Of a DNA stretch of 64,000 bases, positions 1 through 64,000 are shown one piece after another. Made by a program: the position numbers and the translations under genes. Under the pieces are notes generated by a model. The model worked only from the letters and a program-made list of their open reading frames with translations, ran no database searches and was not told where the DNA came from. Source of the stretch: Raillietiella orientalis (Eukaryota); contig JAYWIR010000015.1 in the NCBI GenBank assembly GCA_036172245.1, forward strand, positions 3,410,001 to 3,474,000. The letters are read 5' to 3'. Position 1 is the first letter of the stretch. The number at the start of each line of letters is the position of its first letter.

Positions 1-1030
1 CTTGCTGAGTGATGTTTTCTCAACGTTGCCACGAGAACCGGAGGTCACGCGGGTACACCCTATTTGTTTGTTTAGCCCATTCATCCTGGATTTCCCCAAA
101 TATGCGAGCATGTTCCGTGTGGCCCGACAAGAGCTGGTGGCACATCATAGAAACATTAGAAGAGATGCATTCGAAGATCGAAATGATCCTCAAACAAGGA
201 GACCGCGGTGACTCGAGGAAGCTCGTAATAGCTGCATCCCTGACACTGGCTTCACCCAGATTCGATAGCGTGGGAATTTTCAAACGAAAGCGCATTTACG
301 GTCATTGGTAAAAAAAAAACAGGAAGGAGAAGGAACAGCGCATGCTGACAAGGGTGCTGAGACTCCAGGGTCTGAGATCCCGATGTAGAGTCCCAACGCA
401 TCAGACAGTAATCCATGATGAAGTATCTGCTGCATCTTTCCTCCTTTTTCGCATCGTGACATACCGGCTCTTTAAGCCTGACGGGTCAGGATCTCAAGGG
501 CATGTGGGAAGACAGGGCACTGCAATCCCTAAGAAAAGCAGCCTCCCAGCTGCGTCTGCACGCAAGGGAAGCTTCTCCAAGTAGGGAGCGAAGGCAGAGA
601 AGTTGCAGGGGTCCATGAAGGAAAATTCGAGCTCTCTGCTAGATGACACCGACAGGAGCAATCTGCAAAGTCATCCCATTCAGGGCATCCTGGATGAGCA
701 TCCAATCAGATCAAGGGCACAAGGAGGCTTTGTTAGAACGTCCGAGGAGGATTTCCTCTGCATCACTGGTGACGGCGTATGCAAGTGTTCCGGTCACAGA
801 TGAGGCACCTGCACAGCCGACGCATGAACGTGGAGGAAGCCAGTCTCAGGTGCTGGTGTTAGATCCTTCCATTCTATTTCCATGGTTGTAGTGGATGCAG
901 GTGGGAAAGAAGAGGGAAGACCTACAAGTTGTAATTGTAAGGATAGTATCGTACGGTTTTTAAGAGCAAATACGAAAAATGCAATCCGGCAGTGCCTGCG
1001 GTGTATCTGTGAACGATTTTGCAGGTCCAT
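1..1030 (+). mobile_element. Highly decayed DNA transposase, Mutator-like (GDGRxDSPGH family)
   Basis: LVIAASLTLA... and LCITGDGVCKCSGH resemble the L.L.GDGRCDSPGH motif; many stops and frameshifts. Confidence 0.3.
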
Positions 1031-1659
1031 GGATTTCTTATGAACCCTGAGGTTTCCCGTAACGTAATGACGTAATTTTTGCTAATGGTGGTACCCCTTT
1101 GTGATAATGCTACTGCTGTTATCGTAACGACGCTCCGAATCATGATTAGCATGTCACTATGACGCCACTGATTCTTACTTCCTTTTTTCCATCGGCATCA
1201 TCAAATGAGAAACGTCACCGCTAAAAATATTATCGCCGACGCTGCTTTAATTACTATTCAGGCTGTTTGCTCTATATATCATTTGTTGTTTCTGTGTCCA
1301 GTGACGTCTCTGTTGATGATTATTTACACTGTTGCTTCACCGTTCAGGAGACAATCATGATGACTCTCGCCGCTTCGTCGAAGAGATGTTATGGAATGAA
1401 CGGAGGCTTCTGTGGATGCGTTCTGTAAAGCATGGAGCTGCTACGTGTGAATGCATGCACTGCGCCTCGATCATTTCTTAGAAAGAAGCCGGGCTCTGGG
1501 AACAAGGAAGCACGAAACTAAGACTTCAGGCTGCTGGGGCGGAGGAACCCATCTGCAGACCAGCCCGCCCTCGCGAAGAAGTGCCCGGCAGCCGTTTTCC
1601 CCGTGGGGAACGAAAGGCCAGCTGCCAGGGCAAGCAAATCTTCATTAAGGTATTTCTCT

Positions 1660-3550
1660 TTCGTTAAAGGCATCATCTAGGATTCTGCAAGTGGAGATGT
1701 GAAGCAAGAGAGTTCGAAGAAAAATCGTGCTGTTGATCAGAATACAAAAAGGATCGAAATGGAAAGCGAGCTGCTGGACTCCTTGCAAATCCTAGTCTCC
1801 AAAGCAGAAAGATCCTGAGATTGGATGCGAAGGAAGCGCTTACTAGGTGGTCAAGTAGGGATGGTCGCAAGACAGACACCAAGCATAGGTCATGGGGGCT
1901 TGAAAAGAAAAGGCCAGATAGACTTTGCTTGACGAGCTCCGCGGTTGTGCAACCAATGGTCCAGATAAACCACCATTTGTGAACTCTTGTAGCCACTTTC
2001 TTAGAATAAAGCCATACTGAGAGCAGAGCTTTACAACATTTGAGTCGGACACAGAAGAGCTTCAGAGGAGGAGCAGTTGTAGGCACATTTCTTTCCTTCC
2101 TACTGGAGTGTACGCAAAATGAGTAAGGATTGCCGCGTCTGAGAACTCTGTCAGAAAATGCTCTATCAGTTCATCAAAGAGTAGAATGTGATTCATCAGT
2201 GTCATTACCAAGGAGTCGTTAAGATTATTATCGCGAGTTTGCGGATTTGCATTTTATCTCTTGATTTTTGTTTGCGAAACGATAAGAGTTGGCTGAGACG
2301 AACCGCGGGAAAGCAGCCATACGACGTGTTTTCCCAATGATGAAGCTTAATGATGCATATTGGATGGCGTGGAAATACCACCTAAAAAATCGGAAACAAG
2401 GATCATGCCGTTTTCTCCGAATGAGATCCTTTTGACGAATTTAAGAGAAGAGCCGATTCTCGTGAGGATCTCTAATTAGACTGCAACGATCTTCTTATGA
2501 GCATGCATGCACAAGGAGTCGGAAACAAAAGTAGCAAACTTCAGCAATATACCTGGCTCTACAGGCAGGAACCAATCAATCACTTGCAGAAGTTTTCGAA
2601 ATCATTTCCTCGTGTGATTGAATGAGACTGCACGTTTTCTTCTCTCCACTCTTTACCTCGGCATCCGCGACCTCTTAGGAGGAACTTGGTCTTCCGCCTT
2701 CATAATAGGTCGTCAAAAACCCCCGAGAACATCTGCGAGCTTACTCGTTGTCTCGCCACTGTCTCCATTCGGCTTCCTTCAAAGAGGCCATATTTAGCCA
2801 GATTACCAGCGCTGGAATAGGTGACAGCCGATCATTGGTTAACCTTGGATAGCACTTGCTGGTCAGTTATCCTTCCGTGTTTCAAGTAACATCAGAACAC
2901 TTTGCTCAGACTGCATGAGAGCCAATAGAAAGTCTCACGCTTAGAAGAAGTCTTCTTCTGCGGAGCACACTTCCATCGTCTGGCTTGTTATTTCTCTTTC
3001 CGTTCAAGTTTTCAGTCATTCGAACGTTTCTAAACAGTGAAGGATTAGTGGAAACTCCGTCGATGCCCACTGCATGAATCCATCCTGATGCCAGGAGGCA
3101 GATCATAAAAATTCATCTCTCGTAAATTAGAGGTGCTTTCCACGATTATACTTCCGTTCTCTCGGTCCTTTTATTCATCTCCTTCAATGAAGAAACAGCA
3201 ATCAAAAGAATGGCACAGTGAGTGAAGTCCAGAAAGCCTGCCATCCCGGTGAAGCCAAACGAAGCAGAAACAAACAGTGAACGGCTGTCGTCAGCACCAA
3301 CTCTTTGTGCGTGCCTCATCTCCAAAACTCTGAAAGTTGCTGTTAGAACATCAACAACCTTTTCCCTTCCGGAGCTAAAATCCTGATTTGCTTGCGTCAA
3401 CTGGACACTTCGCGCCCTTCATGACGACGTTTGCAAAGTTACGATAAGTGAGCCATCAAATACTCAGGCAATTTATTCTTCCTGAAATAACAACGTTGAA
3501 CACCTCTGCCCTTGATGCATTTCCTTTGATCCATCTCCAAAGAGATAGGA
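1660..3550 (-). mobile_element. Decayed non-LTR retrotransposon ORF2 (EN-RT)
   Basis: RT-like SQYGF...KVYLAF...CDHPYL and LWRLGF...FLYS; EN-like segments at 2900-3400. Confidence 0.55.
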
Positions 3551-4599
3551 GCGTCCTCAAGAGGAGTTTGCTTTTGTATCGCTGAACTGACTCGAACCAC
3601 GGTGGATTACGAAAGCCGTGACCCTACGTCTGATGCCCAGTTCTGCAGCTGTCTGTATCCTAACCTCCCTGTTTTTGCTGTTGTGCTTTACAGCTAAGCA
3701 GGCTCCAGCGGACAACAAAAAACAACAGTTGTATTAACAGCGACTCAAGAGACAGACAGATGAGTGACCCAATGCACGCGTGTTTTTTTTTTTTTCCTTT
3801 TTCTCGAAGAAAAAAACACGTCAGTTAATCTTTTGGCTTCTACTGCTTGAATTTACAAATGCCTCCATTGCTGATGCACATTTGTCTACCCACTGCAACC
3901 TGAAACGAGAGTCGTACCATCGAAGCATCCACTCGAATGCTTGCTTTGAGCGGCAAATCGCGAAGAGGAAGCTAGATCCTATCTTACTGCAATAATTCTA
4001 TTGAATTTTTTCTTTCTAAAAAAAAACCCAAAACGGAAGGCTCTCTGGTGCGTCAGGAACAAGCAGTGGTGCCTCGTGACATGCACACGAGCCCTTGGAA
4101 GAGAAAGAATCCCGCACCAGGACCGCGAACAGATCGGAGAAAAGTCGTTTTCCATCTGCCACAAGTCCAGCATCATAAATTCCAGTAAGCGACACTGACA
4201 GATAACAAACAGACCACAAAGGATCATGGGAATGGTGACGAAGCGATAAGCTCAAGGGAAAAAGACTGACTTCTTGGCAACGACAGAATCGTCTGGCATG
4301 CCGCACATCGTTTGGATAACACAAAGAAAAGTCAGACGAGAGGCGCTTCCTCGTGGTTCTTGAGAGCCCTTCCAAGAAAGGATACTGGCATATGCGGCTT
4401 CTGGCATCGATCAGCATAGGAGATTGACAACAGCAAAGGTAACTTTGGATCGCTAGGAACAGTGGAGAATTCGAAGAATCATTCACAACAGGAAAGACCT
4501 TCCATTGAAGATGTCATTTCATTTCCTCATTTTCCTTGACGTTTCGGATGTTTTCTGAACCCGTGAATTCTAACAGAACGTTGGCGACAGCAAATTTAT

Positions 4600-6520
4600 T
4601 TCACAGACCATTTAATAGATCGATCTGGCACAGCTTTCTTAAAACCGTGATCCTCATCGGTTCCTAAGAGCGCCACACAGACAAAACGAACCTTTCCATT
4701 GCATTTTGCAGCTGAATGGATGGATATGGCTGAAACATTATTGTCTTCCTTCCCTTTACATTTTTTCCTATCACCCAAAGAAGAACGAAGCAAACCAACA
4801 AAACTCTTATGCCTCAACAGCAAACTGTGCCACAAACTATGAAATCCGAATGATGGTCGCAACTGGAATGCTGAGTGATTGCTCAGCGGAGTATGGAGCT
4901 CCAGATGAAAGACAACCTCGTATACCAAGGAAATGAAATCCTAATGGCATCAGGAGCGAGATGGTTGAACAGGGCATCCTAAGGAGTGCAAAGACTCGCC
5001 TATTGAGTGCAAGCATCAAGAGGGTATTTTCTTCCTGAGAGGGAAGCTGTGCTTTCGGTTTGGTGACAGTGCAAGGTTAGGTAAAACATGCATCCTAATG
5101 TTTTAAGGATTTGAATCCAATCTGAAGAGTAGGTCACAGCCGTGAACTACAGGAACGAGATCTGAATGAAGTGATCTGGGAAAAGCAGCATGTCTATCTT
5201 CTCTTTCAATCATTTCATCAAGGTGTCTTAACAGATTGGTTCGGATGCATTTTTTCTATACCGTTGAACCTGAAGGTGATCGAGACGTTATATGGGGATA
5301 GGAAACCAAGGAATGATATCAAATGAATCCTTCAACTGCCTTCTTTAACAGCAAGGCCACATAACCATGCTCCCACCTAACTCGCGATGTGAGGGTTCTC
5401 AGATAGTTTCATTTGAGTTTCATTCATTGCATAGTAGAAAATGACTACCAACATCCGACAAAAAGGACCCCGTTGCTTCATCTTTCCTGTTTTTACTGAC
5501 GAGAGAGCTTCTGCATCTCCTCACAATACAAAAATCTCTTCAGCAATCTTCGAAGTAAAGCAACCTGATGATTAAAAGCGTTTCGTACCTCTTGAGCAAG
5601 AAGGATCAGAGAATGGTAGCTGCAACCTTCCTCTAAAGGATGTAACCAGAAGATTCGAATATTCTTTTTTCCTGGGTTCTGGGGATTTGCCCAGAGAGAT
5701 CGGAAGTCGTTGATTCCCTGGTCGTCTACAGACTGGACATTTCTTCTATGAAATTTGTATTCATGTTTTCGTCATTTACAGTTGACATTTGATGGAGGCA
5801 AAATTAGCTAATGGTGGATTATTCTTCGCCATTTATATCCACCGTTGCATCACTTTTTCCATGCCTCCATCCAGACTAGACCTTAGCCAGAGGCGGGTTG
5901 ATTCTCGCGGCTGTGGTCTAACCAATGAGTCAATAAGCACCTCATGAATTCTGGTTCTTAGAATACATCAACCTTCTTCTCAGTCACTCCACCTGGCTCC
6001 GAAGAATTTCAGTCTACTTCAACACCTCATATTCCTAGAGTCCTCAGAGCTATTCCTCGAGAAATGTGTCTATAGAGCTGAAGGAGAGCTGGAATTAAGC
6101 CTTGACACTCTCCAAAGTCCTCAGCTGCCGATGAAGACCTCAAAACTCAGTGGTTAGCAGATTAGTGTTTAGGACTACTTTTTCGATCCACAACTCCTTC
6201 CCGTTCATTCCTGCTAAGATCAAAGCCTGCCTTTGGCCAATGCAGTGGTCTTTGGAATGAGAACAGAGGATCAACCCGCTGCCTTGACAAGACGATGGAA
6301 CGCATGAGTGGATGTGCTGATCTTGCAGAAGCATCAGCTGTGCCGATGACTTCCTCGAAGCAGGGACAAATTGGGAAAAATTTTCCCCAGCGTTTATACA
6401 TCCTTTCAGGATGGAGCAGGTAGGAGTAGAAGCTCCCAACAAGAACTTTCTTGTCACAAGGGAACAACTTTACTCAGATCATCAAGGACCTCCAGGTGAA
6501 ACTCTATCTGCGCAAGTAGG
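4600..6520 (+). mobile_element. Decayed LINE ORF2 (RTE/CR1/L2-like)
   Basis: EN-like GK*NPNG; RT-like GICP, LEYINLL and a degenerate KAFD site near 6100; heavily disrupted. Confidence 0.45.
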
Positions 6521-6749
6521 CAAGAGTCACTGCAGTCGTTCTTGGAGTGACCAACTCGGCAAAAGCTAGCAGGGAAGAAGAGAGGTAACTAGGGCATATC
6601 TCTCGGAATACAACATTTTTTTCGGTTGCTTCCTTTGAAAAGTTTTCCCTTCAACTTACAAACTGTGAGAATTTGTTGCTGATGTCCGTAAGTCAAGTTG
6701 TTTAAAAGTCCTTTGCAAGTAAACCGACTATCCAGTTTAATGGAGAATA

Positions 6750-7100
6750 ACTTCCTCTTCTAAGTCGATCCCATTGAAGCAGAAATCCGTGTGGTGGCAT
6801 TGTCATCATCACCTAGGGCTCTCTCCCCATCCAATAATTGGGAGCTCGACAGCAGATACCTGCTTGCAGGGAACTAGTCTAAGCAGAAGGAAGACAACCG
6901 CGACCGGTCTTCGTCCATCTAGTCCAAGGAAAGAAGAATCTCTGCTGTGTTTGACAATTTTGAATCTGCTGTGGGGTTGTTCTCTTTGGAAGAGCAGAAA
7001 GTCATATTTTCTCCCTAGGTGGCCAAGTCGCTCCTCCAAAGATTAACTCTTCTCATCTTTTCCGACTCCTTCAGTCTGGCAACCATGGAGACAAAAGATG
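6750..7100 (-). mobile_element. L1/Tx1-like endonuclease fragment
   Basis: KYDFLLFQ (D..LQE) followed by GRRPVAVVF (GVAIL). Confidence 0.4.
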
Positions 7101-7189
7101 CAAACTTTTTCCGAAGTTAGCGGCACCCTAGTCAACACATAACACTGCTATCCTCATTCTCCTAAGGGAGAAATAAGAGCAGGTATAGT

Positions 7190-8970
7190 GTGCTGCCTCA
7201 CGAAGTCTCCCCACTGCAAGTAGGTTCTCTGAGTTTTCGAGACTTCAGAGAGAAGGCGAAGGCTCGACCCTTCTCTTTCAAAGTGCCGACCGGACAGACG
7301 TGCGATTCTTCCTCCGCAGTCTGGACTTCCCCAGTAGAGCCACGCTTACGGAGGATGCCCCATCATCCAAGGCTCTCGAAAGAAGAGAATCCACTGGGGA
7401 GCAATCGGGAATCTCCATTTCCAAACAGGAGAGGCTTTTCACTTATCCTAGAATCTCCCGAACTCAAGGGGGGGAGCACCTCCCTTCAGAAACGCACAGG
7501 GTACCCCCTAGGGGCTTTCCGATGCCGGAAGCGAGCAAGCTTCTTCCCGACCTTGCTGGTAGCTGCGGTCGCTTGGGGATGGCAGCACAGCCAGAGTCCG
7601 AGATGCTTGCAAAAGAGAGGAGGAACCAGGATGAGCTCAAGGAAGGTGAAGCGGAGGCCGATCACGAGTTTTCGGACGTGGGGACGAAACTTCACCTCCG
7701 AGAAGCAGGGAAAGAACAAGGAGGCGGGAATTCGTAGCCTCAGCTCCTGCAGGGTCACCACCTCCCCCGTCTTGCCGTCGTCTGCACGGTGAGCGAAGTA
7801 ACGAAGGAGTATCTGAAAACGAGGAGGTCCGGAAGGGCCTGGGGACGCTCCCCTCCAGAGCTTCAATGGAGTCCAAGGACTAGCGTGCAAACAAGAGCAC
7901 GCAGACTCTTCCGCTTCCGGGACCAGAGTCCCATCCCTGTTTCTGTTGGCCGAAGGGAAGTGCTGCGTATACTAGGCGTTTCTGTTGATGCTATTTCTTC
8001 AATAACCTCCTTAACTGCAGAGCAACTCGGAAATCATATGCTTCGAATCTCAGAGAAAGGTCCGGTCTCTGATCTGAACCTCAGGAGTATCTGGTTCCGA
8101 CCAGGGTGGGCGCATGCACGGAGTGCTAATCGAGACTGCTGGCCGAAAGAAGCCGCTTGCGGCCACTAGGGATGGGTCCATTCGTCTGCGTTGCTGACGA
8201 TGGAATGAATGTGACGGCCTCTGATCTTGGGTCCAGGGCAGGGACGAGAGATCAGGAGAAGGCAGGGACTTCCGGATAAGCCCTCTCCTTCCTGCCTTCG
8301 TGGTTTCTGGAAAGAGGGGACGCAGATGGCGGGGCGTTGCAGTGATCGAGTCTTCCACTCATGTGACCAGCTCATGTGACCACTCCTCGACCACTCTCGA
8401 GCCACCGGAGCTTTTCCAGTGGCTCGAGAGCCACTTCCTGCAACACGCGGATCCAAGGAAGAAACACATGCTGCCGACTGGAAAACGGACAAACGGCCTG
8501 GACATCCCGGGGAAAAAAATTCTTTCTCTTGCTATCTGCAGCTGAAGCGCCTGTCCGGGAGGGAGACGGAAGACACAGCACCATTTTCAGGCAAGCTGCA
8601 TTTCTCTCTCGATTTCCGAGGGCTGCCACTGCACGCTCTATGGTCTCCCCGGCAGCTGGGAAGAAGGGATCATCCAAGTGATATTTCGACACGGCCCCCT
8701 GCGCAATTTGAGCTCGCATTCCGGATTCCACCGACCTTCCCTCACTCATTTCAAGTATCCTGGACTCCCAGTTCTGTTGCTCTTGCCCAGGGCAACAGCG
8801 CACACTTTCGTCTGATCGTCTCGTGGGCGTTCACCACCGTGACGAAGCTTCCCAGGCAACGCCCCGGTTGCACAAGAGCCACCGGGTGTTGTAGTACCGA
8901 CTTCGTGGTGACAGGAGGCAACCACGGATGCGTCTTTTTTCTCCTTCTTCTTATTCTCTACTAGCAAAAA
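7190..8970 (+). mobile_element. Decayed L1/Tx1-like ORF2 with internal deletion
   Basis: RRPITSF (WRPI), VLRILGV, PGWAH, a degenerate CCHC near 8540-8600 and a T-rich tail region. Confidence 0.55.
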
Positions 8971-8999
8971 AGGAACTCGTTATCCCTTTGTAGAGGACC

Positions 9000-11900
9000 A
9001 TCACTTGAGCCCTCCATCTCTCGCACAGGCCCCGGGGAACTGCGGGCTGGAGGCACGCGGGAGGAAGATGCACACATCACTAGAGACCCAAGGAAACAGC
9101 AGCCGGCTGCAGTCTCTGCAGCGTATGGTGACTTTTGGAAACTTTAGCTTTTTCCTTCTCGGCGCCAGGAAGCAATTCCTATGGATCAAGCAAAGAAAGG
9201 GCGTAGCCTTTCGTCAGCAACCGAAGCTTTGCCTTCCCTACCACAGATGGCAGGGTTCCAGATTCCGGAGAAACGGATGTTGTGTAGAGAATCCGTTCGC
9301 AGCCGTCATGCTTGCCTCCTGCCCATCACTCACGCAGCCTCGGAGTGAATTTCCGAACGCAGGAGTGGATCTCATTCCGTGCACGGTACTCGGGGCCAGC
9401 ATCATGCCTCATCATGCAATCCACCCACGCATCTTGGATGCAGACCAGGAAATCGGAGAAGGTCAAGAACGCCGGTCTGCACGGGAAATGCACCGGTCAA
9501 CTTTCTTGCACGAGGAAGGCCATTTTTCTTCCGCTGCTCCGGGGAGACACCTCGCGGACGCGGCGGCATGGGGTCGGCGGGAGGGTACAGACCGTTGCCT
9601 CCGCCGCCGCCGCCGTCGCCTGGCGCTCCTGTGCCATGTGCACACAGACGGCGAGACGGGCAATGAAGCAGCCAAGATAGGCGCTTCGATTTTCCTCGCT
9701 TTATTTGTCGGAAGTCCCCGTGCGGTTGACAAATTCTTTCGGGAGATCTTCGTCGGGATGGCGCGTTCCTCAAACGGGAAAAGCACAAAAAGGAAGAACC
9801 AAAAAAAAAAGGAAGCAAAGCGAAAAAACGAGGGAGCGGAACCAGAAGGGAAAACGTCTGAGGCGAGCAGCGGCATCCGCTCCATCCCCGCTGCTGAACC
9901 TCCGTCCCTGCCGGCTGCCACTCTGCCACAGGAAGACCCTCAACCCACGAGGCGCAGTCAGCGGAACAGGTAAAAAGCGAGGAGGGCTCGAAAGCCGGGA
10001 AAGCACGCGCGTCGCATTCCCGAATTCCAGATGGTTCCAGTTCGCCATCTCGATGCGGAGATATCCATCTTATTTTTCATCTTCGAAATAAAAGGGGACG
10101 AGCATCCCTGCTCGTTTTCATTTTCTTCGGAAATTGCTTCACGCTCTTGTTTATGAATACCAAACGTGAAATATTATCGTGGTTCGCATTGAAGCCGTCG
10201 GATGGACGGACGATTTCATTCGGAGAAAGGAAAGGAAAGGCAGTAGAGGAAAAAAAAAAAAAAAAAAATCAAGGAAAAAAGGGAACGGAAAATAAATGTT
10301 GATAGAAAAGAATAACCTTAAATCTTTCCGGGGGTTGAGCGACGGTTGAAGCCAGCGTAAGTTATTATAGAAACTGTCACACTTACAGGATTTAGTGACT
10401 CCTATTTAGCTCTGGTGGATGTGTCGCTAGGGCTGATGGACATGCGGTCGTGAAGAATGACGTGCCCGCTAATACAACGGCTCCCGCGAAGCGCCATACA
10501 TCACCTTTATTGCCGATATTTTCTCCGCTTCCCTTTATTAAGCATTTGCATTGCTTGTCATCCCATATTTCATAGAATCATCGCCATCTAATTACGAAGG
10601 CTTCCTCGGCAGCGAAATTGCTGTTGCGAATTATCTGCCAGGCGAGACAGGATGCTGGATAGCAGGCAACCAATCCCTACCCGGGAATCGCGCTTTCATG
10701 TCTGAAAGAGTCCGGCGCTTCCCTCCCCTCCAAGAAGCGAAGCGAGCGCTGCTGACGCAGAAGCGGATCTTCCAGCCTTTCCACGGCATCAGGAGGCGAC
10801 ACATCTCAACGCAGCTTCCTAATTAAGATAGAGCATCCTTTATTGATCGGAAAGATGTGCACATCAGATCGGACAGCGTTTGTCAGCGGGGCTGAGAGCG
10901 AAAAGCCGCGGAAAGCCGGATGTCTCTCGGGCGCCCGCTACGGCGGTGCAGCTGCCGGGGTATCCTCGCCGTGATCCCTGCTTGTTCCCACGTAGGCTGA
11001 AGCCAGGCTCTCGGGGAAGGGGAGGGAGGGGAGGAGGAAGGTAGGCCGCTGGTCATCGTTCATGCCTGCCTCGGGGCCTGCAGACTGCTCCGCCTCGACC
11101 AGGGCTGCTCTCGTTTTCTGTAGACATCTTTCCGTGGACAGATCCCAGTTCTTCCTTGCAGACTCGGAAGCTCCCTTCTGGTCTTCCTGAAGAGGGCGGC
11201 ATCCGGGCAGCTGCTCTCCGAGCCAGGCAAGCTCCCCCTTCTTCAACTCTGAACACCTGTGGATCGGACACGTGAGACCACACCCGCCGGATCCGTCTTC
11301 CCTCGACGGGAAGTCGTGCACGCGCTCGTGCGAAAGACGCCCTGCTTTTATCGAAATTCGATGGCTCGGAAATCGCAGCTTCTCGGGAAGACGAGAAACG
11401 TTTCGCCTCCAGGGAAAGCGAAAGCACCTCTCTCCGAAGTGCTGCCGGGACGCGGGCGTGCTTTCGGCGAAAGGCGCAGAAGCGGTGTCCTCGTGGAGGG
11501 CGGCGCAGCGGATCCCCGCTCTACCACCTGGAACCACGACGAGGGATCGGGGCAGAGCAGGGACGGGAAGCGGCAACAGGAAACAGGAGGAGGAGAGCGA
11601 TAAAAGCAAGTCTGGCGTGAGGCGCGCCCCCGCTCCGCGTGTGCTCTGCTCGCCTGCTCGTCTGCGGATTTCTTGCCTCCGCAAAGCGCCATCACGAACC
11701 CACAGCTGGGAAAGCTGCCTTCCGAGGGAATCGTTATTGATCCGAAGAGATTCCTGCTTGTTTGTTTGCTTTTCTGACCATCGAGGGGTCATAATTTGTT
11801 TTGATGCATCCTCTCCAGCTTTCTGTACCTGGCGCTATCTCGGCCTTATTGCCAGGTTTCGTGTTTTTGAGCGACCATTTACGTAATTGTGAAAGCACAA

Positions 11901-12480
11901 GAAGGAAAATACAAGAAGGAGGAGGAGGAAAAGACGAGGCTTTTGCTGGCAATTAACAACCAGAAACCGATTATTAGATTGACAGCGAAATGCAATGAAT
12001 CACACACGATGGACCGCGGGAAAAGGACCGTCTTCCTTGTTGTAATGGCCATCCTTTTTCCCGTAGTGCTAAATTATGATTACTGGGAAAACCAATGAAT
12101 TTGAAAGGGAGCTGCAGCACCGGTCTCAGTGGCTCTCTGCGCGTTTTTATTGATCACAGCTTTCGTGCATCCCACACTTCAGATGAACTCCAAATTCGCC
12201 TGGCTCCTTCGGCTCGGTGAGGAAGGGACGCACCGGTATTTCGAGAGGGTCAGCGCGGACTTTGTCCGCCTCGGGATCGCGCGTCGCATGCGCTTGCGTT
12301 CTCCGCCATTTTGCTGATTTTCCACGCGCGAGTGCTCCATCACACGAGTGTGAACGCACGCCGCGCGGTTTAGGAACGCGGCGTGCCTTTCCTGGATAAC
12401 CGTAACGTGTGCTCATGCGTGTGCATTCACGGCACGAGCAAGTCTTCACTCGGGATACACAGGGAATCCATCCATTCATT
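9000..12480. promoter_or_regulatory. CpG/GC-rich promoter or first-exon-like region
   Basis: Dense CpG, a (CCG)n run near 9600, an A-tract at 10249-10268 and no TE motifs. A minus-strand GTGAGT donor at 9333-9328 suggests a leftward-transcribed first exon. Confidence 0.45.
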
Positions 12481-12499
12481 CCAAGGAGAGGAGGGTATC

Positions 12500-13400
12500 A
12501 GCAGCTGTAGGGATGAGTTGAACGAAGAATCTTGAAGTCACGTGCTGCAACTGCACTTGTCAGAGTCAGCGCCCGATGCTGAGACCTAGGTTTATCTTCC
12601 TCAGAACTACGGAAAATCCCCCGGAGATCGTCGAAACATCCTGGATGAAAACTTTCGTGGAGTACTCATGAGTCCGTCCTCCGAAGCACCCAAGGAACAG
12701 AGCTGTTCCGAGGGCTGACAGTTCCCGGAATTGGACAGAATGGAATGAAACCGACGTGAGAGGCGCCAAGCCTTCGCCCAGAGATCTTCGCAGGTTTCGT
12801 TTTGCGGCAGTTGTGTTCCATCTGTTTTCCTCCTCAGCTTCCGGCGATCACATGCTTCCGCCTCGTCGGAGCAGTTCCACGCGGAAACCACTCTAGACAC
12901 TTGAGCAAACGCCTTAAACTCCAAGGTCGTCGAAACGAACTGGACTGAACCACTCAAGCAAACGATTTTTTGCCACGCTCCTTATGGATTCTCCGTTCTC
13001 CTATATTCCCTTCGAGCCCGAATACTTCTGAAGTTTATTCCATTTTCTGCATCATTCGTCCATCCGAGGCAATGGACCAGGTTCCTCTTTCATCCATGGA
13101 TGAGAACCGGCTCTACTTTTCTGTTTCTTCCAGTTCTCGAGAGTTTTCCATTCCTTTTCCATCTCCATTTCCCCCGAATGTTCCGCCAGGTGGAAATTTT
13201 TCCAAAGATCTGATTCGAAGTTCGTTCTCCCTCTGTTCCTCGAGTCCGACCTCAATTCTCATGATTCTTCGACTGGGGAACAGTTCCGTGGGAGCCTCGG
13301 TTTAGAGAATTCTTCTCGGTTTGGCCATTTGTCTTCCCGGTTCCCGCATATGTGAATGACTTCAAAGAGCTCCCTTCACTTCATGCGACCTGGAACACTT
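12500..13400 (-). mobile_element. L1/Tx1-like ORF2 linker-RT fragment
   Basis: IRARREY...; LGASEDGL / HEYSTKVF (decayed SPG.DGL..EFY). Confidence 0.45.
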
Positions 13401-14449
13401 CCCTTCCTTCCCTAAGAGAAGAAAGGCACAATGATAAAGAGAAGTATAGATTCTAGATCTAGTTCTCTTTATCGGGAGTCTCTAGCATCGGCAGCAGAAC
13501 TTTTGGTCTCAAAATCCGCAAGTTTCTCCAAACTTTCCGCGTTGAGAAGGAAAAAGAATAGTGGGGAATAAGAATCCGGAAGACACAAGACGAACTCGTT
13601 TATCACACTTTTCCCTCACTGAAGAGGATGAACGCCACAAGTGAAAACCAGAGTCGCTTAGCCGCCATGCAGGATCGCACGATGCAAACGGGCTATCTGA
13701 GGTTCGTAGAAGTAGAAGCTCGAGGGGCTCTAAGTCGAGGAAAGCTGTTGACCTTCACCGTTCGCTCCGGGATTCACCGTCCAGAAAGAAAGCTGATTCC
13801 ATGTGGGTTGGAACTGAAAAACTTCTTGTAGCTCATTTTTGTGCTGCAGAAGAAGAAGTGATTTTCAGTACGGGGATTTGAAACGGCAGGAATCGGAAGG
13901 GTGATGAAAAAGGAACGAAAAGGAAGGGTGCAAGACCACAGGGAACACGAAAGAGTGGAAAGCGCACTGTTCCAAGATTTTGTTTTCACAGATACCATTC
14001 CTGGGGGATGAAATCTTAGATAGGCGGCCATTACCACGCCCTGGGTGCCTTCTAGAGTACAAGTCTCCCTCAGCGTTTGCAAGATGCCTGCAGGCCAGTT
14101 GGACCGATCGAGAAATCCAAAGTCCTTAAAGTATGGATGGGATAGAGCATCACAGAGTGATTTCCGATGCTCAAAAATCTGAGCAGCTCGGAAAGTTAAG
14201 GAACACAGTAATGAGAGCTTGAAAAACAACAGACTGTTTTTTTTTTTTTCATGCAGATGGGAAAAGGAAATCACTGACGACACCCATATTTATTTAAAAT
14301 AACTCATTTTAACACGACAAATTCAATAAATTAATGCAAGGAAAAGAGTTCACCGATCGTGTAATTCCAAAGGAGAAAAAGCGAATAAAGTTGCCTTACC
14401 AACCATAGATGCTGTAGACATGCTAGAGCCTGAGGAACCACATGAACTG

Positions 14450-16650
14450 GTTAATCAATCTACAATCAGAAAATGGAAAAAAAGAAATTAATCAGGATGA
14501 ATAAATCTCTTTCATGGCGCTTTGTTATACAGCATCTGTCAGACTACGCACAACGAGAGCCAGAGCAAGATGCTACGCCATATCGAAGTGATTGCAGTTT
14601 GATGCACAGCTGAATGCATCTTGGAAGAAACCACAGAGAGACGATATCTAATACACCACCAATGAAGCAGATTTGTAGTGCTGCTACATCAGAGATGGGA
14701 TACAAATTTGCTTGTATCTTTAGTGCCGCCTCAGAATCCCAGCGCCAGCTCCATCTCCAGGATGTCAGTAAAAGCTGGGCGCCTCCCAGCTATTTGTAAT
14801 TTGGATTTGGCTCTGTCCAGTTCTCATGCGCAAACTTCAAGCAGAATTCTGCTGACTTCGAATAAGCATCCGCACATCTGAGACGAAAGGGTGATTCCAT
14901 AACTTAAATGATATATTAATCTAGACAGGCTACTGCAGGATCTTTGGAAAACCTTCTTGAAAGTCTTTTCTAGTATACCACAACGAAACTTATCCTAGTT
15001 TCCGCCGAAATGATTAGAAGTAAGAAGATTTCGTCGCTGGCATCTTCCTTGATTTGGCTCCTTACGAATTCTCTCGAAAATGAAGCTAGAAGAAGCTATG
15101 GCGTCTTCACGGATCCCTGTTCCGTTGAAACGGAAGTCCTGAATTGAGAGCATTTCCTTCCGTTTCAGAATAGCCACCTGACCTCTCCCTTTCTACTCAG
15201 ACAACATGAGGACGAAAACTGGCAGAAGACATCGGAAGGATGGAATCTCTTTCTGATCTGACTTCCCAATGAAAGCTCAACCATAACTCACCTTTCAATC
15301 CTATTATGCAATTGTGCCAAATGAAACCTAAACAAGATACCCAGTGGACCTTCGAGATCGATCTTATCACTTCTCACAAAGCAGTCTCGCACTCAGCTGT
15401 GTGGAACACAGGTGATCAGTTAAGCAAGAGAAAACTCTTGCTTAACTGATGTTTTCTCTATCCCATAAGGATACTCAGCTGAGCATATAGCGAGAAGGAG
15501 GAAGCTCCCCAATAAGACGAAAGCTGAAGAAATATGTTCAACATGGGAACATTTCCTAATGCAATGTGCTGAGCTGATCGCCTGCTCCTTAGACTTCGTG
15601 CGTACCACTCAGGAGGAGTAAGGGGCTACGTTTGCGTGGACACCGTCAAAGGAGTCAATGTGCAATGAGAATCGGCAGGAATTCCTCATGAGTTTCGTGA
15701 CTGACAATCACAAACATTCTGGCCAAGCCCACCAACGTTCATGCGGGGAATCACCAGTCTGATTTCACTCTTAAAAAGCAGTTCTTGGTGCCTGCTTTCG
15801 CTCTTGGTATTATTGCTTCTCCCACCAGTTTCCCACCAGGAATATGACACGAGTAGGTGGGTTGGCAATAACTTTTTCTTTCAAAATGCTGAAAACGAAC
15901 GTTGAGATGCCACGAACACCACTGAACGCAAATATGAGTCAGAAAATTGAGCATCAGCCCAAGTTGTCGACTGGGCTCAAACTTCTTGTCCAGAGTTAGG
16001 TAGTAGGTCGATGCAGATGATATACAGCTTTCCAAAAAGAAACTCCTAATGATTATTTAAGGAATGTTCTTTTGTACTGCCTGTACTTGAGGGTTTCCGA
16101 CTGGACCTTTTCCTAGAAATAGCTTAAGCTCTTCGGTATCTGAAAGGAAGGCAATGACGAAAATGGAGAAAATGTGAGTGGATCCTGTCGTCACTTGGAA
16201 GGTTCCGACTACGACGACTAGGACTGAAAAGTACCCACATCAACAACATGGTTTTCGCAGTCTCCTGCTACAAGGAACGAACTTGGGATGCTGTGTACTC
16301 CCCGCGTATGTGGTTAGGTGATCAACAGGTTCTCAAGAGGTCGTTCAGTTTGAAGAACTTTCCCTCATCGGGGAAAGACAGATTTCTGCTTTTCCATGCT
16401 CATGAGCAGCCATGAGCTGGTGCCCATGATGGATTGTTTTTCAGGATCAAAGGATCCTTTTCTGAGAGATAATGTGGTTGCACTGAGACCTCTGAGTGAA
16501 CACCAACTCATGAAGTTCCTTACACGCATTCACCACACAAAGGCTTCCGAGGGTGGATCTTGTAAAACCCAAAAGAGGGGACACGTCTGCTCCCATTCGA
16601 AGCTGTTTTTTGAAGTTTCAATGGAAATGAAATTGAGGAAATGACGATGA
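14450..16650 (-). mobile_element. Decayed LINE RT
   Basis: SYCQPTYS..KLVGEAII (YRPIS..KL.E.II), IDSFDGVH (D..KAFD.V.H), TCVPHS (GVPQGS). Confidence 0.5.
15415..15450. repeat. Perfect inverted repeat, 16-bp arms, 4-nt loop
   Basis: atcagttaagcaagag-AAAA-ctcttgcttaactgat. Confidence 0.95.
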
Positions 16651-17176
16651 CAGGAATTTTGTGCTAAGGGGCAAGATTTTATCACAGAATTTCATACGAC
16701 TTGACAACATTGATCCATTTAAACAAACGATACCAGAAAAACTACTGCTGCTTGGTTACCCTGTTGTCATTTCAACATGAACACATCAAAGGTGAAAAAA
16801 TGGATTGACGACAGCCTCCTCTTTACAGCTCACAGCCATCTGAAAGATAAGTGATCGTTACGATCTCATCTTGACAAACATTAAAATAAAATCCTCTTAA
16901 AGTTCCGAGGGCTCGAAAAGAAATGTATAAACCTCAGGCACCCCTAGAGTGCTAGGCATGCATTGGCTGGCTTCATGTTCTTCAGTTAAATTCTGAAGTT
17001 ACGAGTGATCGCCACTCCAGGAACTGTGGTGTCGAACACTGGCTTCAGATATTCCACAGATATCCCTGTTATCATGCACTGGTAGTAGCAGCGGAGTTTC
17101 GATCGAAAGATGGTAAAGTCATTCTCGAGATCACGGAGGATCCCTAATGCAGCGAGTTTTCAAGAGAAAACAAAAA

Positions 17177-17222
17177 GGTGTTAATGCCAAGTGGTGTCTG
17201 GACACTAATTGGCATTAACACC
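17177..17222. repeat. Near-perfect palindrome (14-bp perfect outer arms; 22 pair positions, 2 non-Watson-Crick)
   Basis: ggtgttaatgccaa gtggtgtc TG gacactaa ttggcattaacacc. Confidence 0.9.
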
Positions 17223-17399
17223 GGACACCCTGTCAAGTTCTGAGAACCAAATGAATCAAAGATCCCCGCTCTTTACGGGTGAAGCCATGGGTGTCAAGCT
17301 GGTTAAATCACATTAAGCAACTCCTTCGGTTAGTCATAGATTCAGCAGGAGTTTGAAAACGAAGAGGACCCAGTTCACCATCCAAAGCTGAACCCTCAC

Positions 17400-19700
17400 T
17401 TCAAGTTCGGTTTTGCTTTCCAAATAGACATCACACTGCTCTCGGAATGATAGAAATGTCTGATCCAAGAGAACAGAAGTTGCACTTTGCAAGCGCGAAA
17501 AGAATCTCGCTGCTGTCGTCAAAAAACCTTCAGCTGCCGAAAACATGCAGCAAGCTCTGGCTTCCTTGCTCATTGAGAGAAGGCTCTTGATTCGGCTCCT
17601 TCTTCCAATGAGAAAATTTTATCCCAGGTATAGAGGGGGAAGCAGTCACTGCATCTTGGTTTGACAGCGGAAAGCGGAAGATGCAGGCTTCTCTTCTGTC
17701 CTTTCTTTCTTTCTTCTTATCTAAAGACATCACAAGATGCACCCTCTTTTATCTATCCGGAAGAAATCCTCCTGGATAGCAGAAAAAAAGACTACTCTGG
17801 AAGAGAATGCAAATTGCACGGATACTGGTTGCATCTTCCTAAAAATATAGAGTTCCTCCTGCTATCAGGGAAGAAAGCACTGGAAATGTTCGACAGCTAT
17901 TCAAGGCTACTCTTCAGAAGTGCCATCCCGAGAGCTTGGGAATTCTTGAGTGAAAGTGAGGAACTAGTGAGAGTTAAACCACTCTTCAGTCATCCATCGT
18001 GGATTACCTTTGCTTAATGGATTTAGCAGAGACGTCTGGTGATGTTTACGTCAGCCCAACCGATCTCCATGTTCAGATACGCACGGAGGAGTCAAGGTCA
18101 TGAAAGGCAATCTCATATAAAAGTAGTCATTCAGCTCTGTGGCCAAATCCACCACGTTGTTTCCTTTGCTTTCCTCTTCCGGAGGTTACCTGCTCTGCTT
18201 CAGTGGCTCATACATGCTTAATGTGACTAACGCAAAAAGTTCGCCGGAGCTCAAGCGTACGCAAGGAAGACTCACAGGTGGGGAAAAAATGCCTACTGAC
18301 TACCACATGGTTACTCCCACTAAAGAAAGGAGCAACGGACTCCTGTTCTCGACAAAGCAATGTGTGTTCAAGAGATTACGAAAGCGCTGAAATTACCGAA
18401 AAAGTCATCGTTTTATTTTTCCCTTAGGCGCTTCAACATTTTTGCACAGGTGCTTCACATTTAGGAGCGAACGCAGTGCCGGCTGCTCACCTTTTTCGAT
18501 CATTTCCTTCTCCATCTGCCGGTAATCTTTTTTGACACGGTGGAAGTCCCGTGCGTCCTTCTTCCTCACTCGCATTTATTATGAAGGAACTCGGAGAGCC
18601 ATGCTGGACACCTGAAATCCAAGTCTGGAGCCAATATCACTTCTGTTCCTCAAAGCTTTTTAGCATCGAACGAACCACTTGAGATTTTGCGCTAACAAAT
18701 CTCTCAGACACTCTGCCTGAATTTTTCATGGATTTCGAAAGTAGGCTATGAATACTCTCGGACTCATGTCATCCTGTTAGCTGGTGGGCGTTGGACTCCT
18801 AGAGAGCACAACAGAAAACAAAGTTGCAGAAGAGTAATGAGCATGGCTCAGAGCTTGATGGAAGTGCTGCAAGTGCTCGCAGAAGAAAATCCAGAATGCA
18901 ATCAACAGCTAAAATGTCACCTTTGGCGCATCTGAGTGACATCGTCATAAGCGTGACCAAGAGGGAAACCCTGGTGATTTATCGGCTGCTTGGCCGCATG
19001 CGGATGACTGCGTATCCTATTCCGAAATCCCGATCCAGAGGTAGGTTCTAGAGGAAGAAAACTGAGAAAGTGCCGCAGGCAGTCAGGAGAACGTGATGCA
19101 GCCGAGTTGAGACCTTGGGAAACTTAACAGAACCTCCAGAGCCAGGAAGAAGGGGTAGCTGACACGCTTTTCAACCATCTGAAATGGCGCATCGTTTTCA
19201 GTTAGGATTCTTCGCTTCGTCCATGTGCAACCGAGCGGATTCGGGGAGCCTTCTTTTCTCGGGAGGTCCCACTGCCTCCCAAGGATTGTTATTTTCCCTG
19301 AGCATGTTACCTCCACGACATGTACTTCTTGAGTGGCGGGAGGGATGCAGTTTACACGCCTAAACATCGTAGGAGCGGTCCCAGAGGTTGTGTGTGCATT
19401 TCTGCTGCAGTGTCCATTCGTTCTTCCGCGTCCTTGCTGAGACCATCCTTTCCCGACGAAGGCCCTAGGTTGTTTATTTACCAGCTCTTGCCTCATCCTG
19501 ATGTGCCTCCGCAAAATTTGGAAAACAAGACTCTCACTTCTCAATGGAATGCTTCCGCCCGTAACAAGGCGGCAATTAGTGGTTCGGGAATGGCGGTTTT
19601 CTCAAAACAGGGTTTGCCCTTCGTCCTACGCATAGACACATTCCAAAAGGCTTTCCTAATTTATACTCTACCGTAAACTCCTCCGTGCCCAGAGTACCTA
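17400..19700 (-). mobile_element. Decayed Ty3/Gypsy pol (RT-RH-IN)
   Basis: KAFWNV, KTAI, GKDGLSKDAEE...PLLRCLG (RT end), RILTENDAPFQMVEK (RNase H), GNPRW..FNSH*FLTF (integrase), in Gypsy domain order. Confidence 0.6.
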
Positions 19701-19888
19701 ATGACTCTCACACACGTTGATGTGTACTCATCTAAACCTCAAGAGCACCACCACTTTGGCGATGTCTCTTCACCCGCACCATCTATGAGCAAGCAGAAGA
19801 AGCGCTGCCGCGTTCTCGCCGTCTCGTGGAAAGAGGGTCTCTGTAAGACTTGCCCTCGGAGCGACGCGGGGTGGGAGTGGGGGGGTCA

Positions 19889-19932
19889 TGTACTGCGTTA
19901 GGGGGAGGACAAATTCCCCCTAACGCAGTACA
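19889..19932. repeat. Perfect inverted repeat, 18-bp arms, 8-nt loop
   Basis: tgtactgcgttaggggga-GGACAAAT-tccccctaacgcagtaca. Confidence 0.95.
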
Positions 19933-20299
19933 ATCGGGGATCGATGACTGCAGGAACACTCAGCTGTCTGTCCCGCATCCTTTGCGTGCCTAATGAGTGA
20001 TTCAAGTCGACAGAGACACTCTGCTGGCAAGGGAAATTACAAAATGGCTTCCTTCAAAAGCACACATAAACGTACACACACAAAGAAAGATGAAAAAAGA
20101 AAAAGAGATATTCCCACGCGCACGCGCACATCTTGCATTAAATACAGGGGTTAAATTCTCTTTGAGTGACTACAGGGCTGAGTTTCTTGAGACAACAGTC
20201 AAGGCACGGGAGCTCTTCGGCTGGAGATGCTGGGGTGTAGCCACATAAACAAAGCAGATAAATAGGCCACAGTCCGGACTAACTGTATGTAAATCACGT

Positions 20300-20650
20300 T
20301 ACAAGAATTGTGGAATTTCGCAGGATAGTTGGGAGGTGGAAGGGCAGGAGAAAAATCACCTCGTCTGCATTGAGAGGAAAGCTTGGATCCCGTTGCAGCT
20401 TTCCTGCACGCGAACTGGAATTCAGCAGGCGATTCGGTCGAATTGCTCAGCAAACGTCAGTAACTCCATCCTATCTGATGCCTGGGAATGCACTCCGGAT
20501 GCAGATTTCTGTCACGGGAAAGCGTACTTTCAGTTCGGAGGCAGATCAAACGCACGCGGCCCCTGTTTCCTGAAATCCGTCTTCCCGGTGCGCTTTCTCT
20601 GGATGTGGTGCGACAGCGAACTCTACGGGAGACTGCTGCCACACGAGGTC
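20300..20650 (+). mobile_element. Merlin/ISXO2-like transposase remnant
   Basis: VCIERK...QAIRSNC...SILSDAWEC resembles the ISXO2 I.SD.W..Y motif. Confidence 0.4.
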
Positions 20651-20949
20651 TTGTGCGTAGGAGTCTTTGAGCGCTCGCAGGCTCCAGCTTCCGCACCAAG
20701 GGATTTTCCAGATCGCCCACAAGAGTGCAGCGCGAGCGCGGTTGAATCCTCGCAGCTCGTAAATCAGGACTCGCATGAAAGAGGCCCTCTGATGACTCGC
20801 TGGCAGATCGTAAGCAAGCTGCCGCATCCGGTCGGATTCTCAGCAAGCAGATTCGTACTTTGCTCGGAGGCGGCGTCAAGAGCGTGCTCCAAGCTCTGCA
20901 GTGTGTGCCACGGGCGCAGGAAGCTTGGCGGGGAGTCTCATTAGCGAAT

Positions 20950-21950
20950 TTTATTGTGGCCATGGCTGAACTAGAAAGGACACTGGAGTTGGAAAGAGAG
21001 AGGAAAGAGAGAGGAAGGTTTAGGGAAACCAGGAGAAACCAACTCCTACTTCCCCTTGTAATGATGCTTGAGCAAACCGTTGCTGGTCCGAAAGACGTCA
21101 CAAAAATGCCAAATGGATACGTCATGCTGATGAGATTTGATAAGACGATGGTTTTGCTGGGGGCGCTCTTCAATTGCGCACCCTTTGTAGGCAAATGGTG
21201 TTTGCTTTGGTACAGGTGCTACGGCTCCTCGCAGGGTTTCACAAAGCAGCTGCGTCCAAGTGGCAAGCCATCCTGCAGCTAGAATTACTTGGGAAAAGGA
21301 GCTGGGTGTCCAATTTAAAGAGAGTCATCTGAAGACAATGCGGGGAAAAGCTCCCTGCCTTTGGTTGCGTGCTTGCTCGTGCTGGAAAGCCAAAAATCTC
21401 ACTCGAAAGAGAGCGAAGCATCACATCGAGCACCAGGCTGAAGAACGAGACATGCGAACATGGAAAAGCCGGGAAAGCCTTCAGAACTTCACTGATTATT
21501 CCAGACAACTCTCAGAAGCCCACGCGCTTGTCCAGTGTCCACGTCTCGTTGCGAAAGGATGAAGCCGCAAGCACGCCTACACGAATCTGACAACGAATGT
21601 GAAGATGGTGGTAGTCACCGTGGAACATCCCTCCAAATCAAGGAAAAAGTACTGACCATTCTCTCATCATCAGGCAAGGATCCTTCACTAAAGCTTCAGC
21701 GCTTTTCACGCTGCTCCATTGCTCCCTCCTCTGAATTCGAGGTAAAGGGATCTGCTACTTCTTCGAATCAGTCCAACTCCGAACCTTTGTCGCAGATCAG
21801 TTGGAGAGAGATCGTGATCGTTCTGTTTGGAAGTTGCTTCCTTTTCCAGAGAAATCGGAAACCACGGAGAGTAGGTACCCTCACAGGAGCACAGCTCTGA
21901 CTTGCTTGATCTGCGTCAGATCATGCTCAAGAATTCCCACATGCTAATTG
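20950..21950 (+). mobile_element. Gypsy gag-like remnant
   Basis: ITWEKELGVQFKESHL and SRESLQNFTDYSRQLS (TW..L...F / Q..ES...F pattern). Confidence 0.35.
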
Positions 21951-22299
21951 CCGTCGATGTCCAAAAAAAGATCCGCAGCCGAAAGCTGCGGAGCAGCGGA
22001 AAGCAATGATCAGATCTGAAGCTCTGGGATAGCTGATGACGAGAGGAAGTGGATGAGCGGCATATAAAACATCCTTGATTTCCGCAGCGAAAGGATGCAA
22101 CGTGAGAACAGATGCAAGGGATTAGTTCACGAATAGTTCAGCTTCACCCGGGGCTCCTCAGCTCTCCGCTAATTTGCTCTCTTTTCTTCCAGCCCTCATT
22201 ATTAATAACACTGCTGATTCCAATATCTGCGCGTGAAGTGACATGCTGGCACTCGGTGATGCAGCGCAGGCAGCCTACGTCTCTAGCATGCCATGGGGA

Positions 22300-23340
22300 G
22301 TATAGATTGTTCTAGACGTCAAAGAAAGATGGCATGCAGAACCTCAGCATGTTTTTAGATGAAAGCACGCGATTCTGATCCAACGAGCTCACAAACGTTT
22401 TCAAATAGGGAGCAACGGGGTCACGTCGCGTTTCACAGTACTTGGGAGTAGCGAAGAGATTGGAAATGAGGAGGTGAAGAAGAGAAAAATGTGGATCGAG
22501 TGTGCCGATGCTTGAGAAAGACAGCGAAGTTTGCGTTCTCGCTGAAAGCGGGCATTTCTGACACCCTTGGAAGGAACCAGAAAAAGAGTAGGAGTTATTT
22601 TTTTTTATCTAGAGATAAGATTATATCATCAGGAATGTTTCAGGAAAGGAAACTGTGGCATTTCTGCATCAAGCGCGGAAATACAAAAGCGCGGAATCAG
22701 GCAATGAACGCAACTACAGTCTCTGGTGCTGACAGCAGCCAGTGATCCTGATATAATGCTTTGGCAAGAGCTGCTGCGTCCTGTATCCACAGGGAATATT
22801 GGCTGCCATCTCTCGAGCGATCTTCCCAGCAAAACTTCCATTGCACGATTCGTCGTGTTTCCGGAAACTCGAAATTTTCCAAAATCACCGAATCCCGTCG
22901 AAGTCGCCTCCCAGACATGAATTCCTTGCAGAAAATGACCGGTTCAGTCCTTTCTTTATAAACTTTGCTTGAACTGACCTTCACTTCGGAAGTAACGCGG
23001 TTAAGCAGTCGTATCCCGTACCAAATTTCCTACTCTGCACAGATGCCTGTGTGAATACATGGATCTTCAGACAAGGATAGAAGTTTAAAAGGGTAGAGTA
23101 TCTAGATGTCAAGTGAAACATAATTGGGGATGTATCTTCGTACGATTACTCCCAATAGTCCTCATCGGTATGAGAGCAAGAAAGGAAACGAACAGGGAAA
23201 GGAGAATTACGTATGACTCGGGAGAAACCTAAAGTCCACATTCATTCAGAGAAGGATTCTGGGATGTCTCCCACAGATAATGAAGGTGAAAGAAGAGTCC
23301 CGTGATCGCCTACGACGCTGCTTCTTCACAAATGCCACCG
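22300..23340 (+). mobile_element. Decayed LINE RT
   Basis: VSTGNIGCHLSSDLP (TG..QGC.LSP.LF) and an upstream KA..D.L.R-like motif. Confidence 0.4.
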
Positions 23341-23344
23341 CAGC

Positions 23345-24700
23345 TACCACTTTAATTTGGTTCAGTGCTGCCGATCCTGTCTGAAGAGCTCCTGCATGCC
23401 ATTAACCGAGTGGCAAGGATTCTGCAAGGACTCAACCGCTCTCTGAGGATTTTGCTCCTTAAAGCATAGAGTTGCACGTCGCGCCGGAAGAGACTCAATG
23501 CAGTTGCAGCAAGACTGCTTTCTGGAACGGAAAAGCAGGGACTCTCCATCACGAAGTCCGTGAGATCTAGAGGTTCTCATGGTGTTTCAAAAAATTCCTT
23601 CGAGTGCTCTGGTGCACAAGAGGGGATAGTTTCGAGTGTAACCACCATTATGTGCTATGCCCTGGGTGATTCCTGTGGTCGTAATACAAACTTTCCTTCC
23701 ACTTATGTCGGCTAAGCACTGTCCTGAACTCCATTGAAATTGAACATGGGCCTCCATGAACAGGGCATTCCTCATGAATGTTGGAAAATTCTCTTCACTT
23801 CAAGATAGTGCAAGTATCGTCCAAACCCACCGTGATGAACACTTTAATAGAGAGTGAAGGAGACACCATGATTCTCAACCGCATTCAATACTCTCCCGTC
23901 TCCGTCTTTTGACATTTTAGAACCTTCATTCCTTTGCAGCTTTTCCATAGAGGTCAAAACCAAGAACATCTCTTTGTTCTCAAGTTCTTGCTAGCATCCT
24001 TAAAGGGTAAGGCACGAAAATGCTAACTTTTATTTAGAGATCTGAGACTTTGTAAGAAGAGGTCAGAGCGAGAACTGGAGAAGAATGCGGGAGCAACGAC
24101 GGTCTGGCTGATGGAACAGTTGTCATGTTTCTCCAGTTTCCATCTCTCGAGAGGAAGAAACCAGAAGAGGAAACTTTTCTACTCTCAGGGACTAAATTCA
24201 CGCTCAGGGAAGAAAAAGGACGTCACTGGATCAAAGATTCGAAAGAGATACAGCGAGATGCTTGGATAGGAGACCGCCGCTGGGAAGCTCAGATGCCGTA
24301 GACACTGTTTTACCACCTTCGCTGTGGGAAAGCAACACAGGACGGAGGCGAATGATCTGATCAGAAGTCGTCGCTTCGAGAAGAATTCTTCTCTGGAAAT
24401 CACTTTGTTCACATCCAAAGCATGCCTCTCGACCATCCCAACTCCTACCTTTAGTCTCCTGGCAATGCTACAGCAGGCGGTCGGGAGTGGCCTCTATTTT
24501 GTTTGTCTTTGACTGTTGCAATCTGGCAGAGAAGCATCTGTTCCTAAACTGCTCTCCCTTTCCGTTTCCAGCAACAATCTTGCTTTTTTTCAAGGATGTA
24601 GTAGTAAAGGGGATGTACTGGAACTTATTGGGTGCATCAATATTAATTCACCCAATTCCTGTCCATAGTGATGTCGATTTCGTGGAGCCACCGCGAAGCA
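23345..24700 (-). mobile_element. Decayed LINE RT
   Basis: VISREEFF...LYLFRIF; TTGITQG...YPLL. Confidence 0.5.
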
Positions 24701-24749
24701 CTAATTCTCCCTTCAGGATATGGCATCAAAGCACAGAAATAGGAAAAAA

Positions 24750-27100
24750 AATGTGTGCGTTCTGCATTTGTTTTCGCTGCAGGGCCACTATGGGTTCGTA
24801 CTTCTCGGGTTACTTACTTCTGGTTGCTTACTCCCCCTGAGGGAGGGCATTGCCGCGGCTAGGGAAGTTTTCTTCGCCCACGCACACGTGGTGGGCTGCA
24901 CGATGACCTCCTGCAGGAAGCGGCTGTTGTAGGAGTGCAGCAGTCGCTGCCGCATCTCTGGGCTCGCTTCATTGTTCTCGGCCCATATGCCTGATTGCGT
25001 TTCCTGCAACCAGGCACCGTCGTTCACGGGCCGGCAGAAGATCTAGTGGTTGGTCCCGGTCAGCTTGACCACTCGCCGAAGCTCCAGTCAGCAGCATGAC
25101 ACGTTGCGCCTGCGCCGCCGCGCCAGGGACGAAGACAGTCCCGCGTAGCCGGTGGCTCCCTTGACCAGCTATTGTGCAGGCTCGCACCAGTTTGTGATCC
25201 AAAACTTCGCTGCTAGGCCTGCTCAGCAAGGACAGAAACCTCGCGTAGAACAGAAAGGGAAAAGCCGACTTGATCCAGATTTTCAGTACGAATACGGACC
25301 GCGAAAGCTTTTTCACGGAGAGCTCCTGCCGTGAATCTTGCTCTTCTCGTACTTCAAATGTCCTCTGGAACACGATTCGAAGTGCCATCGTTTATTGCTG
25401 ACCAAGAATCTTCCGGACAAATCCAAATGCCTTTCTTTTTAGCTAGTGAATCTTTTTTCCGATCCTCTGGAGAAGATCAGCATTCGTTAGGGGGAGAAGG
25501 GAAAAGCATGCAAAAGAGGAGTTTGGCTCTTCCGAGTGAAGGAGAGGCTGGCATTCATGAGTTCTTCTTCCTCCCTTTGAAATTCGTCTGCTATCGTGAA
25601 ATTTAAAAGTGAGCCTCTGATCTCTTGAGAATTTGAGAGAAGAACTGCTCAGTCTTCCGAAGTCACCGGTGATGTGTCCTTAAAGTCACCATCCTCACCA
25701 CAAGACATCTTTCATGGAAACAGCATCCGTGAAATGAAAGGTCCGGCTAAGACAGAAACTCAATCAGGTCACTAGAAAACTTCGAGTCCGCAGCTCCTCG
25801 GTACATGTAAGCACCATGGACAAAAGAATCGTTAAGCTTCAGGAGCAACATGAATACACGGATATAAGAAAAAAAAACAAAAGCACTCAAACAAGGACAC
25901 TTGTTTGCGTCAGAGACTCCCTGGCGCCTCTGATGTAGAACCGTTGAAAGTGAGGACGATTCCCAAGAGAGGCCGAACGAAGCATCCACTTCATAAGAAG
26001 CCTCACTTCCAACATCTGGTGCTTTGTTGCTCTTCCTAGGAAGGGATGGGACCTCTCTGAACATGCTCGTGGACCGCGAATTTTGGAAGCAGGGTTTGGC
26101 CCAAACCTGTGGAGATCTTCTCCTCAAGAAATCCCAGACCGTCACCATCTGTAGACTTTCCGTTAAACTAACGCCTTGCTCTACCTTTTCCGCGAAAAAT
26201 TCTCGAAACTTCTCCCCTTCCCTCGGAACTCTGGGATCTGTAAACCGTGGCAGAGGCCTTTGCCCAAGTGCTCCTCTGGGGAATAGAGCTCTGAAAACAC
26301 CCGTCTCCAGGTACCCAGCTCGTGTTCCGAGTGATCCCGTTTTGCGCTGACGGAACACTTGCCCATGGTCAAGTTCTTGACCATGGGCAAGTGTTCTTCT
26401 TGACGCACTTCTTCCCAATCAAGCAGTCAGATGGTACAATCCGTTTTGCGATCGCCAAGGGAAAATCTGGTGACGAGAGAAGGAGCTATTACCAGGAAAA
26501 TTCAGTAGAACATTTCTCATGAGTTGCCAAAGGATTCGATACCTTTTGTAGATGACCTCTTTGCTGAACGACGCTCTGGATAATGCTCTCCTATTGTCGG
26601 AATTTAATTGCCTCGAGAGGTCGAAACAGAGAGAGAGATGCTAGGATCATGATTTTTTGGAATGAAGGATCTCTTCGATTGCTGCTGCAACAAAAGAAGA
26701 ATTCATTCTTTCTTCTCTCCTTTTCTTTTCTTGAAAACTCCCTCGGTCTTCTAGAAAGGCTACCTCCGTCTACTTCTGCTAGCCACTCTAGGTGGGATCC
26801 GATTGTAGAGTCTAGTGTTGTTCTAGAAGGCTCCTAAAACCATCATCTGCATCCATCGGGGAATGGTAGAGGGAATTATGCTCTCAGACGGGGTTCGAGG
26901 TGACACTCAGAAGCAAGAACTGCCCATCTCGGAAACTTTCGTTGGATGCTGAAAGGGTGGCTTCCCCCTTCTGGCTAGCACGCCGAGCGTGCATTTCCTT
27001 GAACAGGAACACCTTCAGGTGTTTCTGGTGACCCCAATTGATGTTGAGCATCCGTTGGATGTCCGTCCTCACGCATCGGGATCCGAGACTATGTTATCCG
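24750..27100 (-). mobile_element. Decayed L1/Tx1-like ORF2
   Basis: EN LFKEMH (LQETH); WDFLRRRSPQV; SWESSSLSTV (NWRPISL); LSVKKLSRSVFVLKIW (post-RT). Confidence 0.55.
26353..26396. repeat. Perfect inverted repeat, 21-bp arms, 2-nt loop
   Basis: gaacacttgcccatggtcaag-TT-cttgaccatgggcaagtgttc. Confidence 0.97.
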
Positions 27101-27449
27101 GTTGCTTCACGGTGCTTCTGTTTCACGGCAATGAAGAGAAAATAAAATAAGAACAGGTAGAAGAGGAAAGCTGTTCGTGAGACACACGCACGGATTCCAA
27201 ACCCCAGAGTGACACGTATATCCACGAGAGGGTCAAGGGACGGCCTCCGAAAAAGCCGAAAGAGAAAGCAATGTTCGTAGGATTGCTGGATTCCGTGGCG
27301 AGAGTCTAACGGTGCTCAAGTAGAAGCAAGACAAGGGCGAGCAATGGTCCCTGAGATTCCAGCGATTCTCTTAACAGGAAAGTAAGAATCACGTATCCAG
27401 CAGTGATGAGAGGAAGGGCCTCTTTGTATCGTCTGCTTGGAATGTCAAT

Positions 27450-30440
27450 GAACTAAGCAACGATGGCAAGGAAAGGCGCTGCGAAGACCTCGTACTCCTT
27501 CAGGAAGTTCTCAAGATGTCCGAAACGGAGGTGCGCGCTCAGGGTACGGTGCGATTCCTTGCACACATGCGGAATCGTGTTTTTCGTACACGCAACTCTC
27601 GCGGGTGCAATGAGCAGCGTCCGTTTCGAGAGTGCTTGTCCAGCGAGCCAACTTGTGCCATGGATCTCGCCGTGACGAATGATTATGCTTATGGTCAACG
27701 ACGAACACGCGAACTCGCTTGTTTGGCTGAGCTCGGGACAAGCCAACTGACCAAACGCAGGTTCTGGTGCGGTGCAAATGACACCAGGAAACCTCAAACT
27801 CGGCCTGTCACCCTATCATGCCCGATGAAGAGGCCATTGCGGGTAGGTGGAAGAGTGGCGCTTACTGGCGCATCCGACCAACTTGCTCAACGGCGAGCCT
27901 GAAATGAATGACTCTGTTGACCGCTGGTGTTCGCTAGGGAGAAAAAGAAGCGAGGAGAGATCGATCCTGTCTGGCCATTCCAGGAACGAGATCGAGCCGT
28001 ATTCTTTTAAGAAGGAGACTCTGATGAATGTGTGCAGGTCATTGGGAGATTGGCTCGGTCATCCGGAAACCGCGAAGAGACCCCATGCTGTTCTCCATGG
28101 CTTTGTTATCTCCAGTCTGGAGGACTGGGAACAATTCTAGGAGTTGGTCAGACAGTCCCGCGTCCAGTATCCATCACATCTTCTACTCCAAGATTTCGGA
28201 GATGGCATCGAGAAACATACGTATCTTTTTACAGGTGCGAAACTAGTGCAGACGTCCGGATGTGCTCTGGTCGGCCGAATTCAAGGCCAGGGTCGAACGA
28301 CAGGTTTGACAATTCTGCATTGCATGTCTTCTGGACGATCAAGGACTGGAAGGTTCGGCTCCAGCAGAGGTGAAGAAAATCGCTCATAACTTTTACTCCT
28401 CGCTGTACGCGAAGGACCTATCGGTCGTTTCCAACTTTTCCCCGCAGAATTGAGCCCCCTGGTGCATAAACTTACGATACTGATCCGGGAGAGAGGCGAG
28501 GTGTCGTTTCCTTACAGTCAGAGAAAGTTCGTGTCTCTTCCCTTAAGAAGACACGCGCAGCTTGAACTGGCGTTCGATCACCTTGGTGAACTCTGGAGTC
28601 AAGATGCTTCCAAAACTGTGGGCTATGCGTCTGAGGCAGGATGAGAGCAGTCCTACGCTAATCCAGGGGGGAACATGGAATATAACCTGTTCTTTGTGCA
28701 GAACTGGTTTGAGGTGCGAAAGAAGGTCGCGATGGAGTGTTGCAGGATCAATGAGGATGGAAAAAGTACGAATTTGAAAAGCCAGAAAGCAAGCGAAATG
28801 CCGGGAGCCTTGACTATGGCGGTCGATCTCCAAAAGGAGTTCGACTGCGGTAAACTGGCAACTCCTAGAGCTCCTGGAACTCTTTAATCTCCCGCCTGTA
28901 CCCGCTCTTGCTTTGGTGCGGCGCGTTCATGAAAGATCATGAACATTACTTTTAATGGTTGACATGTGTTGACCACCGAAAGGTGTGTCAGCGCGGAGAG
29001 AAAGGACAACAACCTATACATTCCAGTAATTTGTTTGAGTTAGTGCCCCACGCATACGAGAGAATTCAGACCTTCTGCTCCTCATGTCCACCTCGGCGGC
29101 GTCTCCCAAGGAACTCTTCTGAAAGCTACGCCGGAGAGCGGACATGATCGTGAACAGTAAGAAACCGAGGGTCATTCCTGTAGGTGCGGCATGGAGAGGA
29201 CAACTGGACCGGATCCGCTTTGAGGTTCCCGTAGGCAGCGGGTGAAATACCTTAGAGTGAGGATAGACTTAAAAGACTTCTGCCCTGCAGAATTCTTCTA
29301 ACACTGACTGACTCAAGAAGGGCTAAAATGAACCTGCCTCTGTTTCAAGGTATTTCTCGCCGGAACGAATCTCCATCTGGAACTCTTCGTCTCTCCCCCC
29401 CCCCCCACACACACCAATCCGGATGCTTTTCTCTTCATCCCGCCATACGAGGAGAACCGTGACGCCTCATGTGGAGAGCACTGTGGGGCTCCGCGACGCC
29501 GAATGTTTGCCTAAAACACCTTGTTGCAGGACTCGGCACCCTCGCGCTGAATCAGGTGCAACTACAGTCCAAGTTTAGAACGATGGACTCCGTGGTGTCT
29601 TCCAGCTCGTGAAATCCTGAGACACGCTGTCGGTTTCGAGGGATTGCCATTCTCTCGTAACGGAGACTGCATGAAGTCACTAGGTTCCTGCAGAGGCAGA
29701 TCTCTGCCTTCCGAGAGGAACATCAATGGGTCTCATGCCACTTCCCAAACTACAGCGCCTGGGGCAGGAGGCAGTGGGCATCTGGATCCGCATCACGAGC
29801 ACCAACAACTCTATGATTCATCCCATTCATAGCCCATTAGCAGTAACCTTGGAGGAAAGGAAATGGAATTAGAAGTGGCCCCGAGCCATGGCCGCTCCCT
29901 TCAGCTCTGGTCCAGGAATTCGGGGACCTTCGGAGCACGTTCAAGAGTCTCGCGGCTGTTCAAGCCGAAGGCACTCCCAAACAGCTGCTGAGACTCTGCT
30001 TCACGCGGGACGCGCCTTCGCCAGCTTCCCCGATCGCATTCTTGTATTGTGTCAGGAGGATCGTGGAATTCCGGAAGACTCAGGGGGTTTGCTGCCAAAG
30101 AAGACCATACGCCTCAACCCCACAATGATGAGGGATGTGACACGATTGTTCATCCAAAATGACGAAGTCAAGGAGGGCACTGCCTGCATCGAGCACGGGG
30201 TACAGAAGATATGGCGCTGTGACCAAGAAAACCTTCCTTTTTTATTTATTCGTATGTTGTCCTCTTCACCAATACCCTCCCTGCCCTTCTGTGTACCCAG
30301 CCTGCAAGTCAGTAGTTTTCTTTTCTCCTGATGTTTTCGAGCACCCCAGTGGATTCATCAATCCGTGTTTCTTGTTAATTTTCTTTTTGAGGGAGGAAAG
30401 GAGGGGGAAGTAAACGCCCCTGCATGATTTCATCCCGATT
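27450..30440 (+). mobile_element. Near-full-length decayed L1/Tx1-like ORF2
   Basis: GASDQ (SDH), NFYSSLY, NWRSITLVNSGVKMLPKLWAMRL, AVDLQKEFD, a zinc-finger remnant AETLLH, and a 3' motif agtaaacgcccc at ~30410. Confidence 0.7.
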
Positions 30441-30649
30441 TCTGTGTCATTTATTTGAAACAAATCAGTCAATCAAACAATTCTTGCAGTCAGATACTGA
30501 AATATGTCGGGAAGAATGGGAAATACCCTCAGTGAACACAACTAGGGAGAGTTAGGGAGATAGGAGAGAAAATAATAAATGAGTAAATAAACAGACGACG
30601 GGATACACCACCTCATAGTATGCGACGTGATTCTCGAGAATCTGCGTCG

Positions 30650-32640
30650 GACTAAAAAGGTAAGGAAGGGAGAAGGGTCACTGCGTACATTTACTTTGCT
30701 GCATTACAGAGGCGGTCGTACGCAGAGGGCTGTTTGAAATATCAAAAATATGCTGCTGCTACTTTGGGATGCTACCTTGTTGTTCTTGCTAATGCTGTAG
30801 GAGTCGAAAGTTTTCCGTTTTCATCGCCTATGCAGAATAGAATCTCATCAACAACACGACGTCCAACTTCCTTGAGCAATGTAGCAGAAGTAATGAGCTC
30901 TGGTGGTATATCCTGAGTACACTCTGTAATGGCGGTACAACCTGCTGGAATAGAACTGTTTTCTGTGCGCTGAATAATGTCACAATCAACTGAAGAGTGT
31001 CTGCACTTGGCAAATAGCTAGTTTGCTCTGTAAAAGCTTTTACATCTTTCATAGCGTGGAGATCTAGGGCCATGAGCCAAAACTTTTTCGACCCTATGGC
31101 TACTTTCCCAGTTAGAGTCTCCACTCACAATCCTTCGAAGACTCCCTACAACCCGACTTCCCAGATGGAGTCATTTCATCGCCCTTCGCATATAGGCACT
31201 GGCAATTACAAATTGCTTTCCAGGACGTCGGTCACTCTCTTCCTTCACCCTCGCGGCGGCTAGCACATGGCGGAAAATCGCCAAAGCAGCAACCAGTACA
31301 CCTATAGACGTGCACATTACTCTAAAGAGGTCCTGTAGAACAGTAGCCGTAATTGGAGTTCCTTCACGATGTGCTACCATCCCTGACCTAGTCTTTTGCA
31401 TTAAAGCAGCACGTGCGGAAGTGTTTCCTCTGTCCTAAAGTGGGGCATTCCTTGAGAACTCTCCCCGCTTAGGTGTGGGAGCCCAGCTCCTCGTTTCGGA
31501 GGAGTGCCCAGTAAACCAGGAAGAAATCATTTTGCTGGCACCGGAGAAAAAACACGGAGGCGTCGACCAGAAAGCATGGTATCTCACAGCTCTCCCAGGA
31601 AATCTCCAGAGATTCCATCCATCTTTTGGAACGACCTGGAGCTAGAACTTTTCAAGCAGCCTAGTTCTCCAGGAGAGAGGTTTACTACTGGCGAATGACC
31701 TTGCTGACTCCGGAGATACGACAGATCACCTCCCACGCTCCAGAAGCATCCTCTTCCTCCTGAACCATCCCATCGATGAAACAGTAAATGCATGGAGTCC
31801 CGAATGGTTACATGCTGAAATCTGGATCCAGTATTCCTGCAAGAGGAAGTTTCCTCAGGCGGCAGGTGGCGTTACTGTTCGAAGAACTGGACATCTCACC
31901 CGCATCCAGGTTTCCAATAATTCCTGCCTTTAAGCATCCCTGCTGAGTGGGAGACAGGATAGCCAGTGGTGTTCCTCCACTAGCAGCTCACTCGGGAGGA
32001 GTGGATGAACCTAACTGCGTCCTCGTCCGAGGTTGCGTGAGAGGACGGATTCCTTAGCAGTTTTCTGCATTCTTATAAAAGACCAGTAGCGACCTCATAG
32101 AGAGATCACTGTGGTTGGCCTAGGAGGATAGGAATCCTTTTGGGTTCTTATCTGTTTCTCTGTCTTCGTTCCAACTTTTTTTTTCTTTTCGGGTTATCCT
32201 TTTTCGGTTTGCTAAGTACTGAAGAACCGTTCGCCCCTGAGGGAGCTCACAAATCTCTTTAGCACTGCTCTTCCACTCCATCCGGGGGTTCGTGTCACTC
32301 TTCAAGTTATAGAGGGTAACCTCCGAGGGACCACCTTATGAACCCACGAAGGCTTTCCTCTTCCATTATTTCTTCTCCTTAGGGAAGTAAGAAAAGATCG
32401 CCTTTTGGAATTTCTTCTCCGAACGGAACCCGCACGGGAATCGCTCCTGGTTTTTTCCTTCTCTGAGGAGAATCCCGAAAGGACGCTTCCCAATTTCTCT
32501 GGAGGGTCGAATGAAGCAGCACACTTCTTGACACTCTGGAGAGGCATCCTCAATCAATCAGCTCACAGTATTCGATGACGGGTTTCCCCCGAAGGGAGTG
32601 GGGATACGTCTCCATTTTTACAACCGGAGGTGAACTCTGA
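30650..32640 (-). mobile_element. Decayed L1/Tx1-like ORF2
   Basis: RRNSKRRSFLTSLRRR linker; a post-RT segment at 30830-31120; many stops. Confidence 0.45.
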
Positions 32641-32649
32641 AGGGAACCG

Positions 32650-32715
32650 GCTCTTTGATTCCTGGAAGGATCCCCGGATGTGACCATCCGGGGATCCTTC
32701 CAGGAATCAAAGAGC
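32650..32715. repeat. Perfect inverted repeat, 31-bp arms, 4-nt loop
   Basis: gctctttgattcctggaaggatccccggatg-TGAC-catccggggatccttccaggaatcaaagagc. Confidence 0.97.
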
Positions 32716-32859
32716 TTTTTTCAACTTTTAATGCCGGCCACTCATCGGAGGAATCCCGGAGTTTCCGGCTTCTACGAGTGTCGCACCCAAATAGGTCAAC
32801 CAACCAGCATTATCTTGCGGGAAGGGAACTCGAAACGTTCCCATTTCTCAGCATCAGCC

Positions 32860-32945
32860 CTTCCTCAGGCAGAATTTGAACCCGCAGAGCTCTGTGCAAC
32901 GCGCGGGGACCGCAGCCATACAGTCGCTAACGCGAGCTAAGCAAA
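32860..32945 (-). mobile_element. tRNA-derived SINE head or tRNA pseudogene
   Basis: Minus strand TAGCTCGCGTTAG (A-box-like) ... GCGGGTTCAAATTCTGC (B-box/T-arm). No intact cloverleaf. Confidence 0.35.
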
Positions 32946-33699
32946 CTTTACACCAAGTTCTTTGCCGTAGGTAATGGCATGGAAATTGGACCCACAGCAT
33001 CCTCGAACATCCCGATGCCCTTTCGCGAAGCAATGCTACAAACTAAAGAAATTCCTTCCCAAATTCGATCAGGACTCAAAAGCTGCACGTATCTCATGAT
33101 TTTTTTCCCAAGTATGCTACCATGATATTTCACAGGTGAGGTATTCACGGAAAACTGTACGAATGCAGGGTAGATCCACAAACAGATCAACAGTCTCTAT
33201 GAGATCGGTAAAGGCAGAGTCCTTGTGAGCCGAGATGTATGTGACCAAAGGAACTTGAATTCGTAGCATGAAAGAAATTTTCGGAAAATCTTCTAGCTGA
33301 GATTTTGTCCAACTCTGTGTCCAACAAGACGAAATTCTCCCATATAAGAGATCTCTGAAATTCATATCTTCTAAAGTCGATGATTATTAATCGTTGAAAA
33401 GCTCATTCAGCAACAGTGGCACTTGATGTGAGGAGAGTGAAACGGAAAGTGAGCGAGGGAAGCTGACTCGCTCTATTGATGTTCCAAATGAGACTTCTCA
33501 CTTATTGAGACCTCCGTCATCACTGACCCTCTCTCGAGGAGTAAAGGAGAGGAAAGGATGCTTTAAGCGGAGTGAAAGACACGCCATCTCACAGCCAGCA
33601 TTTCTTTTCCAATCATCTGATTCATAGAGATGCACTGATGCAGCACCAGCTGATGTATTACCAGGACAAACAGGGACAAACTGAAGAACAATACATTCA

Positions 33700-33944
33700 T
33701 TACCAAATGGACGTGTTTAGTTCCTGTGTGGATGTGTCCTCGGGGAAGCCGATCAAAATTCGAGCCATAACTATTTCCTCGTAAGGAGTCGTCTCCCCTC
33801 TCTCATATATCAAGTGAAGGACCTCACTCGTTCCAGATAGCACTGTAGTCAGGCAGGAATAAGCGCTAGGTCGACTTTCGATCAGGATTCCGGACGACCA
33901 GGTTTTTCCCTCGTCAAAACTCCACCGGAGATGAAGATTTGTCC
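33700..33944 (-). CDS. NEU1: Sialidase-1 exon 6 (to stop)
   Basis: Follows a 54-nt intron (acaag|). RTNLHLRWSFDEGKTW...SAYSCL...YERGE...NTSIW*, containing the third catalytic Arg, an Asp box and the nucleophile Tyr. Confidence 0.93.
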
Positions 33945-33998
33945 CTTGTTCAAGAAGCACTCAATTTACTAATGGGACGGTTCCCATATCCCACTTAC

Positions 33999-34218
33999 TT
34001 AGGAAAGGGTGAGCAGGATTAGAAAAAAACAAGGATCCGTTCAAGGACAGAAATCCTGCAGCAACAGCAGGATCGACGAGCGTTCGGGACATTTCCAGGA
34101 ACTCCATAGGGAACGTCTCAGTTCCATCGTAGCTCCTCAGGATCATACGGCAGTTGCAATGGAAGTGATTCTCATTCCTCACATTCACAATCACAGATCC
34201 GTCCGGCATCTCAGCGAT
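33999..34218 (-). CDS. NEU1: Sialidase-1 exon 5
   Basis: ttgcag| acceptor; IAEMPDGSVIVNVRNENHFHCNCRMILRSYDGTETF...LVDPAVAAG...FFSNPAHPFL; A|GTAAGT donor, phase 1; 220 nt. Confidence 0.95.
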
Positions 34219-34899
34219 CTGCAATGATTGAAAGATTTCAAAAGGGAAGCGGATGAACATCCCTCCCCAAAAATAAAAGGAAAAGACTTTCTGATGAGTT
34301 AGGGGATCTACTTTCAGCCTGGACTACTTTTCCATTTCCTTGATCCTTCATCATTAACCGCTCAGGAAAGGAAGACGAGAAAAAATCCTGCTCTTGTAAG
34401 GAAAAAAGACCTTCGGCTCTGTGTCGAACGTAAGCACCATCAGCTCATCTCTGGTTCCCGGAGGCATACAAGCAAGTTTTTGACCATGTGTCAATGGATC
34501 ATGCAGCACCCTTGACAGAGAGGATCCACGGAGGACATCCGAGTTCGATCCCTCCCATACAAAGGCAGAAGATTCAAAGAGAGAGAAGCTCTAGGATTAA
34601 AGGAATCTTCGAATCCAAGCAGAGGTGAAGACCGTCCAAGAATTGGCTCTCAAGGTTGTGAACGGAAGGAAACAAAAGTACTGGATCGAGGGTGAAGCAT
34701 CACGTAAACCAGAATCTGTATAAGCACCCTCAAGAACTTCGGAATCAGAAATCGATGACTCCTAAATCAGATACTGCAGGAACGTTTTCTCGCCATCTCC
34801 AGCAATTCGGGTCCTTTCTGACAACAAAGAGCGGAATCTCTCTTAACAAGAAATGATCATTACAAGGATTACAAAAGGAAGAGAGGACGTGAAGAGAAG

Positions 34900-35400
34900 T
34901 TCCAAAGCAGCCCCAGAAGACTGGCAGAAAGGATGCTTTGCTCTTAACGCTCTGCAGTCCGAAGCTCCCAAAGACCTTTTATCAACAACCTCACTTGTGT
35001 CCTCCATTTAAATCGAGCCGATCAAATTTCTCTCTCCCGAAGACGCAGCTGTTTTCCTTGACACAGAGATAAAAGGAAGGTCTCAGAGCGCAGGAGGCTG
35101 TTCTCTGTATGGACTCCAGGATCTCCCTTTCCTCCTTTCTGCGCGTGGCATGCGGCGTCAAGGAGGAAAAAAGGGGGATGGGAAAGAAAGGGCTGACATT
35201 GTCAATAGAAGCAGTAAACGAGGATGCTGAGTGCGACAGCAGAGCGGCGCAAGCCGCCTGCAAGCCTGCATTGTTCTCTCTCTGCTCCCTCAACTCAAGG
35301 GGCTCGGGAGATGCTGATGAACGTACCCCAACAGAGCCCTGACTTACCCTGGTCACTGAGGGAATCGCTTCAATGAATTTACACGACTCTTTTCTGCTTA
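34900..35400 (-). mobile_element. LINE RT fragment in NEU1 intron 4
   Basis: SVTRVSQGSVG (GVPQGS-like), FTASIDNVS (YADD-like). Confidence 0.4.
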
Positions 35401-35423
35401 GCCGTTCCGAGCGCATCCGTTAC

Positions 35424-35606
35424 CTGGTTTTCGTCAGGAGAAAAGTCCTTCCAGATTTTTTTTTGGCCATACGGGATGCTTTTGACGCTCCCGGAGTACC
35501 TCCAATTTTTGCCGTGGTCATCGCTGACAATGCAGAAAACTCCATTTTCCTCCAGAGTGGAATGTCCGCAGACTATAAGGCGGCCCTTATGAGGCAGAAG
35601 TTTCTT
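35424..35606 (-). CDS. NEU1: Sialidase-1 exon 4
   Basis: Follows a 50-nt intron (cctag|). [70 protein letters not shown] donor; 183 nt. Absent from the ORF track because it has no start codon. Confidence 0.95.
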
Positions 35607-35656
35607 CTAGGAACGCGGACGAAAGGATTGTATTCTGCTCTTTCGTCTCAGGCTAC

Positions 35657-35919
35657 CTGTATTCCGTATCCCGGACCGGGAGCAAACATTTTCGTCCCTA
35701 TCTGGAGGGAAACATTGACAGGGGAGCTCCAGCTCCGTCCGTCGTCGTCGGAGAAGATGAGGAGCGTGCTAGAAACGTTGCAGTTCACGTGGTGGGCACA
35801 GACGACGAATACCAAAAAGATGCGTTCCGTTTCTTCGTCGATGACTACGCTACCCAGATTGAAGCCATCCACCAGATTGATATCTCTGTAGATCTCCACA
35901 GCTTCATCCCATGTTTGAC
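35657..35919 (-). CDS. NEU1: Sialidase-1 exon 3
   Basis: Follows a 58-nt intron (ccatag|). GQTWDEAV...DGFNLGSVVIDEET...SDDDGRSWSSPVNVSLQIGTKMFAPGPGYGIQ with Asp boxes; CAG|GTAGCC donor; 263 nt. Confidence 0.95.
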
Positions 35920-35977
35920 CTATGGTTATTTGGACTTCTCATCGGATCCACTCTCCAAGAAAGGATGCTTACGTTAC

Positions 35978-36164
35978 CTCCGTCTCCAGATCTCCTCATC
36001 TGCAGCTCCTTCGTCCCGATGTCGCTGCAGCTATACATCCTCGCTTCCACGAAAGCCAGTAGACTTCCTTTGCTAGTGAAAGTAGCAATTGGAACTCTGT
36101 AGCAGGACACACCCTTATCCCCTGCTGACCAGAGAACATGCTTGTCTTTGATTCTTGCTTCCAT
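35978..36164 (-). CDS. NEU1: Sialidase-1 exon 2
   Basis: tttcag| acceptor; MEARIKDKHVLWSAGDKGVSCYRVPIATFTSKGSLLAFVEAR...RRSGDG, with the YRVP (F/YRIP) motif; G|GTAACG donor, phase 1, 187 nt. Confidence 0.93.
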
Positions 36165-36249
36165 CTGAAACAACATACATGATGATATTAGAATCCTTCA
36201 AGCCGAATCTATTTTATTTTTGTATCTTATAAAGTAATGCAACCTCAAC

Positions 36250-37150
36250 GATGTTTGCTGATTGCTTTCCTATTCCCACCACCAATGGTCTTTCACTCTC
36301 CATCTCAGGTCTTCCATTTTGGTCTACGCGTCCCTTGCGCGGACTCGTTGTGACGAAACATAGGTACTCACGAGGCTCAACGGATCGGGAACTCTTCTTA
36401 CTCCGGAAGCTTCCCAGCTCCACCCATCCTTAGACACTCACTTCTCCAGGAGCAGATCCCAAAGACTGCCATTCTGTGCCCTCCTCCTAAGGATTCAGGC
36501 TTCGTACAGGGTGGAGCTTGTCGGATAATCGAAGCTGGCGTCCCTGGGTGGACTATGTTCTCAGAGAGAGAGAGTCTACATAGGAATCCTAGGGGATCGC
36601 TTCTTGGCACGAATCCCGATGAACATATCTTTCTCTAACAGGCAACCCGAAGAAGGGATCACATGTCCCGACCACCTCGTCACTGCAACCCTCCAACAAA
36701 AGTGATGCCATTCGAATAACTCTATCGCTCCTATCCAACATCTGCTGTTTTGCATGGGAATCCCATGCACCTCCATACCCACAGCACAGGACGGTACACA
36801 TCGACGTGGCTTCCGGAGAGAGTTGGTAGGACCAGGGTTTAGTTTCGTGCGAAAACAGCGGATTCCTCGCGAGTCTCCTCTTGTTTCAAACACTGGATGG
36901 AACAGATCCCTTTCCCAGAGAGCGAAATTCAAGCTAAATCGCTCCTGTAATTTCCCATAGGAACTACCTTTACTATCCACCTAACTAGTTGGTATGTTCC
37001 ATCTCGTTCCCGTTCCACTTTTTCACACTTTCCTTCTACAGAAACACTCATTTAGTTGGGTCTTGGTCCGAGTAGTCTGGCAGATTGTGGCTTTCCTGAG
37101 ACAGCACTATGAGGGTCTACTTTTTCCCTTGGATATGTAATCTTGGGTAC
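36250..37150 (-). mobile_element. L1/Tx1-like RT fragment in NEU1 intron 1
   Basis: GIRAK/CQEAIP (GIRQG.P), GAWDSH (KA.D). Confidence 0.4.
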
Positions 37151-37699
37151 CTAACCTTAAATAACTTCGACTGACACGTCACTTTCTGGCAAACGTAGGG
37201 AGCAGAAGATTAACAAATTCTCCGTTTCCTCCTCAGAACAAACGGTGGGAGGGGGAAAAGAAGTTTTTCGCTGTTCACAGACTAGGCACTTTACAGATGC
37301 AAGAAAGATTTTCCTCGATTCTGTTTCTCCTCAAGTTCCGTCGAGCTCGAGCCTCGATAGGAGAGCACCTGAGAATAGTCGACCTTTCTTCGTGTCTTGG
37401 CATCGCGTACAAGCTGGCTGCCTACTTTTTTCCTACACTCTGACTACACGACTTTGTGTGTGCTACAGCTGCAATGAACTTTTTGGCGTGAGCGAGCGAC
37501 TACCTTTCAGGCAAGAGAGCACTCGGGACCCATTCCCTATCCTACTGCGCAAAGCAAAGCACTTGAAAAGTTGAAGAACTTTCCGGGAGTCAAGCGTAAA
37601 CGCGGTTCCCTGGAAGAAACGAAACTTTTGTGACCAAAAGAGGCTCCATCAATCAAAGAGGCTGAAAGATGGGGATTTGTTAGTAAGGATCCCTCGTCA

Positions 37700-38850
37700 T
37701 CCTAGGTGCTCATCTCTTGTCGATCTGGTCTCCCACATGCCCTTGTTTGCGTTATTTCAGCATCATCATATAAAATCTCGAAGACAAATTTCTGCTGATT
37801 CTTAAGAGAGGATCGAGGGAAAATTCGGAAGTCACCGTGGCAGATCCTGGACTTGCAGGCTTATGAAACACGAATAACTGGAGGGCTAAAGTGCTCAATT
37901 TTTATTAGCTTGCTCGACACAAGACTCCATGCATTGGCTCTTTGTTTCTTTTAAGAGCTAATGAAGGGAACGTATTTGACCTCTCTGTCACTGGATACCT
38001 TCTTTGTTTACCTCTTCGATTCTCTAAATTCATAGGCAGCACGTTCTGCTCCTCCCTCAGTAGAATTTTGGATGTCCCCTCGTATTTTTGTCGTCGTGGA
38101 AGACTGAGGATGGAAATGTTGCTCAGAGATTCCCTTCAAACGCAATCGAAGCCACCGGCACCAAGCTGCAATGGACACTGAAGGGAGACTTCTGATCCCT
38201 TTAGGAGGCAACTGGTTCATTCGGAACTGAGAGTTTGTTATCTAAGATGCTTCGATCCGAGCACATTCCTTCCAGCGATGGCCGACATCTCCGAAATGTG
38301 ATGCTTCAGGAACGGTACGTCAGAGGTCGAGGTAATCTGTTGCTGCGCTTGCGGTCAAGTCTTCCCAACGTTCGTACATTTGCGTGTGTCGATTCTGGTT
38401 CCATGTTTGAACGGCTGAATTGTTACTCCAGTCCTTACGACTGTCCTTACGACTGTCCTTACGAACCGAACCAGATCTTCGTGTACTTCTCCTCGTGTTT
38501 CTCCTTCCACCCTTTAGAAGAATGCCTACATAGCCTCCTCGCAAGGGATGTCATCGAGCTCTCCTCTTGGAATATTTTTCCGACCCGTCTTCAGCTTCAA
38601 AAAAAAGTGCTTTTTCTCTCTCAGCCTTGTCCTTCCGTTCACTGAACGAAACGCATTCTGCAAGAAAGGAGCTGCCACGGTTCCCTTGGGTCGAAGTATC
38701 ACCTGGACTGTGGTCCTCTGATGTTCAGAGGGATTCTGTGATAGAAATCCCTTCCGGCATGAACTTGCCGGTGGAACTTTCAGTGGCCACTGGGCGGAAG
38801 GTGCAGAACCATTACTCGTGATGGGCATGAAGAGCTGTCGGTGTGCTCCC
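37700..38850 (+). mobile_element. LINE RT fragment in NEU1 intron 1 (antisense to NEU1)
   Basis: GNVFDLSVTGYLL (KAFD.V.H..LL), CNGH, PSTFLPAMAD. Confidence 0.45.
38431..38464. repeat. 12-bp tandem repeat, about 2.8 copies
   Basis: gtccttacgact units (CPYD repeat in the ORF track). Confidence 0.9.
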
Positions 38851-39171
38851 GCCCTTTATTCGCACACGCACACCCAGGGCAACATGCAGCGCTGTCAGCA
38901 ATGCGTATTTTTAGGCACAGGGACTCTAACTGCCAGGTTTGCTTCCCAGAAACTGGTAGCAGCCCACTTTCGGAAGAATCTGCGACATTCCTCATGGTCT
39001 CCAAGGTAGAAAAAAAGATGCAAGGTTGGACATGCAGCTACACGCGAAGAGCTCAGGAAAAAGAATCCGGGCACGACACGCGTTCGCGTGCTTCCAAGAT
39101 CCCATCCTCTCAGTTTTACGGTTCTCAGCTTTTGGTTTCGCGCGCTTCGGAAAAGGCGGTGATGCACTCAC

Positions 39172-39243
39172 CTGTGTGGATTGCGAGGTCACCGAATGCA
39201 GCGTGGAAGGCACGCAAAGAAGAAAAAGGAACAGAGCTCCCAT
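39172..39243 (-). CDS. NEU1: Sialidase-1 exon 1 (signal peptide)
   Basis: ATG at 39243 gives MGALFLFLLCVPSTLHSVTSQSTQ (hydrophobic, signal-peptide-like). It ends at a CAG|GTGAGT donor in phase 0, compatible with exon 2. Confidence 0.75.
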
Positions 39244-39699
39244 CTTTGTTTCAGCACCTTGCAAATATCCAAGAACTTGCGCCTTTCGGTATCCAGGACT
39301 CGTCTTCCTTCAAGTTTCACTGATGACTGATGGAAACAAATGAGGGACTTTGATGTTTCATTTCAGCTCGACATGCACATCGAAAAGTGGTTCCCGTAGG
39401 AAAAAGAACATGGGCGAACAAAGGTGCACTTATTTGACTCACGTTGCGGAGTCAAATAAGAGAGTACTGCGGTTCGTGAAATCTCAGATTCTGTTTTCTA
39501 ACAAATGAGGGACCTTGAAAAAGGGTTGCCTGCAAGTCCCACCCGTCTCCTGGCTTTTTTCCAAATGCGTGCACAGTTCATGATCGCCCATGTCTCCTGA
39601 TAAACTGCATCTCCGTGGAACGGATGAGATGTCTCTCGCCTTCTCGCCCTCTCTATATCAGTTTACAAGATGATCAGCATCCTTATAAGTGACGTCATC

Positions 39700-42600
39700 A
39701 CTTATAACCATGCTGCTGATTGGGAGAGAGTTTTCTGACAGTCATTAGAAAGCTCGTGTTTCCCTTTCGATGAGGACCCGTTTGCTTCCTGATGAGACGG
39801 GAAAGGAACCTTCTGGAGCGTTCTTCCGGTTCAACATGGAAGATGGCTTTTGTGCAGCAGTATTCTGCGAAGAAAAATGCTGAATAGCTCTTTGTAACCC
39901 GGCTCATTGTCAACAGCACACGCAATTCTTCTTCTGTTTAACTCCATCCACCCGGAGGAAAGGTGGATGTACAAGAACAAGCGAAAAATAAACAAAAACT
40001 AGCATGACTGATCTGAGGAATGGAGGTCTCATCGGTTTGCTCTCGATCCAGCCCTCTCACTTCCCATTTTTGCCACTGTGAGAGTGAATCTTTTCTGCAT
40101 AGTTGGAGCGAGACTACTTTCTGGAGCGATGGATCGTGATGCCACGGGCCAGAAGTGTACCTTCGGTATTTCCTGAAGTGCCGCCAGAAAGAAGAGCTAC
40201 CACGATACTGTGAACATAGCACAAGAAATAAAGACCTAGAGAGTTCCACAGGGTGTCGTCTAAACATGAGAGCTCTGCAACTTTCCTATTGCGATAACGG
40301 CAGAGCATTCCAGCAAGAGGCAAAAGGTCTTTTCCATTCTACCTCACCTCATACAGCTCAGGAAGATGTCCTCGCTGGTCTATGGGTAACGGCTGCTCAT
40401 TACAAAAGAATCTTCAGTGAAAGAAAGTATGGTGAAGTCAAAGGAGTAGCATGTACCCCTGTCCAAACACAATTAGGGTCGCAAATTCGTTTCGATAAAG
40501 CTCCGAAAGATGTTACTACCAGATCTTACTACCCAATCCAGTCCTTGGATTCGTGGCAAGATGGCATCTACTCTATCTGAACAATCGTGCATCCGTTGGA
40601 AGTTTCGCTGCACCAGCCCACCGGTTAGCTACTGTTGTTGTTGGCCCAGATAATAAGCTCACCTCACACCAATCTACTTCTTGGAGTTTCCAACTCCCAT
40701 AGTAAACCCTTTGATTTCAATTCTCTCAGATCGAAATAACGAGTCTGTACAAAATTTGTGGCATCAATATGCTCGTTGGTGTTTCAGTAAGCCTTGCCAC
40801 TGGAGCATGGTTCTCTGCAGTCAAATTTAATTGTGAAAAATAAAGATTGATACATTACATAAGCATTCTTTCAAGAGAACTGAAGAGCAGGCAATGATTT
40901 TGATGATTATCACCAAGTGCGATTTCGTATACTGCACTTCGAGATTAGCTGGTACTTGCAGAACATACCCAACGGACTGCACGGGATGCTGATCATGTTA
41001 ACTGTGTCATATGTCCCGCTTACAGGAGTGACAAGAACATTTGCACTCTTCTGTTTACATACAAAGTGTTCTTACTGGAAGGTACCCGCACTTCGTCTTG
41101 ATGCATTTCCGCAAATACTATGACATGATTCAGATGAATCCTCCGAATGGAGAGACGAATTCTGTTTGCACCACATGGCATTTCACGTTTTGCACAGAAA
41201 CATAGAGACTTGTGTACACACCTCGAAGAATGCAGTTTTACTTTCAAATAAAAAGTACGGTCAGAACATAAAAGTATGCAGCTTCGTCGGTGTCAAGATC
41301 AGTCGTCACAACTTGAAAGCTCAGTCAGCACAAATACCATTGGATTAAGAAATTGGAAAGATGCCCCGAGAGCAACTCCAAAGAACTCTCGTAATATGTA
41401 CTTCAACTTCTTGTACGATACATACGAAAGACAAAGCTGCGACTAATAGAGAGCAGATTTGCAGACTTATTTCCTTGGGTCCATCATTAAGAGAGCGAGA
41501 CCCTTCCCAGGCAACTAACAAGGTGACACTCTTTCAGACTGATAATCGTAAGTCGCGTCTATGTCTCCATGGCTTCTTGCATTCGCGTACTATAGTTAGT
41601 GGCCTGAAGGAGATCCAGGATGCCTCTCTAGCAAAGATATCGTGGGGCGCATCTGGGAAGCTTCATTCTGCAATAGTTACGCGGTAGTAGGAACATCAGT
41701 CCCTTGCAGCTCGATGGACTAGTGTGACCTCATGTCTGAGGAGGAAGGTCGCTGAATGACACTGATGCTTGTTTCAGCATTGTTCCATGAAGACCAGTGC
41801 TTCGAAATCACAGCTGCAACTTTGTTAGCTTCGAAGTTTCGAAGTTCTTAGTGATGCGAATGTTCTCTTCTACAGAATTCTCATGGAACTGGCATCGCAA
41901 GCAATACTGAAATTCCTTCATGATGAACAAGAGCATTATGCGTCGATCTTGAAGGGGAATAGAGGGCAGAGCTTCGCGTTTCTCGTTCTCATTTACATTT
42001 GCACTGAGCAAAACTACAACAGTGTCCATGGTCCAATCATATCCCACACCCTACACTTTATGAAGGATAAACCAGTCATACGAGGTGTCCCGGTGCTGAT
42101 GTGATTCGGTGACGTGAGCCGACTCCTAGAGGAATGTTTGCCACTAAGGAAAAAGTGTCAGTGAAAGGAATGGATAAGACCACAGAAGATGGAACAGCTT
42201 AGACAGCGCTTAATCTTGATGCAAGAAAACATGCCTATTCACTTGAGGAGCTGAAGATGGATATGCAGTGAAAAACCAGACATGGTCCTGACGATAAGAG
42301 GGAAACACCCAAGTGACGATTTTCTTGAAAAAACGAGTATTATGAGATTGTAGCAGTAGCTGCAATAAGTAAACTGCACAACGGAAAGAGCTGAAAATTT
42401 TTGGATCCAATGATTCTTTTTTTTTTTTTGGCAGCTGGAACTTCACTTGAATCTGCTTGAAAGCATGACATGTCCAAAGACTTAGCTCTATAAAACTTTT
42501 AAAATCCTGAGGCCAATCTCAAGCTTACATAAGAAAGGAAAAAGCAACAGTGAGAAAACAACTAAAGCAACAAAACGAAGGCTCACATACACCAAAAGCA

Positions 42601-43200
42601 TTCGTTCAAGGCATAAATTGTTCAGAACGCTTTCTTGAGAACTGTGTCTGTGGTTTCTGATTCTCAAGGACTCCCACAGACAAAAGATGTTTCTTCCTCT
42701 GTCCTCATTCTCACCTGCACTTGATTCCCTGACGTTTTTGACACGATATTCTCAGTAGTGACTGCATAGCTACAAGACACATCCTCCCTTAACATCTGCT
42801 GACAAACGGAGCAGTCAAAGCTTCCTCGTTCCTGACAAATCACAAGCTCACTGGAACACAGAGCTGCTGTCATCATGAAAGAGTCAAAATCTGTGTGCCG
42901 AATTCCTGAGGTCTCCCTTAAAGCAGTTTGAAGACCTCTAGGCTTCATATGCATGCCGAGCGCTCCTAAATGGCAATGGAGCATTTGATAGGATAGGATA
43001 GACGCTGTGTAGCGGACTTGAGTTTGGGAATCCCAGGTACGAAGTGCCACAATTTTCGAACAAAGATACCACAAAGATATCCGGCAATTTTGAGCATTTA
43101 AGTATGTGTTGGTTTGGAAGATCGGAAAAAAACCTTGCGAGCACTTGATCGTTCGATTTGAGGGATCCCTAATCAAAAAATAAGGATGCATAAGATGGTG
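39700..43200 (+). mobile_element. Decayed BEL/Pao LTR retrotransposon pol
   Basis: DVLAG...TPVQTQLG (DUF1758-like protease tail), AFFQ, VPLTGVT, LHGF...SLAKIS (Pao RNase H), SHTRCPGA and an IHL site (integrase), in the expected order. No LTRs found. Confidence 0.6.
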
Positions 43201-43999
43201 TCCATGCATGAGACCCAGTATTTGCAAAATGGTAAAAAGGAAATGATGCGAAATGAAAGATCATACAAAAGTTGAGGTATAGACTTGTGAAAGTATCTGC
43301 GCTAGCTGTGTACCTCTACCTTGAGAAAACCTCAAAAAAGACTCTGTCAAATACATGCAAGTCAAATGAATCCTAAATCTCGATGAATCTGCCTTCATTC
43401 CTTCTGTCATTAATCTGAGGATTTCAAGCAGAGAGCATGAGCATCTGGAGAGAGATTTTGACCTCTCGTGCACTTATTCAGTTGGCTGCTTCATCCACTG
43501 ACTCATTCACTGCAGTCTCTTTGACATTCGTATGCCAAAAGAACGGTTAAGCAAACCACAGCAGTATTGTCGGGCAAGAAGATTACTCTTGTGACAGTAA
43601 TCAAGCAGGTTTTGCATCACACTCAAACCGAGCTGCTATGATTTTCTAATTCATTAGCTATTCGATTTGGTTTTTATTTTTGTTTCCCCCTTGCAAAGCA
43701 TCCAACTGGAGATTTTCCATTTACCAATCTAATTTACAGATTAGGCCTCACAGCATCTCCTGATAGCTTGTACGGTGTGATTTCTATAAAAATTCTGTTC
43801 TATGAGTAGAGGTTTGTTGCTTTCCTCCCCATCTTGAAAATCTTATTTGAATTCTTTTCTACCTACTGTCAAGGAGCCCACACGAAAATCGACCTGCGTC
43901 CTCTTGTCTTCTGGAATTTCTAATTCTCTTTTAGTTTCTCCAGAGGGGTAGATCTTCCATCATTCAAATCAACAATTTGTTTGCTTGGAGCCACAAATG

Positions 44000-46900
44000 G
44001 CTTCCGCAAAATCTAAAGATATCTTTTTCCATAGTAAATGGCACTTTCATATCTGATCACTCTTCATGCAAATTCACGACTCCTGTTTATCTAGTGTCAC
44101 AAACAAAGCCTGATGCAAGCTCGCCGAATCAAATGCTGCGATGCAAGAATTGAAGCTGGATTATCAGATCTGCCGATTCTAATGGAGACTACCATTGCAC
44201 TGCGTATGATGAATTCAGCAGAAAACTTCCTGTTTGCATCTGCTCCTCAGATGGGACATGTCAAAAGCAGTCATAAGTGGCGTTTTTATCTTTGTGTTAG
44301 CTGCTCGTTGAAAATTGATGGATACTTCCAATGCAGCTAGTTTCAAATTCATTGCCTAGTTCGAAAACCGGGATGAAAGTAGGACATCCTTGAAAAAGTA
44401 GCAAAAATGCAAAATAAGCCCTCCTGATTATTTAGGATGAGACTTGCAGAAATTACAGGTTATTTTATTACAATGCTCTTTGCACGATTAGCTGGCACTC
44501 TTGTAAGCTTGCAGATAATTCACGATGCAATGGCGTCTGTTAATTGATTAGTTTCTGTTGCGTTACGGTTCAATTGGTGAGAAATTAATGGAGTTTTCTA
44601 CAAATTGTGGAGCACTAAAACAACAGAAGCCTACTCAAAAAAAATTGTGATAAATATTATGCACAAACCCCTTCTAAAAAACTTAAGAAGAAGGAGAAGT
44701 CCAGTGGGAACTCTGACGTCGTCCAACGAAATTATTGAAAACATGAGCGTACTGCATTTCCATTTATCCTGCAATACTGTCTTGGAATTATGTTATTATC
44801 AAATATGGGGAAATAAGGCATTTGAATACTTTAAAAATGGGTGCATAAGTTAATAATTAACATCCCTGTTACAAGAAAACATTTGAAAATAAGGTTATGT
44901 TTCATTGTACTATGAATCATTTCATTTCTCATGAAAAACTAAGAGATAATTGTCATTTATCCTTGGTGGCAGTTAATTAAATCCTGAAATAATTGAAGTG
45001 ATCTTTTCAAAAGTACTCTTTGTTTTCTCCTTAGACAAGATTACTGTTTCTTTTATGATACTAACAGTAATTCTGCCAATATAACAAGACTATGCAAATA
45101 TTTGAACTGAATATCGATATGTTATTGGCAATGTTTGCACGAGAGAATAATGCCAGCTATCTTTATTCGATGTTTCTCGATCACATACTTCCCGTTACGG
45201 AATATAGGCGCAGTTAAGAGAATAATGTAGGAGGTAGTGATTCTCATTCATGTGTTAAAAGAACCTTTGTTACCAACTGTTTCGAGAATTCTTGTAGACT
45301 GTATTCTCCAAATACCCTTGTGCTAAATATTTGATTGATTTAAGATGAGTCATTTCAATCATCGTTAATCGATTATTTAGATTCCTTAGTTTCAGCTGTT
45401 CTTATATCAGGAATTCTGTTTGCTTCATACAAATTCTAATTATTCTCATGTTAATGAATTATTTTGGCATATCAGATTTAATACAAGCATGTTTAGTACT
45501 GCCTATTGATGTTTTATGGGATCAATGTAGGGTTTCAGTATTTTTATGACAGCCTATGATAGGTATGTGCTTCTTGCAGCAACCTGAAATTTTATTTCAA
45601 TTCTACACATTTTTATCCAAGTATTGTTCATTTTTGTAACTGCGGTTTGCGTTTTCAGTTTTATTTATGGTTAGAACTTCTCTCTGTAAGAGTGAATTTG
45701 TTGATATTAGTGATGAAGAGTAATAGGATGACTTTGCATTTAAGCACACTATCGTTCTTACATGTTTCGGAGCCTTTGATGTGTATGATGAGCACTTAAC
45801 ATCCAAACTGAACATCAAAATGTGTGAATTCAAATTGTTGAAAATAGCAGCTGCTGCAAACCAATCTGCACCACCAAATAATGAGTATAATATTTCATAA
45901 AGGACTCCTGGGATAAATCAATGAAAAATGTTTCATCCATTTATTTTTATTAAACAGTTGCTGTTGGGCTTTTGGGTAGCGTTTTTTGTTCGCCTTTGTG
46001 ATAGCATTGTATAGACATGAATTTTTGTTGTTCAAGGGTTGTTAGGTCATTTAGTGTCAGACAATTTTGAGTGTTCTGGAGTGTCTTTGAATTTAGAAAG
46101 ACTCACCAGTTATATGGTCAATGATTACATTTACAGATAGATGAAGCCTTTTGCTGTTTTTTTTCTTGGTAGCTGTCTTTGTTGTTATGGCTTAAGCTTA
46201 TCAAATCCAGCTATTTTATGTTGCATTACTGAGATTGAGTTGATATGGTACATTAGGCTGAGCATCTTAGAATGTATATTTGCTGGTTCCTTACATATGA
46301 ACTTCAACAATTATGTTTAAATAGAAAGTATCCTTATGTATGATAATATGCTGTAAGCCACAAAAATGTCTTTAAATTGTTAAGCCTACTGAAATTCATT
46401 TGTGCTGATGAGTTGCTCTATCACTGATTGGTAAGCAAATGTAAATAAGCTATTAGAATGTAATTTAATTTTCAGTTAACTACACAGAACTGACTGAATC
46501 CTTTAGTAGTAGCACAATAGGGATCTAGGAATTGTGGTTAGGTTGCCTTTACTGGAATTGCTAAACTGTGCAAAATCATAAATACATTCATTTGCCACAG
46601 TTAAAAGTTCATAAGTATTACTGCTACTCTTTAGTGCCGTATGTTTACATTTCACTGAAGGAAATTAAATGAATGTAGCAAATATATGATGGGCAGTTTA
46701 TCTCAAACGAAAATTATGGGAATGCAAATGGCACAAGAATGGTTTGTATTTTGATTCTACTGACATTGTTTGGTCCTTTTACTGTTCAGATTGGTGGACT
46801 TCTCAAGACATTATAAATTGCATAAAGGAAATCTAGAGTTAAATTTCTTAGAAGTATGAGTTTTATGAAAAAAAAGTTTAATAAAAAGAATTCTGTGCAA

Positions 46901-48620
46901 GTTGTTAGAACTGTTGATTTAGTTGTAGCATATATTAATGGGGTCTTTGTTCTTTGAGTTTATGCCTTATTGTGTTTTAAGATTTACATTAATTGTTTTT
47001 GTGTATTTTCTTTCTTTTTTTTTAGAAAGCCATGATTTCAGGAAATGCCAGTATAGAATGTACAGATGCTTTTGTTTATTAAGTGTTGAAGTCCAGTATG
47101 AAACATTATTTATTGAGATCCTTGTTCGCAAATCTTTTCTAAATAGTGTCGATATAACATTAATTGGCTTAACAAATTAACAAATTAATCATCATTCACA
47201 GTAGTTGGGTTAGAGCTCAATTGCTAATTATAACAAAGATGTCATTGACATGGATTAAAATGCAGAGAAAGAAATAATGTTTCAGTTCCATCCTATTGTT
47301 CCATATTGCATTACAAATTATTTGATTGCAGTGTTTTGGTGAAAATATACCTTTGCAAGTGTATGCTCAGATATTTACTTGCTAAGTGTTGCAGACAAAA
47401 ACTCCAGAATTTTTTGTGCTTGCTTAGATTGTATTTTCGATTGTTTGTTTTGGGGGGGGGGGAGGGGGTTGGTATTTCTTTTTGAGGCATGTTACATGAA
47501 AGTTTATACGTGATGTGTATATATCTTACAATTTTTTCTTATACTTTTCCGCATGTTATAGTACCAACTAAGCTATTTCAGATGTGCCCATCATGGCTTC
47601 AGTTTTGGAAAAAATGCCTTATCTATTAATGTGTTTCCTAGTTAGCTTTCAAAAAGTTCATTTTAAGTTGACCTAAGATGACATGAATGCAAGATCGTTA
47701 AGCATAAGGCCATTAAGGATCATTAAGCATTGTTGTTCCTCCATTTGAGAGCAATGTTTGCATATTTTCATTCTCAGATTTTGGATTAATGGTTTCATCA
47801 AGGCGATGTGTTTTTTTTTTTCCATTGAGAAAGTGTTTTGCTAATTTGTTTATGAAATTATTTGTCTGCCAATCTTGATACCATCAGCTGAATTTGTTAA
47901 AACTGGTACTCTTTAATAGTTTCAGTTCCTCGTTTCACACTCCACTCATTCATTACTTTAGGGCATAAGGGTTACAGTTTCGAAGATTCCTCATGAAACA
48001 AGAAAGAAGATTCGAAACATCTACATGATTTAGAGTGCATCAATTTCTTGGTTTCCTGTGTTACGTCTACCCTTCTCACTAAGCCTTTTTAGTCCACGTT
48101 CATTTTCTTGTGATTGGAAAAATGTAACATATAGGTGAGATTGGAATATGATTGGCCTCGTGGTAGCCATTCTTTAAAAAATTGGTTTCCTGGAGAAGTG
48201 CCATCTTTTGTCTCGTCTGTTTCGGAAAGTGCGAGGTAGGTGTATGCATGCAAGAAGTGTTCAATGCGTTATTATGCACTGCAATATGAGCTGGTTTTGA
48301 TCATGCAGTACCATAACGAAAAGCCAGGGTTGCTTCTGTAGCTCTTCATGTGGAGCAAATGTAGCATTGATAGAAAAATGTGAGACTTATTGTGCAGAGT
48401 TCAGGTGCAAGAAGGACCTAAGTGGCAGTGGAAAGCGACTAAAAATTCATTCATTGGCTATCCCATAGAACATGAATGTGTTGGTCTGTTGTTGTTTAGG
48501 CACTCACAATAACACTGCTTTTGTGAACTTTGTATTTTTGCGAGAAAATTGTTGCGCCATGTTCTTGCCATTTTCTTTTCTATTCAAATAAATGAAGCTC
48601 GTGTTTACAATCAATATAAT
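44000..48620 (+). other. AT-rich, TE-free block; probable long 3' UTR of a plus-strand gene
   Basis: Sharp drop in GC, CpG-poor, U/UG-rich with many TGTA motifs, AATAAA at 48587-48592 near where the composition changes. Confidence 0.45.
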
Positions 48621-49278
48621 TTCCGTGCACGAACACGAGTGGTATGAATATCTATCGACACAGCAGTAGGTAGAGAAAAATACTGAAAGGTACCCTTCCA
48701 GTAAGACGATTTAGGCCTTGTGTCCGCATTTTGTTCCAAGCATCGAGTTGTTTTTTGCCTTTATGTCATCTCTCCTGTCGTTATCCTTGCACTTCCCAAA
48801 GGCGTGATTTCTCATGAAGCCCATGAATAACTGAATGAATAACTCATTTAGAAGAGGGAAAGCATGTAATAAGCAGTCCATTCATCTGTTTGGATCTGCG
48901 TATGCAGGTAGTAATTCAGTTCAAAACTCTTGAGCTCATCTTAATTTGAATTTTCAAAATTTTAATCGTATATATATCATGAAATAGTAAGTGTCTTGAG
49001 TCTCCCTCTCCACACACAGTTGCCCATACCCAAGTAATCAATTCATAACTCAGTAAACTTGCCAGTGGAGAAATTCATCCAGGTTTGGAGAGGGTCTGTA
49101 GCTGCCAAATACCAACCCATGAAAGATAGTAAATGCAATTTCTAGTCTCCCTTTTGCTTGACTGTTTGCATTTTTTCCACCGAAAAAGGTGAAAATGAAA
49201 TGTGTGGGAACATGCTGGAAGTTCCTTATTGATTGGACTGGTTTATTCCTGTTTGATAAGCAACCAACTCTGCACAAC

Positions 49279-49419
49279 TTTACCAAAATTTATTGGATCG
49301 ACTGTGAGGCGTTCTTTTATAGCCTTTTGAATTCTTGGCCTTATTGTCTTTGGAAGATTTGGTAAATCCCTTTTAGTAACGTTCTTTAGAGACTTAATTT
49401 TATAACGTTCTGGTCCCAC
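49279..49419 (-). pseudogene. relE: 3'-truncated Wolbachia RelE/ParE-family toxin
   Basis: GTG start gives MGPERYKIKSLKNVTKRDLPNLPKTIRPRIQKAIKERLTVDPINFGK, then an abrupt switch to host LINE sequence. The RLRVGDYR catalytic half is missing. Confidence 0.85.
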
Positions 49420-49544
49420 TTAATATCTTCAAAATTAACTATTTCTGCACCTTCAACATCACCCTCATCAGAAATTTTGGAGACTAAAAAATCCTCCATT
49501 TCAAGCTCAGTTGCTTGTCTGAGTAGTTTTTCTGCTAGTTCTTG
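49408..49544 (-). pseudogene. 5'-truncated Wolbachia antitoxin gene of a RelE-type TA pair
   Basis: QELAEKLLRQATELEMEDFLVSKISDEGDVEGAEIVNFEDIKWD, an acidic C-terminus of the kind found in the Wolbachia ORF upstream of relE. It overlaps the GTG start of the toxin. Confidence 0.8.
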
Positions 49545-49735
49545 AGCTGCAAGTGAGAGTCCTAGCCCTATAGTTTCCATTACTTGGGATCTATAATGTG
49601 CTTTTTTTGCTAAAACATTTTGCTGCTTTTGTACTACAGATCCTAGTTAACTATATTTCCCTTTTAGTACTTCAATAGATACCCAAGTTTAGTTTGATCC
49701 CTCACTAAGGATTTCATATTTTTCTACTTTTCTTT
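49545..49735 (-). pseudogene. Fragment of Wolbachia prophage WO tail tape-measure protein (nuclear Wolbachia transfer)
   Basis: With frameshift(s) and one stop it translates to KKSRK.MKSLVRDQTKLG/SIEVLKGKYS*LGSVVQKQQNVLAKKAHYRSQVMETIGLGLSLAA, recognised from memory as N-terminal WO tape-measure sequence. AT-rich. Confidence 0.8.
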
Positions 49736-50099
49736 GATAAAAGATTTGAATTTCCTTCAAAATTAATTGACCTTAATCAAGAGTACATAAAAGATTGATC
49801 TGATGTGAAACCAGATTCGATGTATCTATTGACAAGTATTTGAGCGCTTTAAAAGTAGGGAAGACAGTCTAAGTGTGCACCCAATGAAATACGTAAGTAT
49901 TGAAGTATTGAAATACGGAAGTACAGTAAGAAGGATAACATACCTAAAGAACCTGGTGATATAGTGAACTCTGATAATACATCTTCACCCTTCCCTATAC
50001 AAGAAAGTATACAGCGAATTCGTATACCAGGACCCTAAATTCAAAGTTGCCTTATATTAAACTCAATAAACTCACGTAAGGCGGAAGCAGTCATGCACG

Positions 50100-50560
50100 G
50101 AATGTAAAAGAGTTCGCCAATTGTGATGAAAATCTTTTCTCATGCTGCATCAACTGATCCTCGACATTCATACGTGACTTAGCAATTGTATGTCCAGTCT
50201 AGAGATACATCAAGCTTTTCTTTTGCCAAGAAGTTTTGAACATGTATCTACTAAGTGAGGAATCAATGTTTCATGGTAAGAATTAGCTTTTTGTTTTGAT
50301 CACGCTATGAGGGAAGAAACCGTATCACTGGAGGTTGTTTCCATTGCTCCGTCATCCGATGTCTTCAGATGACTGCTCTGCTGACTTCATGGATCTATTC
50401 CAGAAACTTTCTAGAAATTTGAGATTGTAATAACTAGACAAGCAATAGAATGCACTTGTAGATATTCATCGTTGTACCTTCCGATAGAAGTGTACACAGA
50501 TGGAGTTGGTTTTTTTCCCTGCTTAAGAAAATTGTCATTCACTGAATCTGATGATTTTTT
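50100..50560 (-). mobile_element. hAT (Buster/Charlie, ZBED5-like) N-terminal remnant
   Basis: GRYNDEYLQ...CLVI...NRSMKS...HLKT (RKY..EYL / CVIC / N.SMK...HL.T). Confidence 0.45.
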
Positions 50561-51079
50561 CTTTCCAACAGCGGGTGAGCTCAAATTATTAATCGGGAGC
50601 ACTTTTTCAAAGTCTCGTGTGTTACCTGAGTCTTGGTGCTCCTTACTCACTTTCAAACCATGCCGTTTGGGTGCATGTTGCAGCAACACGATCTTCTTAC
50701 AGTCGTTTTGCGTTTGAACGCACGGACGCAATGCGGAGAGTCAACCGGAGACGAAGTACTGAACCTCTCCATATATATCGTCCGTGTTCATTTTAAATCC
50801 TGGTGGAGCTCTTCCATACGTATTCCAATATAATTTCATTTTGCTATCGAAAGGATTGATATATAGTAAGTGCACACAAGTGTTGTGGCCGGGGCTATTC
50901 CCAATACGTTAAGACAAACAAAAAACAAGGACTGGAAGAGAGAGGGTAACTAAGACATCTTAGATTGTGGCCCGTTCCGGCAATAGGAACGTGTCACCGC
51001 TAAATGGTGCGGAAACCATTTCTGCTTTCTGGAAAAGTGTGAAGTGTTTTTCATGCACTCTTCAAGAAAGGGAACAAGG

Positions 51080-51770
51080 ACTATTTTTCTCGAGTCGGTG
51101 ACCCGGAGTAGCAGCGCTCCGAATGTCGTTGACTCGAAGAGTTCGTTGAACCACTTTTAGGTGCATTTTCCTGGGTTTTTGGAATTTTTGTAGGTGACCA
51201 CCGTAATTAGCCAGGATGGGCAAAAAGTCACGGCCCATAAGGAACCCTCCCGTCACTGCATTGGTCGCAAGAAAGGAGCCAGGATAGCTCCAGCAAGAAA
51301 CATGAGAAAGTCCCTCTTCCATCTGCATTCGTGGAGCTGGAGTCCCCCGTTGGCAGCGGTGGCCAACGCGGAGACCCCAGCAAGCGATACGGGCGTGCAT
51401 ATTATAGCCAAAGGGAGTACCCTCCCCTTGGCTATAAGTCCTCTTTCGGCTACAGGGTAGATCGCCCACCCTTAGAGATTGCAGTACGCGAGTTGCATAC
51501 CGAATTTATGGTCGGTGCAAACGAGGAAGGCTTGGATTCCCTGATCACGTTAGGCGGTAGTAACGCATGGGAAGTTGGGGAGTTCCTGCAAAAATGCAGA
51601 GCTTCGGAGTTGAACATCCGAGGGCGAAAGGTTCTTCCACGGAGGATTGCTCATTTGTCCTCCACCTGAAAGCATTGTGTCGCACAACCACACGCGACGT
51701 AATCGAAGCCGTACACGAATACATCACCGTTCAAGCCGTGGTGGGAGCCTCACCCTGTTAAAGGAATCAG
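51080..51770 (-). mobile_element. L1/Tx1-like RT C-terminal fragment
   Basis: VSALATAANGGLQLHE (GGLGL motif); degenerate YADD region near 51710. Confidence 0.5.
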
Positions 51771-51783
51771 CTTCTGTGTGCAG

Positions 51784-52460
51784 TTTTTCACCCGGTCACA
51801 CCGGAACATTTATGTAGGCCAGCTGGGGACACAGTTCCCAAAACAAAAACAAAAAAAAAAAGTTCAAGGGGAGCGTTTACAAGTCGGTTCACAGGATAGT
51901 CCAGAGTGGCAGGGTGGTGACAAGGGTCTATGCTGTTGGACGTTCCTGGCTCCATATAAAGTGGGGTGGCTCCCTCTCGCGTCTTGGCGGAGAACCCGCA
52001 AAAACTTCCCCAGACTGGAAGTCTGCGGTAAAATTGTAAACCTCTGGTATATGAGTTGAAAATATGCGGCGATGCGGTAAGGAGTCCGTTCAGGAGGCAC
52101 ACAGATGGAGTTGAGCATGCATCGACCACACTGAGGCTGGGACGCCGGGCAATGTAAGGAGCAGGAGAAAGAATTCTGATTGTCGGACCAGGTAAAGAGC
52201 CTGGCTATGCACTTCGGCTATGCAGCAGTGTCGTAGAACTTGTAGAAAGAAATTCTGGGGAAAACAAGACAGGTAGATATCAAGTACAGCCCCTGGTATT
52301 TTCAACGATGAACCAGAGGGCTAAACTGTGAAACGGCGATCTAATTCCCTGTTACGTGTTCCCGTGGCCTGCCGAATGGACAAGAATACCTGTATGGGAG
52401 TAGAACAGCTGCGGCGCAAAGTACCATGAGAGGAACTCAAACCTAGGGTGGGGACTCAAG
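51784..52460 (-). mobile_element. 3' end of a Tx1/L1-like element
   Basis: Zinc-finger remnant YSCPFG; terminal CATAAA-TGTT-CCGG-TGTGA-CCGGGTGAAAAA. Confidence 0.5.
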
Positions 52461-53299
52461 CTTTTGTGTAGCCTGAGAGAATTCCTAGCTTTGTTTTCGC
52501 TATTGAGAATGCTCACAAATGTAACCATAGTGTGCAGACTTGGAACAGCGGCAGCTGCGGTCTGGGTTTACGGAAAGGAGATAGGTCACACGCGCTGTTT
52601 TGTCTTGCGCTGCCATTTTGCTGTGAATGTAGCTGCTCCTTCTTCCTTTGCTCACGTCCGAACTGATGGATTTTGAGGCGCACGCAGTGCTCTTCTGCTT
52701 CCGTTGCAACCGTCGTGTTTCCTTATTGTTTCAGATTTCCAAGGCAACGAATGACGTTTGGGAGCGACGGACAGCAAAGACCTCTGAGGAGCTGCAACGT
52801 AGACTGTTGGCGGACAATGGGACACCTTAGATCCTGCACTGGCCAAGTCTGTTCCATGGTGTCCGAATCGGACCAAGAATTCACACAGCTCTCCCAAGAG
52901 TTGCACTTGAGGGCCACATAGTGCAACACGTGTGTGCCCTGAGCAGCACGCTTGCGTTTTGATGAGTAATAGTTCACAAACGCATTCTCTTCCACGGAAA
53001 CCTTGAATAGACTCATGCTATTCAGGCAGTAGGGAGGCAGAATCGAAGGTCATGATGGCAGATAGGAAAAACCATATGAGGCCCTAGGAGAGATGTCCCA
53101 GCAACAGGAAAAAATAAAACCCTTCTGGTGATCGCCATTCATTCCACTGAGGACACAACCACGGAAAAAGGGGGAGAATAAAGTCTCAAGAGACATACAG
53201 AGGGGGGAAGGTATGAACCGACCTCAAGGTAAGACTGATGCCGGATTAAGGATCCAAATAGGGAAAGGAACGGAAAAAGATGTGACAGCTTATCACAAC

Positions 53300-54650
53300 C
53301 GTTTTTCTAGCTTATCACTCGGCCATTGTCCTGAGACTCGGTACACTTTCGCGTGCCAGTTTGTGCCACATTGTAACTTAGCACGATGAGCACTCCATGT
53401 AAACAAGGTGAGGGGCAGCAGTTGGCAGGTAAGTAACGGGGTCGTTTGTGTGAAGACGCGAAGCTCTACAATAGTAAACGGGAAGCCGGAGTCCTGCATA
53501 AGAGGGGTCCTCGAAGGCACTCACATACCTCCGGCAGTCAACGGATGGTTGCTGGCATTCTCACTCGCCCCGATGTCTTTGCCGGCTATTCAATTAGATC
53601 CGATGACCACATCCGGGTGCGTTGTTCTTCAGACGAACTGTGACTTAAGAACGCCTTCGACTACGAACGCCAAAGGTGCAAACTCGGTAACTTCTCTGCC
53701 GATATCTCTCTGCATTGGGGAGCGTATAGTCTATGAGGGGAAGTAGGGAAGAGGCTGCGCAAGGGAAAACGGTGAGCCACTGTATGGGCCTCCCCTATTT
53801 CGCTTCTCGGTGCTCAGAAAGCTTTCAGCAGCCTCCTTAGATCACGTTGCAGCGTTTCCTTATCAACGCGAACAGGTAAACCTGGTGCATTGGTTCACTG
53901 AACTCGGATTGCGCTTCAAGATTAATGTCAAAAAATCGAAACTTTTGTCCATTTGTCCACCATTTGTCCTCAGCATCCTGACGAAGCAGTTTCCGAGTGA
54001 CGGACTGCTCCATCCTATACCGGAGAATCCACATTGGAGACACCTCGATGGCTAAAGTCCAGTGATGGGAGATCTGGAGAAGCAGAAAACAAGTACAGCC
54101 AAATCGACCTCAGCTTCGAACAGGACAACTTGTGGAGCGGCGTGCTGCTTCCCAAAATCCTACACGGAGTGGGCTTTTTATACCCAATGAGGCAGGGACT
54201 AGGACGTCTGCCAAGGGTCGAACGCAATCAGGATGTGGAGCAACTATCGATTTCGGGTAAAGCTCACACACACCTGTCCTCCGAGGGACGGAGATGGCAT
54301 CGGAACGAAGTCTATTGAGTAGACGATCCAGCTCGCCAACTGGGATGGAAAACACGAAGAGCTGAGATGCATGGTCTTAGGTTTCTTTGAAGGCTTACAG
54401 AAAGTCGCTGCACAGATCCGGCGTCATGATGACACCTCAGCTGACGATAAAGGTCAGTGGACGGACCTCGACCCTATATGGCCAAGTAAAAGAAATCTGG
54501 ACAAAAATAAAATCTAAACATTAACTGGCTCCGAGTTTTACCTGGATGCAGAGAGCTCTGAGATATGAAAAATAAGCCTTGGTGATTCCTAGAATCATCT
54601 TAGTCTCGTAAGTAGCGAAGCAGTGGATCCACCAGAGGTTGCAACTAAAG
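53300..54650 (-). mobile_element. Decayed L1/Tx1-like RT
   Basis: AI*GRGPS/PLTFIV (G.RQG.PLSPL.F), ELDRLLNRL, PCRILG. Confidence 0.55.
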
Positions 54651-54723
54651 CTACGACACTAGCAACAGTTTGCAACGAGCAGAAATTGTCGCGAGATGAG
54701 ACTGTTCCAGTTAATGAAGCAGA

Positions 54724-55480
54724 TTTTCACCCGGTTACCCCGGTTGTTTATTTAATAAAAATAAACAAAGTTAGGGCCATATTTCCGGAAATAAAAACAA
54801 AAAAAAGGGTTCAGCGACATGCAGACCGTCTTCTTGGGCAGTCCGAAGCAGAAGGGAACAAAAATAAATAAATAAAGGGTGGATGGGGGACAAAGGTCTT
54901 TGGCTTGAGACGCTTCTTGCTCAGTAATGGCACAGGAGAGATCTCGGACTTTTCTTCCAGGTGAGGTCACCTCGAAGCCGTCCTCATAAAAGTGGTTGCC
55001 ATGAGGGTAGCCTCCTTTCCCTGTGCCCCAGACTCCAGCACGTGGTGGGCTCTGGTAATGGAGCGAATGCAACATGCTGTCTCAATCACGGCGCTTGTCG
55101 CAACTCCGCCTTGCGCGAAGAATCGCCGAAGTCCCTGGCAGTCTTCAGTGTGCAGAAGCTCTGAAGTCAGACTCCGCAAAACTTCCTGGAGGGCAACGCA
55201 GCTCAATAAGAGATGAAGGAAGGAATCAATCTCTTCACACCATAAACAGTGGGAGGACGTGGCTTTCCGCAAACCAAGTTGCTACGCTGGTTGTACTGGA
55301 AACCCCAGCATGAAAGCAGCAGCACACCGAGTTTCCACCTACGGAGTTGTTTATGCACGAAGGAAGTACTGCAAGTTCTTCATCGAAACAGCTCCAAATT
55401 GATTTTGAGTTTAGCTGTTGACGGTCCAATTGTGTTGACATCTGGACCGTTGGACCACCAATTTCCATGGTGAATGATGT
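54724..55480 (-). mobile_element. 5'-truncated Tx1/L1-like element (zf-RVT plus 3' UTR)
   Basis: CLWCEEIDSFLHLLLSC CCHC finger, clearly homologous to the 62-kb copy (AVIETACCIRSITRAH vs AVIATVCCTRAIDKAH); terminal AATAAA stem-loop. Confidence 0.8.
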
Positions 55481-56574
55481 CTCACCTCTGCTACTTTCTG
55501 CCCGGGTGACTCTTTCTCCTCTTGATGAGGAGTTCATATGAAGATAAAGATTCGGAGAGTCTTGATATCCATTGTCTGATGTTCGAACGGCTCCTAGCAC
55601 TAAATTTACTCAAATTATTTGATCTAAATATGATCTTTTTTTGAAGTTAATTTGCATTTGGCGAATATTATCATCTGGATTTTGCCATTTCATGTCATTC
55701 GTTTCATTAGATGGATTAGACTGAGGCAGAGGATTAACATTATTTGTCTGGTTCATCATATCACGTCTTGTAGGTACAGTGTTATTAATTAGTTGTCGTG
55801 TTGTGGTCGGCTTGGAGTATTTCCTCTCTACCCCCCTCTCCTGTCTCTGTGACCTAGTGTTTTGAGTAGACAGGGTGCTGAAGTTAATTGTTATATGACC
55901 ACTATGTAATATATGACATGACCGTTGTTACATGACATTGTTATATGGCAACAGCTTCTATATTTGTCAAAGAAGTAACGCAGTTATTACTTCTGATCGA
56001 AGTCAAGAGCAAATGTCGTTGTATCTATCTACTGAATCAGGACATGGGGCAATTTGATGACATTTTGTGCTGTCATGACTTCTACATTTGCATGAAGGGA
56101 CTAACTCGGGAAAGACATTTTTCCGTTTTCAGCATCAGAAGGGAACAGAAAATGCGACCATGTTCAATCCAATGTCTGTGTTTCTTTGGACTGCTCTCAG
56201 CTCTCTCACGAGTCAAAAAGGCACTCGGTTCTCGCAATCTTTCGGGGGCTGTCACTGATGAGAACTGGTTCTGCTCATCAAATATTCTCAGAATTCACCT
56301 TATTGCTCCTTCGGCACGATTGTGGATGTATCTGAATACGCACCATGATGACCATTCTTATTATTACTAATGGGTGATGGTTGCATGGATCCTTCCTTCG
56401 ACAATCGTGATGAAAGCAAAGCGAATGTTACCGGCTAATCCTTCATTCTCCCTCTGTTCATGGGATGCACATTCAACTTCCACGATGAGACTTTTGCTTC
56501 AAATTTCTGGTTTGCCGCCTTATCTTTCAAGCTGCTTTGCTCTACACATTTAGAATGCGGACTTCTAACTGAAA

Positions 56575-56614
56575 CTGTTCTACTGCATCATTAGCTGTTC
56601 TACTGCATCATTAG
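56575..56614. repeat. Exact 20-bp tandem duplication
   Basis: ctgttctactgcatcattag x2. Confidence 0.95.
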
Positions 56615-56649
56615 TCTGGTCTGATGTTCTCTCCACGTGGATACTGTCC

Positions 56650-58000
56650 AAGATTTTAGATACTGCAATTCCTTCCATAGAAGACGAAGGTGTTGATTGA
56701 TATTATTGGAATGAAGAATTCAGTAGATGTTGGCTGAGAATGCAACCACTGATACAATGCACTAACCCTAGTGATGCCGGTCATGTGAAAGGGTTTCACA
56801 CGTAAGAAAGGAGAGATGCAATCTATCAGGAAACCACTTCCTGACGGGAAGTGTCAAAAGTAGCTTGCGGCAGTGGAACCCGAATCAAAGGCATCGACCT
56901 GATAGGTTGACCAACAAGAGAGGCATGCGCTTTCACAAAGAGGATCCTGTAGTATCAATAAAGCATTGCTGAGAACATGAGAGAAATGCGTTCATTTTTA
57001 TCCTAAGAAAACATTATCGTTATACATACATACAACATCATTATATGGAAACTCATTCCAGTCTGAATTTATGTGCGTAATTTTGATGATGAAACTCCAC
57101 AGCCTGAAAGGAAATCATCAAGATGACTTCTGGAAGCATTAACTCATCTAAACTATCATGCGCAGTTCTGGAAAATGTTGTGCAGTCTCTATGATCTTTT
57201 GGCAACAGTTTGCCCACACAGCTTAGAAAGTAACCGTTCTTTAGAAAGAAACGCAGGTGACACCTCCTAACATTTCTTAGAACATCAGCAATTGTAGACC
57301 TTCCCATGCTTGCTTGCGAGCACCTGTGACAGTCGGTCAAGCAGAAATTCCGGAGCCGCACATATGTCTTGCCAACAACTTGCCTGGGGATATACACGAC
57401 TTGCCTTCTCAGACCTGCCTAAGTAGTCGGTAAGAAATATGATTGGGATTGGACTCGCAAAAGCCTACAAGCGACGAAAGAATCATAATCCAAGGCACCT
57501 GGTCGAGCTTGCTGTTCTTGGTGCCTCTTTGCTCATCTTCATCCTGGATGTCCCGGCCAATTTATTTGTAGCAAACCAATCAAATGCCACAAAATGTCGG
57601 ACTGCATCTGAGTTGGGTCGAAAGAGCTCGATCCTCACGCTGGGAATTTCTTGGAAGAGGGTGGAGCGTAGATTGGGGGACCAGCATTATGTCATTAGCT
57701 CTTCAACTCTTGAGAGTCTTGAGAACCTGTGCCTTGGAGGAAATGGCGATGTTGTTGTCGGTGAGTCCCAAGCGTTTTCCGCGATTGTTCTGAGGCTTCT
57801 TCTTCTGTATCCCTCAAGATGAAACCAAATCGAATGACACTTATTATAAGGACGGTGGCGAACACGGAATAGTCCCTGATGCAGACTACTTGACTATCCG
57901 TTCTCGTTGCCATCGTTTTTCTCAGGTTTTCATCGAGAAAGCAACTGGTGAAGCCTTTTCCAATGGAGGTGTCTGAAAGCATCTTTAGGAACGTTTCATG
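56650..58000 (-). mobile_element. Decayed LINE RT
   Basis: MGRSTIAD (GRST.D), ISYRLLRQV*E, LQDPL (PQGS-like). Confidence 0.45.
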
Positions 58001-58799
58001 CCTTTAAAGGTGCATTCCCGTTGACTCTGCATCCTTGCTCATTCGAATAACTCGTGACTATGGGGCCTCTATGATGCTGCAGCAAGCAAACTTCTAGAGG
58101 GTACTCTTCATGGAGGTGTGATCCTGCTGCTCGTAAAGCGGTATGCCACAGTGCACCACCGGTGCAAGATCCCAGTACACCAAAAGGAAGATTGAAGCGT
58201 CCGCGATGGAAACTCTCAAAGCCGAATACTCCTTAAAGAGTGTTAATAAGTCTTCTCAACCTCTATGCACCCTGGATGCCTGGCGCGCATCTCTGCTGAT
58301 ACCAGTCGCAACAGGCACTTGATCTCTGTATCCTCAAATCCTGACATGGTGCCTCCCATGCCGCACAAGTCTGTCTTCCTCTGCTCAGATTCAGGAAGGA
58401 TAGCACGGCATCGGCAGATATGAGGATGGACATGAGTTTGTGTCTCGTCCAGAAGTTGTCATCCCTGACTGGCGAATGCAACTCCTATTAGAGACGCTGG
58501 GTCATTGCAAGCAAATCCGCGCGTTCAATGCCATCGGCATTCCTGTTTTAAGAAGTTATTTTCCAGTAGCACTGCAATTATGAATAGGCGAATAGTCCAA
58601 CTCAGATTCACTATGAGCCGCCATTTGCGTGGGAGTGAAGAAAAAAGTGAAGTAAGAGGAAACGGTTGGTTTTCATCCGTTTCTTTTTCTTTTTTTTTTT
58701 TTTTGAAATTCTAGATTATTCCGACTGTTTTCCTTTTAATAGTGGATGACTTCACATTCGTGACGTCCACAGTAAGATTTTATGCGTGGGGGGCCTCGG

Positions 58800-60400
58800 T
58801 TTTGGCAAATGGCAAAATCGAAGGAAAAGAGGTTTCTGTCGACTATTCAAGCTTGCTGAATGCTTGCATACTTCAGAGAAGTCTATGCTGCTGCTAACCA
58901 TAAGGGCGGAACTAACAAAGCCAACAGAATGTTTAAATGTTCAGTGGAGGTTTCACACGCAAATTGGAAGGAACACATAACTGTTTTCCAGTGCACTCCA
59001 AGACTGCGAGAAGAGAAACCATCCACTTTTTTTACCGGCATCGTGCTGTAAAGCATTTGCACACTTCGGTTATCTGTCACCAACTGTCTAACAAGAAGAA
59101 AGGATATCTTTCTCAAATCAATATCCAGTTCGAGATGGCTGACTCATTGGTCCATTCCTTCCCCATTAAAATGCTGACATGTTTCCTGAGGTATGCTGAT
59201 GGTAATACCTTTGTAGCGGGTGTGGTGAATCATTGAACCCATATTACTATCAACCAAGTCATTGAGTAAGGAAGCAGAAGAGTGTTTTCCTTAGCAAATG
59301 CAACTATCAGGTGCCCTTTCAAATGAAGTAGCTGTCATGTATAAACACATTCTTTGAGTGTGATGGGCTCCTCCTTCACGTGGAAATCAAACTCCAGCAG
59401 CTTCCCAAATTGGTCGATGGATTTATGGGTTACCCTAAATTTTATACTTCTTATTATGGCGGTCCTATCTCAATTCGAAATCCCTATTAATTGTTCAGCT
59501 GATACAGAAGCGATGTGAGCTTTAAGTCTATGTGTGAGAGAAGTGGTGTAATGCTCCGCTAAAAGTCCATACTCTTCGTCTCTTAGACATGATGTTTCTG
59601 TTCGTAAAGCCCTCAGCATGCCGTGTGTTGCAAGAAAAGTACCCATATAGCAGGGTTCATGGACCACGCTCCCTTCCCAAGTAAAAGTGCTCTTATTTTG
59701 CTCTCATTTCCCATAAATCAGTGCAGGTAACACGCGGCATGGCTGCTGCTGCGCGATTCGAATCGGAAAGATAAACATTAGCAGCGTCCACTAGTCATTC
59801 GGGATCATTTTATCTCAAAAACTATAAATCCTGATCCACGATATCTTTGGTCTGTGGTATTCCGTTTTAGAGCCTGCAATTATGGATGGTTCATAAGAGG
59901 GTATTGCGACTTCATTGGAAAATGTGCTGGTGTTGCACAATACATCTCATGGGTGTCTGCAGCCATCGAGAATAATTTTCTGGAATTTCCAAGTACTCGC
60001 GATTTTCCCTTCTGAAATCATCAGAAACGAATTGCAGAAAGTGTCCAAATCACTATTCATAGGATTGTAACACTGGTGATGCTCCCGCAGCTGTTACAAA
60101 AATCGTACTGTACACGCAGCCATATTTGGCAAAGTGAAGATTGTTCTTGCACCGTTCGTTTGAACTTTTGCATCAGTCCATTCTCCATACAAATCATCAA
60201 CCTTGTGGCAGTTTTCATTCTGTTGCTGAGGGTAACGGGAAAAATTCGCTTTTTTTTTTTTGGCGTTGCTCTTCGTCTTCATGACGACCAAAGTTGCAGA
60301 TTTCATCCCCGCTCGAAACTGACCACACACTTGTAAAGTAACGTCTCCACATTTCAATGGCGGCTCTTACGCGCGTGATGTTCCAGAAAAGTCCTAGGGA
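58800..60400 (-). mobile_element. Decayed Penelope-like element RT
   Basis: YMGTFLATHGMLRALRTETSC (YGLPK.HK..PLRPI.S), YLRKHV (RYVDD position), KISFLLV...YSTMP (I.FLD / VY.KPT). Confidence 0.5.
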
Positions 60401-60879
60401 GAAGAGATCTGAACGGGCGCGGGATCATCTGCTCTTACTGCTGCATCCTTGGAACTTCAGGATAGAAGTAAAGAGGCGCAACAGAGTCCAAGTTTCCATC
60501 AAAGTGTTCCTGGTGAAGAAGTGCAATTTACAAAGAACAGAAAGTTTGTTGCCTTGTCTGCAAAACGCAGTAGGTGGACTGACGAATAACTACGAATGTG
60601 TGACGTGAATAGGTGCGACAGAGGAGAAATGGATGACTGAGTACCCACGGTGTAGCGCCAGGAACAGTCCAGGTCAACTCGTAGGTACCAACCAGGAAGA
60701 AAATTGCATTAGTAATTATTTAAGATTTTGTTAGTATGTGTGTTGGTAGTAACGGTTAAATGTAAAAGTTGAATCGGAGAGCGGAGGGCAGCTTTCAGAA
60801 TTCGTGGAATTAGTAGACACTGCATTGAATGCTAGTAGAATTAGTTTTGCTTTTTAGAAACAACCTTGTTAGTGTGTTC

Positions 60880-61500
60880 TTCTCTGTCTTCAACAGTAGT
60901 CATCTGCAGGATCTGACGATGGATCCACAGAGCGAGTGTTGAGCCATCGAATTCCTTCGTATTGCTTCGGGTTGATGAGAGTCGAGTATCAAAATCACTC
61001 CAAGAATGTTGGTATCTGTAAAAACGTAGAAAGATGATCTTCAGGGTTTTTTCTTCTTCCTGCGTTCGAATCATTCCGAAGAGCAAAATTGCGAGCATGG
61101 TGCTGTGATCCATGTACAGACGAACTCCGCATGGAGATCGTTGGCCTCGAGTTTCAGGTACTCGGTTCCATCGCTCCCTCCCTCCCCAAATGCTCATCTG
61201 GAGGAATGTTTCGAATCTCCTTCTGTATCCGCTCCACATCTTCTGTGCCCATTCCACCTATGCATCGCACAACCAGATGTCTTTTTGCGACCTAGAGCCT
61301 GAGCAGCAGCACGGGCTGATCCCTGAGTATGCAATGAGTCCGTGGTCACTCTGCGGATGAACTTCAAGCCGATTTGGCCGGATGCTGCTACTAAGCAGAA
61401 AATGGTAAACGGTCCATACAGTTCGGAAGGGTTGCTGAAAAGGAAAATCCGAGCGCATCATCTAATTCGTGTCCTCGCCCTATGCTTTTAAGAACTGTCG
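60880..61500 (-). mobile_element. L1-like ORF2 linker fragment
   Basis: RSRSQK..., IFLRFYRY (F..FY..L). Confidence 0.35.
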
Positions 61501-61795
61501 CTTGTTTTCAATTGGGACTGGGATGAAGAAGAAATTGCCTGTTTCATTTCGTCAAAGCTGCTGATCGGGAACTGAAACCATTGCCAAGATACATCAGGAG
61601 GTGGCTGAGCGTGTGAGGATCACTATGACTTCTCAGCTTAGTAATACTGAGGTGCATCGACACCAAAAAACACCCCCATGAAGAAAGTGCAATCAAAAAC
61701 TCTGAGCCTATCAGTGGAGTCGATTATTTAATTTTGCAATTTATATTAAGACTGTACGCCCGGTAGTAGAGGTAGCGCACAGAAAAACCGCTCTG

Positions 61796-62693
61796 TGGAC
61801 TCGCCTGGCCTTCGCGCCCCTCCCGACGCGCTGTCAGCCCTCAGGGCAAGTGATGACAGCTGCCTACCGGTGAGGTGGGTCGCCTGCACCATCGTAGGAG
61901 CAACCCGACCCATGGGCGGATGGAAGGCTAGCGAGCTGGCGGACACCGCCACGCCTCGCAACATCCCGACGGGACTCCTTCGGTGGAGCGAATATTTGAG
62001 TGTGCCCCCCGAAGAACTTGTGGTCCCTCCCTCCTGTTTGAACACTTCCCCATTTCTTGGAAGCAGGATGTCATCATGCTGGTGCATGCAACCAGCGGAC
62101 GAACCGTGTTTCCGGGGGGAGTTGTCTCCCCGAACTGTAAACGGTGCGGGGACGTGGAAACGCTGCCGCACCTCCTCTTGGACTGCGGTGTCCTCCAAGG
62201 ACTGTGGAGGAGGCTGCACTCAGCTCTCCTGCTCCAGGGGGACACCGCAAGGGATTTGATGCTCCCCTTCACTCCAGGCGACCTGTCCTTAGGTGCTGTC
62301 ATCGCAACGGTCTGTTGCACCCGCGCCATCGACAAGGCCCACCGAGAGCTGGAGAAGCTGGCGATTCGTCGACAGGCCACCGGAATAGCCGGCGTGAACA
62401 TGGCGTCGGCTGCCGAGTGGGCCCATCTTCCAGAGGACGTTAGGAGCTAGATCACCGACATCCATAGCCAGTTCTGAAGGAAAGGAACGGCCCAAACCAA
62501 AGACCCCTGGCCCCTCCCCTCCCATATCTTTATTTCTATTTTTTTATATGTGTATTTGTGGTCCCCTCCCTCCCTTTCGGCTCACCGATCTGCGTGTCGG
62601 GGATTCCCCCCTTTGTTTTCTCTGTGTCCTTTGTCCGGGAACTCTGTTCCTGGATAGTTTAGCAATAAACGCCCCGGCGCACCCGGGTGAGAA
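61796..62693 (+). mobile_element. Young 5'-truncated Tx1/L1-like retrotransposon with 17-bp TSD
   Basis: CKRCGDVETLPHLLLDC zf-RVT, stop at 62450, T-rich 3' UTR, AATAAA at 62664. Flanked by identical ACAGAAAAACCGCTCTG at 61779-61795 and 62694-62710. Confidence 0.9.
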
Positions 62694-63029
62694 ACAGAAA
62701 AACCGCTCTGAAACCTGGAAACGGACTTGTTTTAACCACAGAGGAATGGCAGCAAAATTCCATCGTGTTGCTTTTCTACGCAACATGATAGAATTCTTCA
62801 AACAGAAGAATTTTGTGAATCTTGAGATCTGTTTTTGTATTCAAGTATTTCGTAGACTCCACAGTGCAGTAGTGACCACGTGACCAAGACTACACTCGTG
62901 CGCATATCACAAAGATAATCCCTATACACACGCATGAAGAAAGAAAACTGGGAGCAAAAGGTGGAGGATGCACAGAATAAAGTAATTACAAGGTGGGCGA
63001 AATAAAATTGCGCGCAATTACTCAAATAT

Positions 63030-63400
63030 GATCTCGGAAAATTTTATTCATCGGTGGATGCAGAACTCCTGAACTCGTGATTTTACAGGTCTCGCAGCAA
63101 GATTTGTGGGGACTCAGCTGTCCTTTTTGCATGTACATACCTTGCGCCTTCTGGATAAGTAATGGAAGCTCTGCGGTACTGCTCCTGCTGCAGAGGCGGG
63201 CTACCGTGGTCCTCAAAGAGCCCGTCTTCGTAAGGAGGCTGCAAGAGGCGGTCGTGAAAAAAGACTCGGACGAAAGGGCGGGTACTTGGATTGAGCCACT
63301 TCTCTGTGGGTAACACGTTGAGGGCATGTGGGGCGTCGCGTCGCTGTCACCATACGACGCCAAAGAGGAACTGACCCCACTCGCGTACAAAGGGCTCGTC
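63030..63400 (-). mobile_element. Possible Merlin/ISXO2 N-terminal remnant
   Basis: CYPQRSGSIQ...ESFFTTASCSL resembles C...SIR..SFF..S.LSL. Confidence 0.25.
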
Positions 63401-64000
63401 GGGATGAGTATTCATGATTGTTTCAAACTTCAGCATTCTGGATATCGCATATTCATTGACATGGTGTACAAGAAGGCTAATTAGCGTCCAGGCAAAACAA
63501 ACCTGTATTTCATCCAGGCTCAGTTCAAAGAAAAAAGTTTTAGTTTGAGTTACAAGAAGCTTTTAATGGAAGACAAGAAAAGCCTTTTATTATTGTGAGT
63601 TATTCATATTTACGAGTTCTTTATTAATAAGGAGAAAAAACGCTTAATAATAATGAGGTGACATGTGATAAATTCTTTTTATAAAGAGAAAAAAGAGACG
63701 GATTCATTTGCCATGAGGTACAGTCCCATAGGTGTACATCATCATGCGAGATAGATCATAACAGGACTCGCTGACAACGGACGCTCCAGAGATTTTCGAG
63801 TGGAAATATCTGTATCACAGAAGTACTGAGGATCCCGATTCTCAGATCCAGGAATCCGTGCTCCAGATCACCTGTGCGCCTAATGAAACACTCCAAGGGC
63901 TATTCGAATAGGGATGAATCCGATCGAAAAATAAGTGGATCGGGGAAAAAGATGGCCTCGTTGATTTGTTCCACAGGGAAGAATCCCAAGGATGTTTTTG

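Follow-up and report, generated by a model that had tools for sequence, protein, structure and literature searches.

Gene content of the Wolbachia-derived insert

The window, that is, the whole 64-kb stretch of DNA that was analysed, carries on its minus strand a 457-base segment of Wolbachia DNA at 49279-49735. The blast ends fall at exactly 49279 and 49735, and they agree to the base with the limits that had been proposed in an earlier reading of the letters and open frames (hereafter the sequence-only reading). The similarity to Wolbachia is far in excess of chance, with 46 of the 60 Wolbachia-genus genomes searched by blastn matching one or both pieces of the insert, and with best hits that are Wolbachia, at 91-92% nucleotide identity and E values down to 2.4e-109. 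Loci outside Wolbachia reach at most 68% amino-acid identity. The Wolbachia / prophage WO origin that had been claimed for this segment is therefore upheld.

Three frames are read from the minus strand of the insert. The first ends in ...SIEVLKGKYS and is closed by TAA. The second is an 86-codon frame running from 49646 to 49386, which reads LGSVVQKQQ...GLSLAAQELAEKLL...EDIKWDQNVIKLSL (ORF 49386..49646, 86 aa) and which unites part of the tape-measure piece with the antitoxin tail in one open frame across the joint between them. The third is a GTG-initiated frame running from 49419 to 49279, which reads VGPERYKIKSLKNVTKRDLPNLPKTIRPRIQKAIKERLTVDPINFGK (within the ORF 49243..49419, 58 aa) and overlaps the 86-codon frame. 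The peptides quoted in the sequence-only reading are thus all present at the locus and on the strand to which they had been assigned. The features derived from Wolbachia, in this insert and in two further patches of the window, are collected in Table 1.

Table 1. Coordinates of the Wolbachia-derived features found in the 64-kb window
Feature	Positions	Strand	Remarks
Wmk-family (WO male-killing family) helix-turn-helix gene, 3'-end fragment	7963..8036	+	55-74 bases
rseP 3'-end fragment (Wolbachia chromosomal)	30688..30794	+	72-74% identity, 5 of 5 genomes, one site each
Internal fragment of a WO virion structural gene (WOSOC_0036 homologue)	30795..31125	-	indels and frame breaks
RelE/StbE-family toxin, first 47 codons, GTG start	49279..49419	-	parent protein 91 aa
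RelB-like antitoxin (CopG-type according to one source name), last 45 codons	49413..49547	-	parent protein about 71-78 aa
Joint, 4-base overlap GCTC (minus strand)	49544..49547	-	bases common to both source alignments; microhomology
Phage WO tail tape-measure gene, internal fragment	49544..49735	-	approximately nt 362-553 of a 2292-nt gene

Among phage records, the tape-measure piece matches solely Wolbachia phage WO by blastn (3 of 3 records). The best of these matches, MW788656.1, shows 87% nucleotide identity over 49546-49735 (E 1e-56) and falls within the CDS WOSOC_0019, a 2292-nt gene annotated as 'tail length tape-measure protein T'. The best of the 60 Wolbachia genomes for this piece, G014, is 91% identical over 194 columns (49544-49735; E 1.5e-70), and the full-length WO relative of the piece is placed in phrog_28 (tape measure) with an E value of 2.3e-124. 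Some 64 of 763 codons are left, with two frameshifts and a stop among them, and the fragment itself can no longer be counted as a member of the tape-measure family.

The second piece, 49279-49547, combines the end of the antitoxin gene with the beginning of the toxin gene. It aligns without gaps over 269 bases to genome G053 at 92% identity (E 2.4e-109), and at 90% to each of two copies in G001, the Wolbachia of Cantharis cryptica. The phage collection offers no counterpart to it at the DNA level, 18 records giving chance-level hits alone (E at least 0.08). In a collection of 5.8 billion proteins, 17 of the 19 scored candidates for the antitoxin frame have E values of at most 0.001; identity reaches 85%, across 53% of the query, in a protein of the Wolbachia of Cantharis cryptica (P0014). 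All 13 scored candidates for the RelE frame pass the same threshold, the highest identity being 77% across 91% of the query; they range from 77 to 91 aa in length, and nine of them have 91 aa. The RelE and antitoxin matches that are named at source are all from Wolbachia except one 'MAG: Rickettsiales bacterium', and 'group A' is the source label of several named proteins among those that score best, a label to be read with the mobility of WO and toxin-antitoxin genes between strains in mind. The annotated counterparts in wMel WO lie further away: the antitoxin tail has 38-48% amino-acid identity to RelB/StbD of wMel WO, and the 58-aa RelE frame has 46-50% identity to RelE/StbE in four wMel WO records and to an unannotated wVitA record.

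Searches of Pfam, NCBIfam and PHROGs with the insert fragments themselves yield no credible family assignment. Because the fragments are too short for such scans, their identity rests on homologues, among which the full-length RelE relatives P0001, L018 and L004 pass the model TIGR02385 RelE_StbE with 31.2-32.5 bits (cut-off 27.9). Each of the three genes that the sequence-only reading had named, the WO tail tape measure, the antitoxin and RelE, is borne out by the sequence searches.

Both members of the toxin-antitoxin pair are incomplete. The RelE fragment corresponds to residues 1-47 of 91 and its C-terminal half is absent. Members of the RelE/StbE family (TIGR02385; PF05016) possess the whole domain, some 85-95 aa in length, and the piece thus derives from a member of the family without being a working member. 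Alignment to full-length proteins shows that the antitoxin fragment lacks approximately the first third of its gene. As its stop codon has also been lost, what is left does not amount to a type II RelB-RelE module. In the Wolbachia of Cantharis cryptica, the closest RelB/RelE type belongs to an array (L004, 644050-656208) that comprises five or more pairs of small antitoxin/toxin-like genes. Three toxin ORFs of the array match RelE_StbE, and genes for Rpn-family nucleases and truncated DnaB-like genes stand between the pairs. This array is partly duplicated nearby in inverted orientation (L005).

A joint between unlinked fragments

When the minus strand of 49150-49850 is used as the query, the tape-measure alignment ends at query position 307 and the RelB/RelE alignment begins at 304, the two sharing the four bases listed in Table 1. 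In none of the 60 Wolbachia genomes does a single blastn alignment run across the joint between the tape-measure and RelB pieces. In G053, G001 and G014, either the best-matching sources of the two pieces are separated by hundreds of kb or the genome lacks the close RelB/RelE type. A RelB/RelE pair does occur at a distance of about 1 kb or less from the tape-measure gene in wMel WO and in G014, but it is situated upstream, in the order opposite to that of the window, and it is a distant paralogue of the pair in the insert, with 46-50% amino-acid identity. Since no alignment crosses the joint and the order of the pieces is not native, the 457-base insert can be described, from these comparisons, as a composite of two unlinked fragments rather than as one prophage stretch. 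The 4-base overlap is no more than suggestive of end joining, as an overlap of this length would be expected by chance in about one joint in 256.

Decay of the insert

The tape-measure piece bears two 1-base deletions, one between 49720/49719 and the other between 49681/49680, as well as a nonsense codon at 49647-49649 (AAA>TAA). The RelB/RelE piece is without indels. Its antitoxin stop codon at 49410-49412 has been lost (TAG>CAG) through a T>C change at 49412, which at the same time alters codon 3 of RelE. With two deletions, a nonsense codon, a lost stop and truncation of all three genes, the insert displays the decay by which a nuclear Wolbachia transfer (nuwt) is recognized. The sequence-only reading had likewise taken a stop and one or more frameshifts as signs of decay. 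This is correct for the changes just described, but not for the change of frame between antitoxin and RelE, which is a native overlap: the two genes overlap by 10 bases in G053, and the same arrangement is kept in the window.

The extent of the change that is particular to the window is comparable in the two pieces. When the tape-measure piece is set against 13 Wolbachia/WO homologues, the window stands alone in 11 of 194 columns (5.7%, a count that includes both deletions and the nonsense change), and in the RelB/RelE piece 14 of 269 sites are private when set against nine Wolbachia homologues (5.2%). This similarity fits a single event for both pieces. The 14 private changes of the RelB/RelE piece comprise ten non-synonymous ones, including the loss of the stop, and four synonymous ones, compared with an expectation of 3.5:1 for random mutation. 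They fit neutral drift, the N:S test having low power with 14 substitutions. Part of the 5-6% private change may already have arisen in the bacterium, the donor strain being outside the set of sampled genomes. The GC content of the insert (0.34-0.35) is still Wolbachia-like, the flanks being at 0.38-0.39. With neither gene complete and the toxin deprived of its C-terminal half, the insert encodes nothing functional.

Surroundings of the insert and further Wolbachia patches

The window contains no Ns; its GC content is 46% and its CpG o/e 0.77. In the assembly, the insert is bordered by 49.3 kb and 14.3 kb that show no Wolbachia similarity besides two other small patches, such that a short, decayed piece of Wolbachia lies inside DNA of eukaryote type. 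This setting supports the nuclear Wolbachia transfer that the sequence-only reading had proposed.

The flanks were examined at both the DNA and the protein level. The whole window was compared in four pieces with five Wolbachia genomes by blastn, and the segments 1-20000 and 31200-49200 were compared by blastn with all 60 genomes, the best 5 candidates being considered for each genome. In addition, all 2402 stop-to-stop peptides of the window of at least 18 aa were searched by tblastn against one complete Wolbachia genome of 1,582,319 bases. The tblastn hits with a per-query E of at most 1e-3 all fall in three small patches, the best E in a reversed-window control being 0.002. Apart from the insert, no Wolbachia similarity was found in 40001-60000 (blastn, five genomes), nor in 31200-49200 (60 genomes, best 5 candidates per genome).

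The patch at 30688-31125 consists of two fragments that abut in convergent orientation. The source ORF of the rseP fragment passes the model TIGR00054 RseP, and the differences between this fragment and the Wolbachia base run AT>GC in 18 cases and GC>AT in two. The neighbouring fragment, 30795-31125, shows 66-72% nucleotide identity to Wolbachia genomes and to 10 WO records, with a tblastn E of 1.6e-20, and its homologue is placed in phrog_1394, virion structural protein, with an E of 7.8e-46. The convergent layout is not native, and this patch, too, is a composite. Its GC content is 0.43-0.44, compared with 0.27-0.41 in the Wolbachia homologues, and its flanks are at 0.49-0.51. It has moved considerably further from Wolbachia than the main insert has (about 70% versus about 91% identity) and is shifted toward the GC of the host, by which measures it is the older of the two.

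The third patch, 7963-8036, shows 89% identity to G014 and G006 along 55 bases and 76% to five other genomes along 74 bases, and it matches eight of the 60 Wolbachia genomes when the best 5 candidates per genome are considered. The ORF from which it derives reaches 414.5 bits with the Wmk-family model NF047948, for which the cut-off is 300. The patch has 38% GC and is located in a region of 54-56% GC.

Judged by their divergence, Wolbachia pieces of clearly different ages are present within 64 kb, which is hard to explain by contamination; patches of different ages fit repeated transfer into the host germline. Four of the five Wolbachia-derived pieces are linked to WO (tape measure, virion structural protein, RelB/RelE and Wmk-family), rseP alone being core-chromosomal, and in two of the three patches unlinked fragments are joined directly. 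It is conceivable, though we regard it as doubtful, that short WO DNA released by lysis or carried in particles may be a preferred substrate at breaks in the host germline, over the bulk of the bacterial chromosome. Five pieces that are not independent are too few a basis for such a preference, and a multi-copy prophage is also easier to detect. If true, phage WO would serve as a vehicle for the transfer of DNA from bacterium to animal.

Of the public runs, X1 alone matched the window, with 0.09 of the sampled words, and no RNA run did so. X1 consists of low-depth contigs, and 13 of its records fit 46000-53000, including three exact 151-base contigs on the flank at 50311-51195. Coverage is scattered and of low depth, and among the best 8 of 18 pieces none bridges 49279 or 49735. 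One X1 contig fits the RelB/RelE piece at approximately 49276-49490 and then continues for 255 bases past 49490 in unlike sequence. This contig could stem from live Wolbachia or from another copy in the sample.

Origin of the insert

The small size of the insert, its non-Wolbachia flanks and its inactivating, apparently neutral changes indicate a nuwt, as opposed to a live bacterium or a misjoined contig. We consider it probable, on balance, that 49279-49735 is a dead nuclear Wolbachia transfer in which two unlinked fragments were captured together, end-joined over four bases and then left to neutral drift. Two short fragments from unlinked places in the genome of a WO-carrying Wolbachia would have reached a chromosome break in the host germline. 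Both would have been captured there in one event, one of them an internal piece of the tape-measure gene and the other bearing the end of the RelB-like antitoxin gene and the start of relE, and end joining at the 4-base microhomology would have linked the two. The resulting insert, presumably nuclear and germline-borne, would subsequently have drifted neutrally and acquired its private change of about 5-6%.

Both pieces lie on the same strand with equal private divergence, and other Wolbachia patches are found 18 kb and 41 kb away in the window; these observations would also accord with the remnant of a once larger Wolbachia/WO insert, of at least tens of kb, that was collapsed by deletions and rearrangements in the host, in which case the 4-base overlap would be a deletion joint. 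Large nuwts that later fragment are among the cases described (PMC4299567, PMC4046930). Such a history is possible but rather unlikely. The order of tape measure followed by RelB/RelE is colinear with no WO or Wolbachia arrangement seen, and a simple deletion would consequently need an unobserved donor arrangement or a concatemer. The other patches, moreover, differ greatly in divergence (about 70% versus about 91% identity), which argues for separate events, and the AT-rich DNA around the insert retains no similarity to the Wolbachia genomes searched.

An error of assembly, in which reads from live Wolbachia in an infected animal ended up in a contig of the host, is very improbable, even though an X1 contig shows Wolbachia-like DNA in another context in that sample. 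The insert is only 457 bases long, and 14 kb separate it from the closer of the two window ends; it joins two truncated genes in a composite seen in no Wolbachia genome (n=60). Its coding sequence is interrupted by frameshifts and a nonsense codon, and its N:S ratio is close to random. The same window holds two more decayed patches, one of them shifted to host GC. An assembly chimera is thus unlikely for an insert that is small, composite and mutationally dead.

A host function of the chimeric 86-codon frame (49386-49646), or of a transcript from it, is scarcely credible, for although the joint keeps one frame open over 86 codons and the RelB/RelE piece is free of indels, the frame begins directly after the nonsense codon, the tape-measure part upstream of it is frameshifted twice, the antitoxin lacks its N-terminal third, the private changes are mostly non-synonymous, and a frame of 86 codons is unremarkable in a window with 123 frames of at least 95 aa.

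As to the donor of a dead nuclear transfer of this kind, the Wolbachia of clades C and D (filarial) are described as lacking WO (PMC4046930), which favours a WO-bearing, arthropod-type Wolbachia as the better guess. The sequence-only reading had deduced that the host is an arthropod or a filarial-type nematode. This list is plausible but not exhaustive, because Wolbachia genomic fossils, including pieces of WO, are also reported from Dictyocaulus viviparus, a non-filarial nematode (PMC4046930).

Relation to known transfers

The insert is an ordinary nuwt of the small decayed fossil type, and as such it belongs to a well-known phenomenon. Its architecture has a counterpart in complex numt/nupt insertions, in which several non-contiguous organelle fragments are end-joined with short microhomology. 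In these mosaics, as in the insert, unlinked donor fragments stand head to tail at one site with an overlap of a few bases; the donor of numts and nupts is an organelle, whereas that of the insert is an endosymbiont together with its prophage.

The RelBE modules of wMel WO (MN180250.1, MN180251.1) are homologous to the pieces in the window (38-50% amino-acid identity) and have the same overlapping gene arrangement. The RelB/RelE piece of the window belongs to a different lineage, closer to G053 (92% nucleotide identity), and it is truncated at both ends. Its type is represented in the Wolbachia of Cantharis cryptica within the toxin-antitoxin array with Rpn nuclease and DnaB-fragment genes mentioned above.

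Nuclear Wolbachia transfers are reported from approximately 20-33% of arthropod genome projects (PMC4299567, PMC3798261). The nuwts described in Dictyocaulus viviparus (PMC4046930) resemble the insert in being short fragments amid host DNA, with frameshifts and stops, with WO genes among them, and in having been judged neutral. The GC content given for that nematode is 34.5% (PMC4046930), compared with 46% in the window, and the host is a different one. Unlike the Dictyocaulus case as described there, the insert is closest to an arthropod-type, WO-carrying Wolbachia with 91-92% identity, and it consists of two pieces that meet at a defined joint of 4 bases. Transfer from Wolbachia into the host germline, as proposed here, is also described for Drosophila ananassae (PMC4299567), Brugia malayi (PMC3849323) and the f element of Armadillidium (PMC5541319). 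The nuwts reported in these three cases are large, often duplicated and sometimes transcribed or functional, whereas the insert has 457 bases and is truncated and dead.

The insert records the past or present occurrence of WO-bearing Wolbachia in the lineage of the host. When the patch at 30.7-31.1 kb, which is older and GC-shifted, is considered as well, more than one transfer over a long time is suggested. It also carries a warning for annotation, in that hits to RelE, antitoxin and tape-measure proteins in this assembly represent dead fragments, which are neither host genes nor proof of a live infection. The joint of two fragments with its 4-base overlap provides a small, well-resolved example of how nuwt inserts are assembled.

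Other features of the window

The AT-rich block at 44-50 kb was considered as a larger decayed Wolbachia insert and rejected, as it gives no blastn hit in five Wolbachia genomes (60 for 31200-49200, with 5 candidates scored per genome) and no protein-level hit above the control in one complete Wolbachia genome. Its part from 44000 to 48000 has a GC content of 0.31-0.36, a CpG o/e of 0.43, a GC skew of up to +0.22 and an AT skew of down to -0.16, and it does not appear to be Wolbachia-like at either the DNA or the protein level. At the flanks of the insert, a search for a target-site duplication found short repeats at chance level only, and neither tandem repeats at the flanks nor intra-window repeats touching the Wolbachia patches were found. 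The sole intra-window repeats detected by self-blast are short palindromes at 32650-32715, 26353-26396 and 17177-17222 (66, 44 and 46 bases, respectively; 87-95% self-complementary).

A tRNA search of the window found none, and the sole Rfam match is a 96-base fragment of eukaryotic LSU (28S) rRNA at 25215-25310 (RF02543, 79 bits, model positions 2666-2761), which is isolated and far from an rDNA context. A Pfam scan of the 123 open frames of at least 95 aa yields one match, a sub-threshold BNR_2 (sialidase-like) hit in a 96-codon frame on the minus strand at 35651-35938 (30.1 bits, cut-off 31.4), to which the 35 short ORFs neighbouring it add nothing. This frame may represent an exon of the host or a further piece of foreign DNA. 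A search of 1315 candidates for longer proteins matching the plus-strand frame at 61932-62447 gave no match. This frame of 172 codons has a CxxC...H...C-like motif and a zf-RVT lead in 25% of one protein cluster, and it seems to resemble the tail of a non-LTR retrotransposon ORF.
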